A DNA stretch of 64,000 bases, from contig JAKCBQ010000001.1 of NCBI GenBank assembly GCA_021839245.1, forward strand, positions 41,032 through 105,031. Direction: 5' to 3'. The DNA is from Pseudomonadota bacterium (GTDB taxonomy: Bacteria > Pseudomonadota > Gammaproteobacteria > JAKAQQ01). Every line of letters starts with the position of its first letter. Positions within the stretch are counted from its first letter, which is position 1. The notes under the pieces are model-generated. The model searched no databases. It was not told the origin of the DNA and saw only the letters and a program-made list of their open reading frames with translations. The position numbers and the translations under genes are program-made. Of the stretch, positions 1-64,000 are shown one piece after another.

Positions 1-910
1 CGATCTGTGTGCGTAGCGCCACAAAGGTTTCCCGGCGCGAATCGGGTGCGACGCCCGGAACCTGGTGGTACCCCTCGTACTGGCCGCGGACGAGGGCCTC
101 CGGGCGTACAGGCTGAACGGCGCTCAGGACCTTGGCCTTCTCGTCGCGCACCGCCTCCATCTCGAAGCGTACCGGAGGCTCCATGGTGAGGATCGCCAGC
201 ACCTGTAAGAGATGGTTCTGGACGACGTCGCGGACCGCTCCGACCTCGTCGTAAAACGCGCCCCGGTCCTCGACACCGAAGTTCTCGGCCATGGTGATCT
301 CGAGACTGCGCACGTGGTTTCGGTTCCATAAAGGCTCGAGGAACCCGTTGGCAAACCGGAAGTACAGAAGGTTCTGTACCGGTTCCTTACCGAGATAGTG
401 GTCGATCCGATAGATCTGCTCCTCCGCAAAGACACGGCGGACGATCTTGTTGAGTTCTTGGGCCGATGTCAGGTCACGGCCAAAGGGTTTCTCAACGACG
501 ACACGCCCTCCTTTATCGATCCGCCCCCGGTGAAGGCCTTCGATGACCGTGGCAAACAGGCTGGGTGGGATGGCCAGATAGAAAAGCGGGCTCTTGCTTC
601 CCTTGAGGTGTTTGGCAACCTCTGCGAATGTCGCTTCCTCGCGGTAGTCCCCGTCGACGTAACTCAGATGGCCGAGCAAGCGGGTCACATCTTCGGTGGC
701 GGCGTGAGGAGCATGCGCGGTGATCGCTGTGCGGGCGTGGTTCCGGAAGTCGTCGGTATTCCAGCCTGATTTGGCAACCCCGAGAACGAGAGAAGGGAGC
801 AGGCGGCGCCGCTCGAGAGCGTAGAGAGCAGGAAGGATCTTTTTGGCGGCCAGGTCACCGCTGGCCCCAAACAGCACGAGGGCATCGGCGGCGGTGTTGC
901 GATCGTTCAT
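1..910 (-). CDS. zwf: glucose-6-phosphate 1-dehydrogenase; N-terminal ~300 aa only, 3' end lies beyond the window start
   Basis: Minus-strand translation from the ATG at 910..908 gives [30 protein letters not shown]..., then EKPFG and RIDHYLGKE, which are canonical G6PD signatures. The start overlaps the gnd stop as ATGA. There is no in-window stop, which is why it is missing from the ORF track. Confidence 0.85.
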
Positions 911-1926
911 CGGGTCGACTCCTCGTGATGGCCACCGAACTCCTCGCGCATGGCGGAGAGAATCTTGTCGGCGAAGAGGTTTTCGCCTCGGGACGAGAAA
1001 CGGGCGAACAGGGCGGCGGCCAGCGTGGGGGCGGGGGACGCCGTGTCGATCGCCGCCTGAAGGGTCCAGCGTCCTTCGCCCGAGTCCGAAACGCGCCCGC
1101 TCAGGTGGGCCAGATCAGGATCGCGCGCCAAGGCGTCGGCTGTGAGATCAAGGAGCCACGAAGAGACCACGCTTCCTCGGCGCCACAATTCGGCAACATC
1201 GGCGAGTGGCAGACGGTAGCGGTAGTTACCGGGTGTCTCGAGCGGCGTCTCTTCGGCACTGGTCTGTGCGGGCTGAAGTCCCCGATCAGCGTGACGGAGG
1301 ATGTTGAATCCCTCTGCGTACGCGGCCATGATCCCGTACTCGATTCCGTTGTGGACCATTTTGACAAAGTGTCCGGCGCCGCTCGGGCCACAGTAGAGAA
1401 ATCCCTCGTCGGCTGTGGATGAAGAGTTTGCCTCGCGGCCGGGTGTGGGGGGAGCAGCGTCGCGTCCCGGCGCCAGCGCGCGAAAAATGGGAACGAGACG
1501 CGTAAATGCTTCTTGCGGGCCGCCGACCATCAGGCAGTAGCCGCGTTTTTCGCCAAATACGCCGCCGGAGGTTCCGACGTCGAGATAATGAATGCCGCGG
1601 GCGGTGAGTTCCTGCGAGCGTCGCAGGTCTGCGGTGTAGTGGGAATTGCCTCCGTCGATGAGGATGTCGCCACGAGCCAGACGAGGAACCAGGTCTTTCA
1701 GAAGGTCGTCGACGGCTCCTGCGGGGATCATCATCCAGACCGACCGGGGGGCGGGAAGGGCGGCGATCAGATTTTCGAGGCTGTCCACGACCCGCAGTCC
1801 GTCTTTCGCAACCTTGTCGCGTGTCTCGGGAAAAGCGTCGTAAACCACAGGGGCGTGTCCGCATCTTTGGAGGCGGCGCGCCATGGCAGCCCCCATTCGG
1901 CCCATCCCGATCATACCTATGTTCAT
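907..1926 (-). CDS. gnd: 6-phosphogluconate dehydrogenase, short (~340 aa) decarboxylating type
   Basis: N-terminal Rossmann motif [18 protein letters not shown]. Length and composition fit the YqeC-like 6PGDH. It sits immediately upstream of zwf on the same strand. Confidence 0.85.
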
Positions 1927-2021
1927 CGGCGTTCTCCTTGAAGTAAAAAACTGAAATCTTCCAGGTGCCTCCCGGAAAATCAGCGCTCGACGTGCGCCCG
2001 GACGGCTTGGCTCACCGTCAT

Positions 2022-4637
2022 TCAGAGCGTAAGTAAATCCTCAAGGCGGACGCGCGCCACACGCATCCCGTGCTCGATGAGGGCCTCGTAATCGCCGTCG
2101 GCCTGGGCACGGATGACTTGTCCGAAGCCGTAACGACGGCCGGGAATAGGAAGTTCGTTCATTGTGTCGTCAACGATCTGGAGAAAGACTCCTTCCCGTG
2201 GTCCTCCTTTGTGCAGTTGCCCCGTCGAGTGAAGAAAGCGGGGGCCAATTCCCAGAGTTGTGGCGGCTCCGGTTCGGTCGCGCAGGAGGGTGCGCAGCCT
2301 TTGGAGTTCCTGAACCTTTGGCGATTCAGGGTCAATGTAAGCTTGAAGAGCAATGTAATCGTTCGGTTGAACCCGCTCGAGGATACGGGATGGCGGGACC
2401 ACCACCGGGGAGGTGGTGTTTTCGGGGTGCTCGAGAATGCGCCCGGCGGCTTTTTTCGCAGACTCAACGTTCGGCTGATCAAACGCGTTGATCCCGAGGA
2501 TGTGCCCCGCGATCGCGGTGGCGAACTCCCAGGCGAAGACTTGCCCACCTATCGGAGCACGGTCAAGATCGTGATCGTGATAAACGGGATGCCCAGCCTC
2601 ACGCAAGGCATCGCGTGCGGCGTCGGGGGCGCCCAAGGCGACAAAGAGACGATCGTGGCCGTAGTGGTCGGGCGGTGCAATCTCCTCGCCGACGACGGGG
2701 ACGATCCCGCGTCCCTGCTTGCCCGTGGATTCGGCCAGGAGTTGTTCGAGCCAGCCGCCGAAGACGCGCAGGGGAGGGGGCAAAAGAATCGTGGCCTTGT
2801 TCCGTCCGGCTCGCGCGTGGAGCCCAAGGACAAGACCGAGTTTGAGTCCTGGGTTGTGACGGGCAGGCACGCTCGGCAGGCAGGCGTGCATCATGCAGTC
2901 CGCTGCGTGCAGGAGTGGCTGGAGGGGAAGCCCGCGAAGAACCCAGGCCACGAGACCAAAATAGCTGAGGGCCGAATACCGGCCGCCGAGGGTCGGATCG
3001 TTGCGAAAAATCTTTAGGAATCCTCGCGACTTGGCCAGTTCGTCGAGTGGGGTGTCGGGGTCCGTCACGGCCACGTAGTGGCGGCCGTTGGAGTCCCGAG
3101 ACCAGAAAAGATCGAGTTGAGCCCTTGTTTCAAGGGTGGTCCCGGACTTTGAGGCGACGACGACAAGTGTCTCACCGACACGATAGTTTTCAAGGCGTCG
3201 GCGGAGAAAATCCGGATGGCTGGTGTCGAGGATGTCAAGACGAGGGGCTCCGCGGACGGGCGTGTCGAGACTTTGCGTGAAAGACGCGAACAGGCTCGAG
3301 CCGCCCATCCCGCACCAGAGAACATGCCGAAGGCCCTCCTGCGAGCAGCGTGCGGCAAAGTCTTCAAGTTCCGAAACTTTGTGACGCATCGCGGGCACGA
3401 TGTGTAACCAGCCCAGACGATTTGCGATTTCGTCCTGCTGGTTGCCCCAAAGCGTCCAATCGTGCTTCCACAAACGGGCAACGAGCTCCTCGTGCTCGAC
3501 CTCCGCCAAGCTTTCGTCGAGAAGCGGGTCGTCTTTGTATGCTTCTTTGGGAGCAGTGGACTGGTGAAGGCGACGGCATTCCTTTTGAAGCTGTTCGATC
3601 AGGGACTGGAAAGAGTGCACAAACGCGTCGCACCCTTTGTTCTGAAGATCATCGGCGGCGCCCGCCAGATTGATTCCACGACTCAGAAGATCGGGAACGA
3701 TGCGGGCTTCCTTCGCGGTCATCGTGGACACCGGCTTCCCTTCGTTGAGAAACGCGAGAAGTGTGGCCTCCGGAACCGTATTGATGGTGTTCGGATAAAT
3801 CAACCGCTCAACGTAGTACGCCGGCGAAAGTGAAGGGTCCTTGCTGCTCGTGCTGGCCCAGAGAAGCTTCTGGGGCTGAGCTCCGTGGGCGGCAAGGCGT
3901 TTCCAGCGTTCCGTTGCGTAAAGTCGGTGATGGGTGTCGTAACAGTGGTACGCCACGGCCAACCCCAAGCGGTTGCGCATGCCGCTGTCCAGCTGAGGGT
4001 TCATGGCCGTGTCCCAGCGCGAGATAAAAACGGAAGCGACCGAAGGAACCCGGAGATCCAGACCCTTCGCCAGCCGTCTCTCGAGCCCGCGGAAGTAGGC
4101 TTCCGCGGCCCGCAAATACTGGCTGGGGGAGAAGAGCAGGGTTACGTTGATCCCCACACCCTCGGTGATCAGCTCTTCGATGGCGCGTGCTCCCGCGGCT
4201 GTTCCCGGCACCTTGATCAGAAGATTGGGGCGCTCGGCGAGAGCATGAAGTCGTTTCGCCTGGGCAATCGACGCATCGGCGTCATCGGCGAGACGGGGCG
4301 AAAGCTCCAGCGAAACAAAACCGTCTTGTCCTTGGCTTTTTTCGTGGATGGGTGCAAAGAGATCGGCTGCGGCCCGCAGATCCTCAAGAGCCAGCGCGAA
4401 GAAAAGGCCCTCGTGATCCTTCTCGAATTGGGGCATGAGGGCGCGAAGCACGTCGTCGTAATCGTGCCCTCGGGCCAGGGCGTGTTCGTAGATCGTGGGG
4501 TTCGAAGTGAGTCCACGTATCCCGCCGGTGTCGATGTATCGGGCGAGGGTTCCGCTTGTGAGGAGAGCGCGGTGAATATTGTCAAGCCAGAGACTTTGCC
4601 GCTGCTGCCGGACCGTATCGATACTGGTTGCTGACAT
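2022..4637 (-). CDS. bifunctional transaldolase / glucose-6-phosphate isomerase fusion
   Basis: 871 aa. The N-terminal ~350 aa is transaldolase-like (SLWLDNI..., LIKVPGT). The C-terminal half is PGI-like (sugar-isomerase SIS region CGMGGSSL...). The fusion architecture is known in several bacterial phyla. Confidence 0.8.
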   Translation of the reverse strand: MSATSIDTVRQQRQSLWLDNIHRALLTSGTLARYIDTGGIRGLTSNPTIYEHALARGHDYDDVLRALMPQFEKDHEGLFFALALEDLRAAADLFAPIHEKSQGQDGFVSLELSPRLADDADASIAQAKRLHALAERPNLLIKVPGTAAGARAIEELITEGVGINVTLLFSPSQYLRAAEAYFRGLERRLAKGLDLRVPSVASVFISRWDTAMNPQLDSGMRNRLGLAVAYHCYDTHHRLYATERWKRLAAHGAQPQKLLWASTSSKDPSLSPAYYVERLIYPNTINTVPEATLLAFLNEGKPVSTMTAKEARIVPDLLSRGINLAGAADDLQNKGCDAFVHSFQSLIEQLQKECRRLHQSTAPKEAYKDDPLLDESLAEVEHEELVARLWKHDWTLWGNQQDEIANRLGWLHIVPAMRHKVSELEDFAARCSQEGLRHVLWCGMGGSSLFASFTQSLDTPVRGAPRLDILDTSHPDFLRRRLENYRVGETLVVVASKSGTTLETRAQLDLFWSRDSNGRHYVAVTDPDTPLDELAKSRGFLKIFRNDPTLGGRYSALSYFGLVAWVLRGLPLQPLLHAADCMMHACLPSVPARHNPGLKLGLVLGLHARAGRNKATILLPPPLRVFGGWLEQLLAESTGKQGRGIVPVVGEEIAPPDHYGHDRLFVALGAPDAARDALREAGHPVYHDHDLDRAPIGGQVFAWEFATAIAGHILGINAFDQPNVESAKKAAGRILEHPENTTSPVVVPPSRILERVQPNDYIALQAYIDPESPKVQELQRLRTLLRDRTGAATTLGIGPRFLHSTGQLHKGGPREGVFLQIVDDTMNELPIPGRRYGFGQVIRAQADGDYEALIEHGMRVARVRLEDLLTL

Positions 4638-4736
4638 ATGCTGGGCCGCCTCGTTCGGTGATGTGTGCTTCTTCGGGATTATAAACCTCTGGCTCGAGTG
4701 CGCGCGCTGCGCCTGTTTCGTCCCGGCGATAACGGG

Positions 4737-7064
4737 TCAAGACTTTTTGTCTTCTGACACTGTCACTGTGTAATCTTTTCCAAGCCACGTTCCGTCCAGC
4801 CAACGGACCGTAAATGAGACGGTCGAGCCGGGAGAACGGTCTTGCATCGGCAGAGTGACCTGATGCATGCCCAACCCGCACGGTGTGGTCGGAAGTTCAC
4901 GAACATTGTTCCAGCCGTCTTGCCCGTAATGCACAAAGCCGGGGTGGGCCAGAAGGATCGTGAGCGGTAGCCCGCGGGGAAGCTCACGAAGGCAGCATCC
5001 TAGGCTCCACGTCGCTGTGTGGCGGGGAGGACGTTCTCCGTTGCAGTGGCGCACGACAGGGGCGGGGCGGTCGAAAATCGACCCTTGTGCCCGTGAAAGA
5101 TAAAGTTTGACGAATTCGGCGTGGGCCCACACAAGCGGCATCGCCGATCCAGAGGGCCGGCCTGGGTAGAGTCTGCGCTCGGGGATGGGTTCGGTGTCCC
5201 AGATCTGCTCGGGAATGAGTCCCGCCCGGCCCGTCATCCGGGTCATGGCGCGAAGATAAGGATAGGGATCCTCTCCACGCGCGAGTGCGTAATGCCCACG
5301 CTCGCCGGTGAGGAGCGGCCACCCCCTTCCGACACCGGATCCGTCGAAGGGGCTTCCGTTTTCGTGTTCACCGTAACCGTCGTTATTGTAGCGATGCCAG
5401 ACGGGTCCGGACGGAGTGTCCACGCGAAGCAGGAGGTCCGCCAATCGAACCGTCGCGTCCACATAGACGTCGTCGGGTCGACGGATTCCGTAACGGACAA
5501 GCTGGAGAAAGTCGAGGGCAACCTGCTCGGAAGCCTCGGGGGACAGATTGTCGGATCTGTTGTGGACCAGAATGCGTTGGTTGAACGCGTGTGTGTCGCA
5601 CAGGACTGAGCTGGGAGCCACGCGAACGTAGTGCCCCGGAAGGCCGTGCTGTTGATCCAGCGCGGTTCCCGTCACGACACACCAGTCCTCGATCATATGG
5701 TTCCATTCGTCGGCCAGACGCAACGCTAGGGCGGCGTCGTTGTCCTCGAGAAAATCGGCCCCGGAAATCAAGGCGCCGATGATCACGGCGAGCGTGAAGG
5801 GGTTGACGCCTTCGTCTTCCTCCCAGCGGTCTTGAGCGCTGGCCGGACCGTGGCGGACCAGATACGACAAGGCTGCGTGCACCATGGGGCGCACGGCAAT
5901 TCCGTGGAGCGCGTCCCGCTCGTGAAGGCTGGACGCCAAAAGGACGGGGAAAGCGGTTTCATCCAGCTGAATGCCTTGCCAGTAAGGGCGTCCGCCAAGC
6001 CATTGATTCTGAAACCAGTGGCCGTCGTCCTGCTGGCTGGCGATCAGGTAGGAGAGAACTTCTCGGGCCTCTTCAATCATCCCGAGACCCAAAAGAGCCG
6101 AGGCGCTCTCGCAAAGATCCCGCGGCCAGACCAGGTGGTATCCCCCTGCGCTCGACGAGCTTTCGCCCCAAGGCGTGGCCAGTGAGGCCACGAGCGCGCC
6201 GGGAAAACTCTTGCACTTGTGGGTCTTGAGAACGCTGGCGGAACGCGCCAAGGCGGCCGCGTCGCCCGGCGGGCAGTGGGCGGGAGGGACGACTTTGTCG
6301 AGCCAGTCCGTCCAGGTGTTTTGGACGTGATGCCAGGAAGACTCGAACGGGACAGTGACGGCCGCGCGTGCCAAGGTGGCGGCGGCGGAAGCACTCGTTG
6401 AAAAAGCCAGAACCAAAACTCCTTCGCGAGCGAGGTCGCCCGCAAGCGTGATGCCGCCGGGTCCTGCGGCGTCAGAGACTTTTGCCAAACGTCCATCTTG
6501 AGCGAACTGGGTGACGAGGTCGTCGTGAGCGAACGTGGCGACGTGTGCGCGCGTGATGCAGTCGATCCCGTCCTGGCCCGCAACAACCGCAAGGCCGTAG
6601 GGGGCACGTTCTGCCGTGAGTGCCCGAAAACCGGCGCGCGTGAACAAGCGCCCCTGCTGGCCATCGGCGACCTCGCCCAAACGGGGTGCAAGTTCGAAAT
6701 AGGGGTGAAGGTTGGCGTCGCCCTCGAGCCGGTAAGAGACCAACAAGGCGTCGCGGAAAGGATCCGGGCACACGCGGAGGGTCAGATGAAAACGTTTGTG
6801 TTCGTGATGAAGCACGACGGTCGGGACACCCGGTTTGACTTCTTCCACACGGGAGCAATCCGTTGCGGAGAGATCCATCCAAAAGCCGAATCCGTCGGCA
6901 ACGAAGAAATTGAGGCTCTTGATCTGCGGAAAATCCACACGTGGGTAGAACACTTCGGTCACCAATCCACCGGCCACGGTAAACCAGAGTCTCGGGTTGT
7001 CGAGCGCGCAACCCACAAAGTCTTTGTCCGCGCGTGTCCAGGAGGTGGGGAGGGAAACAGGCAT
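4737..7064 (-). CDS. glycoside hydrolase family 15 glucoamylase / glucodextranase-like protein
   Basis: 775 aa with N-terminal beta-sandwich and central (alpha/alpha)6 region (GGYHLVWPRDLCESA..., DRWEEDEGVNPFT), typical of bacterial GH15. No obvious signal peptide. It begins 18 nt after the gspF stop. Confidence 0.7.
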   Translation of the reverse strand: MPVSLPTSWTRADKDFVGCALDNPRLWFTVAGGLVTEVFYPRVDFPQIKSLNFFVADGFGFWMDLSATDCSRVEEVKPGVPTVVLHHEHKRFHLTLRVCPDPFRDALLVSYRLEGDANLHPYFELAPRLGEVADGQQGRLFTRAGFRALTAERAPYGLAVVAGQDGIDCITRAHVATFAHDDLVTQFAQDGRLAKVSDAAGPGGITLAGDLAREGVLVLAFSTSASAAATLARAAVTVPFESSWHHVQNTWTDWLDKVVPPAHCPPGDAAALARSASVLKTHKCKSFPGALVASLATPWGESSSSAGGYHLVWPRDLCESASALLGLGMIEEAREVLSYLIASQQDDGHWFQNQWLGGRPYWQGIQLDETAFPVLLASSLHERDALHGIAVRPMVHAALSYLVRHGPASAQDRWEEDEGVNPFTLAVIIGALISGADFLEDNDAALALRLADEWNHMIEDWCVVTGTALDQQHGLPGHYVRVAPSSVLCDTHAFNQRILVHNRSDNLSPEASEQVALDFLQLVRYGIRRPDDVYVDATVRLADLLLRVDTPSGPVWHRYNNDGYGEHENGSPFDGSGVGRGWPLLTGERGHYALARGEDPYPYLRAMTRMTGRAGLIPEQIWDTEPIPERRLYPGRPSGSAMPLVWAHAEFVKLYLSRAQGSIFDRPAPVVRHCNGERPPRHTATWSLGCCLRELPRGLPLTILLAHPGFVHYGQDGWNNVRELPTTPCGLGMHQVTLPMQDRSPGSTVSFTVRWLDGTWLGKDYTVTVSEDKKS

Positions 7065-7082
7065 ATCAGGCGTCCGGCGGGG

Positions 7083-8309
7083 TTAGTGAATCAGGCGGTT
7101 CAATTCGAAAATGGGAAGAAGTATCGCCAAAACGATGGTTAGCACAACGCCTCCCATGATCAGAATCATGGCGGGCTCAAGCACGCTCAGAAAGGTTCCC
7201 ACAATACTTTCGAGTTCGCGCTCTTGATTTTCGGCCGCGCGGGCCAGCATGGCATCGAGTTGTCCGCTGGTTTCGCCACTCGCAATCAGATGAATCATCA
7301 TCGGAGGGAAGAGGCCGCTCTGTCGAAGAGCCCCCGCGAGCGAACGGCCTTCGCGCACCCGGTCTGTGGCTTCATCGACCGCCACTTTCATCGGAACGTT
7401 TGTGATCACCTCCCCCGAGATCCGAAGCGCGTCGAGAACGGGAACCCCGCTTCCTGAAAGAATGCTGAGTGTGCGGGTGAACCGAGCGGTGTTGAGGCCG
7501 CGAATGACGCGTCCGATCAGGGGGACGCGAAGGGCAAAGCGATGCACCCGGCTTCGTACCCGCGCGCGGCGGTATGCCCGGCGGGCCGCAAAAAGCAGTC
7601 CCGCCAACCCGATGACGAGAAAAATACCGTCGTGACGTACGAGACCACTGACCGCAATGAGAGCGCGCGTTAGAAGCGGCAAACGATGCCCAAGATTTTG
7701 AAAGACCGTGACGATTTCGGGCACGACATAGACAAGCAGTCCGGTGACGATCAAGACGGACATCGCCACGAGGAGCAGGGGATAAACCAGAGCCAAACTG
7801 ATTTTCTGATGGACAAGCTGGCGGTTTTCGGCATAATCGGCGAGCCGCTCCAAAACCGCCTCGAGGTGACCGGACTGTTCTCCCGCGGCGACGGTAGCCT
7901 GGAAGATTTCGGGGAAAACATGCGGGAAGAGACGCAGCCCCTCGGCCAACGTCCTCCCCTCGAGGACACGGGCTCGCACGGACATGAGCATTTTGCGCAT
8001 CCGTTCGTTGGCGTTCTGCTCCGCCGCTGTGAGCAGCGCTTCCTCGACGGGAAGCGCCGAGCGGATCAGCGTGGCCAGCTGCCGTGTCACCAGGGCCAGC
8101 TCCTGGGGGCTGACGCCCCGAGCCTGCCACCAACGTACGGTGAGCGCGCGCTCCGGAGCGGCGGCTTTCTCTTCGGTGGTTTCGATCTTGACCGGAATGA
8201 GCCCCTCTTCACGCAGCTGCTGCCTGGCCGCGCGGGGGCTGTCGCTTTCAACCATGCCGCGCCGATGGCGGCCTTCACGGTCCAATGCGGTGTAGCTGAA
8301 AACTGCCAT
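7083..8309 (-). CDS. gspF: type II secretion system inner-membrane platform protein GspF (PilC family)
   Basis: 408 aa polytopic protein with the tandem GspF/PilC repeat architecture. It overlaps the gspE stop by 4 nt. Confidence 0.85.
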   Translation of the reverse strand: MAVFSYTALDREGRHRRGMVESDSPRAARQQLREEGLIPVKIETTEEKAAAPERALTVRWWQARGVSPQELALVTRQLATLIRSALPVEEALLTAAEQNANERMRKMLMSVRARVLEGRTLAEGLRLFPHVFPEIFQATVAAGEQSGHLEAVLERLADYAENRQLVHQKISLALVYPLLLVAMSVLIVTGLLVYVVPEIVTVFQNLGHRLPLLTRALIAVSGLVRHDGIFLVIGLAGLLFAARRAYRRARVRSRVHRFALRVPLIGRVIRGLNTARFTRTLSILSGSGVPVLDALRISGEVITNVPMKVAVDEATDRVREGRSLAGALRQSGLFPPMMIHLIASGETSGQLDAMLARAAENQERELESIVGTFLSVLEPAMILIMGGVVLTIVLAILLPIFELNRLIH

Positions 8310-8311
8310 CG

Positions 8312-9847
8312 TCAGTCCGCGCGTGTCACGCGCAGTACTTCTTCAAGTGTGGTGATGCCTTGAGCGACGCGGTCGAGCCCGTCGTCGTAAATGCTCGGAC
8401 TTTCCGTGCGGGCCTGTTGCTCGATCTCTTGCTCCCCGCGGCGATCGTGAATCATTTGGCGGATCTTGCTGCCGACGGCGACGAATTCGTAAATGCCTGT
8501 GCGGCCGCGAAACCCCGTGCGGTGGCAGAATGTGCAGCCGACAGCACGATAAAGGACGGGATGCTCGGGGTTCGGGAAACGACCGGCCAATAGTTGCTGT
8601 TCGTAGTCTCCAGGCACAAAGGCTTCCCGACATTTGGGACACAAGACCCGCACCAACCGTTGGGCCAAAAGCCCGACAAGGCTGGATGCAAGCAGGAAAG
8701 GTTCAATCCCCATGTCGAGGAGACGAGTGATGGCTCCGATCGCCGTATTCGTATGCAGTGTGGAAAGAACCAAATGCCCCGTCAAGCTGGACTGGACGGC
8801 GATTTCGGCCGTTTCGAGATCGCGGATCTCACCCACCATGACAATGTCCGGATCCTGCCGGAGAATCGCGCGGAGGCCTCGTGCGAACGTCATGTCAACC
8901 TTGTTGTTGACCTGTGTTTGGCCAATACCGTCGAGGTAATACTCGATCGGATCTTCGACGGTCATGATGTTCCGTGTCCGGTCGTTGAGGCGGGTCAGGG
9001 CCGCGTAAAGAGTCGTCGTTTTTCCGGAACCGGTCGGCCCGGTGACCAGGATGATGCCGTGCGGGAGGTGGATGATTTTGTCGACTTTGCGGAGCGTGTC
9101 CGCCGGCATGCCGAGCTGCGAAAGATCGAGGCGTCCCGTCTGCTTGTCAAGTAGTCTGAGAACCACGCGTTCGCCGTGTCCCGACGGAATGGTCGAAACA
9201 CGAACATCAACGGCGCGGCCCGCAAGGCGGAGTGAAATCCGGCCGTCCTGGGGGAGCCGTTTCTCGGCAATATCCAGGCGTGACATGACTTTGATGCGTG
9301 AAACCACGAGCGGGGCCACGGCGTGTCGGGATTGGAGCACTTCCTGAAGCACCCCGTCGATGCGCATGCGAACGATGAGTCGATTTTCAAAGGGTTCGAT
9401 GTGGATATCGGATGCGTTGTTCTTGACCGCTTCGGAAAAAAGGGCATTGATCAGTCTGATGATTGGGGCGTCATCGTTGCTTTCCAGGAGGTCTTCAGGT
9501 TCGGGAAGTTGCTCCGCGACATCCGCAAGATCCGTGCTGCTTTGTAGACCCTCCATAATCGCAATTGATTGTTCGTTTTGTTCTTCGTAAGTCCGTTGCA
9601 GCAAACGTGCGAATGTCTCGTCGTCGACGGGTTCTACCGTGATGGTGGTTCCGAGATGGCGTTGGAGTTCAAGAAAAGCCGCCGACGGCACATCTTTTCG
9701 GGCCATGATCACAAAACGGCCATCCTGATCTTCGGTCAGCAGGAGCCCGTAACGACGAGCGAACGCAAAAGGAAGACGTCGTGCGCCCGATTCTTGTTCA
9801 GTGGTTGCAGGCGGCTCTGAGGAGAAAGGGAGGTGTGCGGCCATCAC
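8312..9847 (-). CDS. gspE: type II secretion system ATPase GspE
   Basis: Walker A LVTGPTGSGKTTTLYA, plus Asp box, His box and the C-terminal tetracysteine CPKC...CTFC of GspE/PilB ATPases. Confidence 0.9.
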   Translation of the reverse strand: MMAAHLPFSSEPPATTEQESGARRLPFAFARRYGLLLTEDQDGRFVIMARKDVPSAAFLELQRHLGTTITVEPVDDETFARLLQRTYEEQNEQSIAIMEGLQSSTDLADVAEQLPEPEDLLESNDDAPIIRLINALFSEAVKNNASDIHIEPFENRLIVRMRIDGVLQEVLQSRHAVAPLVVSRIKVMSRLDIAEKRLPQDGRISLRLAGRAVDVRVSTIPSGHGERVVLRLLDKQTGRLDLSQLGMPADTLRKVDKIIHLPHGIILVTGPTGSGKTTTLYAALTRLNDRTRNIMTVEDPIEYYLDGIGQTQVNNKVDMTFARGLRAILRQDPDIVMVGEIRDLETAEIAVQSSLTGHLVLSTLHTNTAIGAITRLLDMGIEPFLLASSLVGLLAQRLVRVLCPKCREAFVPGDYEQQLLAGRFPNPEHPVLYRAVGCTFCHRTGFRGRTGIYEFVAVGSKIRQMIHDRRGEQEIEQQARTESPSIYDDGLDRVAQGITTLEEVLRVTRAD

Positions 9848-11955
9848 GCGTGAATATGTACCGGGCGGCCCGCGGTCGTAGAGCTGGGTGCGTGCGGCAC
9901 GGCTCCGTGCAGGTGGCGAGACGTCAGGGGCGGCAACACGGGACGATGGCTGTGTGGCATCAACGGAATCGGTCGTTCATGCCGGAGCTCCAAAGCACGA
10001 AGGAACCGGTACGCTCGAGCGGTCTGGATTCCCGTTTGTGTCCGCGTCCGGAGAATGGTGGGTTGCAGGAACACCATGAGGTCCTGTTTTTGCTTGGATG
10101 TACTGGCGTAGCGGAAAAGGTACCCGAGCAACGGGATGTCGCCCAGCAGAGGGACTTTTTCCTTGGTTTCGCTGATCTGATCGCTGATGAGGCCCCCCAA
10201 AACAATGATCTGATGATTGTTGGCGATCACCGTCGTCGAGATTTTGCGGTTGTTGGTGATGAGATCAATCGCACCCTGAACGGACGGAGCCAAGCTCGAG
10301 ACTTTTTGCTTGATGTTGAGGATGACGCTGTTTCCCGCACTGACCCGTGGCTTGATCTGAAGGGTGATTCCCACTTCGTGACGCTGCACGGTCTGGAAAG
10401 GATTGACCACGCCCGCGCCCGCCGTTGACGCGGCCGACGTGTACGCGTACTGCCCCGTCAAAAACGGGACGCGTTGTCCGACCTCGATTTTGGCCTTCTG
10501 GTTGTCGAGCGCAACGACGCTGGGCGTCGACAGAATGTTCGTGTTGGTGTTCGAGGCGAGGGCATTGAGAAGGGCTGCGAAACTCAAGCCGTTGTTCACG
10601 ATGCGACCCACACCGAAGAGCAGGCCGTCGGGGATGTTGATGGACGCGAGAGGGGAGGCGGTGACACCCGTCGACGTTGTTGTGCCTGTGCTCGTCAAGC
10701 CCCCGCTCGTCAGCCCCTCGTAAGCTTCGCCGAGCTGGACCACTCCCGTGCCGGTCCCGCTGAAGTTGGTGAGACTCGCCGCCCCGGCTCCCAGAGCGGC
10801 CCAAGTGATGCCCAGCTGAGCGGCAGCGTTGGAGGTCAGTTCGGCAATGATGGCCTGGACAAGAACTTGTGCCCGTCGAACGTCCAGCTGGTCAATGACG
10901 CTACGGATCGATCGCATCAGTTTTGCCGGTGCGGTGACCACAAGGGCATTGATCGAGTCATCTGCAACGACGACGGGGCGAATCCCGGACGGTGCCGCAA
11001 CGCCTTTGCCGTGAGGCTGCTCATGACTGATGGCCTTGACGTAGGCCTCTAGAATCTTGGCCATGCTTTTAGCTCGCGCGTAGCGCAACCGTATGACCTG
11101 AGTGTTGCCGCCGTTCCGCACCGGGTGATCGAGACTGACGATCAACGCCCGCAATTCAAGGCGCTCCGAGCGCGATCCCGCGATCAGAATGCTGTTGGTC
11201 CTCGGATCGGCGACGAGTCGGATCGGGATGGCCTCGTCTGATTGCTCGCCTCGATAGAGCGTGTTGAGCAGCCGCACGACGTTGCTGGCGGATGCGTAAT
11301 GAAGAGGAACGACGTCGATTCCCATCGTGCTCGGTCTATCAACCCGTCGAATAATGCGCAACATCCGCGCAACGTTTGAAGCTCTGTCCGAAATGATCAG
11401 CATGTTGGAGGGCGTATACGCCGAGAGCTGTGCCGACGGGCTCATGAGAGGGCGGAGAACAGGTACCAGCTGCGCCGCGTTGGTGTAGCGCAACCTCACC
11501 ACCTCTGTGACCGGTTCTTCTCCCGGGATACCAGGAGCAAAGCCGACGGCTCGACCGGGCATTTGGTGGGCCGAAAGCGAGGGAACAATTTTGTAGGTGT
11601 CGTTTCCTACAGGGATGGCGGCATAGCCGTGCACGGCCAGCATGGCGAGAAACGTGGCGTACACCGCGTCCGGCGGGATGGGGTGGGTCGAGATCATCGT
11701 GATATCGCCTTGCACCCTGGGGTCGAGAATAAAGTTCTTGCCCGTGACGCGACTGATCATGCGCACCACGCTGGCGATGGGTGCGTGCTTGAAGTTAAGA
11801 AGCGTTCCTTGCGCGCGACCCGTTTGCGCTGGTGTGGCTTGAGCGGAACATGCGAGAGGGACAAAAAAAGCCGCCGCAACCAGAACCAAAAGACGAATCC
11901 GTCTTGGTCCGATCGGCGACAGCAAGGGGAAGGGCGAGGCGGGCATGAGTGGCAC
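9844..11955 (-). CDS. gspD: type II secretion system secretin GspD
   Basis: 703 aa with signal peptide, N0-N3 domains and a C-terminal secretin domain (VPLLGDIPLLGYLFR...). Confidence 0.9.
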   Translation of the reverse strand: MPLMPASPFPLLSPIGPRRIRLLVLVAAAFFVPLACSAQATPAQTGRAQGTLLNFKHAPIASVVRMISRVTGKNFILDPRVQGDITMISTHPIPPDAVYATFLAMLAVHGYAAIPVGNDTYKIVPSLSAHQMPGRAVGFAPGIPGEEPVTEVVRLRYTNAAQLVPVLRPLMSPSAQLSAYTPSNMLIISDRASNVARMLRIIRRVDRPSTMGIDVVPLHYASASNVVRLLNTLYRGEQSDEAIPIRLVADPRTNSILIAGSRSERLELRALIVSLDHPVRNGGNTQVIRLRYARAKSMAKILEAYVKAISHEQPHGKGVAAPSGIRPVVVADDSINALVVTAPAKLMRSIRSVIDQLDVRRAQVLVQAIIAELTSNAAAQLGITWAALGAGAASLTNFSGTGTGVVQLGEAYEGLTSGGLTSTGTTTSTGVTASPLASINIPDGLLFGVGRIVNNGLSFAALLNALASNTNTNILSTPSVVALDNQKAKIEVGQRVPFLTGQYAYTSAASTAGAGVVNPFQTVQRHEVGITLQIKPRVSAGNSVILNIKQKVSSLAPSVQGAIDLITNNRKISTTVIANNHQIIVLGGLISDQISETKEKVPLLGDIPLLGYLFRYASTSKQKQDLMVFLQPTILRTRTQTGIQTARAYRFLRALELRHERPIPLMPHSHRPVLPPLTSRHLHGAVPHAPSSTTAGRPVHIHA

Positions 11956-11966
11956 GGTCCGTTTTC

Positions 11967-12845
11967 TTAAAGAGCAGAGGTGGAGGGGAGGCTGATCACA
12001 AGATCGGCGCCGTTGCGCTCAATACTGAGCACGATCGGAACATGTTGATTCGCGAAACGTTCGATGAGATTGTAGCCCTGCAATGGATTTGTCAGTTTAA
12101 CTCCATTCACGGCCGTAAGAAGATCTCCGGGGCGAAGGCCCACACGGGCAAAAAGGGAAGAATTGGGCCCGGGGTAGAGACGAATACCTGTAAAGCGGCC
12201 GTTTGTGTAGACAGGGAACGGCCGTAAATAGTTCATGAGATTCGAAGGGTGTGCCAGTAAGCGAGCCGCAAACATGGGAGGCCGTTTCGTACGTCCGGGC
12301 AGGGGCGGGCTCGGCAAGGCCTGGGTGCTGAAACTCCGAGCTCGGGTGAAAGCGATGGACTGCAGGGTCCCCTGGTAGCGCAGAATGACCCTATCACGGT
12401 GAACGCTGACGATTTGAGCGCCACCCGGGATGGTGCCTCCGACACGGTAAACACGTGCAATACCATTCATTTCCAAAATCGCTAGGGATTGACGGTGGTC
12501 TGGAAGAACCGCGACGCCTATCAGTTTCAGCGCCAGGCTTGAAGGGGCTATCCCCCCACCCGTTGAATCGTGGTACGACGGAGGAGGGGTCCCGAAAGGG
12601 TCATCACGATCGAGGAGGGAAGACGCCGATCGCGAAACCACTGCTCCTCTCGTCGGCCCGAGAGCCGGCGATCGCCCCACGGGGAACAGCTCGGAAAGAA
12701 CCGTCCAGAAAAAGGGAACCAGAGCGAACGCCAAAAGTATGACGAAGACGTACGGAAGGCCCGAGGGAGCCTTGCCGACGACACGTCGACCCGCGCGTAT
12801 GGTCCCGCTGACCCACGGTGGTATTTCCTTAGCACGTGAACTCAT
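11967..12845 (-). CDS. gspC: type II secretion system protein GspC (PDZ-containing)
   Basis: N-terminal TM anchor and C-terminal PDZ-like region (LRPGDLLTAVNGVKL). It sits immediately upstream of gspD. Confidence 0.7.
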   Translation of the reverse strand: MSSRAKEIPPWVSGTIRAGRRVVGKAPSGLPYVFVILLAFALVPFFWTVLSELFPVGRSPALGPTRGAVVSRSASSLLDRDDPFGTPPPSYHDSTGGGIAPSSLALKLIGVAVLPDHRQSLAILEMNGIARVYRVGGTIPGGAQIVSVHRDRVILRYQGTLQSIAFTRARSFSTQALPSPPLPGRTKRPPMFAARLLAHPSNLMNYLRPFPVYTNGRFTGIRLYPGPNSSLFARVGLRPGDLLTAVNGVKLTNPLQGYNLIERFANQHVPIVLSIERNGADLVISLPSTSAL

Positions 12846-13052
12846 GGCAACTCGTACGCGTGACGGTTATCCTGTCAACGGCGGCATGGTACGCGCCGAA
12901 CCGGTATCTGCCCCAGGCTCGCGAAGCCAAAAGCCAGCGAAGCAAGCCTTCTCATCATAGCGGACCGAGAGAGCTTTGGGGAGAATCGGGATCGGAATGG
13001 ACCGGTCAGTTTGTTCCCCGTGACCGCCAAGGGGCTGGGGTACAATCGGGCC

Positions 13053-13370
13053 ATGAGCATCTCTTCCACCGACGGCCAAATCAGGGCATCGCCTGACAAG
13101 TCCGCCACGGATATCAGGCGACCGCGCCTCTACCGTGTCGTTCTGATCAACGACGATTACACCCCTATGGACTTCGTCGTGGATGTCCTCGAAAGGTTTT
13201 TCCACATGGAGCGCGTGAGCGCCACCAAGATCATGTTGCTCGTACACACTCAGGGAAGGGGGATTTGTGGTGTCTACCCGCGAGAGATTGCGGAAACAAA
13301 GGTTGATCAGGTTATGCGTTACGCGCGCCGGCACCAGCATCCTCTGTTGTGCGTTATGGAGAAGACGTGA
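13053..13370 (+). CDS. clpS: ATP-dependent Clp protease adaptor ClpS
   Basis: ~105 aa with [24 protein letters not shown], the ClpS core. I took the second Met (MSISS...) as the start. The stop overlaps the clpA start (TGATG). Confidence 0.85.
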
Positions 13371-15643
13371 TGCTAAGCAAAGAGCTCGAGAACTGTTTGA
13401 ACGCCGCGTTCCGTGACGCGCGTGAGAAACACCACGAATACATGACGGTTGAACATTTGCTCGGGGCGCTTCTCCTTTCGCCAACGGTGGTGGAGGTTCT
13501 TCAGGCGTGTGGAAGCGACATCGATCAGCTGCGTCAAGATCTTCTGTTCTATGTCGACGCACATACACCGACTTCAAGTGCGATTCAAGAAGTTCAGACC
13601 ACACTGGGTTTTCAGCGGGTCCTCCAGAGGGCTGTGCTGCATGGACAATCGGCGAACGAGAGAGAAGTGACGTGCGTCAACGTTCTCGTGGCTATCTTTG
13701 GGGAGCGAGAATCGCACGCGGTTTACTTGCTCAATCATCAAGGTGTCACACGTCTTGATGTTGTGAATTACCTTGCCCATGGAAGAGTCAAATCACGCGA
13801 AGATCACGGCACCCCTTCGGAAAACGAAAGCGACTCCGAAGGGGACAGTTCCGAAACACGCACGCTCGAGCACTACGCCACAAATCTGACACGCCTTGCC
13901 CGTGAGCGCAAGCTCGATCCCTTGATTGGTCGTGATTTGGAACTGGAGCGGGCGATAGAAATCCTCTGTCGCCGAAGGAAGAACAATCCTCTCTTCGTCG
14001 GCGAAGCGGGCGTTGGCAAAACGGCTTTGGCCGAAGGATTGGCGTGGAGAATCGTCGATGGACAGGTTCCTGATGCCCTCGCCGATGCCGCGATCTACGC
14101 CTTGGATATGGGCTCGTTGGTGGCCGGAACCAAATACCGCGGAGACTTTGAAAAGCGGCTTAAAAACGTCATCAACGAGCTGCGACGCCGCCCCCAGTCC
14201 ATTCTTTTTATTGATGAGATTCACACGGTCATCGGAGCCGGAGCCGCGTCCGGTGGTGTGATGGACGCCTCGAACCTGATCAAACCCATACTTTCCAGCG
14301 GAGAAATCCGCTGCATCGGCTCGACCACGCATCAGGAATACCGGTCGATTTTCGAAAAAGATCGCGCGCTCGCGCGACGCTTCCAAAAAATTGATGTTCC
14401 CGAGCCGTCCATAGCCGAGACCATCGCGATTCTCAAGGGACTCAAGGCTCGGTTTGAAGAGCATCACCACGTGCGCTATCCCAATCGGGCACTTGAGGCG
14501 GCTGCTCAACTCGCCGCGCGCTACATTACTGACAGACACCTCCCCGACAAAGCGATTGATGTGATCGACGAAGTGGGGGCTTCTCTTCAGGTGCGTGTTC
14601 AATCGGGTAAGAAAAAATCACGTCACTCAGTCACCGTGCGGGACGTTGAGAGTGTGATAGCCAAGATTGCCCGCGTTCCAACCGTGACCGTTTCGGCGAC
14701 TGACCGTGAAACGCTTCAGCAATTGGAACGGAATTTATCTTTGACTATTTTTGGGCAAGACGAAGCCGTGCGTGCCCTCGCGAGCGCTATCAAAATGGCT
14801 CGCTCAGGACTCCGCGATGAGCGCAAGCCGATTGCATCGCTTTTGTTTGCGGGCCCAACCGGCGTGGGGAAAACCGAAGTGACACGGCAATTGGCGCTGG
14901 GTTTGGGCATGGAGTGTGTTCGTTTTGACATGTCTGAGTATATGGAGCGCCATGCTGTATCCCGTCTCATAGGCGCGCCTCCGGGTTACGTTGGCTTTGA
15001 CCAGGGCGGACTCCTTACAGAAGCCATTTTGCGTACGCCGCACGCTGTTCTTCTGCTCGATGAGATTGAGAAGGCACACCCCGATCTTTTCAATATTCTT
15101 CTGCAAGTCATGGATCACGGTACGCTGACGGACAGCAACGGTCGGTCGGTGGATTTTCGTCATGTGATACTGGTGATGACCAGCAACTGCGGCGCTCAGG
15201 ACCTGACGCGGCGTAGTATTGGCTTTACCGAACAAGATACGAGCCACGATGCACGCGAAATCATTCGCCGAACATTCAGCCCGGAATTCCGCAATCGTCT
15301 GGATGGCGTGATCGTCTTCCAGTCTCTGTCGACAGAAACTGTCCGACGAATCGTTGATAAGTTTGTTATTCAGCTTGAGAGCCAGCTGGAACCCAAGGGA
15401 GTGATACTCGACGTTGCCGAAGAGGCGAGAATGCTCATCGCCGAACTGGGGCACAACGAGAAGATGGGCGCGCGTCCCATGGAACGCATTATCCAGGAAC
15501 AGATTAAACGGCCCTTGGCCGAGGAACTTCTTTTTGGCCGTCTGGTTCATGGAGGCCGCGTTCGTGTTGTGGTACGCGACGGGAAAATCGAGGTTGATTG
15601 CGTGCCCGCAGCAGCGACTTCACCACACGAAGCCTCCACCTAG
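13370..15643 (+). CDS. clpA: ATP-dependent Clp protease ATP-binding subunit ClpA
   Basis: N-domain [31 protein letters not shown], followed by two AAA+ modules (GEAGVGKTA; GPTGVGKTE). Confidence 0.9.
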
Positions 15644-15667
15644 TTTTGACGTTCTCTGGTTTAAGCG

Positions 15668-16534
15668 GTGCTGAACTCTCCGACGCAGGAAGACACAACG
15701 GCCGCAGCCGGTCGAGTCTGGCGCAACGTCTACTACATCTCCGACGGCACGGCAATTACGGCTCAAACCGTGGGGCGAAGTTTGTTGACGCAGTTTGAGA
15801 GACGCTACCGATTTCGTGATGCGCTTATTCCTTTTGTCGATAGTGAAGAAAAAGCGCGCAAGGTTGCCGAGCGCCTCGCGGACGATCAGAGTCGTCACGA
15901 ATTGCCATCCATTGTATTCAGCACGTTCGTGAGTGAAACGCTGGACCGTATCGTTCGGGCGGCCCCTGGTGTTCATGTTGCTGTTTTTCACGAGTTTATC
16001 CCTCGATTGGAGCACGAACTCGGGATGTCCGCCGAGCACACTCGAGGGTTGGCTCATGGAGCCAGCGATTTCGCACACTACACGCGACGTATTGACGCCA
16101 TCAACTACGCGCTGCTCCACGACGACGGCATGACAACAGAGGGTTATTCCAAAAGCGAGATCATCCTCATCGGCATCTCTCGGGTGGGGAAAACGCCCAC
16201 ATCGCTCTATCTGGCACTACAGCACGGCATCTTTGTTGCCAACTATCCGCTTTCTTCTGAAGATCTTGCGGCACAAACACTTCCGTCGGCTTTGCGCCCC
16301 CATCGGCGCAAAATCTTCGGCCTCACCATACAACCCGAGCGCTTGCAAGTCATCCGTCAAACCCGGCGCCCTGATTCTCATTACGCATCCCCGCGGCAGG
16401 TACAAGATGAGGTTGACGCGGCGGAAGGTCTTATGCGCCTTTCCGGGGTCCCGTTCCTGGATACGACAAAACGGTCTATTGAAGAAATCGCTTCGACGAT
16501 TCTGCAAAGGCACTCGTCCATCACCGCCGAATGA
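15668..16534 (+). CDS. ppsR: PEP synthase regulatory protein (bifunctional kinase/pyrophosphorylase, DUF299)
   Basis: VYYISDGTAITAQT N-terminus and P-loop GISRVGKTPTSLYLA are characteristic of PpsR/YdiA. Confidence 0.8.
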   Translation: MLNSPTQEDTTAAAGRVWRNVYYISDGTAITAQTVGRSLLTQFERRYRFRDALIPFVDSEEKARKVAERLADDQSRHELPSIVFSTFVSETLDRIVRAAPGVHVAVFHEFIPRLEHELGMSAEHTRGLAHGASDFAHYTRRIDAINYALLHDDGMTTEGYSKSEIILIGISRVGKTPTSLYLALQHGIFVANYPLSSEDLAAQTLPSALRPHRRKIFGLTIQPERLQVIRQTRRPDSHYASPRQVQDEVDAAEGLMRLSGVPFLDTTKRSIEEIASTILQRHSSITAE

Positions 16535-17052
16535 TCAGCCACCTCGAACAAAAATGGATGACGGCGCCTTCCGTCGCAGATCTGCTCTCTTCGACCACGG
16601 AGCGTGGCCTAGGGATGTGGCTCGCAGAACTTTACGAAGGTAACTACCGTCTTTTCTCGATCCTTTGCGGATCACTCAGGGATCTTCCCGAACGTTGGGT
16701 TTCCCGAAGAGAGGGATCTCTTCTCTGCACCTTGGAGGCTGTGCGCCTTGGTCCCTACACTACGGCCATCCGTTACCGCTTCACTCTTCCGGATCTTGCC
16801 GTGGCCGCTTTGGCTCGTTTGTATCACGATGCCAAGATTTGCGAAGCTCTCTGCTGCCTTCGTGAGATACCTGGCCCCCATGGGGCTGATGACGGTGACT
16901 TTGTGCCCGCTCTACGACGTCCTCAAGATCTGTCGATAGCCGTAAAATGGGCCATCAACCATCAGTTTCGCCGCTGGCTTGAGTACGGATTGGCCCGGGG
17001 CCACTTTACAGCCAGACGTCTGTGCATCGATCCGCGCGCGCTGTCTCTATGA
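16531..17052 (+). CDS. hypothetical protein, 4-nt overlap with ppsR
   Basis: 173-aa ORF translationally coupled to ppsR. I recognise no motifs. Confidence 0.4.
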   Translation: MISHLEQKWMTAPSVADLLSSTTERGLGMWLAELYEGNYRLFSILCGSLRDLPERWVSRREGSLLCTLEAVRLGPYTTAIRYRFTLPDLAVAALARLYHDAKICEALCCLREIPGPHGADDGDFVPALRRPQDLSIAVKWAINHQFRRWLEYGLARGHFTARRLCIDPRALSL

Positions 17053-17235
17053 CAGTGAAGAAGGCACGAGTCCCTAACCTTGGTCGAGAAATGTGGCAGA
17101 ATCATAGCCATGGCATAGCCACCGGAACATTCGGATGGGAGGAGGTACGGATTGAAGACGAACAACACTCAAAGGCTCCTTATGAGAAGGCTTTTTCAAT
17201 GATGCGCACGTCTTGGTGTTGGCTCTAAGTGGGAT

Positions 17236-18276
17236 TTGCAGATGCCTTCCAACGAGCGTGAATCCGACCTGCCCTACAATAGTAACGAGCTGACAATACG
17301 TGCTCAGGACATTCTTGAGCAATACGAAGCCGTACGCAAGGAACTTGGAGAAACAATTGCCGAGCGTGACAATCTCCGCCAAAAAATGGAGCGCCTCTGG
17401 ACACAGTTCCGTGAACTCGAACAGGTTTTGGCAGACCCTGAACAAGGAACGGCCGCCATCGTCTATTATCGATTGCGTGCTGTTTGGAGCATTTGCCAGC
17501 AGCAGTTGGCCACACTCGCCCGGCAATCGGTTGACCGATTGATCGTTCCCGATCGTCAACGGTACGAGCAAAAAATAGCGATTGCGCTACAAACCAAACG
17601 ACAGGCCATGGAAGAGCGCAAGTCACAAATTCAAGCCGAACGGGCGTCCATCTATGCCACCGTCTTGCGCCTCGAAGAGGAGCTTAAAAAAAACACGGGT
17701 TTTCATCGCGCAATCGCCCGGCGCAGTATCGAGCGGTCACTGCAGACGGCCCGGGAACGTCTAATCCCTTACGATGCGCGCATCAAAGAGCTCAGTAAAC
17801 AAATTGAATCTTTGGATCAAGAGCCGCTCCCTCCATATCCCGGGTTGCCAATCAATGTGCGCCGTGACATCAATCTTCTTTTGATCGCTCTCGCGCAACA
17901 AAACTATCTTCTTTTCCGTGCAGACAACGTTGCCGACCATGCCCTGACAGCACACCGCAAGACTCTCAAGGAGGCCTATTTCGGCACGCTGGCGGATTGT
18001 CAAAAACTGGACCGATGCATTCGTGAAGCTCTGGTGACGTTCCGTAGCCGTAGTGCTGACAGCGCTTCGGTGCGGCGGCGTGCTTCGGATTTACGCTTGC
18101 AGGCTCGTTACCTGAACGAGGAGCATACTGTTCCCATTCCTGAAACGCTGAACTTTATCCACGAAACCAAGATTTCGGATCAGAAACGCGGCTTTGCTTC
18201 TGATTTTGATCAACCCATTCCCGTCAACGTTCTCGCTCTGAATTACTGGAATCTCCAGGATGTTCTCATGCCTTAA
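17236..18276 (+). CDS. hypothetical coiled-coil protein
   Basis: 346 aa. The N-terminal half is heptad-rich (LEQYEAVRKELGETIAERDNLRQKMERLWTQFRELEQ). There is no signal peptide. Confidence 0.45.
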   Translation: MQMPSNERESDLPYNSNELTIRAQDILEQYEAVRKELGETIAERDNLRQKMERLWTQFRELEQVLADPEQGTAAIVYYRLRAVWSICQQQLATLARQSVDRLIVPDRQRYEQKIAIALQTKRQAMEERKSQIQAERASIYATVLRLEEELKKNTGFHRAIARRSIERSLQTARERLIPYDARIKELSKQIESLDQEPLPPYPGLPINVRRDINLLLIALAQQNYLLFRADNVADHALTAHRKTLKEAYFGTLADCQKLDRCIREALVTFRSRSADSASVRRRASDLRLQARYLNEEHTVPIPETLNFIHETKISDQKRGFASDFDQPIPVNVLALNYWNLQDVLMP

Positions 18277-18372
18277 CGGGGCAGTGAGAACGTTGTATGG
18301 CAGAACGTTCCATAACGTTTGTTGAATTTGTCGTTGCGCGGCTGTCCGATAGACAGTCCCCGAGACGCGATT

Positions 18373-20490
18373 CTAACCGCCCCGCACATTTTCTGCGGCA
18401 GCCCAGATGGCAGCCACATGCTCGGCAGCAATCAGCGGCATGTCGGGAATACGAAAATGGCGTCCTCTGAGCTGCGCGAGAGTATGTATAGGCGCCTGGC
18501 CTGCAATATGTAGCCACGCGTTGTCAAGCCTCAACTGACGTGCATTGCGGGCGCGTCTTTGGGACTCATAAGCCTTCCAATTGAGAGGAACGCTGTCGAT
18601 TTTTTCGTCGTGACGCGCCTGTTCGATGGTGCGGACATAGAGTTTGTAGCGTGGATTGGTGTGGGCCCAAGCCAGGAACTCTTTCTTGATCATGGGAAGT
18701 TTGTGATCGAGACCCACGTGCATGACGGTATAAGGTGACGTGGGGATCTTGCTCCACGGTAGCGCGTTCGGTGAGTCTTCTTCACCAAACTCGTTGTCGA
18801 GAAGTGTCGATGGAATGGCGATATCGGGCGTAATCCCACGGTCTTGCGTGCTATCGCCGTTGATGCGATAGAACTTGGCAATAGTGAGCTTGATCTCGCC
18901 CGCATGCAGTCCCGGAAGAATGCGGTGCAAATTCATCAAAGTTTGAACGGTCCCCTTTCCGTAGGTGCGGCTACCCATCACGATGGCACGGTGATAGTCT
19001 TTCAGGGCTGCAGTAAAAATCTCTGTGGCTGACGCCGAGAGACGATTGACAAGAATGACGATCGGTCCAGTGTAGACAGGGCCACGGTTGGGATCCGGCA
19101 TGATTTGCCGTCCGTCGGCGCTCATGATCTGGACCACGGGCCCTTTATCAATGTAGAGCCCTATCGCACGAGCCGCCTCTCGAAGAGAACCTCCACCGTT
19201 GTTGCGAAGTTCGAGCACCAGGGCGTTCATCCCCTCGTGCTCCAACTGAAGCGTAAGCCGCTTCATATCACGGTAGGTGCTTCGGTAATGTTTTTTCCCT
19301 TCCTGCTCACTGCGAAAGTCCAAATAGAACGTTGGAAGTGTGATGACCCCAATTTTGTAGACTTTGCGTCCGAGTGTTACGGGAACCAGGCGTGCGTGAG
19401 CCGCACCGCTTTTCAGTCGAATCGTTCCCCGGACGAGCGTGACAAGCTGTTTGGGCCCACCGACAGGGGCCCCGGAGGGCAGGATGCTCAGGCGGACGAT
19501 GCTGCCTTTGGGGCCACGAATCATTTCGACAATGCTGTCCAAACCGCGCCCTACGACATCTCTCATGGCTCCCTTGGCGCCTTCCCCGATCGCCGTGATG
19601 CGATCACCAGGGTGCAGCTCTCCGTTTTTTGCCGCTGGGCCACCCGGAAGAATACGAACGATCGTGGCATAACCGTCCCGCTCTTCCAACTGTGTTCCGA
19701 TCCCATGGAGCTTTAGTGACATGGCGATCCGGAACTGCTGTTGGGCAATCGGTGAAAAGTATGAGGTGTGCGGATCGATGCCTTTCGCGAAAGCCGTCAT
19801 AAACGTATCGAACACGCGATGTTGCGGGATCTGTCGCAAACGTCTCAGTTGCCTTGTGTAGCGTCGGCGCAAAATCATGCGGGCTTGGGCCACCGTCTTG
19901 CCGTCGGCACGCAACCCAATGATCTCGCTTAGCAATCTCTCTTTCCATATCGACTCGAGGCTTTTCAACGATGGTGCCCACGGTGCATGCTCGCGGGCAA
20001 AAACAAATGATTGATTCCTCTTAAAGTCGTATTGACCTTGACGAAGGTAGGCAATCGCGAAGTGGAGCATTCGAGACACTTGATCTCGGTAGAGGATGTA
20101 AATCCTAAAACCCGGACGGAGATCGCCCCTCTTGAGGTCCTGGCTGAGATGCTGTCCATACTGGTGTTCAAAGGACGTAACTTGTGCGGCCGTAAAGAAA
20201 TAATGATCGGGATCGAGGAGGTGCAAATATTCTTTGAGGATCAGTAGCCCGCGATGACGGCTCATTCGCACGGGCGGGTAATGAAACCGCCGAACTTCGT
20301 CGTAAAAGATGCGCGCAATGAGAACCTGTGCGGGACGTGGTTTCAGGTTCGCTACAGGAACCACTGCCTTGCGGGCATTTGGCGCGACTTTCATCTGTGG
20401 CTTGGCAAGAGCCAGGGCTGTGGCTCCGGCGCCCAAGACAGCAAAAAAGATCGAAACGACAAAAAGGCTTCTGCGCATGAACATGAACAC
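18373..20490 (-). CDS. prc: carboxy-terminal processing (tail-specific) protease, S41 family
   Basis: 705 aa with signal peptide, a PDZ region (GGPAAKNGELHPGDRITAIGEG) and the S41 catalytic region (LVLELRNNGGGSL). Confidence 0.8.
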   Translation of the reverse strand: MFMFMRRSLFVVSIFFAVLGAGATALALAKPQMKVAPNARKAVVPVANLKPRPAQVLIARIFYDEVRRFHYPPVRMSRHRGLLILKEYLHLLDPDHYFFTAAQVTSFEHQYGQHLSQDLKRGDLRPGFRIYILYRDQVSRMLHFAIAYLRQGQYDFKRNQSFVFAREHAPWAPSLKSLESIWKERLLSEIIGLRADGKTVAQARMILRRRYTRQLRRLRQIPQHRVFDTFMTAFAKGIDPHTSYFSPIAQQQFRIAMSLKLHGIGTQLEERDGYATIVRILPGGPAAKNGELHPGDRITAIGEGAKGAMRDVVGRGLDSIVEMIRGPKGSIVRLSILPSGAPVGGPKQLVTLVRGTIRLKSGAAHARLVPVTLGRKVYKIGVITLPTFYLDFRSEQEGKKHYRSTYRDMKRLTLQLEHEGMNALVLELRNNGGGSLREAARAIGLYIDKGPVVQIMSADGRQIMPDPNRGPVYTGPIVILVNRLSASATEIFTAALKDYHRAIVMGSRTYGKGTVQTLMNLHRILPGLHAGEIKLTIAKFYRINGDSTQDRGITPDIAIPSTLLDNEFGEEDSPNALPWSKIPTSPYTVMHVGLDHKLPMIKKEFLAWAHTNPRYKLYVRTIEQARHDEKIDSVPLNWKAYESQRRARNARQLRLDNAWLHIAGQAPIHTLAQLRGRHFRIPDMPLIAAEHVAAIWAAAENVRGG

Positions 20491-20648
20491 GAACCGTAAT
20501 CAAGTGGGGGGCTGGAGAGCCCCGAGCGGGAGGGCAGGGGGCGCGAACAGCGAACAGGTGTTATAAACACATGTTAGCACGAGTTTCCTACATAATACGC
20601 CATGATGTATGCAACAATTGAGGCTTCGGAAGCGGTGGAAACATTCCG

Positions 20649-21671
20649 ATGAGTGAACGAACACGCATACGTGACATACCCGTCGTTCCCGCCGGCCAGA
20701 AATACAGCCGCCCGGAGGGATTCACCGCTATCCGCCACGGGGCGAAAGCGCGCGAAGTGGGCGACCCGCCACAACAGTTGGCACAAAGGAAGCCGGCCTG
20801 GCTCCGGATCTCGATGCCGGGTGGTGCCGATTATGAGCGCGTTCACGCCTTGGTGGAACATCATTCTCTTCATACCGTATGTCAGGAAGCTTTATGCCCC
20901 AACATTGCCGAATGCTGGAGTCGCGGAACGGCGACTTTTATGATTCTCGGCGCTGTTTGCACGCGGGCTTGCCGTTTTTGCGCGGTCGATACCGGCAATC
21001 CCCGGGGTTGGTTGGATCCTGAAGAACCGGCTCATACGGCCCGTGCTGTAGAACTCATGGGTCTGCGCTATGTGGTCCTGACTTCTGTGGATCGGGACGA
21101 TTTGCCCGACGGAGGCGCCAGCCATTTCGCGGCATGCGTTCGAGCCATACGCCTTCGGACACCCGAAGCTCAAGTGGAAGCTCTCACGCCCGATTTCCGG
21201 GGCTCGGAAGAGGCTGTCGCGGTCGTCCTCGATTCTGGTGTGGATGTTTACGCCCAGAATCTCGAGACCGTGGAACGGCTCACCGCTCGGGTTCGTGACC
21301 CGCGCGCTGGCTACGGGCAGACATTGGCTGTCTTGGCCTATGCCAAAACCCACCGTCCGGACATCTACACAAAAACCAGTCTTATGCTGGGCCTGGGGGA
21401 AACGGACGAGGATCTTGAGGCCTGCTTCCGTGATATCCGCTCGGCCGGAGTTGACATCCTGACACTGGGGCAGTATCTCCAACCGACCCGCAACCACCTT
21501 CCTGTTGAAAGGTTTGTCCCTCCTGAAAAGTTCCGGATTTACCGGGATCAAGCTCTCAGACATGGTTTCCACGAAGTCGTGGCCGGTCCGCTCGTACGCT
21601 CAAGCTACAGAGCCGAGCAAGCCTTTGCTCGCAACAATGCGGGGCTGAATGGAGGAGGGGTGAAGGCGTGA
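20649..21671 (+). CDS. lipA: lipoyl synthase
   Basis: Both LipA cysteine motifs: [12 protein letters not shown] and the radical-SAM motif CTRACRFC. Confidence 0.9.
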
Positions 21672-21824
21672 CGAGCGCTTAGGCTTCCCCAGCTTGGGAT
21701 GGATTTGGGGGTATGTGCTCTACACGTTGGCTCTTTTTGCTTCGATGTGGTACATTCTTCGCAGTGTCGGCGGGTTCCGTCGAGAGCGGTCTTCCCCGGC
21801 AGCCACCTATCTGATGAGGTCACC

Positions 21825-23138
21825 ATGAGAAAAGGCTACTGTTTGCGACTGTCTTGGATGGGCGTATGCGCTCTGGCGGTTGCTCTCTTACTCAACCCCA
21901 AGGCCGCGATGGCCAACCGTCTGGGACAGCACTATTCCCATAACAGGTACATGCTGAATCACACGGACTACTTGCACATCAAGCGGGCCGAGCATTTGAT
22001 TAACCGGAAGGAATACGCGCGCGCGCGTCAGGGCCTCGTCTCCTTTCTGTCGTTCGTCCGTTACGACCGTTACCCAAAGGCTTTGGTGCTTGATCTCATT
22101 GCCGAAACCTATCTCGACGAAGGGAACTATCGAGGGGCCGTTCCCTACATGGAACGGGCTCTGGCCGTCCACGGGTTGCCTCGTGCTCAACAAAGGAACC
22201 TGTCCTACAACTTGGTGATCGGGTACGTGAACATGAGGCGTTATCACGCCGCGCTCAATCTCCTCAACCACATCCTCCCGCAGTTCCGTCATCCACCTCT
22301 TTCGCTCCTCTCATTTGCCGCCGTCGTCCATTATCAGGCTGGCGATTATGCGGGAGCGACTCATTATGCGCGAGAAGTCCTGGCCGCTGATCATACCGCC
22401 GGGAAAACACCCGATAAGTCGGCGTACGAAATCATCCTCAACTCGGATGTCAAAGATAAAAATTATGCTCAGGCCGCACACACCCTTCATGCCATGCTCC
22501 GCTATTGGCCGCACAACGGTGCCTATTGGTCCGCATTGGTCAGTACAGAGCTTGAAATGAAGCACGACCGACGTGCGCTGGGAACGCTCAACCACGCTTA
22601 TCAGTTGGGTTTGATTCGTGATCAAGCGGATCTGAACAACCTGGTTTCTTTGGAGCTCTCCTACGGCAACCCGGTTACTGCGGCCACCCTCCTTAAGTCT
22701 CTCATTGCCTCGGGACGTATTCCCAATTCACAGCGCAACAAAGAGCTTCTCGTCGCCGCCTGGGCAAGAGCGCACAATACGGTAGAACTCGCTCGGGCTG
22801 TGGCGGCGGCCGCCCCGGGTGCGAAATCGGGCAGCATGTACATGTACGAAGCCAGCATGTGTTATCAGAAGAGCGACTGGGTCTGTGTGACGCGCTCTGT
22901 TCGCAAGGCTCTCGCCAAGGGGGCTATGAGCAGAACCCAAACCGGGAATGCATACGTTCTTCTTGGTACGGCCTACGTGAAGAGAAAACTGTATGGACCT
23001 GCTCTTCCTGTGTTCAAAAAGGTTCTTGCCGGTTACGGAGCGGGTGTGCACAAGCAGGCCGCTCAGTGGATCAAGTACCTGAACTATCGCTTGAGCATTG
23101 AGGAGGCCCGTCACGGACCCGGTGTCCTCAAACCGTAA
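21825..23138 (+). CDS. secreted TPR-like repeat protein
   Basis: Signal peptide MRKGYCLRLSWMGVCALAVALLLNPKAAMA followed by helical-repeat sequence. The ORF track starts 42 codons upstream, before the signal peptide. Confidence 0.5.
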   Translation: MRKGYCLRLSWMGVCALAVALLLNPKAAMANRLGQHYSHNRYMLNHTDYLHIKRAEHLINRKEYARARQGLVSFLSFVRYDRYPKALVLDLIAETYLDEGNYRGAVPYMERALAVHGLPRAQQRNLSYNLVIGYVNMRRYHAALNLLNHILPQFRHPPLSLLSFAAVVHYQAGDYAGATHYAREVLAADHTAGKTPDKSAYEIILNSDVKDKNYAQAAHTLHAMLRYWPHNGAYWSALVSTELEMKHDRRALGTLNHAYQLGLIRDQADLNNLVSLELSYGNPVTAATLLKSLIASGRIPNSQRNKELLVAAWARAHNTVELARAVAAAAPGAKSGSMYMYEASMCYQKSDWVCVTRSVRKALAKGAMSRTQTGNAYVLLGTAYVKRKLYGPALPVFKKVLAGYGAGVHKQAAQWIKYLNYRLSIEEARHGPGVLKP

Positions 23139-23423
23139 TGGTCGGTCAGACTCTGTCCATTTAACCAGACCATCCAGAGGGGCCAACTGACGACTCGGTT
23201 GGCCCCTTTATTGATTCACGGCTTTGAGACTACAAGTGAAGGGACCCGAGCTTCTGGGGGCATTGAGATATGTTCCTATTTGTTTGATGTGTTTTTTCAT
23301 TGAGATCAGAAAAATCAATAAGATGACAACCATCACGCTCTGGGAGCAGACGTGACAGGAAACTTATTTGAAATAGACGTATAGTGCATCTCAGCTCTCT
23401 AAATACTGGTGGGAGATTTTCGG

Positions 23424-23969
23424 GTGGGCGCAGAACGGAACTTCTTCCCCTTTGGATATGGATCCATACTCGTCTTGGCAGCTGTGCTTGTTGGGTGCAC
23501 CCCCTATTACCAGGCTGGCCAAGGGGGCTACTCGGCATATTCCACGCAGGACTTGGGGGGAACATATCAGTACGGAGGTTTTGAGGACACGTTTGGTCCT
23601 CCATCAGGTGGTTGGATCTATGGAAGCTTTGGGTACCCGAATCTTTATCCACTGTCCCCCAACTGGTATGTGTCTCCTTACCCCTATAGCCCCTATCCTG
23701 TGTACGGGCCGCCGGTGTTCGTGGGATCACCGCCCACCCCGCCACCTCCGCCAAGCGGACCTTTACCACCACCTCCGCCGGGCGGTAGCCCGCCGCCTCC
23801 CCCGCCTGGGGCTGGACCTCCTCCTATGGGCCCGCCTAATCCCGCCCCCGTGGGCCCACCGCCTCCTCCCGCCGGACCGCCCGGTGGAAGATACTCGCCA
23901 TTAATGCCGACGATTCCCAACCCAGCACGTCCCCATCCCTGCCCCAGAGGCAAGCTCGTATGCCCCTAA
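23424..23969 (+). CDS. Tyr/Gly/Pro-rich lipoprotein, family 1 (member a)
   Basis: GTG start chosen by nucleotide and protein homology to the 25549 N-terminus. Lipobox LVGC. A YQYGGFEDTFGPPSGGWIYGSFGYP...SPYPYSPYPVYGPP module is followed by a degenerate Pro-rich tail. It is a paralog of 27125 and the 28142 C-terminus. Confidence 0.55.
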   Translation: MGAERNFFPFGYGSILVLAAVLVGCTPYYQAGQGGYSAYSTQDLGGTYQYGGFEDTFGPPSGGWIYGSFGYPNLYPLSPNWYVSPYPYSPYPVYGPPVFVGSPPTPPPPPSGPLPPPPPGGSPPPPPPGAGPPPMGPPNPAPVGPPPPPAGPPGGRYSPLMPTIPNPARPHPCPRGKLVCP

Positions 23970-24119
23970 TTCTGGCCCGTCAACTTTTTTGAAGATTGTG
24001 CGTTTTAGTGATATGCAAAAATCACTGACGCCGGAGATGCTGATTGATCGAACAGAAGATGGTGAACGACTTGTGTAAAGCTGTCGCGCTTTGCGCTTCT
24101 TGCTCTTGAAGGAGGATTT

Positions 24120-25076
24120 ATGAAACACAAAACCCGATGGTACGCCTGTGCTCTTTTGGTTGTTTCGCTCGCATTGATTCCTGCACCCAAAGCACGAGCG
24201 GGTTTTTTTATCGGTCTCAGCGGAGCTAACTTCGCCTTTTCCATCAACAGTGGTCTTGGCGTCTATCAGGCCGCGGAGTATCCTGGGTTTCTGTACTGCA
24301 CGAACGTCTTCTGTTACCGGTGGGCGGGTTACGGATGGTATTACGCACCCTGGGGCGGAGGGCCCTGGATGTTCGCCCCAGCCGATTTTTTGCTGCCCCC
24401 CCCTCTTGTCTATGGCCCGCCGCCTCCTCTGGTCGTCGTCTACAGGCCGTATTTCGTATGGTGGCGTGGGTACATCGGTCCCTGGTACGCCATTCACCAC
24501 CCCGTTTGGTGGCGTCAGAATCGCGTTTACATCACGCACTACACCGTATGGCGTACCCACGTGATTCGCACGTATGGGCCGCATGTCTCTTCCGCGGTCT
24601 GGACGCGACCCCGGGCCTTGGGCATGCGCCCTCGATTTTTGCCCAAGAGCCACCCAGATATTCGCTGGGCGCAGCACCAGTGGGCAAGAAACCGGCCGGA
24701 CCTTTACGGCCGAGCCCGTGTTGAAGCCTTTTATCGCCAGCATCCCCAGTTTGGTCGCGCGCGTCCGATGCGACAGCCGATCAGGCGCTTCGGCGGGCCT
24801 GCCGGGTTCCGTGGTCCTCGAGGCAGAGGTTTTCCGCAAGGTGGGATGGGCAACAGGATGCATCCTGTCCCCAACAGGGGTTACGGCTACCGGCAGGGGA
24901 GAGAAGGGCAGCCATTTCGTCCTGTCGGACCCGGCGTTCGTGGGCCGGGCAGGGTCTATGGAAGACCCATGGCTCCGGCGATGCGTCCACAGGGGTATCG
25001 CCCTGCTCCGCTGAGGCGTTTACCGCAGCGTGGTGGGGGCCCCCGTCGTTGTCGCAATCCCAGACACTGTTTCTGA
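24120..25076 (+). CDS. secreted Trp/Tyr/Arg-rich protein, family 2 (member a)
   Basis: Sec signal peptide. SNFAFSINSGLGVYQ...YRPYFVWWRGYIGPWYAIHHPVWW core. Very basic C-terminus ending CRNPRHCF. About 90% identical to 25549. Confidence 0.55.
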   Translation: MKHKTRWYACALLVVSLALIPAPKARAGFFIGLSGANFAFSINSGLGVYQAAEYPGFLYCTNVFCYRWAGYGWYYAPWGGGPWMFAPADFLLPPPLVYGPPPPLVVVYRPYFVWWRGYIGPWYAIHHPVWWRQNRVYITHYTVWRTHVIRTYGPHVSSAVWTRPRALGMRPRFLPKSHPDIRWAQHQWARNRPDLYGRARVEAFYRQHPQFGRARPMRQPIRRFGGPAGFRGPRGRGFPQGGMGNRMHPVPNRGYGYRQGREGQPFRPVGPGVRGPGRVYGRPMAPAMRPQGYRPAPLRRLPQRGGGPRRCRNPRHCF

Positions 25077-25102
25077 GGGCCTGAAAGTTCGCAAAATTCG
25101 TT

Positions 25103-25136
25103 CGTGGGGTGTCATGTTTGTGCATGACGCCCCACG
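25103..25136 (+). terminator. stem-loop (CGTGGGGTGTCATG/CATGACGCCCCACG) 3' of gene 24120, no U-tract
   Basis: Inverted repeat read from the sequence. The equivalent stem-loop with compensatory changes lies at 26558..26589 after the paralog. Confidence 0.35.
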
Positions 25137-25548
25137 AAGTGGTAGGAGACTACGACGTTTGTGACAATGGGTCGCACTTGTGCACTGGCGCAAAGGATGC
25201 TCAAAGACCTGTGGCCCCTTCAGTGAAGACGATTGATGCGTGAAAAACAAGATAACTGTCTTGGTAAACGCTGAGGAGGTCATTCCTTAAAAGCCCAAGC
25301 GTCTTCGCCTTTCCAACCTCTTTCCGATGAGGCTAATTCTAATTAGCGCGTCAAAGTGAACACAACCAGAATCCCGGAGGTTATCGAGTGATCCATATCC
25401 GGCGAGTTTTGCTTATTTAAATAAATAATATCAACATGATAATGATCATCAAGAGATTATGCATGAAGAATAAGTGGACGATTTGAAGTCGATGTATAGT
25501 AATGGTTAAATTCGCGGCTCAATCAACACCGAGGGAGGAGATTTTCAG

Positions 25549-26532
25549 ATGCGCGCAACGGGGAAGTTATTTTCTTGCAGATATTGGTCGATCCTTGTCA
25601 TGGCAGCGTTGCTTGTTGCCTGCACCCCTTATTATTACCAGGTTGGGCAAGGTGGTTACTACGCCGGCGGATCTAACTTCGCCTTTTCCATCAACAGTGG
25701 TCTTGGCGTGTATCAGACGGCGGGCTATCCTGGGTTTCTGTACTGCACGAACGCCTTCTGTTACCGGTGGGCGGGCTACGGATGGTATTACGCACCTTGG
25801 AGCGGAGGGCCCTGGATGATCGCTCCCGCCAATTATTTATTGCCTCCCCCTCTTGTCTATGGCCCGCCGCCGCCTTTGGTCGTCGTCTACAGGCCGTATT
25901 TCGTATGGTGGCGTGGGTACATCGGCCCTTGGTACGCCATTCACCACCCCGTTTGGTGGCGGCGGAATCGCGTTTACATCACGCACTATACCGTATGGCG
26001 TACCCATGTGATTCGGACGTATGGGCCGCATGTCTCTTCCGCGGTCTGGACACGACCTAGGGCTTTGGGCATGCGTCCTCGATTTTTGCCCAAGAACCAC
26101 CCAGATATTCGTTGGGCGCAGCACCAGTGGGCAAGAAGCCGGCCGAATCTTTACGGCCGAGGCCCTGTTGGAGCTTTTGATCGCCAGCATCCCCAGTTTG
26201 GTCACGCGCGCCCGATGCGCGCGATGCGGCAGCCGATCAGGCACTTCGGCGGACCTGCAGGGTTCCGTGGCCCTCGAGGCAGGGGTTTCCCGCAAGGTGG
26301 GATGGGCAACAGGATGCATCCTGTCCCCAACAGGGGTTACGGCTATCGGCAGGGGAGAGCAGGGCAGCCATTTCGACCTGTTGGACCCGGCGTTCGTGGG
26401 CCGGGCAGGGTCTATGGAAGACCTGCAGCTCCGGCGATGCGTCCACAGGGGTATCGCCCTGCTCCGCTGAGGCGTTTACCGCAGCGCGGTGGAGGCCCCC
26501 GTCGTTGTCGCAATCCCAGACACTGTTTCTGA
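25549..26532 (+). CDS. Trp/Tyr/Arg-rich lipoprotein, family 2 (member b); chimeric family-1-like N-terminus
   Basis: Lipobox LLVAC plus TPYYYQVGQGGYY are shared with 23424. From SNFAFSINSG onward it is near-identical to 24120, and the substitutions are mostly synonymous or conservative. Shine-Dalgarno GGGAGGAG precedes the ATG. Confidence 0.6.
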   Translation: MRATGKLFSCRYWSILVMAALLVACTPYYYQVGQGGYYAGGSNFAFSINSGLGVYQTAGYPGFLYCTNAFCYRWAGYGWYYAPWSGGPWMIAPANYLLPPPLVYGPPPPLVVVYRPYFVWWRGYIGPWYAIHHPVWWRRNRVYITHYTVWRTHVIRTYGPHVSSAVWTRPRALGMRPRFLPKNHPDIRWAQHQWARSRPNLYGRGPVGAFDRQHPQFGHARPMRAMRQPIRHFGGPAGFRGPRGRGFPQGGMGNRMHPVPNRGYGYRQGRAGQPFRPVGPGVRGPGRVYGRPAAPAMRPQGYRPAPLRRLPQRGGGPRRCRNPRHCF

Positions 26533-26557
26533 GAGCTTGAAAGTTCACAAGTTAATA

Positions 26558-26589
26558 CGTGGTGTGTCGTACGGACATGACGCACCACG
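26558..26589 (+). terminator. stem-loop 3' of gene 25549 (paralogous to 25103..25136)
   Basis: CGTGGTGTGTCGT/ACGGACATGACGCACCACG with G-U compatible changes relative to the first copy. Confidence 0.35.
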
Positions 26590-26605
26590 TGGGATCAGCC
26601 CAGGA

Positions 26606-27010
<405 letters not shown>

Positions 27011-27124
27011 CGCGGCGAAAGCCAAGGTGTTTTTATACAAGGCCTCAAGTTTGGCATTGTCAATGACATGCTGGCTCTCAACATTCATGTTTTTTATGAA
27101 AATTATCCTCATTAGACGTTCTGC

Positions 27125-27958
27125 ATGAAAAGTGATAGATTGAGTGTAAGTGAGACTTGTTCTCTGTCAGCAACTAGGCACAAAGTGAACAGGCGCAGAT
27201 GGGCTCATTTTTTTCGATGCGCGGCTCCGTTAGCCATGGCCATCACTCTAGGTCTCTCTGGTTGTGCAATCACACCCTACTCTGGGTCCCAGGCCTACGG
27301 TTGGTACTCCACATATGGAGGGGGAGGCGGAACCTACGACTTCAATGGCTTCCAGGAAACCTTCGGATGGCCAGGGGCATGGGAAGGGGGAAGCTATAAC
27401 TACCCTGGGTACTATGAATACAACTACCCGTACGTTCCTCCTTACTCCGCATATCCTTACCCTGTCTTTACCCAGTCTCCCCCGCCGCCTCCCGGAGGAG
27501 GGCCCCCGCCGCCTCCCGGAGGAGGGCCTCCGCCGCCTCCCGGAGGAGGGCCTCCGCCGCCTCCCGGAGGAGGGCCTCCGCCACCTCCCGGAGGAGGGCC
27601 TCCGCCACCTCCCGGAGGGGGGTTCCCGCCACCTCCTGGAGGGGGGTTCCCGCCACCTCCTGGAGGAGGGCCCCCGCCACCTCCTGGAGGGGGGTTCCCG
27701 CCATCTCCTGGAGGAGGGCCCCCGCCACCTCCTGGAGGGGGGTTCCCGCCACCTCCTGGAGGAGGGCCCCCGCCACCTCCTGGAGGAGGGCCCCCGCCAC
27801 CTCCTGGAGGGGGGTTCCCGCCATCTCCTGGAGGAGGGCCCCCGCCACTTGGTCCTCTTGGGGGAGGGCCATTTGGGCCGCCGCCCGGTGGCCCGCCTGG
27901 AGGAGGACCTCCGTCCCCTCCCGGCCCACCTGGTGGTGGACCACCGTTCAATCCCTAA
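27125..27958 (+). CDS. Tyr/Gly/Pro-rich lipoprotein, family 1 (member b) with (PPPPPGGG)n tail
   Basis: Lipobox LSGC. YGWYSTYGGGGGTYDFNGFQETFGWPGAWEGGSYNYPGYYEYNYPY module homologous to 23424 and 28142. It is followed by about 15 tandem PPPPPGGG units. The start codon is uncertain. Confidence 0.5.
   Translation: MKSDRLSVSETCSLSATRHKVNRRRWAHFFRCAAPLAMAITLGLSGCAITPYSGSQAYGWYSTYGGGGGTYDFNGFQETFGWPGAWEGGSYNYPGYYEYNYPYVPPYSAYPYPVFTQSPPPPPGGGPPPPPGGGPPPPPGGGPPPPPGGGPPPPPGGGPPPPPGGGFPPPPGGGFPPPPGGGPPPPPGGGFPPSPGGGPPPPPGGGFPPPPGGGPPPPPGGGPPPPPGGGFPPSPGGGPPPLGPLGGGPFGPPPGGPPGGGPPSPPGPPGGGPPFNP
27478..27846 (+). repeat. 24-nt tandem coding repeat (cctcccggaggagggcctccgccg)n encoding (PPPPPGGG)n
   Basis: Direct reading of the sequence: about 15 near-perfect units with G-to-F and P-to-S variants. 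It generates spurious long ORFs on the other five frames. Confidence 0.9.
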
Positions 27959-28141
27959 CCATCGCCGCTTCCCCAGCGCGTCCCGAGCCCTCTTCCATTA
28001 CCGAGGATGCCGCGGTCGTTTGATCCCTCATCTCTACCCTGGCGGGCGGGTCTCGTATCCCTAAGTTCGATGATCGTCAGACCAGTAAGTTCACAAGTCA
28101 TAGCTTGAGGGTTCAATTATTCATTTCTGGAGCACATCGCC

Positions 28142-28654
28142 ATGAAACATCGCAAACTATCGGCAGGCGTGCTCGCAGCCACTTGCCTCCTTCTGGTTTT
28201 GCCCCTAGCTAAAGCGGGATCTTCCGGCGCTGAGCACAGGCCCGACCATAAGCCCGGAGCCTCCCGTCCGGTATTTCGGCCGAGGCTTGTCTATCGTCTT
28301 CCCTTTCAAGATACGATGCATCTTTATCAGGGTCAGCATAGTCTCCAGATCAAACGTCGCAGTTGGCATGGATGTCAAAACCCGCGCCTCTGTGTCGAAT
28401 TGCCTCATCAGTGGTGCCTGTTTGGATGCGCAATCAAACTCGGCAGTTTTCCCCGCGTTAATCCCCAGGATTATGGTTGGTACACTGCGTACGGAGAAGG
28501 AGGAGGGCTAGTCAACAACATCTACGACATTGGTGGGTTCCAAGAAAACTTTGGCTGGCCGCCAAAGGCATGGGTGGGCGGAAATTACTACGATACCGGG
28601 TACTATGAATTCGGCTATCCGTATCTCTCTTATCCTGCCTACCCTAAACGCTAG
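28142..28654 (+). CDS. secreted Tyr/Gly-rich protein, family 1 (member c)
   Basis: Sec signal peptide (PLAKA/GSS). C-terminal YGWYTAYGEGGG...GGFQENFGWPPKAWVGGNYYDTGYYEFGYPYLSYPAYP module homologous to 27125 and 23424. Confidence 0.5.
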   Translation: MKHRKLSAGVLAATCLLLVLPLAKAGSSGAEHRPDHKPGASRPVFRPRLVYRLPFQDTMHLYQGQHSLQIKRRSWHGCQNPRLCVELPHQWCLFGCAIKLGSFPRVNPQDYGWYTAYGEGGGLVNNIYDIGGFQENFGWPPKAWVGGNYYDTGYYEFGYPYLSYPAYPKR

Positions 28655-28736
28655 TCCCTCTAGATCTCTGTAGCCGGTCTTTAATCAAACGATTGTCGTG
28701 ATCGTTTACGTGTCAGCGTCTCTTGTGCCCGTAACC

Positions 28737-28808
28737 AGATGACGTTTCCGACAACGTCTCACCAGACTAGAGATACCCATGATTCACATGTGAGAAAAAA
28801 TCGATTGC
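28737..28808. repeat. ~75-bp repeat element, copy B
   Basis: Homologous to 26606..26680. Located between the convergent genes 28142 (+) and 28839 (-). Confidence 0.6.
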
Positions 28809-28838
28809 CTCCCACTGGCATCATCGTTTGCCATATCG

Positions 28839-29432
28839 TCAAAGCTGTGACCAGCACTGATTCCAAAACTCGATCGCTGGGCTGTTATGTTCCCATCCCA
28901 GGCGGGAAATACTAGCGGCATCGAGACGCAATTGATCGCCAAACCGCAGATTCATGTCAAGCCAAATACAGGCTAGAGACCGCAAGATATGCCCGTGGGC
29001 GAAGCAAAGTATCTGCTCACAGCCGGCAGACGACCAACCTTTCAGCAGCCTCCGGCAGCGCCGACGGATGTCATGACGACTTTCACCTTCCGGCGCGCCG
29101 CAGCGAAAAATGCTCCAGTTGGGATTTTCTTGATGGATCTCGGCTGTGGTTTTGCCCTCATAGCGGCCGTAATACCATTCGTGAAGATCCGGTTCCACCC
29201 GTGGATCAAAACCGGCGATCATCGCCGTGTGACGGGCTCGCAGCAAAGGGCTTGTGTAGACACTGTCGAAACGGTATTTGCCGGCTTCGAAGTAGCGTCG
29301 TAATGCCTCGGCTTGATTTCGACCGTTGTCATTCAGGTCAAGGTCGGTGACCGAGGTATGCCTTCCCGTGGCCGCCCATTCCGTCATTCCGTGTCGGACC
29401 ATTGTGATGGAACGAATCGAAGAGTGGTTCAT
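28839..29432 (-). CDS. histidine phosphatase family protein (phosphoglycerate-mutase-like)
   Basis: N-terminal catalytic RHG motif (ITMVRHGMTEW) and a downstream conserved His (CFAHGH). Confidence 0.65.
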   Translation of the reverse strand: MNHSSIRSITMVRHGMTEWAATGRHTSVTDLDLNDNGRNQAEALRRYFEAGKYRFDSVYTSPLLRARHTAMIAGFDPRVEPDLHEWYYGRYEGKTTAEIHQENPNWSIFRCGAPEGESRHDIRRRCRRLLKGWSSAGCEQILCFAHGHILRSLACIWLDMNLRFGDQLRLDAASISRLGWEHNSPAIEFWNQCWSQL

Positions 29433-29703
29433 GGAGCACCTCGATGACGACGGCAGTCAGTGGAGAATCATTATGAGCGTGCTGGTGCTGCAGGTGTCGC
29501 CATGGATTGAGGTCCGCCTTTACAATCCAGGTCGCATGAGATATAGACGCCACGCCGCAGCAATCATTGGTGACGTTTTTGGTTTGTGTGCCCCGATCCA
29601 AATCCAGTCAGGATCATGACGGGCACTGAATTACTTCCTCGGAAGAGCATTGCCCGGAGGGAATGCGTGCCCCTTCCGTCGAAGGGTCAGTTTTAAAGCC
29701 TCA

Positions 29704-31680
29704 CTATCGGACAAGGAACGTTACCGCGAAGATCATCACAAGCAGGATCCCAATATAGGCCAGATAAACATTCATTGATCCTGACTGAATACGGCCAAGC
29801 GCATCCGCCAGTTTGTGCACCAACCGTGTGATGGGCTCGAAAACCCATGTCCCAAAAATAGGCGCCTGACTGTAGGTGAAATGCAAATGTGTGATGAAAT
29901 ATTCACGTCCCACGCTTTCACGTTTCGTGACTGTCTGGGGGCGATAAACGAAACTATAAAAGTTTCGCAGCGCATTGGAGAAAACCAGAGCCGTGGTGGC
30001 GCTTTCCCGAGGTACGGCCGCTGTCCCGTGGGCCCAAATCGGGGCTCTCCGTACACCACGACGTGAGGACCAGAAGAGCAATCCTAAGGGGATAAGAGCG
30101 AGCAACGGTCCGACGATCATCAGCAGGGTAGGGGAGATGAACGCAAATTTTGGCGTGAGCGGCACCAAGAGCCACCCCCGAACCATCGAGGCCACCGCTT
30201 GCGGGTGAGGCGGCCATCCGCTCTGGCCCAGGAATGAAAGCCACCAGGGCATCCCGACGGCATACAGGAGGATCGTAAGGCCGGGGACCAATACGGCGAC
30301 TCGGCCTGTTCGGCCTAAAGGTTTCTGTGCAGCTCCGTTTTTCCCGAGCAGTCCGACACCAAAAATCTTAGCCATGGTTGCCAAAGCGATGGCTGCCGTC
30401 AGAGCAAGCCCGGCTCCGGCTAGGGCCAAGGTGACGCGCGCCGCGCTACTGGCGAGATGGAAATCCTGGAAAATGGTCTGGAAGAGGTACCATTCGCCGA
30501 CGAATCCGGCCTGCGGCGGTAGGGCGGCGAGGCTCATGGCCCCAAAGAGCGTGGCCAGTCCGAGTGTCCAAGGGGCCAAAGCCATAAGATGGCTTTGGAC
30601 GATCCGGTAATCGCCCTTGGCTTCCTGAACACGATCGGCGGCGAGCATGAGAGTGCCTTTTGCGAGACTGTGTCCGCCGAGCTGGATGAGGGCAACCACC
30701 CACGCGAAGGTGGAAAGTATGGGCAGCCCCCCCGCCCGGAAGAGGATGGCCGCCCCCAGCGCCGTGACAGCCAAGGCCGCGTTTTCAGCCGACGAAAAGG
30801 CAAGAAGCGAGCGCCAATCTTCCTGCTGGAAGGCATAAAGGATGGTGAGTATGGCGGTCAGAGTGGCCACTGCCACAACCACGATCCCGAAGGCGGTGAG
30901 ATGAGAAAAAGCCGGCATCCATGACAGTAGGGTCCGACCTAAAGCGAAGAAGGCCATGTTGAGGACTACACCTGAAAGGATGGCGCCGCTGGCTCCGCTT
31001 CCGCTGCCGTACGCACTCGGGTACCACTCATAGAACGGCAACAGGCCCAGCTTGGCTCCAAAACCGATAAGAAAGAGGATTCCGACGCCGAAGGCAGCAG
31101 CCGTCGGAAGGGCGGTCCACGCGGCGGGCCAGGATGCGAATGTCAAACCGCGTCCCCCCAGCGTGATGACGGCCAGTAACAGAGCCACCGCCCCAACCTC
31201 CAAGAGACCCAGCATGAATAGACTGGCTTGACCAGCCTCCGTTCGAGGGGCTTGCCGGTCGGCAAGCAGCATGACGGCCGCGCCGAAACTCATCAGTTCC
31301 CAAGCGATGAGAAGGCCGATCCCATCCTGTACCGTCCCCACTCCAAGAGCACCGATGAGACAAAGAGCCACCCCGGCTAGCCAGGCGCGGGGATAACGGG
31401 TCGGGCCGCCTGCAAAAACAGCGAACAGGGCCGGAATCAAGCCCCATCCCAGAAGCCAGGCGGCGCTGGGGTCGAGATGAACGTCAAGGGCGGTGGTGCC
31501 GATCGTGTAGAGAGACCCCCAACCGGATCCCCCGGGGAGGGCAAGCGCGGCGCCCACCAGAGCCGCCAGAATCCCGAGAGTCAACAAGAGACGGACCAGG
31601 GTTTCCCAGTGGGTCAAGACGGCAAAACTCAGGGCCAACAGCCAGCAGAACAAGGTTAGAGCGAAAAAATCAAGGCTCAT
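29704..31680 (-). CDS. NuoL/HyfB-like antiporter-type membrane subunit of a group-4-hydrogenase-related complex
   Basis: ~660 aa polytopic protein with the NuoL/MrpA-like core and a C-terminal extension as in HyfB/HycC. I chose the internal Met (MSLDFF...) as the start. The ORF track begins 33 codons earlier, overlapping the upstream gene. Confidence 0.6.
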   Translation of the reverse strand: MSLDFFALTLFCWLLALSFAVLTHWETLVRLLLTLGILAALVGAALALPGGSGWGSLYTIGTTALDVHLDPSAAWLLGWGLIPALFAVFAGGPTRYPRAWLAGVALCLIGALGVGTVQDGIGLLIAWELMSFGAAVMLLADRQAPRTEAGQASLFMLGLLEVGAVALLLAVITLGGRGLTFASWPAAWTALPTAAAFGVGILFLIGFGAKLGLLPFYEWYPSAYGSGSGASGAILSGVVLNMAFFALGRTLLSWMPAFSHLTAFGIVVVAVATLTAILTILYAFQQEDWRSLLAFSSAENAALAVTALGAAILFRAGGLPILSTFAWVVALIQLGGHSLAKGTLMLAADRVQEAKGDYRIVQSHLMALAPWTLGLATLFGAMSLAALPPQAGFVGEWYLFQTIFQDFHLASSAARVTLALAGAGLALTAAIALATMAKIFGVGLLGKNGAAQKPLGRTGRVAVLVPGLTILLYAVGMPWWLSFLGQSGWPPHPQAVASMVRGWLLVPLTPKFAFISPTLLMIVGPLLALIPLGLLFWSSRRGVRRAPIWAHGTAAVPRESATTALVFSNALRNFYSFVYRPQTVTKRESVGREYFITHLHFTYSQAPIFGTWVFEPITRLVHKLADALGRIQSGSMNVYLAYIGILLVMIFAVTFLVR

Positions 31681-32458
31681 AACGTCCCCCGTGGACTTTC
31701 TGTGGGACCCGCTCGAGAAGGAGGAGAAGGGCGTGGATGAAGGCTGCCGGATTCGGTGGGCAGCCAGGCAGCCAGACATCGACCGGTACGATGCCTTCCA
31801 GGCCGTGACCGGCCGCGTAACCTTGATCCATCGGTGCGCCGGATACGGCGCAGGTTCCTGCCGCCATCACCATGCGGGGTTCAGGCATGGCCTCCCAGGT
31901 GCGGATCAGGGGGAGCCGCATGGCCGGTGTCACCGGTCCGGTCACAAGCAGCAGGTCGGCGAAACGAGGCGAAGGAGTAAAGAAAATGCCCAGACGGTGC
32001 AGGTTGTAGAAAGGATTGCTCAAAGCCTGGAGCTCTGATTCGCAGCCGTTGCAAGATCCGGCGTCGACGTGACGGATATGCAGGCTCCCTTTGAGGCTGG
32101 ATGCGATGCGGCGGCTGAGCGCCCGCTCTTCGTTCGCTGCAGCCGACTGGGTCAGGACCAAATCCTGGCGGTCACGGACAGCGAAAGCCCACTGGTCCGA
32201 GGTTGTAAGCGCGCCTTCGGGGCACGCTTCTACGCAACGTTGGCAGACGATGCAACGCCCATAATCGATGGCGATGCTTCCATCCGCGGTGATGGCTCCT
32301 GTCGGGCAGGATGCCACACAAGCCGCGCAGCCCGGTGGGCAGTGCCCGGGATCGAAAACGGGCATTCCCCGATGACCCTCTTGTCCGTCGGGACCATGGC
32401 GCGGCCAATCGGTGGCGGCGCATCCTGCCTTCATTCCCAACCAGACCCAGTTTGGCAT
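31670..32458 (-). CDS. fusion of 2x[4Fe-4S] ferredoxin domain with NuoB/HycG-like small subunit
   Basis: Two CxxCxxCxxxCP motifs (CPPGCAACVASCP; CIVCQRCVEACP) are followed by the small-subunit cluster ligands SCNGCESE, GTCAVSG and PGCPP. Confidence 0.7.
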   Translation of the reverse strand: MPNWVWLGMKAGCAATDWPRHGPDGQEGHRGMPVFDPGHCPPGCAACVASCPTGAITADGSIAIDYGRCIVCQRCVEACPEGALTTSDQWAFAVRDRQDLVLTQSAAANEERALSRRIASSLKGSLHIRHVDAGSCNGCESELQALSNPFYNLHRLGIFFTPSPRFADLLLVTGPVTPAMRLPLIRTWEAMPEPRMVMAAGTCAVSGAPMDQGYAAGHGLEGIVPVDVWLPGCPPNPAAFIHALLLLLERVPQKVHGGRYEP

Positions 32459-32466
32459 AGGACCTC

Positions 32467-34056
32467 CTAACGATCGCAACCGGCCACCGTGAGGCCGAAG
32501 CTCGCCTCGTTGATGGCAAAATCCATCATGTTCGACCCGTGTACGGTAAAAGGGAAAACTCGCCAGTTGGAGAACGATGGGGATTTAATCTTGACTCTGA
32601 ACAACCGGCCATCCCGGATATGCACGGCGTAATAAAGAGAACCTCGGGGGCTTTCGGTCCAGCCGAGCCCTTCTCCATGGTCCGCCGGCGCTAGGGGAGC
32701 GGCGCATACGGGGCCTGGTTTCAGATTTTTGGCGGCCTGAACAATCAGATCGAGAGCGCCCCTGAGGGATTCCATCCTGACCTGCGTCCGGGCTTGAGCG
32801 TCGCCTTGCTCGTGCAGTGGAACCATAAAATGTAAAAGCTCATAAGCCGCGTAGGGGTGGTCACGGCGCATATCGCGATCCAAGCCAGAAGCCCGGGCGA
32901 CAGGCCCGGTGGCTCCTTGGTCGAAGGCTGTCTGCCGCGGCAGGATGCCGGTGCCGATGAGGCGATCCTGGTGGCTGGCCGTACGATTGAGGCGCTCGAG
33001 GTAAGCGATTCCCTCATCGGCGATCGTCCGAATGACCTCGCCGATACCTTCTCCCGCGAGGTCCCGCCGCAAGCCGCCCACGGTCAAGCAGTTGCGCAGA
33101 AAGCGGCTGCCGGTCAGTCGGGCGTTCACCTGCTTCACCCGTTCTTCCAGAAGAGTCCCGAAAGCTTCGCCCACCTTCAGGGTGGTGGTCTTACAAAGAT
33201 GCCCGAAATAGTGGAAATGGTTGTAGAGCCTTTCCAGTTCCGCCAGGATGACCCGTAGCATCGCGGCCCGAGGGGGCACCTCCAACCCGAGTGCGGCTTC
33301 AACCGCTTGGCAGTAGGCGAGGGCATGGCAAACACTACCAACCCCTGAGATTCGCTCGGCCAGCGGGACCCCTTGCGTGGGCAAGAGATCATGGAAACGC
33401 CGCTCGAGCCCCCGATGCTTGTAAAAGAGGCGCATCTGGTAGTGCAGGATGCCCTCTCCGATGTAAGAGTAGTGGTGTTCTCCCGATTCTAGAACGTCGC
33501 CGCGAATCGGCCCCCAAATGAGATCCTGTACCTGATCGGCGCGTACCTCGGGCATAGTGGGAGGGCCCGATTCACCTGCAAGCCGGCTTTCGGCTTCTCT
33601 CTCAGGTCCCAGCGGAGGCGGCTGAACACTCATGCCTTCGTGGACGATCAGAGGCCAAGGCTCGGGGTGTTCCAGGAAACGCACCCCCGCAAGGTCCATC
33701 ATCTCTCGCTCGTACCACCCCAAGAGTGGGACTTCCCGAGCCAAAGAAGGCAGTTCTCCTTCGCCACGAACTTTTAGGAGAAGGAAGGGGCGTTTGCCTC
33801 CCTGAGCGATCAGGTATCGGACTTCCACCGTAGGGCCTTCCCATACGGCATAGGCCATCTGGAATCGCTTGCCCTGCCGCACCAGATCCTCGGCCGCGGG
33901 ACGGAGCTCAGAGGCCGTAAGAATGCGCGACTCACATTCGTTCACGGCAACCCCCGATGCGCCGCTGCAGCAAAGAACCGCCAGAGAGCGCTCGGCCACC
34001 AGAAGCCTAGCACCAAGACGGCCGCCAAGGTCAGCCCTAGCGGCAAGGTATTCCAA
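32467..34056 (-). CDS. fused NuoC-NuoD-like (HycE-like) large subunit; canonical NiFe cysteine ligands apparently absent
   Basis: N-terminal 30-kDa (NuoC) domain (WYEREMMDLAGVRF). C-terminal NuoD / [NiFe]-large-subunit fold. The N-terminal metal-binding motif reads ERISGVGSVCH instead of R-x-C-G-x-C-xxx-H. The C-terminus ends GLTVAGCDR instead of DPCxxCxxR. The 115-nt overlap with the upstream gene means the start is uncertain. Confidence 0.6.
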   Translation of the reverse strand: MEYLAARADLGGRLGARLLVAERSLAVLCCSGASGVAVNECESRILTASELRPAAEDLVRQGKRFQMAYAVWEGPTVEVRYLIAQGGKRPFLLLKVRGEGELPSLAREVPLLGWYEREMMDLAGVRFLEHPEPWPLIVHEGMSVQPPPLGPEREAESRLAGESGPPTMPEVRADQVQDLIWGPIRGDVLESGEHHYSYIGEGILHYQMRLFYKHRGLERRFHDLLPTQGVPLAERISGVGSVCHALAYCQAVEAALGLEVPPRAAMLRVILAELERLYNHFHYFGHLCKTTTLKVGEAFGTLLEERVKQVNARLTGSRFLRNCLTVGGLRRDLAGEGIGEVIRTIADEGIAYLERLNRTASHQDRLIGTGILPRQTAFDQGATGPVARASGLDRDMRRDHPYAAYELLHFMVPLHEQGDAQARTQVRMESLRGALDLIVQAAKNLKPGPVCAAPLAPADHGEGLGWTESPRGSLYYAVHIRDGRLFRVKIKSPSFSNWRVFPFTVHGSNMMDFAINEASFGLTVAGCDR

Positions 34057-35399
34057 AGGCTCAGTTTGAGCGTTGGCTCCGCCCCGGATTCCGGTTCATC
34101 GCCAAAAGCCATGGCACGGAAATGATTCAGAAAGGCGATGAAGATCAAAATGAGGAGGAGGCCCATCACCCAAACAGCCCAGGCATTGGGGCCTTGAAGG
34201 CCGCCCCGCATGATCGTAATTTCGGAAAGAAAGAGGCCGAAGGGAGGAGCGCCGGTAATCGCCACCGCGCCCAGAAGCCATAAAAATCCACTGATGGGAT
34301 AGAAACTGAGAATACTCCGCACGGCACTCATCTCCTTGCTGCCGTAGGCACGCATCATGTTGCCTGAGCCGAAAAACATATGAGATTTGGCAAGGGAATG
34401 GTTGAGCATGTGATACATGGCACCTGCCACTCCCAGCACGCCCCCGAAGCCGAACCCGAGAGCGACGATTCCCATGTGTTCCACGCTGGAGTAAGCCATG
34501 AGCCTCTTGGCCCCCGTCTGACGGATGATGAAAAAAGCCGCCAAAAAGAGCGACAGGGCACCGAGGACCACCAGGGCCGTTCTCCCTAACAGCCCTACGC
34601 CGCCTCCCTGCACGACACCCAGAAACCGTACGATGCCCAACATGGCGGTGTTGAGAAGAGCCGCTGAAAGCATGGCGGAAACGGGTGCGGGTCCTTCGCT
34701 GTGAGCGTCGGGCAACCAAGTGTGCATGGGGGCCAGCCCAACCTTGGTGCCAAAACCTACAAGAACCAGGAGAAAGGCAAGCAGCAAAAGGGCTTTGGGC
34801 ATGAAGGGGGCGCTCGCGGTGAGATTGGCCCAAGTCATGGCGTAAACGGGTCCCAAGTGAAGAGTTCCCCCCCAGTAGAAAAGCACGATTCCAAGGAGCG
34901 CCAGTGACAACCCCGCCGAAACGATGACGATGTATTTCCAAGCCGCCTCAACGCTCTCCGCTTCACGTTCGAAACCCACCAAAAAGGCACTCACAATCGT
35001 CGTCAGATCAATGACAATCCAGTACAGTCCCGGATTGTTCATGAGCGGGGCTACCAGCATTGTGAGAGCGAAACCCGCCATCAGCGCGTAAAAAAGAGGC
35101 AGACGTGATTCTTCCTTTCGCAGCAGGCGCATATAGCCCACGGCGTAGAGGCTTGCCAAAAGGTAAACGATGGCAACGCAGAGCTCGACCCAGTTTCCTA
35201 AGGGGGCAAGAATCAGGTAGCCACCCCCCAAGACCAAAGATCGATCCGGAGCGATGAGGAGTAGTGTGACCGCTGCCCCAAACACCACGATCGCCGCCAT
35301 CAGGTTCAGATATTCAGCTGCTCGCGGACGGTTCAGCAGCAGGATGGCAATAATGGCCGCTGTCGGCACACCCCAAAGGATGGTGATGAGTGAGCTCAT
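33942..35399 (-). CDS. NuoM/NuoN (HyfD/HyfF)-like antiporter-type membrane subunit
   Basis: 485 aa, about 14 TM helices, with conserved complex-I antiporter-subunit residues (GTKVGLAPMHTWLPDAH). Confidence 0.7.
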   Translation of the reverse strand: MSSLITILWGVPTAAIIAILLLNRPRAAEYLNLMAAIVVFGAAVTLLLIAPDRSLVLGGGYLILAPLGNWVELCVAIVYLLASLYAVGYMRLLRKEESRLPLFYALMAGFALTMLVAPLMNNPGLYWIVIDLTTIVSAFLVGFEREAESVEAAWKYIVIVSAGLSLALLGIVLFYWGGTLHLGPVYAMTWANLTASAPFMPKALLLLAFLLVLVGFGTKVGLAPMHTWLPDAHSEGPAPVSAMLSAALLNTAMLGIVRFLGVVQGGGVGLLGRTALVVLGALSLFLAAFFIIRQTGAKRLMAYSSVEHMGIVALGFGFGGVLGVAGAMYHMLNHSLAKSHMFFGSGNMMRAYGSKEMSAVRSILSFYPISGFLWLLGAVAITGAPPFGLFLSEITIMRGGLQGPNAWAVWVMGLLLILIFIAFLNHFRAMAFGDEPESGAEPTLKLSLWNTLPLGLTLAAVLVLGFWWPSALWRFFAAAAHRGLP

Positions 35400-35400
35400 C

Positions 35401-36081
35401 TCAACCTACCAGCTTCTGCAGCGCACGGCTGCTTGTGGCGCCGGCGTGCACCTTGAGGTAGCGCACGAGGATTCCAAACGTCATGACAATGACGAGAAGA
35501 TCGAAGAGAATGACCAACTCCAGAAGCAAAGGCATTCCCGGGACCAGGATCTGGGATCCCAAGAAGATGCCGTTCTCGATGACGAGGAGTCCCAGGATGT
35601 GGCTGATGGCTTCTGAGCGTAGGACCATCAGTAGGAAACCGATCAGCACAAGGCTGAACATACAGGTGAGGGCCAGCACGGCAATGCCTGAAGGCAGGTC
35701 CAGTCGCCTTCCGAGTGCCTCGGCTACGCCGTAAGCAAAGATCACCAGGAATGCTCCGATCATCATGCTCGACGCGGGTTTCAGGAGCGGCGTGAATTCT
35801 CGCTCGATCCCCAACCGATCCACCAGCCGCAACAGCAGGTAGGGGAGTAAGCTGCCGCGGAAGAGAGCTGTTAGGATCGCGATGAAATAGAGCTCCTCGT
35901 AATGGCCGTAGTAGCCCACAGAGGCCGAGAGAAAGGCAATGACCCAGGATTCAGCGGCAAACGAATAAACATGATTTTTAAGCCAGTGAGAACCTAACAT
36001 CACGAAGGACAGCACCAACGCCACGATGGCCAGAAGGCTGAACACTGATGTCGGCAGGAGGCCGAGATGGAAAATCAGCAT
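35401..36081 (-). CDS. HyfE-like small membrane subunit
   Basis: ~226 aa with 6-7 TM helices, placed between the NuoH-like and NuoM-like genes as in hyf/ehr loci. I chose the internal Met start (MLIFHLGLL...). Confidence 0.5.
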   Translation of the reverse strand: MLIFHLGLLPTSVFSLLAIVALVLSFVMLGSHWLKNHVYSFAAESWVIAFLSASVGYYGHYEELYFIAILTALFRGSLLPYLLLRLVDRLGIEREFTPLLKPASSMMIGAFLVIFAYGVAEALGRRLDLPSGIAVLALTCMFSLVLIGFLLMVLRSEAISHILGLLVIENGIFLGSQILVPGMPLLLELVILFDLLVIVMTFGILVRYLKVHAGATSSRALQKLVG

Positions 36082-36097
36082 GAAGCTTCCCCTGGGT

Positions 36098-37060
36098 TCA
36101 TATCTGAGAGGCGACAATCGCAAGCACGGCGAACAGGAAAGACAGCGCCAGTGGTTCTTGATAACGGTAAAAGCGCAGCCGGGACTGCATGGTGTCCACA
36201 GCGGCCATCGAAAGTCCAAGGGCTCCGTACTTCAAAAAAATGATGAGGACCGCGAGCCCCACGGAGGCAAGGCTTCCTGTGATCGACAAGCCCCAGGGGA
36301 AGAGAAAGACGTTCAGAAAGATGGTGTAAAGGATGAACTGCTTCATCCAGGACGACCATTTCAGAAGCCCCAGGAGAGGGCCCGAATATTCAAGGACACG
36401 CGCTTCGTCGATCATGTAAATTTCGTAATGAATCGACGAATGGATTGGCAACCGGTCTGTTTCGACCGTCAGCAGTATCAGGAAGGCAAAGACCAGGAAG
36501 AGATGGGAAGGACCCCAGTAGGCCACAGGATCCTGGGCCAAAAGATGATTCGCCACAAACGGAAGCATGGCGTGATCCAGAAAGGTAATCCCGACGAGCA
36601 CCAGGATCAGTGTCGGCTCGGCGAGGATGGTGAGCATCACAGATCGACTGGACCCAAGGCCGCCAAACGGTTGCCCGGAATCCAAGCCGGCCAGGAGGAT
36701 CATGAAACTGCCGAGAGTGAGGATCAATCCGCCTCCCAGGATGTCGCCCATATCCGAGAGAGGTAGAGGGTAGTTGGTCAAGACAGGGATCAGGAGCGGC
36801 ACTGTAAGCATGGCTGTAAAGGCCACGACAGGTGCTGCCCAGAAGATCCAGGTGGCTGTCTCAGGAAGAACTAATTCTTTGTGGAAAAGCTTCCAAAGAT
36901 CGCGGTAAGGTTGGAAGATAGAGGGACCGCGCCCACGCTGTATGCGCTCTTCAGCCTTGACGATAAAACCGTGGAGCAGCGGAGCGAGAAGAAGAACGGT
37001 CAGAACTTGACCGATCTGCAAAACGATGGGGCTCAAAATCATACTTAGGCTTCCGATCAC
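36098..37060 (-). CDS. NuoH/HycD-like membrane subunit
   Basis: 320 aa polytopic protein with NuoH-family architecture. It is the first gene of the six-gene minus-strand operon, preceded by a 228-bp AT-rich intergenic region. Confidence 0.7.
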   Translation of the reverse strand: MIGSLSMILSPIVLQIGQVLTVLLLAPLLHGFIVKAEERIQRGRGPSIFQPYRDLWKLFHKELVLPETATWIFWAAPVVAFTAMLTVPLLIPVLTNYPLPLSDMGDILGGGLILTLGSFMILLAGLDSGQPFGGLGSSRSVMLTILAEPTLILVLVGITFLDHAMLPFVANHLLAQDPVAYWGPSHLFLVFAFLILLTVETDRLPIHSSIHYEIYMIDEARVLEYSGPLLGLLKWSSWMKQFILYTIFLNVFLFPWGLSITGSLASVGLAVLIIFLKYGALGLSMAAVDTMQSRLRFYRYQEPLALSFLFAVLAIVASQI

Positions 37061-37288
37061 ACAGACACTAAACTCCCCTGTTGCTTATGTGCAAACAGAG
37101 GGGGTAGGGGTCATTAGCCGTGATCGGCACTTAATATTGGCGAACCCCATCGCCTATGTGAATAGTCTACTACATCGTTAGGAGTTTGGGGGTTCTATAA
37201 CTTTACATAATATACATTCTGGGTTATTCGGCCTAGGGTGGCTAGAGCCTTTCTGACGTGTTTCCCGCTTCCGTCTCTGCGACCACCA

Positions 37289-38233
37289 TCAACTCTTCGG
37301 GCATCCCGATGTGGTGCAGCGCTGGTACAGGCGATGCATGGTCTTTTTTACCTGTCGAAGGTTACCGATGATCACATAGGCGTGGAAGTGGTAAGGCCCA
37401 GGCCTTACGGGACGGTAGCGATAAACGCAATTCCATTTGACGACACGTGGAAAGTCGACACTCCCGTAACCCGCATGAGGCCAGTCGGCTTGGGGCAGGC
37501 CCGGACAGTAGATGCCCATGGCGTAACGATGATCTGGCGTACTCCGGATCACGGGGTAAGGTTGCTCTCCTCTGCGACCACGGGCAGGAATCAAGCGCAT
37601 GGACCAGGGATGAAAGTAAAAAGCTTGAGAGAACCTTGGCGGCATGTAGCCGGTCAACGCCTCAAAGGTAGCACTTCGGTAACGAGCCGGTACGTCAAAG
37701 GTGAGCGAGTCACGAAGGACGTTGTGGAAATCGCGCAGGCCTATCGTCAGATGTTTGTGCAGCACGACCTTGGAAAGCACCGCCCGATTGACGGCACGGT
37801 GCAGATAAGTGTGGCTCCCACAGACCCGGGGGTAGGACGATTGCCCAGGCTGCAGCCAGAAGGCCATCTGCGTGACCGTCCACAGTTGGTTGCCGCGAAC
37901 TTTTATGGCACGCAGGACACTGCTGCTTCGATTCCCAGCACCGTTCGCGCGAGAACCAGCCTCCGTCGGGTTGTAGCAGACACCGAAGTTATTAAAGAAC
38001 ACGTCGCTTTGCAGCTCTCGGCCGTGATCCCGGCTGTTGATAAAAGACTGCCCCTTCCAGGTCAACGCGCTGATGGCCCCCGCGAAACGGCTGCGTGTTT
38101 GGAGGGTAAGGGTAGAGCCGAGAATCTGTACCGAGATCGTCCGATTTCCGTCGACACCCCGAGCCATTGCGGGGTAAAGGAACTCGGTCGCAGACAAGAC
38201 GCAAAAAAGCGGAACCAAGTATATTGCACGCAT
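37289..38233 (-). CDS. hypothetical secreted protein
   Basis: Start set at the signal peptide MRAIYLVPLFCVLSATEFLYPAMA. The ORF track starts 54 codons earlier, overlapping the uppS-like gene. No recognisable domain. Confidence 0.45.
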   Translation of the reverse strand: MRAIYLVPLFCVLSATEFLYPAMARGVDGNRTISVQILGSTLTLQTRSRFAGAISALTWKGQSFINSRDHGRELQSDVFFNNFGVCYNPTEAGSRANGAGNRSSSVLRAIKVRGNQLWTVTQMAFWLQPGQSSYPRVCGSHTYLHRAVNRAVLSKVVLHKHLTIGLRDFHNVLRDSLTFDVPARYRSATFEALTGYMPPRFSQAFYFHPWSMRLIPARGRRGEQPYPVIRSTPDHRYAMGIYCPGLPQADWPHAGYGSVDFPRVVKWNCVYRYRPVRPGPYHFHAYVIIGNLRQVKKTMHRLYQRCTTSGCPKS

Positions 38234-38306
38234 GGCACCATGTTTACCCGATCCCATGCTACACAGGCGTTGTACGGTCTGCCGCAGGCTCATATTGCCA
38301 CCTCTT

Positions 38307-39233
38307 CTAGCGCCCAAAACGACGCTCTCGCTGTTGATAGCTGCGTAAAGCGCGTAGGAAATCGATCCTTCGGAAATCGGGCCACAGCGCATCACAGAAA
38401 TAGAACTCGCTGTACGCGGACTGCCACAGAAGAAAACCGGAAAGGCGCTGCTCCCCGCTCGTCCGGATGATGAAATCTGGGTCGGGCGTGCCGGCTGTGT
38501 ATAGGTAGCGCTCCAAGTCTTCCGGAGTAAGATTTTTTGCCAGCTCCTCTAGGGTCAGCTGCTTGGCCTGGGCGTCCCTCAGTAGCGCTTTACAGGCATC
38601 TGTAATTTCTTCCCGCCCACCGTAGGCCAAGGCGATAGTCAAGAGCATGCCCTTGCGGTTGGCCGTGGATATCTCGATTTCTTCGGAAGCTTCAATGACG
38701 TGTTGTGGAAGACGATGACGCTGCCCAATGACCCTCACCCGTACCTCCTCGGATGACAAGCGCGGATTCTTGAGCATCTCCGCGCTTTCCTTGACGAAAA
38801 GATCAAGCAGGGTCTGCACTTCTTCTGTGGATCGTGTGAAATTCTCTGTGCTGAAGACATAGAGAGTTACGTGTGAAATGCGGAAATCCAGGCACCACTG
38901 AAGAAACTCTCGAAGTTTCTTGACACCGTATTCGTGCCCACGGATGGCTCGTATTCCGAAGTTTCTAGCAAAACGTCGATTCCCGTCCAGAATGAGTCCT
39001 ATGTGGCACGGCGGCTGCCCCGCACGGACCTGCTTATCGAGTCTCTTTTCATAGTACCAGTAAATCGGCCTTATGAAATAACCAAAGAGACACAAAAAAT
39101 AGGTTCGTAGTGAACTCCGAGCAATTGGAAGATGCGGGAGAGAGTCTTGTTCGGAGACGTCGCTCGCATCTGATTTTGAGCCGTTTTCTACATTGTTCTT
39201 GGTGCGGGCATCTTGATGGATGGATTGTCTCAT
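38307..39233 (-). CDS. cis-prenyltransferase (UppS-family isoprenyl diphosphate synthase) with N-terminal hydrophobic extension
   Basis: UppS-family motifs HIGLILDGNRRFA, TIALAYGGREEI and IIRTSGEQRLSGFLLWQSAY. Unusually, about 75 aa precede the DGNRR motif and include a hydrophobic stretch (TYFLCLFGYFIRPIYWYY). Confidence 0.75.
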   Translation of the reverse strand: MRQSIHQDARTKNNVENGSKSDASDVSEQDSLPHLPIARSSLRTYFLCLFGYFIRPIYWYYEKRLDKQVRAGQPPCHIGLILDGNRRFARNFGIRAIRGHEYGVKKLREFLQWCLDFRISHVTLYVFSTENFTRSTEEVQTLLDLFVKESAEMLKNPRLSSEEVRVRVIGQRHRLPQHVIEASEEIEISTANRKGMLLTIALAYGGREEITDACKALLRDAQAKQLTLEELAKNLTPEDLERYLYTAGTPDPDFIIRTSGEQRLSGFLLWQSAYSEFYFCDALWPDFRRIDFLRALRSYQQRERRFGR

Positions 39234-39330
39234 CTTGGTCTCGGATGTCCTCTCCTACGTGACAAGAACCCAACGGTGCGGTGCCATTCTTTGTTAGCAC
39301 CGCACCATGGAGTGCCTTTTGTCCCACCTG

Positions 39331-42300
39331 TCAATGAAGAACCATAGGCGATACATGAGGAATCTGTAAGTGATAGTTCCGATACGGTTCGCGATGGTAG
39401 CGAGGAATGGGATGTTCACGAAGCATGCGCAATGCGAGATGGACGGCTTCGACAAGCTGGGGGTCGATTCCTTTGCGCACAAGCGCGGGATTGTTCCAGA
39501 TTTTGACCGTGGGCGCAATCCCATGATCCTCGACGGGGAAATGCCCGTTCAGGCCCTCAATTGCTTCACGAGGTGCGGTGACTCGCCCTCCGTCCATGAG
39601 CGGTGGGTACCCCCAAATTCCAACCAGCCCACCCCATGTTCTCGTGCCCACCAAGGGCCCAAGGTGCGCCATTTTGAAAAACCACGGTAGCGCATCGCCT
39701 CCGGATCCCGAGTAGCGGTTGATGATCATGACCTTGGGGCCCTGCATGACCTGTGACGGTTCAACGTACGTTCGTCCGTAGCGGTTGACATGCAGAGCCA
39801 TCGGCTTGCGCTGCAGATACTGAATGACGTAGTCGGCGAGATCGCCCCCCGTGTTGAAACGTTCGTCGATGATCACTCCTTCCTTGTTGACCTGCGAGAA
39901 AAAATACCGATTGAAATAACGCAGTCCTGCACTATAAGTGTTGGGAAGATATACGTAACCCAACCGCCCATGGCTCATGCGATTCACCACACGAATATTG
40001 TGATCGACCCACGCCGCGAGATTGAGTGGGGCTTCATTGCTGATCGCGTGCACCACCAGATTGCGTGCTCCAGACCCGTTGGCGTTTTTGGCAACCGTCA
40101 GGAGAATATCTTTGTCGGCTAAACCTTCAAACGCCGCGTATATGCTTTTGCTCGCTCGAATCTGATGTCCGTTCACCGCGAGCACGTAATCGCCTCTGTG
40201 GATGTTCAAGCCGGGTTGAGCCAGTGGGGCGTAGAGAGACGGGTTCCACTCCCCTCCCCTCAAAATTCTGGTGATTTGATAACGTCCATGCTTGATTCGG
40301 TAACGAGCACCGAGAAGCCCGACGCCGACGTGGAGTGTATGCGGCTCCATCCCTCCACGGACAAACATATGTCCCACAGCGAGATAACTGAGCATCTCTC
40401 TGAAGAGAATGTTGAGTCCGTGGCGGCTCCCGACCCCAGGGAGATAGCGTTCAAAAATCTTGGCGACGCGGTCGATTGGCGTTCCGTCGAAGATAGGACT
40501 GTAGAAGTATGTATGCTCCATACGCCAAACGTCTTGATACATTTCCGACCAAGCCAATTGAGGTACCACTCGAACAATCATGTTCTCTGTGGGGATTGGG
40601 CGCCGAGTGAATTTGCCGATCGTCGAGTCGACATACCATTTGTGACCGACGGCGACAAGCATTCTCTTTCCGTCTCTTGCAATATGGAAAACGCGTGCCT
40701 GCGTAACCAGCGCGGTCTCTTTGCGTTTGGTGAGATTGTAACGAAGCACGGAAAAAGTGGGGAGACTGCTCAGCGGAGGGATCGGGGCGGCGCGAAGCAG
40801 GATCAGGCGGTCTCCCGGCAAGGATTCCAGTCCAACGTAATTAGCCGCTGGTACCGGGAGCGCCACCAGCCGGTCCCTTAGGTGGTCCAGGTCGATCCGT
40901 GGCTCTACGATGTTTTGTGGTTTCTTTGTGTCAACTGCGTTTTTGCTTCCCAGCCCAGGAAATTGCACGCGTGCTGGTATGGGCGATGGGGTTCTTCGCC
41001 CCAGAGCCAGAGCGTATACGCTGCGGCGGATTCTGTGGTCGAGACCGGTCATGTCCAGCGTTGTGGCAGAGAGACCCAAGTCAGTGCTTTCGGTGAAATA
41101 CAAATAACGCCCGTGAGGTGAGAAAACAGGATCACGACAATCGCTTGAACCGTGGGTGACCATGTGGTTTGTGTGTCGCCTCACAGAAAACAAAACAATC
41201 GCGTGGCGAAAGTTCGGCTCAAGCCTTGTGTAGACAATCCACCGGCCGTTAGGTGACCAACGAGCATCGAAATGCTGTGCGGTCGAATCGTAGATGTCGG
41301 TGGCAATGAGGCGTGGGTGCGAATTGCGTTTTTTGAGATTGATTTCGTAGAGATGCAAACGCACGTCCGCGTACAAGAGTCCGTTGCCGCTTGGCGACCA
41401 GCGGAGATGCCTGTAAAAATCGTATCGCGAACCCAGCGAGAAGGCCCGAACCGGACCAATGCCGTCGGCTTTACGTACATACAGGGCGTAAGCACCAGAT
41501 TGATCTGAGAAATACGCGATTCTCGACCCATGTGGTGACCAGGCCGGATCGCGAACCATCTCTCCCGCATCATGAGTCAGTGTCACCATTCCCTTGTGCC
41601 GGACGGACAGTTCGAGCAGTTTGCCGTAGGCCGTGAAGGCCACCCAATCACCGCGTGGGTCGATGGCTGAATTCTGGAGATAAGGTTGTGCCTTGACAAA
41701 GCGTGGACGGAGATCGGGAATGTTGCCCTCGAGCCGGATGGGAATTGTCCGCACACGTTGCGTGTGTAGATTGTAGAGCTCAATCCGGCCAAACCTGTCG
41801 AGGACGATAGCACCGGGTCCGCTTGCTGCGGAAAGCATGTCGAAATGGTGACGCGAAACCGGTAGTCTTTCCCGGAGGCGATGATTACGTACGTTGTAGG
41901 AGTACAGGGTAAATTGCCCGGCGGCATTGGAAAGGAAAAAGATATGGTTTCCTATCCAAAGGGGATCACGGTCTTCGGCAGGTCCGTGGGGTATACGCAC
42001 AAGAATGCGTGAAGTCCCCAGTTGTGCAATGCGGATCGTGGTCTTTTGACCGCCTTCGTAATGCTGCCAGAAGCGCTCCCACTGAAGTTCGGGAACGTAT
42101 GCGATTTCGTGATTGTGAGGAGAAAATGATCCTGCCTGGCCGGTGGGCAAAGGGAGCGGACGTGCGAATCCGCCTCGCCGAGAAACCAGAAAGAGGCGGG
42201 GAATGTAGTGTGGCCCATAACGATCGGAGCGAAACAAAACATCCCGACTGTTCGTTGTCCAACCTACGGCAATGTTGGGCGACGGATAATAGGTCAACCG

Positions 42301-42609
42301 ATGGACGTCCGCACCGTCGGCACGTGCGACGTAGACATCCGTGTTGCCCTGGTATGTTGCGGTAAAAGCAATGTACCGGCCGTTCGGGGAATAAAGCGGC
42401 CGCCTCAAATTGCCGTGCCCTGTGATCAGTGGATGAGCCACACCGCCCTGCCGCGGAACGACCCAGATCAGTCCACCGTAAGCAAAAGCTATACTCGTCG
42501 CAGAGAGCGTCGGGTCTAGGAATAGCTTAGGGAGAGCTTTCCCATATCCGATACTGAGGGAAATTGCCAGGGCCACAGGCAGGAAGAGGTTTAGAGCAAA
42601 GCGTTTCAT
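39331..42609 (-). CDS. tricorn-protease-like peptidase (S41B family) with signal peptide
   Basis: 1092 aa: a signal peptide, then long beta-propeller regions (repeated Y/W-rich blades). The C-terminal part carries a PDZ-like segment and an S41 catalytic region (INRYSGSGGDALPWFFK; GTRTWGG). Confidence 0.7.
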   Translation of the reverse strand: MKRFALNLFLPVALAISLSIGYGKALPKLFLDPTLSATSIAFAYGGLIWVVPRQGGVAHPLITGHGNLRRPLYSPNGRYIAFTATYQGNTDVYVARADGADVHRLTYYPSPNIAVGWTTNSRDVLFRSDRYGPHYIPRLFLVSRRGGFARPLPLPTGQAGSFSPHNHEIAYVPELQWERFWQHYEGGQKTTIRIAQLGTSRILVRIPHGPAEDRDPLWIGNHIFFLSNAAGQFTLYSYNVRNHRLRERLPVSRHHFDMLSAASGPGAIVLDRFGRIELYNLHTQRVRTIPIRLEGNIPDLRPRFVKAQPYLQNSAIDPRGDWVAFTAYGKLLELSVRHKGMVTLTHDAGEMVRDPAWSPHGSRIAYFSDQSGAYALYVRKADGIGPVRAFSLGSRYDFYRHLRWSPSGNGLLYADVRLHLYEINLKKRNSHPRLIATDIYDSTAQHFDARWSPNGRWIVYTRLEPNFRHAIVLFSVRRHTNHMVTHGSSDCRDPVFSPHGRYLYFTESTDLGLSATTLDMTGLDHRIRRSVYALALGRRTPSPIPARVQFPGLGSKNAVDTKKPQNIVEPRIDLDHLRDRLVALPVPAANYVGLESLPGDRLILLRAAPIPPLSSLPTFSVLRYNLTKRKETALVTQARVFHIARDGKRMLVAVGHKWYVDSTIGKFTRRPIPTENMIVRVVPQLAWSEMYQDVWRMEHTYFYSPIFDGTPIDRVAKIFERYLPGVGSRHGLNILFREMLSYLAVGHMFVRGGMEPHTLHVGVGLLGARYRIKHGRYQITRILRGGEWNPSLYAPLAQPGLNIHRGDYVLAVNGHQIRASKSIYAAFEGLADKDILLTVAKNANGSGARNLVVHAISNEAPLNLAAWVDHNIRVVNRMSHGRLGYVYLPNTYSAGLRYFNRYFFSQVNKEGVIIDERFNTGGDLADYVIQYLQRKPMALHVNRYGRTYVEPSQVMQGPKVMIINRYSGSGGDALPWFFKMAHLGPLVGTRTWGGLVGIWGYPPLMDGGRVTAPREAIEGLNGHFPVEDHGIAPTVKIWNNPALVRKGIDPQLVEAVHLALRMLREHPIPRYHREPYRNYHLQIPHVSPMVLH

Positions 42610-42743
42610 GGCCTTCGATTCTCCCGAGACAGCGAAGCTCAGCCCATCCTACACGAAATATTGACTCTCGGGTCAACCAAAAACGGGCTTGGTGCGTTAG
42701 ACTTCACGTGTGCAACCCTTGGTTCCTATAGAGGGTTTCCCCC

Positions 42744-43340
42744 GTGCACCTGCGCCTTTATCTTCGCCCTCAACAATTCCTTCTTGCCGCTCTCTCTGTG
42801 CTTGCGGTGATGGCGCTCCCAGCGCACGCTTACATCATAAGAACGAAAATTCTTCAACACGCTCACTTCTCGAGCTACAAGGATTTTTATCTCATCAAGC
42901 AAGGAGCTTCTCCTCGTCTTCTCAGACTGGTTGCCCATGACTACGAGACCCTCTCATATACGAGAGTTTCCGATCCTGACCAGGCTCAGTTCTTTCTCAG
43001 AGTCAGTGTTCGTCGAAAGGTCATCAGACTGCGCGTTCCCGTCCCGTACCCCACCTACGGATACGGCTATGGCTACGCCCCTTTTGGGGGGCCGGGATGG
43101 GGACCGTTCCCGTTCTGCTGCGTCTATGGGCCCGCGTGGGGATGGGGCGTTTACGGCTATCCCGCTTACGGTCCAGCGTACCGATGGATCAGAAGAAGAG
43201 TGAGGATCATCGCAATTACGGCCGTCAGCCGCCGTGACAATGTCCCGGTATGGAGAGGGACGGCCATCACGCGTATTCGCAGCCGAACCGCCCTGTGGGC
43301 CATCGTATGGCACTTGGTGAACACCTTCCCGATCCTTTGA
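42744..43340 (+). CDS. DUF4136-family secreted protein with Tyr/Gly-rich insert
   Basis: Signal peptide (ALPAHA). The C-terminal IIAITAVSRRDNVPVWRGTA motif matches the DUF4136 signature ...LVIDLVDA..LVWRGTA. Insert YGYGYGYAPFGGPGWGPFPF...YGYPAYGPAYRW. Confidence 0.5.
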   Translation: MHLRLYLRPQQFLLAALSVLAVMALPAHAYIIRTKILQHAHFSSYKDFYLIKQGASPRLLRLVAHDYETLSYTRVSDPDQAQFFLRVSVRRKVIRLRVPVPYPTYGYGYGYAPFGGPGWGPFPFCCVYGPAWGWGVYGYPAYGPAYRWIRRRVRIIAITAVSRRDNVPVWRGTAITRIRSRTALWAIVWHLVNTFPIL

Positions 43341-43451
43341 TCGCCTCCGCCGAGTCGTCTGCAGCCGGATACCTCCGTCGCTTACGCGTGTGAGAGCATC
43401 ACTCAACGCCAACTAGTCTTATCATTTAGGGAATCGTCGCGTCTGGCGTAC

Positions 43452-44354
43452 TTGCCTATGAAAACTCTTTGTGCTCTCCGTTTCGCTGCCGCGACCGTGC
43501 TGCTGGCCTTTCTGGCATCTTGCAGTCACCCACGATACACAGTTCCGCTACACCTCGTGATGGGGATGGGTCCCAAAATCGTGGATGTGACCACAGGAAC
43601 ACACGGTCGGGTGCAAATGACGGTTCTTGGTCGTCTACCGCATTCACTGAATGTCGATGTTCTCAGCCGCGTCAGTCCGACAAAACTCCTTGTCAGCACT
43701 TATCCGAAGCATGAAATCTTTCTCTTCGATACGACTGATCATCGTTTCCGACTTGTGCATCAAGGGTGGAACGCCGTCTATTTCCCTGCGCTCAAAGCCT
43801 TCGTATTTCTGAACAGCTCAAAAGGGGAATTCATGGCGCAAGAGCTCTGGATCGCCCCGCTTACAGACCCTAAAGCTGCCAAACGTTTGGACCGTGGGCC
43901 CTTTCCCATCCCGATGCCGGTTGTCCCGATCGCGCCTAATGCTTTTGTCTACAGCAGTTGGCGGAAAACCGGCAAACAAAGGCTGTGGCTGTACAACCTG
44001 ACTTTCGGAACATATATCCCGCTGCACATCTCCGGTGTTTACCCTGAGCTTTGGCTTGCGCAAAGTCATCTTCTCCTTTGCGTAAACCTTGCCAAGCTCG
44101 ACCACCCCTACACTTTACGGTCTCTCAACGGTCAAATTGTCTCTCACCTCTCTCTGGGCAATTGGTACACTCCCGCGCTCGCCCTCCCCCATCGCCATGT
44201 CGTCCTCGTCGGGCGGCAGGCGCAGGCCATGTCATCGCCGTTTGCCGGCGACACGCTCATGGCTTACGGTCTCAAGAGCAAACGCTTACGTGTCGTTCTC
44301 CCGCATACTTTCGTTGGACTTGGAACGATTGTGAAATCGGTAGGGAGTGGGTAA
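43452..44354 (+). CDS. hypothetical lipoprotein
   Basis: Lipobox LAFLASCS after a positively charged n-region. No recognised domain. Confidence 0.45.
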   Translation: MPMKTLCALRFAAATVLLAFLASCSHPRYTVPLHLVMGMGPKIVDVTTGTHGRVQMTVLGRLPHSLNVDVLSRVSPTKLLVSTYPKHEIFLFDTTDHRFRLVHQGWNAVYFPALKAFVFLNSSKGEFMAQELWIAPLTDPKAAKRLDRGPFPIPMPVVPIAPNAFVYSSWRKTGKQRLWLYNLTFGTYIPLHISGVYPELWLAQSHLLLCVNLAKLDHPYTLRSLNGQIVSHLSLGNWYTPALALPHRHVVLVGRQAQAMSSPFAGDTLMAYGLKSKRLRVVLPHTFVGLGTIVKSVGSG

Positions 44355-44903
44355 TTGCAAAGCTTCATTTTCTATGCTCGCCGCTTGGGAGCGCTACTTT
44401 ACGATGGGCTTCTTCTTGTGGCGTTCTGGCTTCTTGCCACGTTTTGCCTCGTTCTCGCCAAAGGGCACGGAATCGTTGCGCCCGCAACCGGAACGATCGC
44501 CAAAACTCCGTACTGGTTTTTTCTGCTTCTGATCGCTTGGGCTTTTTTTTCTTGGTTCTGGTCCCACGGAGGTCAGACACTTGGTATGAGGGCCTGGAAG
44601 CTTCAACTTCGCCCCACGGTGCAGTCCGATGGCAACCTGGAGAAACATCCCTCGAGCGTGAGCTGGAGTCGTGCAAGCCGACGCTATGTAATTACGCTTG
44701 CCGTTTGGATTGTTGGAGCGGCGATGGTCATCACTCCGGCATGGGATCTCACGGCAAACATACACCTCCCTTTTGCAACACGAGTCACAGTTCTACTTTG
44801 CACGTGGGTGGCTGTCTCATTTTTTCTGTCCTTGGTGCCGATGTGGCATGGCAAGACCGTTATTGATGCCCTATCTGGCACAAGTATTGTCGCTGTTGTC
44901 TAA
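44355..44903 (+). CDS. RDD family membrane protein
   Basis: YARRLGALLYDGLLL N-terminal RDD signature and ...GQTLGMRAWKL. Three TM helices. The TTG start is the one given by the ORF track. Confidence 0.6.
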   Translation: MQSFIFYARRLGALLYDGLLLVAFWLLATFCLVLAKGHGIVAPATGTIAKTPYWFFLLLIAWAFFSWFWSHGGQTLGMRAWKLQLRPTVQSDGNLEKHPSSVSWSRASRRYVITLAVWIVGAAMVITPAWDLTANIHLPFATRVTVLLCTWVAVSFFLSLVPMWHGKTVIDALSGTSIVAVV

Positions 44904-45112
44904 CCGATTGAGAACCATTCCGTGAATCCAAGAAACTAAGGAGCTAAACAGCTCTCAAGCCCACCAACCCTACCCCTTGGGTCGCGATACCCCGGAGCGA
45001 ATCGTCGGAACAATATAGGCAAGAAAAATTCTGAAGCCGATCTTGCTCTGATGCGGTGACACTATACGAAGGTCATTATTTGACCTGTGTCGATACCTGG
45101 GTGTTGGTGATT

Positions 45113-45760
45113 TTACCGACTGCCCATCTTGAGAAGCATTTCGTATTGGTGCTGTATGGCGTTCAAGAGAGCAGCCACCGATCCGTGATGCAGGAATGCC
45201 TGATATTCTGCGCGCCTGATCGCCATGTCGCTTACGCCGTCAGCCACGATGTTCACAATCAGCCAGCGGTTACCGCTGTGATGCAAAACATAATCAAACT
45301 GATGTTTGTGACCGTGGCCTGGGGTAAAAAATGTTGTGTAGACGTAAGCGTTATTCCCCCTGACGAGACTACGATCGATCTTGATTTCCTGCCCGCCGTA
45401 CCCGTTGAAATTGTACGCATAGGTCACAGCCACAAGGCGTGAAAAGAGATGCATGAACCGTGTTTGTTGAGTCGGCGTGAAACTGTTCCAGTAGTGACCA
45501 AGCACAAGCCGGGAGATGAACGGCAGCCCAAACGAACTGCGCACGGCGGTTCTCATGATGGCACAGCGCTTGAGCATCCCCGCGCTTTTCCCCGCTTTCA
45601 TCGTGGCCAAGAGCGATTGGTCAAAACGACTGACAACCTTAGCCGGTGTCTTATTCGTTGTGGCCACAACGTTGGCGCGAGAAATTTGAAGGAGAGTAAA
45701 GGCTAGGGCAAGAAACAGAAAGGCATTCAGAACATATTTGCGGTGACCGATCTTGGGCAT
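45113..45760 (-). CDS. MlaC/Ttg2D-family lipid-binding periplasmic protein (HpnM-like by context)
   Basis: 215 aa with signal peptide and the MlaC-fold family pattern. It is divergent from the hpnN-like RND gene, and the HpnM assignment rests on that context. Confidence 0.6.
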   Translation of the reverse strand: MPKIGHRKYVLNAFLFLALAFTLLQISRANVVATTNKTPAKVVSRFDQSLLATMKAGKSAGMLKRCAIMRTAVRSSFGLPFISRLVLGHYWNSFTPTQQTRFMHLFSRLVAVTYAYNFNGYGGQEIKIDRSLVRGNNAYVYTTFFTPGHGHKHQFDYVLHHSGNRWLIVNIVADGVSDMAIRRAEYQAFLHHGSVAALLNAIQHQYEMLLKMGSR

Positions 45761-45906
45761 GGTTACTCCACCTGCGGAGGAGCAGGTTTGGCTATGTGAG
45801 TAAGCGGTAGGTCATTTGTGAGGGTCGTGTGATGGATTATAGCTGGATCGCAGTTGCGTTGATATGAAGAATCTGGACCACCTTCCATAACCATTGGTGT
45901 AACAAA

Positions 45907-45937
45907 TTGTTATAGCCATAAAACATTCGCCTATAAT
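45907..45937 (+). promoter_or_regulatory. candidate sigma70-type promoter (TTGTTA, 19-nt spacer, TATAAT) upstream of the hpnN-like gene
   Basis: Read from the sequence in the AT-rich divergent intergenic region. The spacer is 2 nt longer than optimal. Confidence 0.3.
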
Positions 45938-46061
45938 ATTCAGCGGGTCACAATTCAGACTGAAGTCACGGTTGGGGATGTGCACGCAAAGATATTACTC
46001 ACCGTTACATCTCTGTTTGAGTCTTATCTCTTGCAGGCACACCCTGGCTTGATGTGACGCG

Positions 46062-48740
46062 ATGACCACAGCGAACACACCGAAAGAATCGGGGCGGTGG
46101 ACTCGCCGGATGCTCGTGGGAACCGTCATGTTCTCACGTCGTCACGCGTGGTCGATTACGGCACTGGCCACGGTCGCGGCTCTCGCCAGTCTCATTTTTA
46201 TCATCTCGAACTTCAAAATTGATACCAGCGTATCCCGCCTTCTCTTCCGAAGGGGCGACTTCACGCACGTCAACAAAGAACTTGTTCATGATTTCCCCTC
46301 CCTCGGGCGGCGGATCATCGTTGAGGTACACAGCGACGATGCATCGACGACAGCGCAGGCTACCCGTGACATTGTCCAGATCCTCAAACTCCATCCTCAT
46401 TCCTATCCATTCGTTTACGCCCCGACTTCCGAGCCCCTATTTAGGCGAGATGGTCTTTTGTACCTTTCGACCCCTCGTCTTCGACAGGTTTTGACACGCC
46501 TCACGAAGGCGGAACCCCTCCTGGGATCTCTGCAAGCTCACCCTAACGTACGGGGCTACGCGCATCTTCTTGGGGAGATTATCCGCAACCTCCGAGAGCT
46601 TCCCACCCAAGAAAGACATATGGTTGCCTCAATTATTGATAAGGCGACCTTCGCAATGAATCGGAAGGAACGGAGTTCACCCGGCGCACGGACTCCCCTG
46701 GATTTTGAGAGCACACTTCTTGGATCGTCATCACGGTTTGCGCAAGCGCATACGAGAACAAGTGTCGTCATCGTCTCTCTACCACGCACCGACAACACCA
46801 GCGACCGAATGCATGAAGCCGTTTCTCGCCTGAAATCCCTTCTTCACAATGACGCCCAACTTTTGCGCACGCGTGCACACTGGGCGTACACGGGTTCTGT
46901 CATTCTCAGTCTTGACCAGCTACGGGCGGTGACAAGCGGGACGGATCTGGCAACGCTGCTTTCCATAGTCTTAAGTATCGTGATCTTGATCATAGGGCTA
47001 CGCAGCATCAGACTTCTCCTGCCGATTTTGATCTGTTTGCTGATCGGCCTGATCGTGACGGCGGCGTTTGCCCTCATGGCTCTTGGACCCCTTAACCTGA
47101 TCACTGTAGCGTTTGGCGTCCTCTTTATTGGACTAGGAGTCGACTTTAGCATCCAGTTCTGTATTCGTCTGCAGGAAGAACTTTCCAAGCAAGCCAACGC
47201 CGAGATGGCGTTTAGCGCCACCGCCTACCGGATCGGCTTTGCGCTTTTTCTGGCCGCTCTCGCAGCCGCCAGCTGTTTCTATGCCGTTATCCCCTCCGGA
47301 TATAGCGGCATTCGCGATCTCGGCATCATCGCGGGCACCGGTGCACTCATTGCGCTTGTCTTAAACCTTACTCTACTGCCCGCTCTTTTGACAGTGTTCC
47401 GTGCGGGCCGCATCACAATTGCTCGCCCCCCTGTTCCGTTCGCCAAACTGCCGGTTAAAAAACTCGCACGCCCCATTTTTCTGTTCTCGCTCGTCATGCT
47501 GGCCATCTCGGTCGTCGTCATCCCGCGGCTCGAGTTCGATTTTGACCTAGCGCATCTCGAAAATCACAATACCTCTGCCTACCGTGTTCTTCATCAACTG
47601 GAACGCAAACTGTCTTTCTCTCCGTACACCCTCGAAGCGGTAGCACCCAATCTGGCACGGGCGAACCGCTGGGCGGTCACGCTCCGTCACCTCACATCTG
47701 TCGGTCGTGTCCTGACGCTCAGCAGTTATATTCCTGAGCATCAGAAAACAAAGATGGCGATGATATCGAATGCCGCGTTGCTTTATCCACCGCCGTTTGC
47801 TTCATCCCCTCGGGCCTCATTGGCTCGCGATCCACAACGAGACTGCCGTGTTTTGCGAAGCTTGGGTCGCGAGGCCCATCAACAAAGTCGAACTGCGCCT
47901 CTCTCGATGCGGGAGGTGCTCGTCCGCTTTGCGAATGCCACAAACTCGGCTTTCGGAAGCCGCTGTGCTCTCCCGGCATTGGAATCTTTAAATCGGCACG
48001 CAGTTCGGCCGTTACTTGAACTGAGCCGTGAAGTGGCCCGTCTGCTTAATCCGGTGCCCGTCACAATCCGTTCGCTTCCGGCAACGATCCGTGAGGATTA
48101 TCTCGCCTCCAACGGAAAGGCTCGTGTCGAAATCTTTTCGCGACTCGATCTTCACAAATCCCGAAATCTTCAGAAGTTTGTCTCTCAAGTCACACGAGTC
48201 ATCCCTGATGTCGGTGGAACGCCTGTTCTGTTTGTTCGTGGGGGAAAAATCGTTACATCAGCTTTTCGCGAAGCCAGCCTTCTGGCTTTTCTTTTCATCA
48301 TCATCGTTGTCAGCGTTGTTCTACGAAGCTTACGCGATCTTTCTCTCACCATTGTTCCTCTTGCTCTCAGTGTCAGCTTGACACTGACCACGCTGTCTCT
48401 CCTAGGGATACAGTTCAACATCGCCAACATCATCGTGATACCTCTCTCCATCGGGTTGAGCGTGGCTTTCGGTATCTACATGATTCTGCGCTGGAAAAAC
48501 AATCACTACGATATTCGGCAGGTGCTACGCTCCAGTGTCCCGGAAGGAATTCTTGTTAGCGGCATGACGACGCTCCTTGTGTTTGGAACGCTGGTTTTGA
48601 CACCGAGTCCGGGCCTTTTTAGCCTGGGCATCACACTGGTGGTCGCGCTTTTCTGGACACTCGTCAGTAGCCTTATCATCCTTCCGTCAATGCTTTATTT
48701 GGTCGAAGCCTCGATCCACCATCGGGGAACACAAACATGA
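46062..48740 (+). CDS. hpnN: hopanoid-associated RND (MMPL-type) transporter HpnN-like
   Basis: 892 aa with 12 TM helices arranged as two 6-TM bundles and two large periplasmic loops. Length and architecture match HpnN. MlaC-like and HpnL-like genes are adjacent. Confidence 0.65.
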   Translation: MTTANTPKESGRWTRRMLVGTVMFSRRHAWSITALATVAALASLIFIISNFKIDTSVSRLLFRRGDFTHVNKELVHDFPSLGRRIIVEVHSDDASTTAQATRDIVQILKLHPHSYPFVYAPTSEPLFRRDGLLYLSTPRLRQVLTRLTKAEPLLGSLQAHPNVRGYAHLLGEIIRNLRELPTQERHMVASIIDKATFAMNRKERSSPGARTPLDFESTLLGSSSRFAQAHTRTSVVIVSLPRTDNTSDRMHEAVSRLKSLLHNDAQLLRTRAHWAYTGSVILSLDQLRAVTSGTDLATLLSIVLSIVILIIGLRSIRLLLPILICLLIGLIVTAAFALMALGPLNLITVAFGVLFIGLGVDFSIQFCIRLQEELSKQANAEMAFSATAYRIGFALFLAALAAASCFYAVIPSGYSGIRDLGIIAGTGALIALVLNLTLLPALLTVFRAGRITIARPPVPFAKLPVKKLARPIFLFSLVMLAISVVVIPRLEFDFDLAHLENHNTSAYRVLHQLERKLSFSPYTLEAVAPNLARANRWAVTLRHLTSVGRVLTLSSYIPEHQKTKMAMISNAALLYPPPFASSPRASLARDPQRDCRVLRSLGREAHQQSRTAPLSMREVLVRFANATNSAFGSRCALPALESLNRHAVRPLLELSREVARLLNPVPVTIRSLPATIREDYLASNGKARVEIFSRLDLHKSRNLQKFVSQVTRVIPDVGGTPVLFVRGGKIVTSAFREASLLAFLFIIIVVSVVLRSLRDLSLTIVPLALSVSLTLTTLSLLGIQFNIANIIVIPLSIGLSVAFGIYMILRWKNNHYDIRQVLRSSVPEGILVSGMTTLLVFGTLVLTPSPGLFSLGITLVVALFWTLVSSLIILPSMLYLVEASIHHRGTQT

Positions 48741-49813
48741 ACGGGGCGTCTCGCTCACAAAAAACGACGAGCATCCGTTCACGTTTCGGCCTTTTGATTC
48801 AGGTTCTGGGCGTTGCGGGCGGCTTTGCACTTACGGGTTTTTTGATTACTCGTATCCATATCACCGCACTTGAGTACGCCCTCTCCGAGATTGGATACGG
48901 CATCGTTTTTCTCGTCTTACTGCATCTCGTCTCGATCCTCTTGGATTCTCAGGGTTGGTACATTGCACTTCACAGGCTACGCGCGCGGCTCGGAAGAGGC
49001 CTTGTGGCCAGTGCTGCGTGCCGACGTAATGCGGTACAAACCCTCGTGCCGCTAGGAGCCAGCGGCTTTGTCTCCGGCTATCGTACGTTGCGCCACCATC
49101 ATGTTCAGCCTCATACCGCTCTCTCGAGCCTCATTTTTGAGACTACGATCACGACAGCCGGAGAGCTTTTCCTGTTGCTTACATCGGCCGTGATGGTTTT
49201 CAGGGGTGCGTCTCCGACGGGACGCTCCACCTTCCTTGATTACGCTCCCATTGCCGGGTTCCTTGCCGCCGTTCTGGCCGCTGCACTTGTCCTCCAGCTT
49301 CGCGGGAAGGTCTTCGATACTCTTGGCCGTGGCTTAGACAAATTGGGTCCGAGCACCCGCCGCTCGTCCTGGAGCCGTTTCCCTCTGCGTGTCAAACATG
49401 GGCTCTGGCGTCTTTACCGGTCACCGGCCGCTTGGGGCTGGGGCTTTCTTTGGCAGTTGGCCAGTCTTCTTACCGGCGCCGGCGCTGTCTGGCTGGCTTT
49501 CTTCCTGATTCACGCGCAGGTCTCGTTCATGGTTGCGCTCTTCTTTTTGTGTCTCGCACGAGCGTTACGTTCCTTTGGGTTTTTGATCCCTTCAGCCTGG
49601 GGTCTTCAGGAAGGACTCTTTATCCTGCTCGCCCCTTTGGCGGCTGTCTCGCCCACTGCGGGTCTGACGGTGTCGCTCATCCTTCGCGTTCGTGATTTTT
49701 TCTTTGCTTTTGCGACCGTTGCGGTCGGACGCTTCGCTTGGGGTTGGCATTCCGAGAAAAACTCCCCCCCACCGCTGCCGGAGGTCGCCCGGGGCTCCCT
49801 GGTGGACGATTGA
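48737..49813 (+). CDS. hpnL: HpnL-like integral membrane protein (UPF0104 / lysyl-PG-synthase TM-region family)
   Basis: Polytopic membrane protein of UPF0104 type. Its start overlaps the hpnN stop (ATGA). Confidence 0.5.
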   Translation: MNGASRSQKTTSIRSRFGLLIQVLGVAGGFALTGFLITRIHITALEYALSEIGYGIVFLVLLHLVSILLDSQGWYIALHRLRARLGRGLVASAACRRNAVQTLVPLGASGFVSGYRTLRHHHVQPHTALSSLIFETTITTAGELFLLLTSAVMVFRGASPTGRSTFLDYAPIAGFLAAVLAAALVLQLRGKVFDTLGRGLDKLGPSTRRSSWSRFPLRVKHGLWRLYRSPAAWGWGFLWQLASLLTGAGAVWLAFFLIHAQVSFMVALFFLCLARALRSFGFLIPSAWGLQEGLFILLAPLAAVSPTAGLTVSLILRVRDFFFAFATVAVGRFAWGWHSEKNSPPPLPEVARGSLVDD

Positions 49814-49817
49814 TCTC

Positions 49818-51089
49818 ATGAGCGCACGCTACGATCTCAGCTATCAGCTCCGCCTCCTTCGCGCACGGGCATTGCGCCGTTCGTTCCGTGCAACCACTCC
49901 GATTTTCGATACGCTGCGGTCTTCGTTCTCGACGTCCGTCTATGACGCGGAAGCCCTGATCCTCAAAGCACAGAACGAGACAGGTCTTCGAGATTTTTTT
50001 ACCCCCCCTCCGAAAGAAGCTCTCTCCGCGCTCCTGTCCTCGATACGCGCAAACAACACCTTGAACACTATCGGGCGGACGGCCCTGCGCGTGGACGTTC
50101 TGCGTCTTTTGTCCAACCATCTTCGTCTGGTCGAATTGTGCCGGCAAAACCCCAACCTTGCACGTAAGCCGATCTTTTCACCCGTGTTTATCATGGGATT
50201 GCCGCGAACTGCAAGCACCTTTCTTCACTCCATGTTGATCCTGGACCCCCGGCACCGTGCGCCCACGATTGCGGAGGTGACCTACCCCTACTTTGCGCTC
50301 GCCTCCCCTCGCGGCAGCAACATGCGCATGCGCCGGGCTCTCCACTGGCTGGACGTTCTCGAGCCCGACTTCCAAAACGCGTACCCGTCGCACCCCAAAT
50401 CACCCCAAGAATGTTCCGAGATTCTCAGTAACACCATGGAAAGCCTGCGCTTTGACAGCACTTACGACGTCCCTGAGTATCTGGCGTGGATGGATCAGCG
50501 CACACACACCGGCGCCTACGAGTTTCATCGTCGCTTTCTTCAATCGCTCGACCATGTCTCATCCGGGGAAAAACGTTGGGTCCTGAAATGCCCGGACCAC
50601 GTGTTCTATTACCAGGATCTCCTCCGGGTTTATCCCGACGCGCGCATCATCGTCACCCACAGGGATCCCGGTCGAGTGCTGCCTTCTGTGGCTTCTCTGA
50701 CAATGATCCTCCAGGGCTTGTTCAGCGATCGTGTCGAGCCCGCCCGTGTTGCTCAGCGGGTTTTGGATCGTTGGATCCTTGGAGCGCAACGAGTGATCGA
50801 AATCGCCGACTCCGAGCACGCACGTTCGCAGAGGGTCCTACATGTTTTTTACGATGAGCTCGTCCGTTTTCCCCTTCCGATGCTGGAGAAGATTTACCGG
50901 TTCCTCGAAACACCGTTTCATGGAACGACGGCATCCAAGGTTCGTGAACATCTTGAGCGTTCTGAAGTCGGCAGTTATCGGGCCAACCGCTACAGCGAGC
51001 AATTCCAAAAGCTCCTCCCCGCTGCGTTCGTGCGCGAGCACTTCCGTGATTACCTTGCCCGCTTTGATCTGCGGGAAGGAGAAAAGTGA
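49818..51089 (+). CDS. sulfotransferase family protein (PAPS-dependent, Sulfotransfer_3-like)
   Basis: 5'-PSB-like motif FIMGLPRTASTFLHSML and 3'-PB-like motif IIVTHRDPGRVLPS. It starts 4 nt after the hpnL stop. I set the start at MSARYDLSY; the ORF track begins 42 codons earlier, inside hpnL. Confidence 0.65.
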   Translation: MSARYDLSYQLRLLRARALRRSFRATTPIFDTLRSSFSTSVYDAEALILKAQNETGLRDFFTPPPKEALSALLSSIRANNTLNTIGRTALRVDVLRLLSNHLRLVELCRQNPNLARKPIFSPVFIMGLPRTASTFLHSMLILDPRHRAPTIAEVTYPYFALASPRGSNMRMRRALHWLDVLEPDFQNAYPSHPKSPQECSEILSNTMESLRFDSTYDVPEYLAWMDQRTHTGAYEFHRRFLQSLDHVSSGEKRWVLKCPDHVFYYQDLLRVYPDARIIVTHRDPGRVLPSVASLTMILQGLFSDRVEPARVAQRVLDRWILGAQRVIEIADSEHARSQRVLHVFYDELVRFPLPMLEKIYRFLETPFHGTTASKVREHLERSEVGSYRANRYSEQFQKLLPAAFVREHFRDYLARFDLREGEK

Positions 51090-51125
51090 GGGTTTAGCAG
51101 GAAGCTCGGGTTCCACTCAACATAC

Positions 51126-51455
51126 TCATGGGCCACGCAGTTTGATCCGACCCGTGAGCACGTCCCCGTACATCCGCCAGTCGCTGACAAAGCTCCAGAA
51201 AGGCGCACCAAAAGTTGCCGGTCGATTGTGCTCGAACACGTAATGACCGATCCACGCGCATCCATAACCAAGGATGGGGGCAAGAATGAGGAGCCACAGC
51301 GAAAGAATAAGCGAGAGAACAATGTCGACGAGCACGAGGCTCGAGCCAACAACATGAAAAAGGCGGCATCCATATGTTGAGTGTTGCTTGAGATAATAAG
51401 AATAAAACTCTGAATACGATGAGAATTCTTTCATAGATTTGCACTCCAAAGCCAC
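51126..51455 (-). CDS. DUF962 (Mpo1-like) small membrane protein
   Basis: MKEFSSYSEFYSYYLKQH...GHYVFEHNRPATF matches the DUF962 / YGL010w-like family. Confidence 0.6.
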   Translation of the reverse strand: MALECKSMKEFSSYSEFYSYYLKQHSTYGCRLFHVVGSSLVLVDIVLSLILSLWLLILAPILGYGCAWIGHYVFEHNRPATFGAPFWSFVSDWRMYGDVLTGRIKLRGP

Positions 51456-51792
51456 TCCGTCTCAGAAGCTTACCAGAATGCGGTGTCCAGCCCTTGCCTT
51501 CGGGGATGCGGATAGAGGAGGGAAGGCACACACGGATGCGAATGCCGCGGTGGGCCGTCAGGGTTGGGACATAGACAGCGCTGTCCGCTGGATCATGGGG
51601 CTCCGGCGGACGGACCGTATGAAGCCGACCTGAACCCGGTAAGCCAAGCTTCCGCGCAAACGGCAGCGTAAGGAGCCCAAGGGGAGCCCCGTCCAGCATC
51701 CACCCGAGTGCCAAAGGCGCTGGATGAGTGCATGGGTTGACAAGAGGCTTTAATCAGGACTAGAATAGTCCAGTATTCAACTGTTCGCCCTC

Positions 51793-52380
51793 ATGCTCAG
51801 ACTCCGACGTCTTACCGACTACGGCACCGTGATCCTCGCACAACTCGCGGCGATGCGAGTCGGATGGATGACTGTCTCCTCGATTGCTCAGGCCACGAGG
51901 CTTCCGGAGGCTACCGTGGGTAAGCTTCTCAAGCAATTAACTCATCAAGGACTTGTGGTCTCACAGCGCGGAACCCACGGGGGGTATCGGCTCTCACGCG
52001 ATCCGACGGACATCTCAGCGCTCGAGATCTTGGAGTCCCTCGAGGGCAGCATGGCGGTCACAGAATGCAGTCTCGGGAACCTCGGCTGCAACCACGCCGG
52101 CTACTGCCGTGTCCGAACACCGTGGCAAACGATCAACGAAGCCATTCGTCGCACTCTCGCGGGCATCACGCTCGCCGAACTCGCGGCTGCCCTGCCCATT
52201 CCCGCGCTCTACATGAGCCGCTCCGTCCCCCGCTCCAAGAATGCTCTCCCCGGCGTCGTTCAGGGCGAATCGACGGCTCACGAACCCGAGCAATCTCGTT
52301 CCGCCACCGCCCCATCGCGCCATCGCCCTGCCCTTTCGTCCGGATCACAAGACAGCAACCGTGAACACGTCCACCGATGA
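51793..52380 (+). CDS. Rrf2-family transcriptional regulator (IscR/SufR-like, putative [2Fe-2S] sensor)
   Basis: N-terminal w[19 protein letters not shown]. Cys triad [14 protein letters not shown] (C-x5-C-x5-C) as in IscR. It sits immediately upstream of sufB. Confidence 0.75.
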
Positions 52381-53812
52381 GCTGACGCCGCTTCTCCAGC
52401 GCGGCTACGAAGCGGGTTTCGTCACCGATATTGAGACGGATCAGTCCCCACCGGGACTGTCCGAGGAGGTGATCACCCGTCTTTCCGAGACCAAAAAAGA
52501 GCCACGTTATCTTCTCGACTGGCGTCTCCAAGCCTACCGTGCCTGGCTCGAAATGAAGGAACCCCATTGGTCGATTGCCGCCTACCCTCCGATCGACTAT
52601 CAGGCCGTCAGTTACTACGCCGCCCCGCGAAGTGTCGACCCCAAACGGCCCAAATCTCTCGACGAGGTCGACCCTCGCCTTCTCGAAACGTACCGCAAGC
52701 TCGGCGTCCCCTTGCATGAGCAGGCGGCCCTCGCGGGGGTAGCCATGGACGCCGTCTTCGACAGCGTCTCCGTCGCCACAACGTTTCGGGAAACGCTGAA
52801 AAAAGCGGGAGTGATCTTTTGCCCCTTTTCAGAAGCGGCCGTCGAATATCCCGAGCTTGTGCGCCAATACCTGGGGAGCGTCGTTCCTTACCGCGACAAT
52901 TTCTTTGCCGCGCTCAACTCGGCGGTCTTTAGCGACGGATCTTTCGTCTACGTTCCCCCGGGTGTGCGCTGCCCCATGGAACTCTCCACCTATTTTCGGA
53001 TCAACGCCGCCAAGACGGGACAGTTCGAGAGAACGTTGATCATTGCCGATCGTGGCTCCTACGTCAGCTATCTTGAGGGCTGCACAGCCCCGATGCGTGA
53101 CGAAAACCAGCTCCATGCCGCGGTGGTTGAACTCGTGGCCCTGGAAGGCGCCGAAATTCGCTATGCCACCGTACAGAACTGGTACCCCGGCGACGAGGAG
53201 GGACGCGGCGGAATTTACAACTTCGTTACGAAGCGCGGCGATTGCCGAGGAGCCCGATCCAAGATCTCATGGACCCAAGTCGAAACGGGCTCGGCGATCA
53301 CATGGAAGTATCCGAGTTGCATCCTGCGCGGCGACGAGTCGGTCGGGGAATTCTACTCCGTCGCACTCGCCCGCCACCGCCAGCAGGCGGACACAGGAAC
53401 AAAGATGATCCACATGGGGCGACGTACACGAAGCGTCGTGATTTCGAAAGGAATCTCGGCGGGTCATGGCCGTAACGCCTACCGCGGTATGGTGCGGATG
53501 GCCCCCACCGCTCTCCACGCCCACAACTACACGCGCTGTGACTCGCTCCTGATCGGCCCCCACTGCCAAGCGTACACGATCCCGGTTCTCGAGGTGCGTC
53601 ATCCCTCGGCGCGTGTCGAACATGAGGCGACGGCATCCAAGATTGCCGACGATCAGATTTTTTACTGTCGGCAGCGTGGGCTGGACGAGGAAACAGCGGT
53701 CCACCTGCTCGTCAACGGGTTCTGCCGCGAAGTCTTCCAAAAGCTGCCGCTCGAATTCGCCGTTGAAGCCCAAAAACTGATCGCCGTCAGCCTGGAAGGA
53801 GCCGTCGGATGA
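52361..53812 (+). CDS. sufB: Fe-S cluster assembly scaffold SufB
   Basis: The N-terminus aligns with SufB from ...[29 protein letters not shown]. An in-frame GTG at 52361 is the likely start. The ORF track begins at 52241, inside the regulator gene. Confidence 0.85.
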
Positions 53813-54576
53813 ACAATGAACAGCCTCTCCTGGATGTCCGAAATCTTTGGATCAAGGCCCAGGATCAATTCATCCTGAACGGCCTCGATCTCCGAATCGG
53901 GCTCGGCGAAGTGCATGCCATCATGGGCCCAAACGGCTCCGGTAAGAGCACTCTCGTCCAGAGCCTCGCGGGGCATCCGGGCTACACCATCGAGAAGGGA
54001 GAGATCTCGTTTGACGGCGAGGATCTCTTGACGTTGACGCCGGAGGAACGGGCCCGGCGCGGGCTTTTCCTGGCCTTCCAGTATCCCGTCGAAATTGCCG
54101 GTCTCGGCAACGGCTACTTCCTGAAGGCGGCGGTCAACGCCGTCCGTGAAGCCCGGGGCCAGACCCCCTATGACGCCGTCGAATTCCTCAAGGTCTTCCG
54201 TGAGCTCGCTCCGCTTGTCGGTCTCGGGCAGGATTTTCTCGAACGGGGCGTCAACGCCGGCTTTTCCGGAGGGGAAAAGAAACGCAACGAAATTCTCCAG
54301 ATGCTCCTCCTCGAACCTCGCCTCACGCTCCTCGACGAAACGGATTCGGGGCTCGATGTCGATGCTCTCAAGCTGGTTGCCCGCGGGGTCAACGCCACCC
54401 GCTCCAAAGACCGGAGCATCGTCCTCGTCACCCACTACCAACGTTTGCTCGATTACATTGATCCCGATGTTGTCCACATCCTGATCAAAGGGCGGATCGT
54501 GCGCTCGGGAACACGGGAACTCGCGCGTGAGATCGAGCGGGAGGGTTACGAGCCCCTTCTCACGGCCATGGCTTGA
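53809..54576 (+). CDS. sufC: Fe-S cluster assembly ATPase SufC
   Basis: Walker [13 protein letters not shown] signature and the SufC-specific [16 protein letters not shown] overlap with sufB. Confidence 0.9.
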
Positions 54577-54583
54577 AACGTTG

Positions 54584-55894
54584 ATGTCCTCCCCCGTCGA
54601 ATCCTTCCGCCCGCGTGCACTGTCCGGATCCTCGCCGACACGGATTCGCAGTTGGGACGATGCCCGCACGCACGCGGAAAAAGCTCTCGAGGTCCACGCT
54701 CCACCCGACAGGCACGACGAACGCTGGCGCTACACGCGGGCACAGGATTTTCTGCCTCCTCTTGCGAGATCCAACGAAACGACGGCATCGGCGGAGAGGA
54801 AGCTTGGGACAGAACTCACGACTCCGGCCCCGTCAGAAGAGATTCTTCTTCTCGAAGACGGGAAAATCGGTGATCCCGAGGCCCGCCGCCGAGACGGACT
54901 TCGCCACGGTGTGACCCTGCGAACGATGCGTGAGGCTTGGACTGAAGACCCGGCGCTCATGAAACGCATCGTTCTCTCCTCGCCTATCCGCGACCGCTAC
55001 TTTGTCTGGTGGAATACCGCTCACCTCGACGACGGTTACGTGATCGTGGTCCCCCGAGAGCGTCCCCATGACCGCCCGCTACAGATCCTCTGGCAAAGTC
55101 CGAATGCGGTTGTCGTCCGGCGTCTTCTGCTCGTTCTCGAACCCGGAGCACGGCTGGACCTCGTGGAAGGCGAGGCCGCTTACCCCAACCAGCTCCGGCA
55201 TCTCGTCCGCGATATTCATTTAGACCGTGAAGCCACACTTCACCACGCGCTCCTCGACGCACCCGGGGTCCACGAAAACTGGCTCTGGACGACGGGTGTC
55301 GTCGTTGATGAAGGGGCCGCGTATCACGCCCTTGGTGTGCACGCGGGCGCCCGCAAGGCCCGTCACGAGATCTGCGTCGACCTGAGCGGGTCGTGGGCAC
55401 AAGCGACTCTTGATGCGGCGGTTCTGCTTCCTTCAAAACATGTTTTCGATCTTCAAACGGAGATCGTCCATCGGGCCGACGCCACAGAAAGCCGCCAGCG
55501 CGTTCACTCCGCAACCGCCGCTCGAGCGACGGCCGTCTACGGTGGCACGATTGTGGTCGAATCAGCCACCAAGGGTGTCGTCGCTCACCAGCAGAGCCGG
55601 GGCCTGCTGCTTGATCCTGCCTCGGACATCAACAGCCGACCCGAGCTTCATATTCGCAGCGACGACGTCCTCTGCACGCACGGCGCCAGCATCGGGGCGA
55701 TCGATCCAGAGGGGTTGTTCTACCTCCAAAGCCGCGGTCTCAACGCCTCTCAGGCCCGCGCCCTTCTTCTCAGGGCGTTTGCCCTACGTGTGCTCGAGAC
55801 GTTTCCCGCCGCGGCGTCTGAGGTCCTTCGGACAGCTCTGGCGAAGCGACTGGAGGTTCTCGTGCGCCTTCTTGTCCCCGAGGTTGCCCTGTGA
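54584..55894 (+). CDS. sufD: Fe-S cluster assembly protein SufD
   Basis: ~437 aa with SufB/SufD family C-terminal beta-helix. Start set at MSSPVESF, 5 nt after the sufC stop. Confidence 0.8.
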   Translation: MSSPVESFRPRALSGSSPTRIRSWDDARTHAEKALEVHAPPDRHDERWRYTRAQDFLPPLARSNETTASAERKLGTELTTPAPSEEILLLEDGKIGDPEARRRDGLRHGVTLRTMREAWTEDPALMKRIVLSSPIRDRYFVWWNTAHLDDGYVIVVPRERPHDRPLQILWQSPNAVVVRRLLLVLEPGARLDLVEGEAAYPNQLRHLVRDIHLDREATLHHALLDAPGVHENWLWTTGVVVDEGAAYHALGVHAGARKARHEICVDLSGSWAQATLDAAVLLPSKHVFDLQTEIVHRADATESRQRVHSATAARATAVYGGTIVVESATKGVVAHQQSRGLLLDPASDINSRPELHIRSDDVLCTHGASIGAIDPEGLFYLQSRGLNASQARALLLRAFALRVLETFPAAASEVLRTALAKRLEVLVRLLVPEVAL

Positions 55895-57150
55895 ACGCTC
55901 CTCTCCTTCATACGCCACCGCCTCCGACCGGCTATGACGTGGACCGTGTGCGTGAAGATTTTCCGATTCTCCGCACGCGCGTCCACGGTCACCCTCTGGT
56001 GTATCTCGACAACGCCGCGACCACGCAAAAGCCCCAGTCCGTCATTGACGCTCTCGTCCGGTATTACACGGAAGAAAACGCCAACGTGCACCGAGGGGTC
56101 TATCAGCTCAGCGCTCTCGCCACGGAACGCTACGAGGAAGCCCGCGAAGCCGTCCGTGCCTATCTTCATGCGCAAACGCCCAACGAAATCGTCTTTTTGC
56201 GCGGGGCCACCGAAGCGATCAACCTTGTTGCGAACAGTTTCGGGAAGGCCTTCGTTCGCGCAGGGGACGAGATTGTTCTCACGGAAATCGAACACCACTC
56301 CAACATCGTCCCGTGGCAGATGCTCTGTGCGCGCACCGGCGCGCGTCTGCGAATCATCCCCGTTGATGAGGCCGGCGAGATCGATCTCAAACAGGCCGCT
56401 GAAATGATTGGCCCGAAAACACGAATGGTCGCTTTTTCCCACGTTTCGAACGCCCTGGGGACGATTCTTCCCGTGGCCGAGTTGACCTCGCTGGCCCACG
56501 CCCAAGGGGCCGCCGTCCTCATCGACGGCGCCCAGGCCGCCTCGCACCTTGCCGTCGATGTTCGGCGTTTGGCTTGCGACTTCTACGTCTGTTCGGGACA
56601 CAAGATGTACGGGCCGACGGGCATCGGGGTTCTCTACGCCCGCGAGCAGTGGCTCGAAGACCTGCCCCCCTGGCAGGGGGGCGGAGACATGATTGAGACG
56701 GTCCATTTCGACAAGACCACCTATGCGTCCGCACCGGCCAAGTTTGAGGCCGGGACGCCCAACATCGCCGGGGCCTGCGGCCTGACCGCCGCTCTTCGCT
56801 ATCTCCAGACGCTCGGTCTCTCGCGCATCGCCCACCATGAGCACGATCTTCTCGAGTATGCGACGGCGCGCATGCACGAGCTCAAGGGAGTACGGATCAT
56901 CGGCCAATCCACCCGCAAGGCCGCGGTCCTTTCGTTCGTGGTCGAGGGCGTCCACCCCCACGATGTTGGCACCCTCCTCGACCAGGACGGGATCGCGGTG
57001 CGCGCCGGCCACCATTGCGCGATGCCGACCATCGAACATTTCCAGGTTCCGGCGACAGTGCGCGCGTCCTTCGGTCTGTACAACACACGCGAGGAAGTGA
57101 ACCGTTTTATCGAAGCTTTGGCTCGTGTGCGCGAGATGTTCCTGACATGA
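55891..57150 (+). CDS. sufS: cysteine desulfurase SufS
   Basis: Class-II aminotransferase V motifs (YLDNAATTQKP; PLP-lysine region SGHKMYGPTGIG; RAGHHCA). Confidence 0.9.
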   Translation: MNAPLLHTPPPPTGYDVDRVREDFPILRTRVHGHPLVYLDNAATTQKPQSVIDALVRYYTEENANVHRGVYQLSALATERYEEAREAVRAYLHAQTPNEIVFLRGATEAINLVANSFGKAFVRAGDEIVLTEIEHHSNIVPWQMLCARTGARLRIIPVDEAGEIDLKQAAEMIGPKTRMVAFSHVSNALGTILPVAELTSLAHAQGAAVLIDGAQAASHLAVDVRRLACDFYVCSGHKMYGPTGIGVLYAREQWLEDLPPWQGGGDMIETVHFDKTTYASAPAKFEAGTPNIAGACGLTAALRYLQTLGLSRIAHHEHDLLEYATARMHELKGVRIIGQSTRKAAVLSFVVEGVHPHDVGTLLDQDGIAVRAGHHCAMPTIEHFQVPATVRASFGLYNTREEVNRFIEALARVREMFLT

Positions 57151-57617
57151 ATCCGATGCTTTCGCTTTATCAGGAAATCATTCTGGACCACAACCGTCAT
57201 CCGCGAAATTTCGGACATCTCGATCCTTGCACGCATCAGGCGCAGGGCTTCAACCCGCTCTGCGGAGACAAGGTGTTTCTTACGCTCAAGGTGGGCGATG
57301 AGGGCGATGAGATTCGTGAAATCGCGTTCGAAGGCACAGGATGCGCCATCTCCGTCGCTTCGGCCTCCCTGATGACCGAAGCTCTTCGCAACCTCCCTGT
57401 CGAAGATGCCCGAAGGCTCATCGAGGCGGTTCATGAGCTCATCGTCGGGGGAACGGTCCCCGCGCTTCTCGAGGAAGAACGTTACGCCCGCCTCAAGGCT
57501 CTCGCGGGCGTTCACGAATTTCCAGCCCGTGTCAAGTGTGCCACCCTGGCCTGGCAGACCCTGCGTGCGGCGCTCGACCGGAAGACGCAGGAAATCAGCT
57601 CCGATCCCCGCTCCTGA
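57147..57617 (+). CDS. sufU: SufU-type sulfur acceptor (NifU-like N-terminal domain)
   Basis: NPLCGD and EGTGCAISVASAS motifs with the SufU-specific insertion. ATGA overlap with sufS. Confidence 0.85.
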   Translation: MNPMLSLYQEIILDHNRHPRNFGHLDPCTHQAQGFNPLCGDKVFLTLKVGDEGDEIREIAFEGTGCAISVASASLMTEALRNLPVEDARRLIEAVHELIVGGTVPALLEEERYARLKALAGVHEFPARVKCATLAWQTLRAALDRKTQEISSDPRS

Positions 57618-57623
57618 CCCGCG

Positions 57624-58178
57624 ATGCCCCGCGTCTACGAACCCGTCCGTTTCATCCGCGACTGCAACGCCACTCTTGTCCCCTCGGGAGCGGAAGTGAT
57701 CGTCCCTGAAGGCGCCGAAGGAACACTCACCCAGGCTCTGGGGGGAAGTTTCACCGTTTACGTCGGCGGAAGCCTTCTCCGTATCAAGGGATCCGACGCC
57801 GAGGCCATCGGCCGTGAGCCCCCTCCTCCCGTCCCTGTTCCGGAGAATCCGACGGCGGATGACATCGAGACGCTCGTTCGCGAGCAGCTCCGTGAAGTCT
57901 ACGACCCCGAGATTCCGATCAATATCGTCGACCTGGGACTCGTCTACGAACTCAAGGTTGAACGGACCGCCCCCGAAAGTCACACGTTCCGTGTGGCGAT
58001 CAGCATGACACTGACGGCCCCGGGATGCGGGATGGGGGGTGTGCTGGTCGACGAGATTCGCACACGGCTCGCCGCCATCCCTCCTGTCCAAGACGTCCAG
58101 GTCGACCTCGTTTTTGATCCGCCGTGGGACACAAGCCGCATGTCGGAAGAGGCACGTTTGGAATCCGGGCTTCTCTGA
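57624..58178 (+). CDS. sufT: SufT-like Fe-S assembly protein (two-domain; C-terminal DUF59/MIP18)
   Basis: C-terminal DUF59 pattern (REVYDPEIPINIVDLGLVY...). It is the last gene of the suf operon. Confidence 0.65.
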   Translation: MPRVYEPVRFIRDCNATLVPSGAEVIVPEGAEGTLTQALGGSFTVYVGGSLLRIKGSDAEAIGREPPPPVPVPENPTADDIETLVREQLREVYDPEIPINIVDLGLVYELKVERTAPESHTFRVAISMTLTAPGCGMGGVLVDEIRTRLAAIPPVQDVQVDLVFDPPWDTSRMSEEARLESGLL

Positions 58179-58265
58179 AAAAGACACACGCGGGCGCCCC
58201 GTGAAACGGGATTTGCCAAAGATACGGACTCCGTTGCCGAGTGAGCCGCTTCGACATCCGCGTAC

Positions 58266-58835
58266 TTACCGAGGACGGTGGAGGGTCGTGTCTGGGACGG
58301 GCGGACGATTCAGGATCCGCGCCGTCATCACGTACGACGGCTCGAAACTGTAGATTCGGGCTCCGCCAAACGGGGTCCAACGAACGAGAGAGAGCACGGG
58401 ATGACGCAGCGGATGGGGTACGGCCTTGAGCCAGCTCGGCAGGTGCGACCGGAGGAAAATGTAGAGACGAAGGCGCTTGTTCCCCTGCGTCGCACGCCGG
58501 AGGATGTCCCGATCGGGACCGCTTCGGAAATCAATGGGGATGCCGACCTTGATGGACAAAACTTCGCCGAGATGAACCATCGGGCCGCTGCGCCGTACGA
58601 CGATGGTGGCGGGAAGGGAAAAACGCAGCAAGCGAGCGACGTTGTGAGCAAGAGCCAACTCCTCGTGCGACCGTGAAAGCGGAGCGGCCGGGAGCGTCAG
58701 GAGGAGGAACGCACGGTGCTCGCGTGCGAGATCGAGCGTCCGGACGATGAGAACGATGAGAACGGCGGCGACGAGAAGGGCGCCAATGAAGACCGTCCGA
58801 CGGCGAAGATCCGACATATTCTTTGCACCGATCAT
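58266..58835 (-). CDS. hypothetical membrane-anchored protein
   Basis: One N-terminal TM helix (TVFIGALLVAAVLIVLIV). No motif recognised. The exact C-terminal extent is unverified. Confidence 0.35.
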   Translation of the reverse strand: MIGAKNMSDLRRRTVFIGALLVAAVLIVLIVRTLDLAREHRAFLLLTLPAAPLSRSHEELALAHNVARLLRFSLPATIVVRRSGPMVHLGEVLSIKVGIPIDFRSGPDRDILRRATQGNKRLRLYIFLRSHLPSWLKAVPHPLRHPVLSLVRWTPFGGARIYSFEPSYVMTARILNRPPVPDTTLHRPR

Positions 58836-58884
58836 GCTTAGCCCTATGATACGATCGCGAGACCGTCTTCGTATTCGTTAACTT

Positions 58885-59679
58885 ATGCCGCCCCCTTTGT
58901 TGACCGCCGTCGTTCTCGCACGTGACGAGGCGAATAATCTCGAAGAACTTCTTCCCACCCTCGGCTTCGCGGACCGCGTTCTCGTCGTCGACGCCGGAAG
59001 CCGTGATGCGACGGTCGAAGTGGCCCGCCGTCACGGTGCCGACATTCTCGTCGCCGACGATTGGCAGGGATTTGGCGTTCAGAGGCAACGGGCCGAAGCG
59101 GCCATCCCAGAAACCGTGTGGATTTTCATGATCGACAGCGACGAGCGTATCCCGCCCGAACTCGCCAAGGAAATCCGCGAGGTCATCACGACAACGACAG
59201 AGCCCACAGTCTTCATAGTACGTCGTAAAACCTGGGTTTTCGGCCGCTATCTCCGTCACGGAGGCTGGTACCCAGACGAAGTGGCGCGCCTTTACACAAA
59301 AGGCAGCGCCGGTTACGACTCGAGCACCGTCCATGAAAAGCTCGTCCCCTACAAGGGAACCCGGGTGAAGAAGCTTGCCAACCCTCTCCTGCACTACTCT
59401 TACCGTGATCTCGAGCATTACCTGGTGAAATCGGCCCGCTACGCCGCCCTTTCCGGCCGCGAGAAAAAGCGCCGAGGCGAGCGCTACCTTCTCGCGAGGG
59501 GAATATACCACGGAACTTGGGGTTTCTTTCGTATGTACTTTATAAGATTAGGTTTTCTCGACGGTAGATCCGGCCTCCTGATTGCGATCCTCTCCGCTCA
59601 CTCGATCTTCTGCAAATACGCTGATGCCTGGGTCCGCAATCAAGACCCCCCTGCGGCGGAAGGCACGAGATCGGCTTAA
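58885..59679 (+). CDS. family 2 glycosyltransferase (LPS-core KdtX/WaaE-like)
   Basis: N-terminal VVLARDEANNLEELL, then DxD region (IFMIDSDERI) of the GT2 fold. 264 aa, typical of KdtX-like core glycosyltransferases. Confidence 0.7.
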   Translation: MPPPLLTAVVLARDEANNLEELLPTLGFADRVLVVDAGSRDATVEVARRHGADILVADDWQGFGVQRQRAEAAIPETVWIFMIDSDERIPPELAKEIREVITTTTEPTVFIVRRKTWVFGRYLRHGGWYPDEVARLYTKGSAGYDSSTVHEKLVPYKGTRVKKLANPLLHYSYRDLEHYLVKSARYAALSGREKKRRGERYLLARGIYHGTWGFFRMYFIRLGFLDGRSGLLIAILSAHSIFCKYADAWVRNQDPPAAEGTRSA

Positions 59680-59757
59680 CGACTGAAGAAGCGCATCTGC
59701 ACCTCTTGCTCCTTTGAATCGCTCATCACAGCTCAGGGAGGCCATGGTGACGGCGGC

Positions 59758-60834
59758 TCAAGGCGAACGCAGATGACGCTCGAGAAATGCGCAGACGCGA
59801 CGGTTGTCTTCATCCGAGGGGGGCAGGAGAGCGTCGCCACGCGCCGCCTCTGGACGCGTGACGGGAAGGTGGAAACCCTCCTTTGTCGGAGGGCACCAAC
59901 GTGTCGCGTTGGCACTTCTTTTTTCGGGGAAAAACCCCACTGTCGGGACACCCAGACATCCGGCAAGATGCAAGGGGCCGGTCGAGCCCGAAAGGAAGGC
60001 ATCGACGACGCTAAGATCCAGCGCAAAGCGTGCGAGACCCGTGCTCGAGACGTGCAAGCGGTTGGGCAATCCTTCCGCGTCAAGCCGTCGGGAGAGATTC
60101 TCGGCGTACGCACACTCCTCAGGGGCAGGCCCGGAGGTCACGAGAAAAGTCACACGCTGAAACAACCGTCCGATGGAACCGCAGAGCTTCACGTATCCCT
60201 CAAGGTCGAGGTTGCGGGCGGACCCGCCGTGGCCCGGGTGGACGGCGATCAGAGGAGTCCGCTCCCCGAGTCCGTATTGCTCACGAAGCTCACGAGCGTG
60301 CGCGCGACGGCGGTCGACGGGGAAGCCGAGGTAGGGGGGATCCTCCAAGGGATCTGGGGGCTCGATCCGCCAGAGCTCGAGCGCGAAAATCGCCAGATCG
60401 AGGTTGTAGCGGTATTCGGGTTTCAACGAGCGCGAGCGGTGCTGGTGCAGGCGATGAGTGTGGTGGACCTGGGCCAGTTTGACGGCGGGGGCAATCCGGA
60501 TCGGGATTCCAGCGCGGCGGAATGCACGAGCCGTATGGTAGTGCGAAAAAAAACTGATGACGGCGTCGTAACTCTGATCACGCAATCGTTCGGCCAGGGC
60601 GGTGCCGTCTGTTCCGTTACGCACGGCATGCGAAACGACGAGGACATCATCGAGACTGGTGCAGAGTCGACCCAACGGAGCGGTGTACTCAGGAACCAGA
60701 GCCGTGATTCTCGTCTCCGGCAAAGCCCGTCGGAGAAGGGCAAACGCCGGCCACGCCAGCATGAAATCACCGAGCCGGTCATCGCGAACGACGAGCAGAG
60801 ATCGCGGCGAAGGGGTTTGGCGGGCGGCACTCAT
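59758..60834 (-). CDS. family 9 glycosyltransferase (ADP-heptose:LPS heptosyltransferase-like)
   Basis: GT9 pattern (LLVVRDDRLGDFMLAWPAF...; GSTGPLHLAGCLGVPTVGFF). Confidence 0.75.
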   Translation of the reverse strand: MSAARQTPSPRSLLVVRDDRLGDFMLAWPAFALLRRALPETRITALVPEYTAPLGRLCTSLDDVLVVSHAVRNGTDGTALAERLRDQSYDAVISFFSHYHTARAFRRAGIPIRIAPAVKLAQVHHTHRLHQHRSRSLKPEYRYNLDLAIFALELWRIEPPDPLEDPPYLGFPVDRRRAHARELREQYGLGERTPLIAVHPGHGGSARNLDLEGYVKLCGSIGRLFQRVTFLVTSGPAPEECAYAENLSRRLDAEGLPNRLHVSSTGLARFALDLSVVDAFLSGSTGPLHLAGCLGVPTVGFFPEKRSANATRWCPPTKEGFHLPVTRPEAARGDALLPPSDEDNRRVCAFLERHLRSP

Positions 60835-61039
60835 GGAACGGCTCAGGATACACGAAGAGTCTTCCGCATCGATCGCGGAAGGAACTTCTCGACACGGGCG
60901 GCGTTCGCATGAGTTCTCTCACACGCGGACGGCCCACCCGCTTTGCGGAAGAAGACCGTCTTGCACCAACAGCCCGAGAATGACAAAAGCCCCCCCTGGA
61001 GAGGCGCCTCCTGCGACAATCAAGACCCGACTTCCATTC

Positions 61040-61132
61040 TGGCGGAGGCGGTGGGATTCGAACCCACGGTACCCGTATAGGTACGGCTGATTTCAAGTCA
61101 GCTGCGTTCAACCGCTCCGCCACGCCTCCGCC
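61040..61132 (-). tRNA. tRNA-Ser (anticodon UGA), class II with long variable arm
   Basis: The reverse complement folds as a tRNA: acceptor stem GGCGGAG/CUCCGCC, D-arm GUGGCGGAGCGGUUGAA, anticodon loop CUUGAAA, 18-nt variable arm, T-arm GUGGGUUCGAAUCCCAC. CCA is not encoded. Confidence 0.85.
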
Positions 61133-61177
61133 GGATATTGTAACGATGTGACCAAGAAAGTCGTCCACATGGCGCTC

Positions 61178-62395
61178 TCACGGGGCACGCCGACGACACC
61201 GCCCGTGTCGTTGAAGGGCATAGAGAGCCACGACGCTCGTGGCCAGGGAGAAGATGATCACCGCCTGGGGTTGGGTCGCCTCGAGCCATCCCATCATCAC
61301 CCCCCCCAGCATCCACGCGCCTCCGTAGACAGCATCGAAGATCCCGAAGAGCCGCCCCCGCGCCGCCGGCGTGGAGGCGTGCCGTGCCACGGCGGCGTGG
61401 AGCATTCCCTCCATCGCGCCTAGACTGAGACCCCATCCCGTCAATCCCCACACCAAATCAGCGAACGACGGGTGCGCGGTGCTTAGGGCGAACATCGTGA
61501 GAGGAACAAGCACAATCGGGAACTTGAGCGCCGGTGTCCCGTAGCGGTCATAGGCTCTTCCGAAAACGAGCGCCGAAAGGGCGCTGACCGCCATGGACCA
61601 GGCAAAACCCAGCGCAATGAGACGGGGCGACCAGTCTCCACGCGCCATCAGGGTGTAGCCGAAGAGAATCATGGGCGAAAGCCCCATGATCAGGACCCCT
61701 CCGCATACGCACAGCCAGAAAAAGCCCTGCGACGGCGGATCATCGCTACGTGGGACTTCCCCCGCGGATGGCGTCTCGGTCGGGGCTCTGAGGCTGCTCG
61801 TTCGCCTGTAGAGGCGCATGGCCAGGAGCAGGATGAGGACGGCTCCGGCGGCCGGTATAAAAAGCCAGAGAAATGCCCGGCTGTATCCTTCGGCAATTGT
61901 TGCGGCGATCAGAAGTGGTCCGGCGACAGCCCCGATCTGGTCCATGGCCTCGTGCAACCCGAAAATCCGACCCGAGCCGAGAAGGTCCCCGGCGCCGGCC
62001 AACAAGGTCTTTTTGGGGGGATTGCGCAAACCCCGCCCGAGCCGTTCGAGGAAGAGAAGTGCGATGGCCCAGCCAAGCGCATGAACGAACGCGAGAAGCG
62101 GCAACGCCACGAGGTTGATCAGATAACCGAGATAGAGAAGAACGGTCCTCGACAGCTCGCTCTTGGCCAGCAATCCGGCAGGGTAGCGGACGGCGTAGCC
62201 CAAGAACTCGCTCGCCCCCGCCACGAGGCCGACCGCCACAGGACTTGCCCCCAGGACCAGAAGGAACGGACCAAGGAGGCTTCGCCCACCTTCGTAGGTC
62301 GCGTCGGCAAAGAAGCTGACGACTCCGAGAAGGAGAACAAAACGAAAAAGAAGTGCTCTCTGTTTCCGCAGCCGATCGCCGACATCAAGATTCAT
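61178..62395 (-). CDS. MFS transporter
   Basis: 12-TM topology with the MFS pattern. Start set at MNLDVGDRLRKQ...; the track ORF starts 19 codons earlier. Confidence 0.6.
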   Translation of the reverse strand: MNLDVGDRLRKQRALLFRFVLLLGVVSFFADATYEGGRSLLGPFLLVLGASPVAVGLVAGASEFLGYAVRYPAGLLAKSELSRTVLLYLGYLINLVALPLLAFVHALGWAIALLFLERLGRGLRNPPKKTLLAGAGDLLGSGRIFGLHEAMDQIGAVAGPLLIAATIAEGYSRAFLWLFIPAAGAVLILLLAMRLYRRTSSLRAPTETPSAGEVPRSDDPPSQGFFWLCVCGGVLIMGLSPMILFGYTLMARGDWSPRLIALGFAWSMAVSALSALVFGRAYDRYGTPALKFPIVLVPLTMFALSTAHPSFADLVWGLTGWGLSLGAMEGMLHAAVARHASTPAARGRLFGIFDAVYGGAWMLGGVMMGWLEATQPQAVIIFSLATSVVALYALQRHGRCRRRAP

Positions 62396-62564
62396 GTTTG
62401 GAGCCTCTCTCTCCGGAAAGCGCCGCCAGTATAGCGAGAGACCCCAAGCCAAAAACGGGCTGGGCGCACAGCCCTCTTCAGGCCTCGTCGGATGTCGCGT
62501 CGGGAATCACGCCTATAATGATCGTCCGGTGACGCGCTTGCGCATCGGGATATGATCTTTCGCA

Positions 62565-63665
62565 TTGCCGTCCCCGCGCCTCATGTCCGGTTCCTCTGTC
62601 ATTTTCTCCGCCCCTGGAAAAGTGGTCCTCATCGGCGAATACGCCGTTCTGGAAAATGGAGCCGCCTACGTACGTGCGGTCGACGTCCGCGCACGCGCGT
62701 GTATCGAACCGCACGCCTCCAAATATCTTCTGGAGGCGCCGGACATCAACGTCGCGGAAATCGAGTTTGGAACTACGGCAGACCGCAAGCCGATCTGGCG
62801 ACGCCCGGACGGCAGCCTGCAAGCACCGCGCGAACTTGACCTGGCGGGCACCGTTCTGGCCAACGCCCTCGCCAGGAGTCCCCTCTCCCCTTGCCGCATC
62901 CGTCTTGATACCTCGGCGTTTTTTGCCGAACTCGCTCGAGGAGGACGCGCCAAAATCGGTCTCGGATCGAGCGCAGCCCTGACCGTCGCCCTCGATGCCG
63001 CCCTCCGCGTCTGGACGTTGGGGCCCGAGCACGGCGGGGAGCACGAGGATCAGACCACCGCCCTCGCTCGCCTTCAAGCACTCCACACGGGGCATCAGGG
63101 CGGCCGGGGCAGCGGCCTCGACATCGCGGCGAGCCTGTGTGGAGGGACCTTCGTCTATCGACGGAGCGAATCTCACCCCAAACTCACCCCTCTCCCACTC
63201 CCGGACGGGCTTGAGCTTTTCTGCGTCTGGACCGGTCGTTCTTCCTCAACGGGCGGGTTTCTCGAACGCCTGGCCACCTGGCGCCGCCGCAACGAGCGGG
63301 CGTACGAACGCTTCATGCAGGATCTTGCACATCTCTCGGATCAAGGAATCGACGCGGCCGCCCGTGGCGACGGTGATCGGTTTTGCGCGACTCTGCGTGA
63401 CTACAGGCGGCTCTTGGACGGGCTCGGATCGGCCGCATCGCTTCCGATCGTCTCACCGGTTCATCGACGCCTCGAACACCTTGCCACGAAAAATGGCGTG
63501 ACGTACAAGCCGTCCGGCGCCGGCGGGGGCGACATCGGTGTGGCGTTCGCAGCGGATCCCCGCGGTGCGCGGCGATTCCGAGATGCGGCAGGTGACGAGG
63601 GGTTCCTCGTCCTCTCCTGTCCCGAGGCTCCCACCGGTCTCCGGCGGGAGAAGGAAGCGATTTAA
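62565..63665 (+). CDS. GHMP-family kinase (phosphomevalonate-kinase-like)
   Basis: N-terminal SAPGKVVLIGEYAVL, KIGLGSSAA and YKPSGAGGGD, the three GHMP kinase motifs. The N-terminal motif is closest to the PMK type. Substrate unknown. Confidence 0.6.
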   Translation: MPSPRLMSGSSVIFSAPGKVVLIGEYAVLENGAAYVRAVDVRARACIEPHASKYLLEAPDINVAEIEFGTTADRKPIWRRPDGSLQAPRELDLAGTVLANALARSPLSPCRIRLDTSAFFAELARGGRAKIGLGSSAALTVALDAALRVWTLGPEHGGEHEDQTTALARLQALHTGHQGGRGSGLDIAASLCGGTFVYRRSESHPKLTPLPLPDGLELFCVWTGRSSSTGGFLERLATWRRRNERAYERFMQDLAHLSDQGIDAAARGDGDRFCATLRDYRRLLDGLGSAASLPIVSPVHRRLEHLATKNGVTYKPSGAGGGDIGVAFAADPRGARRFRDAAGDEGFLVLSCPEAPTGLRREKEAI

Positions 63666-64000
63666 GCGCTTCGCCCGGCTTGCCGCCGCAGCTCGTCGAG
63701 GCTTACGGCGACCGTCGACCCTGTGAGGGATTCATTCGTGTTCGGCCTCTCATAGAGGATGGGAAGCTCGGGGGCGAAAGATCCTTCGGTGCGCGGCCCG
63801 CGCAAATGTACCAGAAGGGCCTTGAGGGGGTGAGCAAACGTGTCGTTGACCGCCGTTCCCTCGTAGCCACAATGCGCCATGCAGTTGTCGCATTTGGGGT
63901 GCTTGCCGTACCCGTAGGATTCCCAATCGGTTTCTTCCATGAGAGCACGGAACGTCTTCGCTGTCCCCTCCCCGACCAAGAGATAACAGGGCTTCTGCCA
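63662..64000 (-). CDS. hpnH: C-terminal fragment of an HpnH-like radical SAM protein (DUF3463 tail); 5' part beyond window end
   Basis: KTFRALMEETDWESYGYGKHPKCDNCMAHCGYEGTAV... matches the conserved C-terminal domain of adenosylhopane-forming HpnH. The reading frame runs off the window at 64000. Confidence 0.55.
   Translation of the reverse strand, partial: WQKPCYLLVGEGTAKTFRALMEETDWESYGYGKHPKCDNCMAHCGYEGTAVNDTFAHPLKALLVHLRGPRTEGSFAPELPILYERPNTNESLTGSTVAVSLDELRRQAGRSA

Follow-up and report, generated by a model that had tools for sequence, protein, structure and literature searches.

The window, a stretch of 64,000 nucleotides, includes at positions 45113–51455 five genes, all lying where a first-pass annotation had placed them. 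Three of them form a putative operon on the forward strand. hpnN1 (46062–48740) encodes an HpnN-like RND/MMPL inner-membrane lipid transporter, hpnL1 (48737–49813) an HpnL-like membrane protein resembling the MprF flippase, and the gene that we call ST (49818–51089) a soluble 423-amino-acid PAPS-type sulfotransferase of the Stf1/Stf9 class. An hpnM-like gene for an MlaC-fold periplasmic lipid carrier (45113–45760, reverse strand) is divergent from the operon, and a gene for a small DUF962/Mpo1-like membrane protein (51126–51434, in an open reading frame extending to 51455, reverse strand) is convergent with ST. The letters at the junctions bear out the coupling that had been proposed: the hpnN1 stop codon TGA (48738–48740) overlaps the hpnL1 ATG at 48737 in an ATGA, and the hpnL1 stop codon (49811–49813) is followed by tctc and then, after this 4-nt gap, by the ST start codon ATG at 49818. 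A terminator between hpnL1 and ST would have no room in 4 nt, and no signal for one was found; the 11 terminator-like sites detected in the window compare with 8.0 ± 3.5 expected, and none exceeds chance. We infer that hpnN1, hpnL1 and ST are co-transcribed.

The 301-nt region between the divergent hpnM and hpnN1 genes (45761–46061) presumably houses the promoters of hpnM and of the hpnN1-hpnL1-ST operon. It includes a perfect TATAAT and, just upstream of it, the palindrome TAACAA-A-TTGTTA, both of which are preserved in L003, one of the closest relatives of the locus. A promoter consensus scan called no promoter in this region, and neither a riboswitch nor any other Rfam family matched in the window, the divergent region included. 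The hpnM-like product matches Pfam MlaC (2.2e-32) and narrowly passes the cut-off of the HpnM family TIGR03481 (160.7 versus 160.1 bits), in line with its original assignment as a divergent MlaC-like, HpnM-type gene. In its N-terminus, MPKIGHRKYVLNAFLFLALAFTLLQISRA, residues 8–34 form a hydrophobic segment, which we read as a probable Sec signal peptide.

HpnN1 is an MMPL protein whose best family is HpnN (TIGR03480, 667.5 bits), under the cut-off of 751.85; against the equivalog model NF052374 it scores 510.6 bits, where the cut-off is 1100. Other RND families score far lower (BstA 144.5 bits, HAE3 129.4 bits). Among solved structures, the HpnN chain 6wu0_B (also 5khn) comes first, aligned over the full length (residues 18–877) with an E-value of about 1e-93, and the next match is Dispatched at 2e-7; we take the two HpnN structures to be from Burkholderia multivorans. 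Whether the RND protein might fall outside HpnN had been raised as a check, and on both counts, family profile and solved structure, it matches HpnN far better than anything else. The TM4 motif GLGVDF is unchanged when HpnN1 is aligned with the solved HpnN chain, and the TM4 aspartate of RND proteins has a proton-relay role. The RND topology is also present, with two blocks of hydrophobic segments and large loops between them.

HpnL1 has about eight hydrophobic segments and matches PF03706 (LPG_synthase_TM) over residues 23–325 (2.1e-18). Against the HpnL family TIGR03476 it scores 131.6 bits, below the cut-off of 195.65, at the low end of a graded series that continues with the HpnL proteins of loci L083 and L004 (188–190 bits) and L085 (257.6 bits) and with HpnL2, the canonical copy on the same contig (257.8 bits). 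The AlphaFold2 model of HpnL1 (pLDDT 79) is based on a shallow alignment, because a word-indexed homologue search gave only eight relatives. When this model was compared with the PDB by Foldseek, the top three matches were MprF (TMq 0.56–0.60, probability 1.00) and the next best reached 0.21, so that, as modelled, the membrane domain of MprF is the sole convincing fold match of HpnL1. Membership in the bifunctional MprF type was considered and rejected, as HpnL1 has no aminoacyl-phosphatidylglycerol synthase domain and its partner is a sulfotransferase.

The sulfotransferase matches PF13469 (Sulfotransfer_3; 4.2e-36, 125.7 bits versus a gathering score of 27), and no transmembrane segment was found in it by hydrophobicity. 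Its start codon is supported by relatives that align from residue 1. The 5'-PSB motif GLPRTASTF (residues 127–135) and the 3'-PB motif HRDP (281–284) are present as first described, the latter then noted as RDP. Both line up with their counterparts in 2z6v and 2zq5, the PDB entries that ST also matches by sequence (about 3e-32). All of the 22 relatives compared keep residues G127, L128, P129, R130, E198, K257, H261, H281, R282, P284 and S290; E198, K257 and H261 are candidate catalytic residues. The AlphaFold2 model (pLDDT 90.3) is closest to STF9 of M. avium (2z6v, TMt 0.85) and STF1 of M. tuberculosis (2zq5, TMt 0.81). The next fold class is that of the protein-tyrosine sulfotransferases (TPST, TMq about 0.35), and the weak matches after it (TM 0.3–0.5) include the sulfotransferase domains of CurM and olefin synthase and retinol dehydratase, with LGS1 further down. 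From its motifs and modelled fold, ST looks like an active enzyme.

The convergent DUF962 gene is present with a solid Pfam match (PF06127, Mpo1-like, 4.4e-34). Its start is more likely the ATG at 51434, which would give a protein of 102 amino acids; homologues are 102 amino acids long as called in L090 and L091, and 101 in L002. It lies beside ST only in the closest relatives L002 and L003, and neither in L001 nor in the other 79 of 82 loci. With its linkage confined in this way, we rejected DUF962/Mpo1 as a member of the pathway: the gene noted earlier is real, but it is no part of the module.

Beyond these genes the contig runs into a canonical hopanoid operon. At the edge of this hopanoid/mevalonate cluster lie a phosphomevalonate-kinase-like GHMP kinase gene (62583–63665, forward strand; TIGR01220 90 bits, below cut-off) and, at the window end, the 3' end of hpnH, encoding adenosyl-hopene transferase (63662–64000, reverse strand), which runs on beyond it. 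The hpnH fragment that had been pointed out here matches DUF3463 (5.3e-25) and the C-terminal end of TIGR03470 (profile positions 267–318), and the full gene on the same contig reaches equivalog level (538.1 bits versus a cut-off of 225.05). Contig k141_463251 encodes exactly the same GHMP kinase protein, and the 11 kb of it that were compared with the window show 100% identity. Past the window the order is shc-hpnG-mvaD-hpnN2-hpnL2-hmgr/mvk-idi-hpnH, with hpnH last and the SHC Pfam domains further upstream in the same operon. HpnN2 (798.9 bits) and HpnL2 pass TIGR03480 and TIGR03476, respectively. The shc, hpnG and hpnH genes and the hpnN2-hpnL2 pair are 12–25 kb away, the ST module being 12.5 kb from the hopanoid operon. 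Because the contig continues into a canonical operon with its own hpnN2-hpnL2, the hpnN1-hpnL1 pair is, by sequence, a diverged second copy: HpnN1 is 36% identical to HpnN2 and HpnL1 28% identical to HpnL2. The pair first described as hpnN-hpnL is therefore HpnN- and HpnL-like, but it is a paralogous copy under both curated cut-offs rather than the canonical pair.

It had been proposed to check whether orthologues of the sulfotransferase are linked to hpn genes in other genomes. In 56 of 83 ST loci, which comprise relatives at 35–96% identity, an HpnM-, HpnN- or HpnL-like gene was found within 7 kb of ST, nearly always directly adjacent, and the linkage occurs in 12 different gene arrangements. 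Most of these loci come from related metagenome-assembled genomes, many of them Acetobacteraceae, so that the counts are not independent events and some of the synteny is inherited. Where at least 5 kb were available on both sides, 38 of 57 loci were linked, and 9 of the 12 ST clusters formed at 60% identity hold a linked member. The linkage is spread over the whole ST tree, with hosts among the Alphaproteobacteria, the Gammaproteobacteria (including Chromatiaceae) and the Binataceae. ST relatives have an HpnM-like gene as neighbour more often than any other (37 loci); among conserved non-shadow neighbours HpnM ranks first, HpnN joint second with an SDR, and HpnL fifth. The neighbours tested in other loci are mostly above the curated cut-offs (HpnN 898–1040, HpnM 170–215 and HpnL 224–260 bits), and the HpnN of one locus even exceeds the equivalog cut-off of NF052374 (1115.7 versus 1100). 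Scores below cut-off are found in the closest clades, namely for the HpnN and HpnL proteins of L001 and the HpnL proteins of L083 and L004. Locus L085 shares the hpnN-hpnL-ST order of the window with both transport proteins above cut-off; its HpnN is 43% identical to HpnN1. A motif scan of all the loci retrieved gave no SHC motif up to 10 kb from ST in the other loci, and no shc or hpnH besides the hpnH of the window, so that elsewhere the hopanoid link rests on the family-level annotation of the L, M and N genes.

The tie is closest between ST and hpnL. An ATGA overlap joins ST to a following hpnL in L035, L045, L049 and L059, and gaps of 3–4 nt separate hpnL from a following ST in the window, L001 and L085; the two genes are therefore coupled in both orders. 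In one lineage they form a natural fusion of 762–766 amino acids, the enzyme part preceding the membrane domain, which was found in at least three independent assemblies (ENA, JGI) at 90–100% identity and whose HpnL part scores 229.5 bits versus the cut-off of 195.65.

Other genes also recur near ST relatives, among them those for P450, Rieske and diiron-like proteins and for glycosyltransferases. Loci of the Rhodopila type have genes for TauD-family, luciferase-like monooxygenase, LysR and sulfonate-binding-type proteins nearby. An unannotated open reading frame of 311–342 amino acids (c88) overlaps the ST stop codon by ATGA in L081, directly follows ST in L005 and in L054 stands beside an HpnL gene. 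No Pfam or NCBIfam family matches c88, which is unrelated to HpnL; from its two E-x-x-H motifs it may be a diiron oxygenase.

We propose, with about an even chance of being right, that hpnN1-hpnL1-ST and the divergent hpnM form a dedicated module that sulfates, flips and exports an extended hopanoid. At the cytoplasmic face of the inner membrane, ST would use PAPS to place a sulfate ester on a side-chain hydroxyl of bacteriohopanetetrol or a close derivative. Because the permanently anionic product would be unable to cross the bilayer unaided, HpnL1 would move it to the periplasmic leaflet, from which the RND pump HpnN1 would extract it and the MlaC-like HpnM would carry it towards the outer membrane. 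The hpnN2-hpnL2 pair would be retained for ordinary hopanoids, the hpnN1-hpnL1 duplicate having specialised for the modified cargo. ST activity, the identity of the acceptor and the flipping and export steps are predictions. The first-pass annotation had moved from a co-transcribed sulfotransferase to a sulfated lipid or hopanoid; the tie to hpnL, hpnM and hpnN stands against each of the refuting conditions named there, and the sulfated product we infer. Several observations count against the module: no L, M or N gene lies near ST in 27 of the 83 loci, and the loci come mostly from related genomes; SHC motifs are lacking near ST elsewhere; HpnN1 and HpnL1, with scores under the curated cut-offs, may have changed cargo; no APS-kinase motif that would point to PAPS supply was found in the 64-kb window; and sulfated hopanoids are unreported, a bacteriohopanepolyol survey with Rhodopila globiformis DSM 161 among its strains listing five derivatives with no mention of a sulfated one. 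The broader claim, that several proteobacterial classes make sulfated hopanoids through a conserved unit of an Stf-type sulfotransferase and HpnL, is more tentative, and we hold it somewhat short of an even chance.

The same logic of sulfation, flipping and export could serve a different acceptor, HpnN1 and HpnL1 having switched to a glycolipid, an ornithine-type lipid, a hydroxylated quinone or carotenoid, or a polyprenol. The divergence of both proteins from the canonical pair and their scores under the family cut-offs would fit such a switch, as would the sulfated menaquinone made by the paralogous mycobacterial Stf3, the oxygenase and glycosyltransferase genes near ST relatives, and the lack of shc beside ST in other loci. 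We nevertheless consider it unlikely, since elsewhere ST adjoins L, M and N genes that pass the hopanoid-family cut-offs, L085 and the equivalog-level HpnN among them, and the module of the window itself lies close to a hopanoid operon. Less probable still is a transient activation, in which the sulfate would act as a leaving group driving elimination, cyclisation or substitution in the side chain and leave no stable sulfated lipid. CurM and the olefin-synthase domains, retinol dehydratase and LGS1 work in this way, and it would explain why sulfated hopanoids are unreported even from R. globiformis; those fold matches are weak, however, compared with about 0.8 for Stf1/Stf9, and a charged product in need of transfer accounts for the coupling and fusion of ST with a flippase-like protein better than a short-lived intermediate does.

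The coupling in both orders and the fusion likewise argue for a membrane substrate, and hence against a role of ST in sulfating a protein, a peptide (for example on tyrosine, as RaxST and TPST do) or a soluble metabolite, with the hpn linkage reflecting shared regulation. Protein-tyrosine sulfotransferases are the next-best fold class, and the neighbours in Rhodopila-type loci hint at sulfur metabolism, but the TPST matches are weak and no candidate peptide gene recurs; we regard this reading as very improbable. That the adjacency is a historical accident devoid of function seems hardly credible: synteny is partly inherited among the many related Acetobacteraceae genomes, yet there are 12 arrangements over three or more groups of phylum or class level, the HpnM, HpnN and HpnL genes rank among the top neighbours, and the genes are joined by ATGA overlaps and by fusion.

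HpnN has reportedly been characterised in Rhodopseudomonas palustris and Burkholderia multivorans. HpnM and HpnL are predicted partners of HpnN (PMC12324291, PMC12583986); reports of hpnL and hpnM are limited to Alphaproteobacteria that carry hpnH, and hpnN is reported from every predicted producer (PMC12583986). The functions of HpnL and HpnM are still described as unknown in hopanoid genomics papers of 2025. Published work on hopanoid microsynteny names hpnL, hpnM, hpnS and hpnT but makes no reference to a sulfotransferase. Our search of the searchable literature found no report of sulfated hopanoids, in agreement with the earlier statement that no such pathway is described, and none of a link between a sulfotransferase and hpn genes, including a sulfotransferase with HpnN or bacteriohopane.

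A conserved and sometimes fused enzyme partner gives HpnL a concrete, testable role, the flipping of a modified hopanoid. If the broader claim is right, this would be a first function for HpnL, as a flippase for head-group-modified hopanoids, some genomes would hold a second HpnN/HpnL route for a charged derivative, and both membrane biology and the biomarker record would gain an acid-stable anionic hopanoid. The predicted head group is new, and a sulfate ester stays charged even at very low pH. Many ST carriers look like inhabitants of acid environments, including the acidophiles Rhodopila and Acidisphaera and metagenome-assembled genomes with names that point to acidic sites or sites affected by mining; the module may plausibly be linked to acid adaptation. 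Sulfated hopanoids could escape routine hopanoid workflows, which would bear on the reading of hopane biomarkers. Cultured strains with ST exist, among them Rhodopila globiformis DSM 161, which carries an hpnM/ST pair (L020), and the hypothesis is thus directly testable.

The module shares with the known hpn transport genes the same three families: HpnN is the best match of HpnN1, HpnM passes its cut-off and a hopanoid operon lies on the same contig. It differs in including a sulfotransferase in the operon and in having a diverged second pair under the cut-offs. ST shares its fold class (TM about 0.8) and PAPS motifs with mycobacterial Stf1 and Stf9. The substrate of Stf3 is hydroxylated menaquinone, and Stf1 to Stf3 are presumably paralogues. 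Mycobacterial stf3 makes the sulfated menaquinone S881 (PMC3141025, PMC7404182) together with cyp128 (PMC7404182). This is a precedent, by class, for action on an isoprenoid membrane lipid, and P450 genes are found repeatedly around ST relatives, just as cyp128 lies near stf3; Stf1 and Stf9 are only 21–25% identical to ST, which is proteobacterial and has hopanoid L, M and N partners.

The Bacteroides cholesterol sulfotransferase BT_0416 and the eukaryotic sterol sulfotransferases, which are SULT-type and act on host sterols, also sulfate a polycyclic triterpenoid-type lipid, but they are unrelated enzymes without dedicated export genes. In the sulfolipid-1 pathway of M. tuberculosis, Stf0 sulfates a trehalose glycolipid in the cytoplasm and MmpL8 is the exporter. 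A lipid sulfated in the cytoplasm is there, as we propose here, passed to an RND/MMPL-type exporter, although the acceptor is a trehalose glycolipid, Stf0 belongs to another family and no flippase-like or MlaC-like partner takes part.

MprF joins a head-group enzyme, lysyl-phosphatidylglycerol synthase, to a flippase (PMC8131360). Both systems combine a PF03706 membrane domain with a cytoplasmic head-group enzyme, and the ST-HpnL fusion mirrors the two-domain design, although its order is enzyme and then membrane domain and the window has separate genes. The enzyme here is a sulfotransferase instead of an aminoacyl-phosphatidylglycerol synthase, and its product would be anionic instead of cationic. 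By analogy, the module may work like MprF without being a member of its family.

The HpnN-like gene hpnN1 (46062–48740, plus strand, 892 aa; Pfam MMPL) and the HpnL-like gene hpnL1 (48737–49813, plus strand, 358 aa; Pfam LPG_synthase_TM) are joined by an ATGA in which the hpnL1 ATG overlaps the hpnN1 TGA, and the ATG of a 423-aa sulfotransferase gene (ST; 49818–51089, plus strand; Pfam Sulfotransfer_3) lies 4 nt past the hpnL1 TGA. A 301-nt divergent spacer (45761–46061) separates hpnN1 from an hpnM-like gene (45113–45760, minus strand, 215 aa; Pfam MlaC), and a small convergent DUF962/Mpo1-like gene (Pfam Mpo1-like; 51126–51455 as the longest ORF, more likely 51126–51434) follows ST. The ORF map and junction sequences agree with the layout given in the first-pass annotation, which had described an hpnN-hpnL operon extended by a sulfotransferase and hinting at a sulfated lipid or hopanoid. 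Against NCBIfam, the HpnM-like protein scored 160.7 bits (cut-off 160.1), HpnN1 667.5 bits (cut-off 751.85) and HpnL1 131.6 bits (cut-off 195.65); no NCBIfam family was found for ST or the DUF962 protein. A terminator scan of the window returned only chance-level sites, and no Rfam family was matched in it. The hpnM/hpnN1 spacer contains, at 45895–45945, a perfect palindrome, TAACAA-A-TTGTTA, immediately upstream of a perfect TATAAT, which could be an operator and promoter; both are retained in the 90%-related locus L003, a distance at which retention is uninformative.

By sequence, the nearest solved structures to ST, in which no hydrophobic segment was found, are 2z6v and 2zq5 (E about 3e-32). 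An AlphaFold2 model built from an alignment of 22 sequences (pLDDT 90.3) had as its best Foldseek matches STF1 of Mycobacterium tuberculosis and STF9 of M. avium (TMt 0.81–0.85). The motifs GLPRTASTF and RDP, quoted previously, are present and their key residues are invariant in 22 relatives. ST aligns with 2z6v and 2zq5 at the 5'-PSB Arg/Thr, the 3'-PB Arg/Ser, the PQEC Glu and the KxPxH motif; since these residues are shared with both solved structures, ST appears to be an active, PAPS-dependent member of the mycobacterial Stf class. Clustered at 50%, the family as a whole is large, with 884 representatives (E ≤ 1e-30).

The key test set by the first-pass annotation was whether ST and hpn genes are linked elsewhere. 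Loci with ST relatives (denoted L001, L002 and so on) were collected by scanning a single genome from each species, which gave 80 loci (35–96% identity), and by exact-protein look-ups; HpnL-, HpnM- and HpnN-like neighbours were detected with profiles built from the loci themselves, up to 7 kb from ST. Such a gene was found in 56 of 83 loci, most of them from mutually related MAGs, nearly always directly adjacent to ST and in 12 arrangements (M, N, L and S for the HpnM-, HpnN-, HpnL-like and ST genes, > and < for strand). The most frequent is the divergent M<S> (24 loci, spacing about 250–300 nt), followed by S>N< (9 loci, about 100 nt in most), S>L> (7), S>N<M< (4), the window type M<N>L>S> (3), L>S> and L>M<S> (2 each), and N<M<S>L<, S>L<M<, S>L<N<M<, S>L>N> and N>L>S>M< (one each). 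Carriers of ST include Rhodopila globiformis DSM 161, Acidisphaera rubrifaciens HS-AP3, many Acetobacteraceae and other alphaproteobacterial MAGs, Phenylobacterium, Rhizomicrobium, Stellaceae, a Chromatiaceae MAG, other Gammaproteobacteria and a Binataceae MAG. Chance adjacency is a very unlikely rival reading of these counts. Of the 57 loci that extend 5 kb or more to each side of ST, 38 are linked; 9 of 12 ST clusters (single-linkage, 60% identity) have linked members, and in a neighbour-joining tree arrangements follow clades and linkage extends across the entire tree. When every flanking ORF was clustered without bias, HpnM came out on top (37 loci), followed by HpnN (19, tied with an SDR family), P450 (18) and HpnL (17).

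The neighbours in other loci are mostly genuine hopanoid-family genes. Those tested scored 898–1040 bits for HpnN (cut-off 751.85), 170–215 bits for HpnM (cut-off 160.1) and 224–260 bits for HpnL (cut-off 195.65), and the Phenylobacterium HpnN also exceeded the equivalog model NF052374 (1115.7 vs 1100). Scores below cut-off were found in the clades nearest the window, namely L001 (N 678.2, L 142.1) and the L genes of L083 and L004 (188–190). Locus L085 shares N>L>S> with the window, including the ATGA overlap and the 4-nt gap, and both its N and L are above cut-offs; its HpnN is 43% identical to HpnN1 and 34–39% identical to canonical HpnN, so that L085 forms a bridge between the window's diverged copies and the canonical family. 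A same-strand run downstream in L085 (11703–18820) encodes a GT1 glycosyltransferase, a lysine-aminomutase-like radical SAM enzyme, two D-Ala-D-Ala-ligase-like ATP-grasp enzymes, an acetyltransferase/deacetylase fusion and another acetyltransferase, and may be a further tailoring cluster. In L086, a locus without L, M or N genes, an additional, small sulfotransferase gene of the Sulfotransfer_1 family (277 aa; 8992–9825) lies directly upstream of the ST relative, with an AsmA-family gene close by.

Two window proteins were located by exact look-up on the ENA contig k141_463251 (201.7 kb), which is 100% identical to the window across the 11 kb compared. Past the window end, a minus-strand operon runs shc, hpnG-like gene, diphosphomevalonate decarboxylase, hpnN2, hpnL2, HMG-CoA reductase/mevalonate kinase fusion, IPP isomerase and hpnH, with HpnN2 (798.9 bits), HpnL2 (257.8) and HpnH (538.1) above cut-offs. 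The hpnH-like fragment noticed at the window end is indeed the HpnH C-terminus, on the minus strand. The organism thus has a canonical hopanoid operon that includes a transporter pair of its own, and the presence of N2–L2 on the same contig makes N1–L1, joined to ST, an additional, diverged duplicate (N1 vs N2, 36% identity; L1 vs L2, 28%). The N1–L1–ST module lies 12–25 kb from the canonical operon, and the hpnM beside it is the sole hpnM in the sequence examined. The HpnL of a related MAG, 89% identical, carries the NCBI label Gammaproteobacteria. On the window's own contig, from a gammaproteobacterial MAG, mevalonate-pathway genes (the fusion, the decarboxylase, the isomerase and a divergent phosphomevalonate-kinase-like gene at window 62583–63665) are interleaved with shc, hpnG, hpnN2, hpnL2 and hpnH (L092, the contig past the window end, 11080–21083), an unusual arrangement that gives hopanoids a dedicated supply of precursors.

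Other surrounding genes are local synteny only. The DUF962/Mpo1-like gene, listed earlier with the module, adjoins ST only in L002 and L003; in L001 (ST 70% identical) different genes occupy the position, and none of the remaining loci has DUF962, so it was rejected as a module part. Downstream of it lie an Rrf2-family regulator and a complete suf Fe-S assembly operon (51793–58178; sufB, sufC, sufD, sufS, a NifU-like gene and an FeS_assembly_P gene), which are ordinary housekeeping genes. Before hpnM in the window, a DUF4136 lipoprotein, an unannotated 300-aa ORF and an RDD-family membrane protein (42744–44903) keep their order in L001. Farther upstream lie subunit genes of an Mrp-antiporter/group-4-hydrogenase-like membrane complex (Proton_antipo_M, Complex1_49kDa/NiFeSe, Complex1_30kDa) and a tricorn-protease-like gene (1092 aa), at 29704–35399 and 39331–42609.

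ST and HpnL form the tightest pair. Coupling exists in both gene orders, as ATGA overlaps from ST to hpnL (L035, L045, L049, L059) and as 3–4 nt gaps from hpnL to ST (window, L001, L085). A search of the family representatives further revealed P0127, a 762-aa protein whose N-terminal part is an ST, 37% identical to that of the window, and whose C-terminal HpnL domain scores 229.5 bits on TIGR03476, over its cut-off. Further fusions (94% and 90% identity, plus one fragment) occur in a second ENA contig and a JGI data set; these natural fusions (L089 8001–10289; P0127, P0266, P0267, P0268) span 762–766 aa and come from at least three independent metagenome assemblies. This recurrence rules out assembly error and indicates a real gene in one lineage. 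From the fusions, ST and HpnL1 are predicted to touch each other directly. No hpnN or hpnM was found near the fusion gene in L089.

Oxygenase genes also recur directly beside ST relatives: a P450 in 18 loci (L020 12669–14042; also L025 and L029) and a Rieske/LigXa_C gene in L024 (8460–9761) and L087 (8544–9824). An unannotated soluble ORF of 311–342 aa, in which the E-x-x-H motif occurs twice (EEGRH and QEETRH), was found in L081 (6067–7011), where its ATGA overlaps the ST stop, in L005 (11225–12253), immediately after ST, in L015 (10750–11778), and in L054 (16473–17408), adjoining an HpnL gene; it matched no Pfam or NCBIfam family and looks like a diiron oxygenase. In Rhodopila-type loci the hpnM/ST pair is flanked by two TauD-family genes, a luciferase-like monooxygenase, LysR regulators and an NMT1/sulfonate-binding-type protein (L020 6826–8634 and 14067–15320; L025; L016 12352–13371), a set that looks like sulfur scavenging or sulfate-ester turnover.

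The best-supported reading of the module is a sulfate-flip-extract-shuttle route. ST would add sulfate to an extended hopanoid in the cytoplasmic leaflet, HpnL1 would flip the anionic product, HpnN1 would extract it and HpnM would shuttle it outward, with the duplicated N1–L1 pair specialised for charged cargo. We infer a hopanoid acceptor by association, because of the family identity of the L, M and N genes, the nearby hopanoid operon and the published distribution, in which hpnL and hpnM are reported to be confined to Alphaproteobacteria that carry hpnH, and hpnN to be present in every predicted producer (PMC12583986). Neofunctionalisation towards a non-hopanoid lipid is a rival reading, to be weighed between the divergence of N1–L1 and the above-cut-off neighbours in other loci. 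The sulfate might also be a transient leaving group, or the acceptor a protein or soluble compound; the far lower Foldseek matches of ST include CurM and olefin-synthase sulfotransferase domains, tyrosylprotein sulfotransferases and retinol dehydratase, and its closest genomic partner is HpnL.

Within the searchable literature, nothing relevant was found on sulfated hopanoids, or on a sulfotransferase with HpnN or bacteriohopane. A 2025 preprint on the microsynteny of hopanoid loci mentions hpnL, hpnM, hpnS and hpnT by name, terms HpnL function unclear and has no word beginning 'sulf' in its text; a 2025 survey of 54 Alphaproteobacteria including R. globiformis calls hpnL and hpnM functions elusive, with no other candidate genes evident near the cluster (PMC12583986). 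In that literature there appears to be no description of the ST-hpnL/M/N association, of the fusion protein or of the predicted product, and the sulfated-hopanoid hypothesis is highly testable in practice.

The component mechanisms of the sulfate-flip-extract-shuttle reading are all of known kinds: PAPS sulfotransfer, an MprF-like flippase, an RND exporter and an MlaC-like carrier. The cyp128-stf3 pair of M. tuberculosis, a P450 with a sulfotransferase, makes sulfated menaquinone (PMC7404182, PMC3141025) and is paralleled by the oxygenase genes beside ST relatives; given this recurrence, the acceptor may be hydroxylated first in some lineages. An HpnL1 AlphaFold2 model from a shallow alignment of nine sequences (pLDDT 79) matched only MprF membrane domains in the PDB (TMq 0.56–0.60; next 0.21). 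In MprF, a charged lipid is made on the inner leaflet and then flipped by the membrane domain of the same protein (PMC8131360); the ST-HpnL fusion follows the same logic with another enzyme attached.
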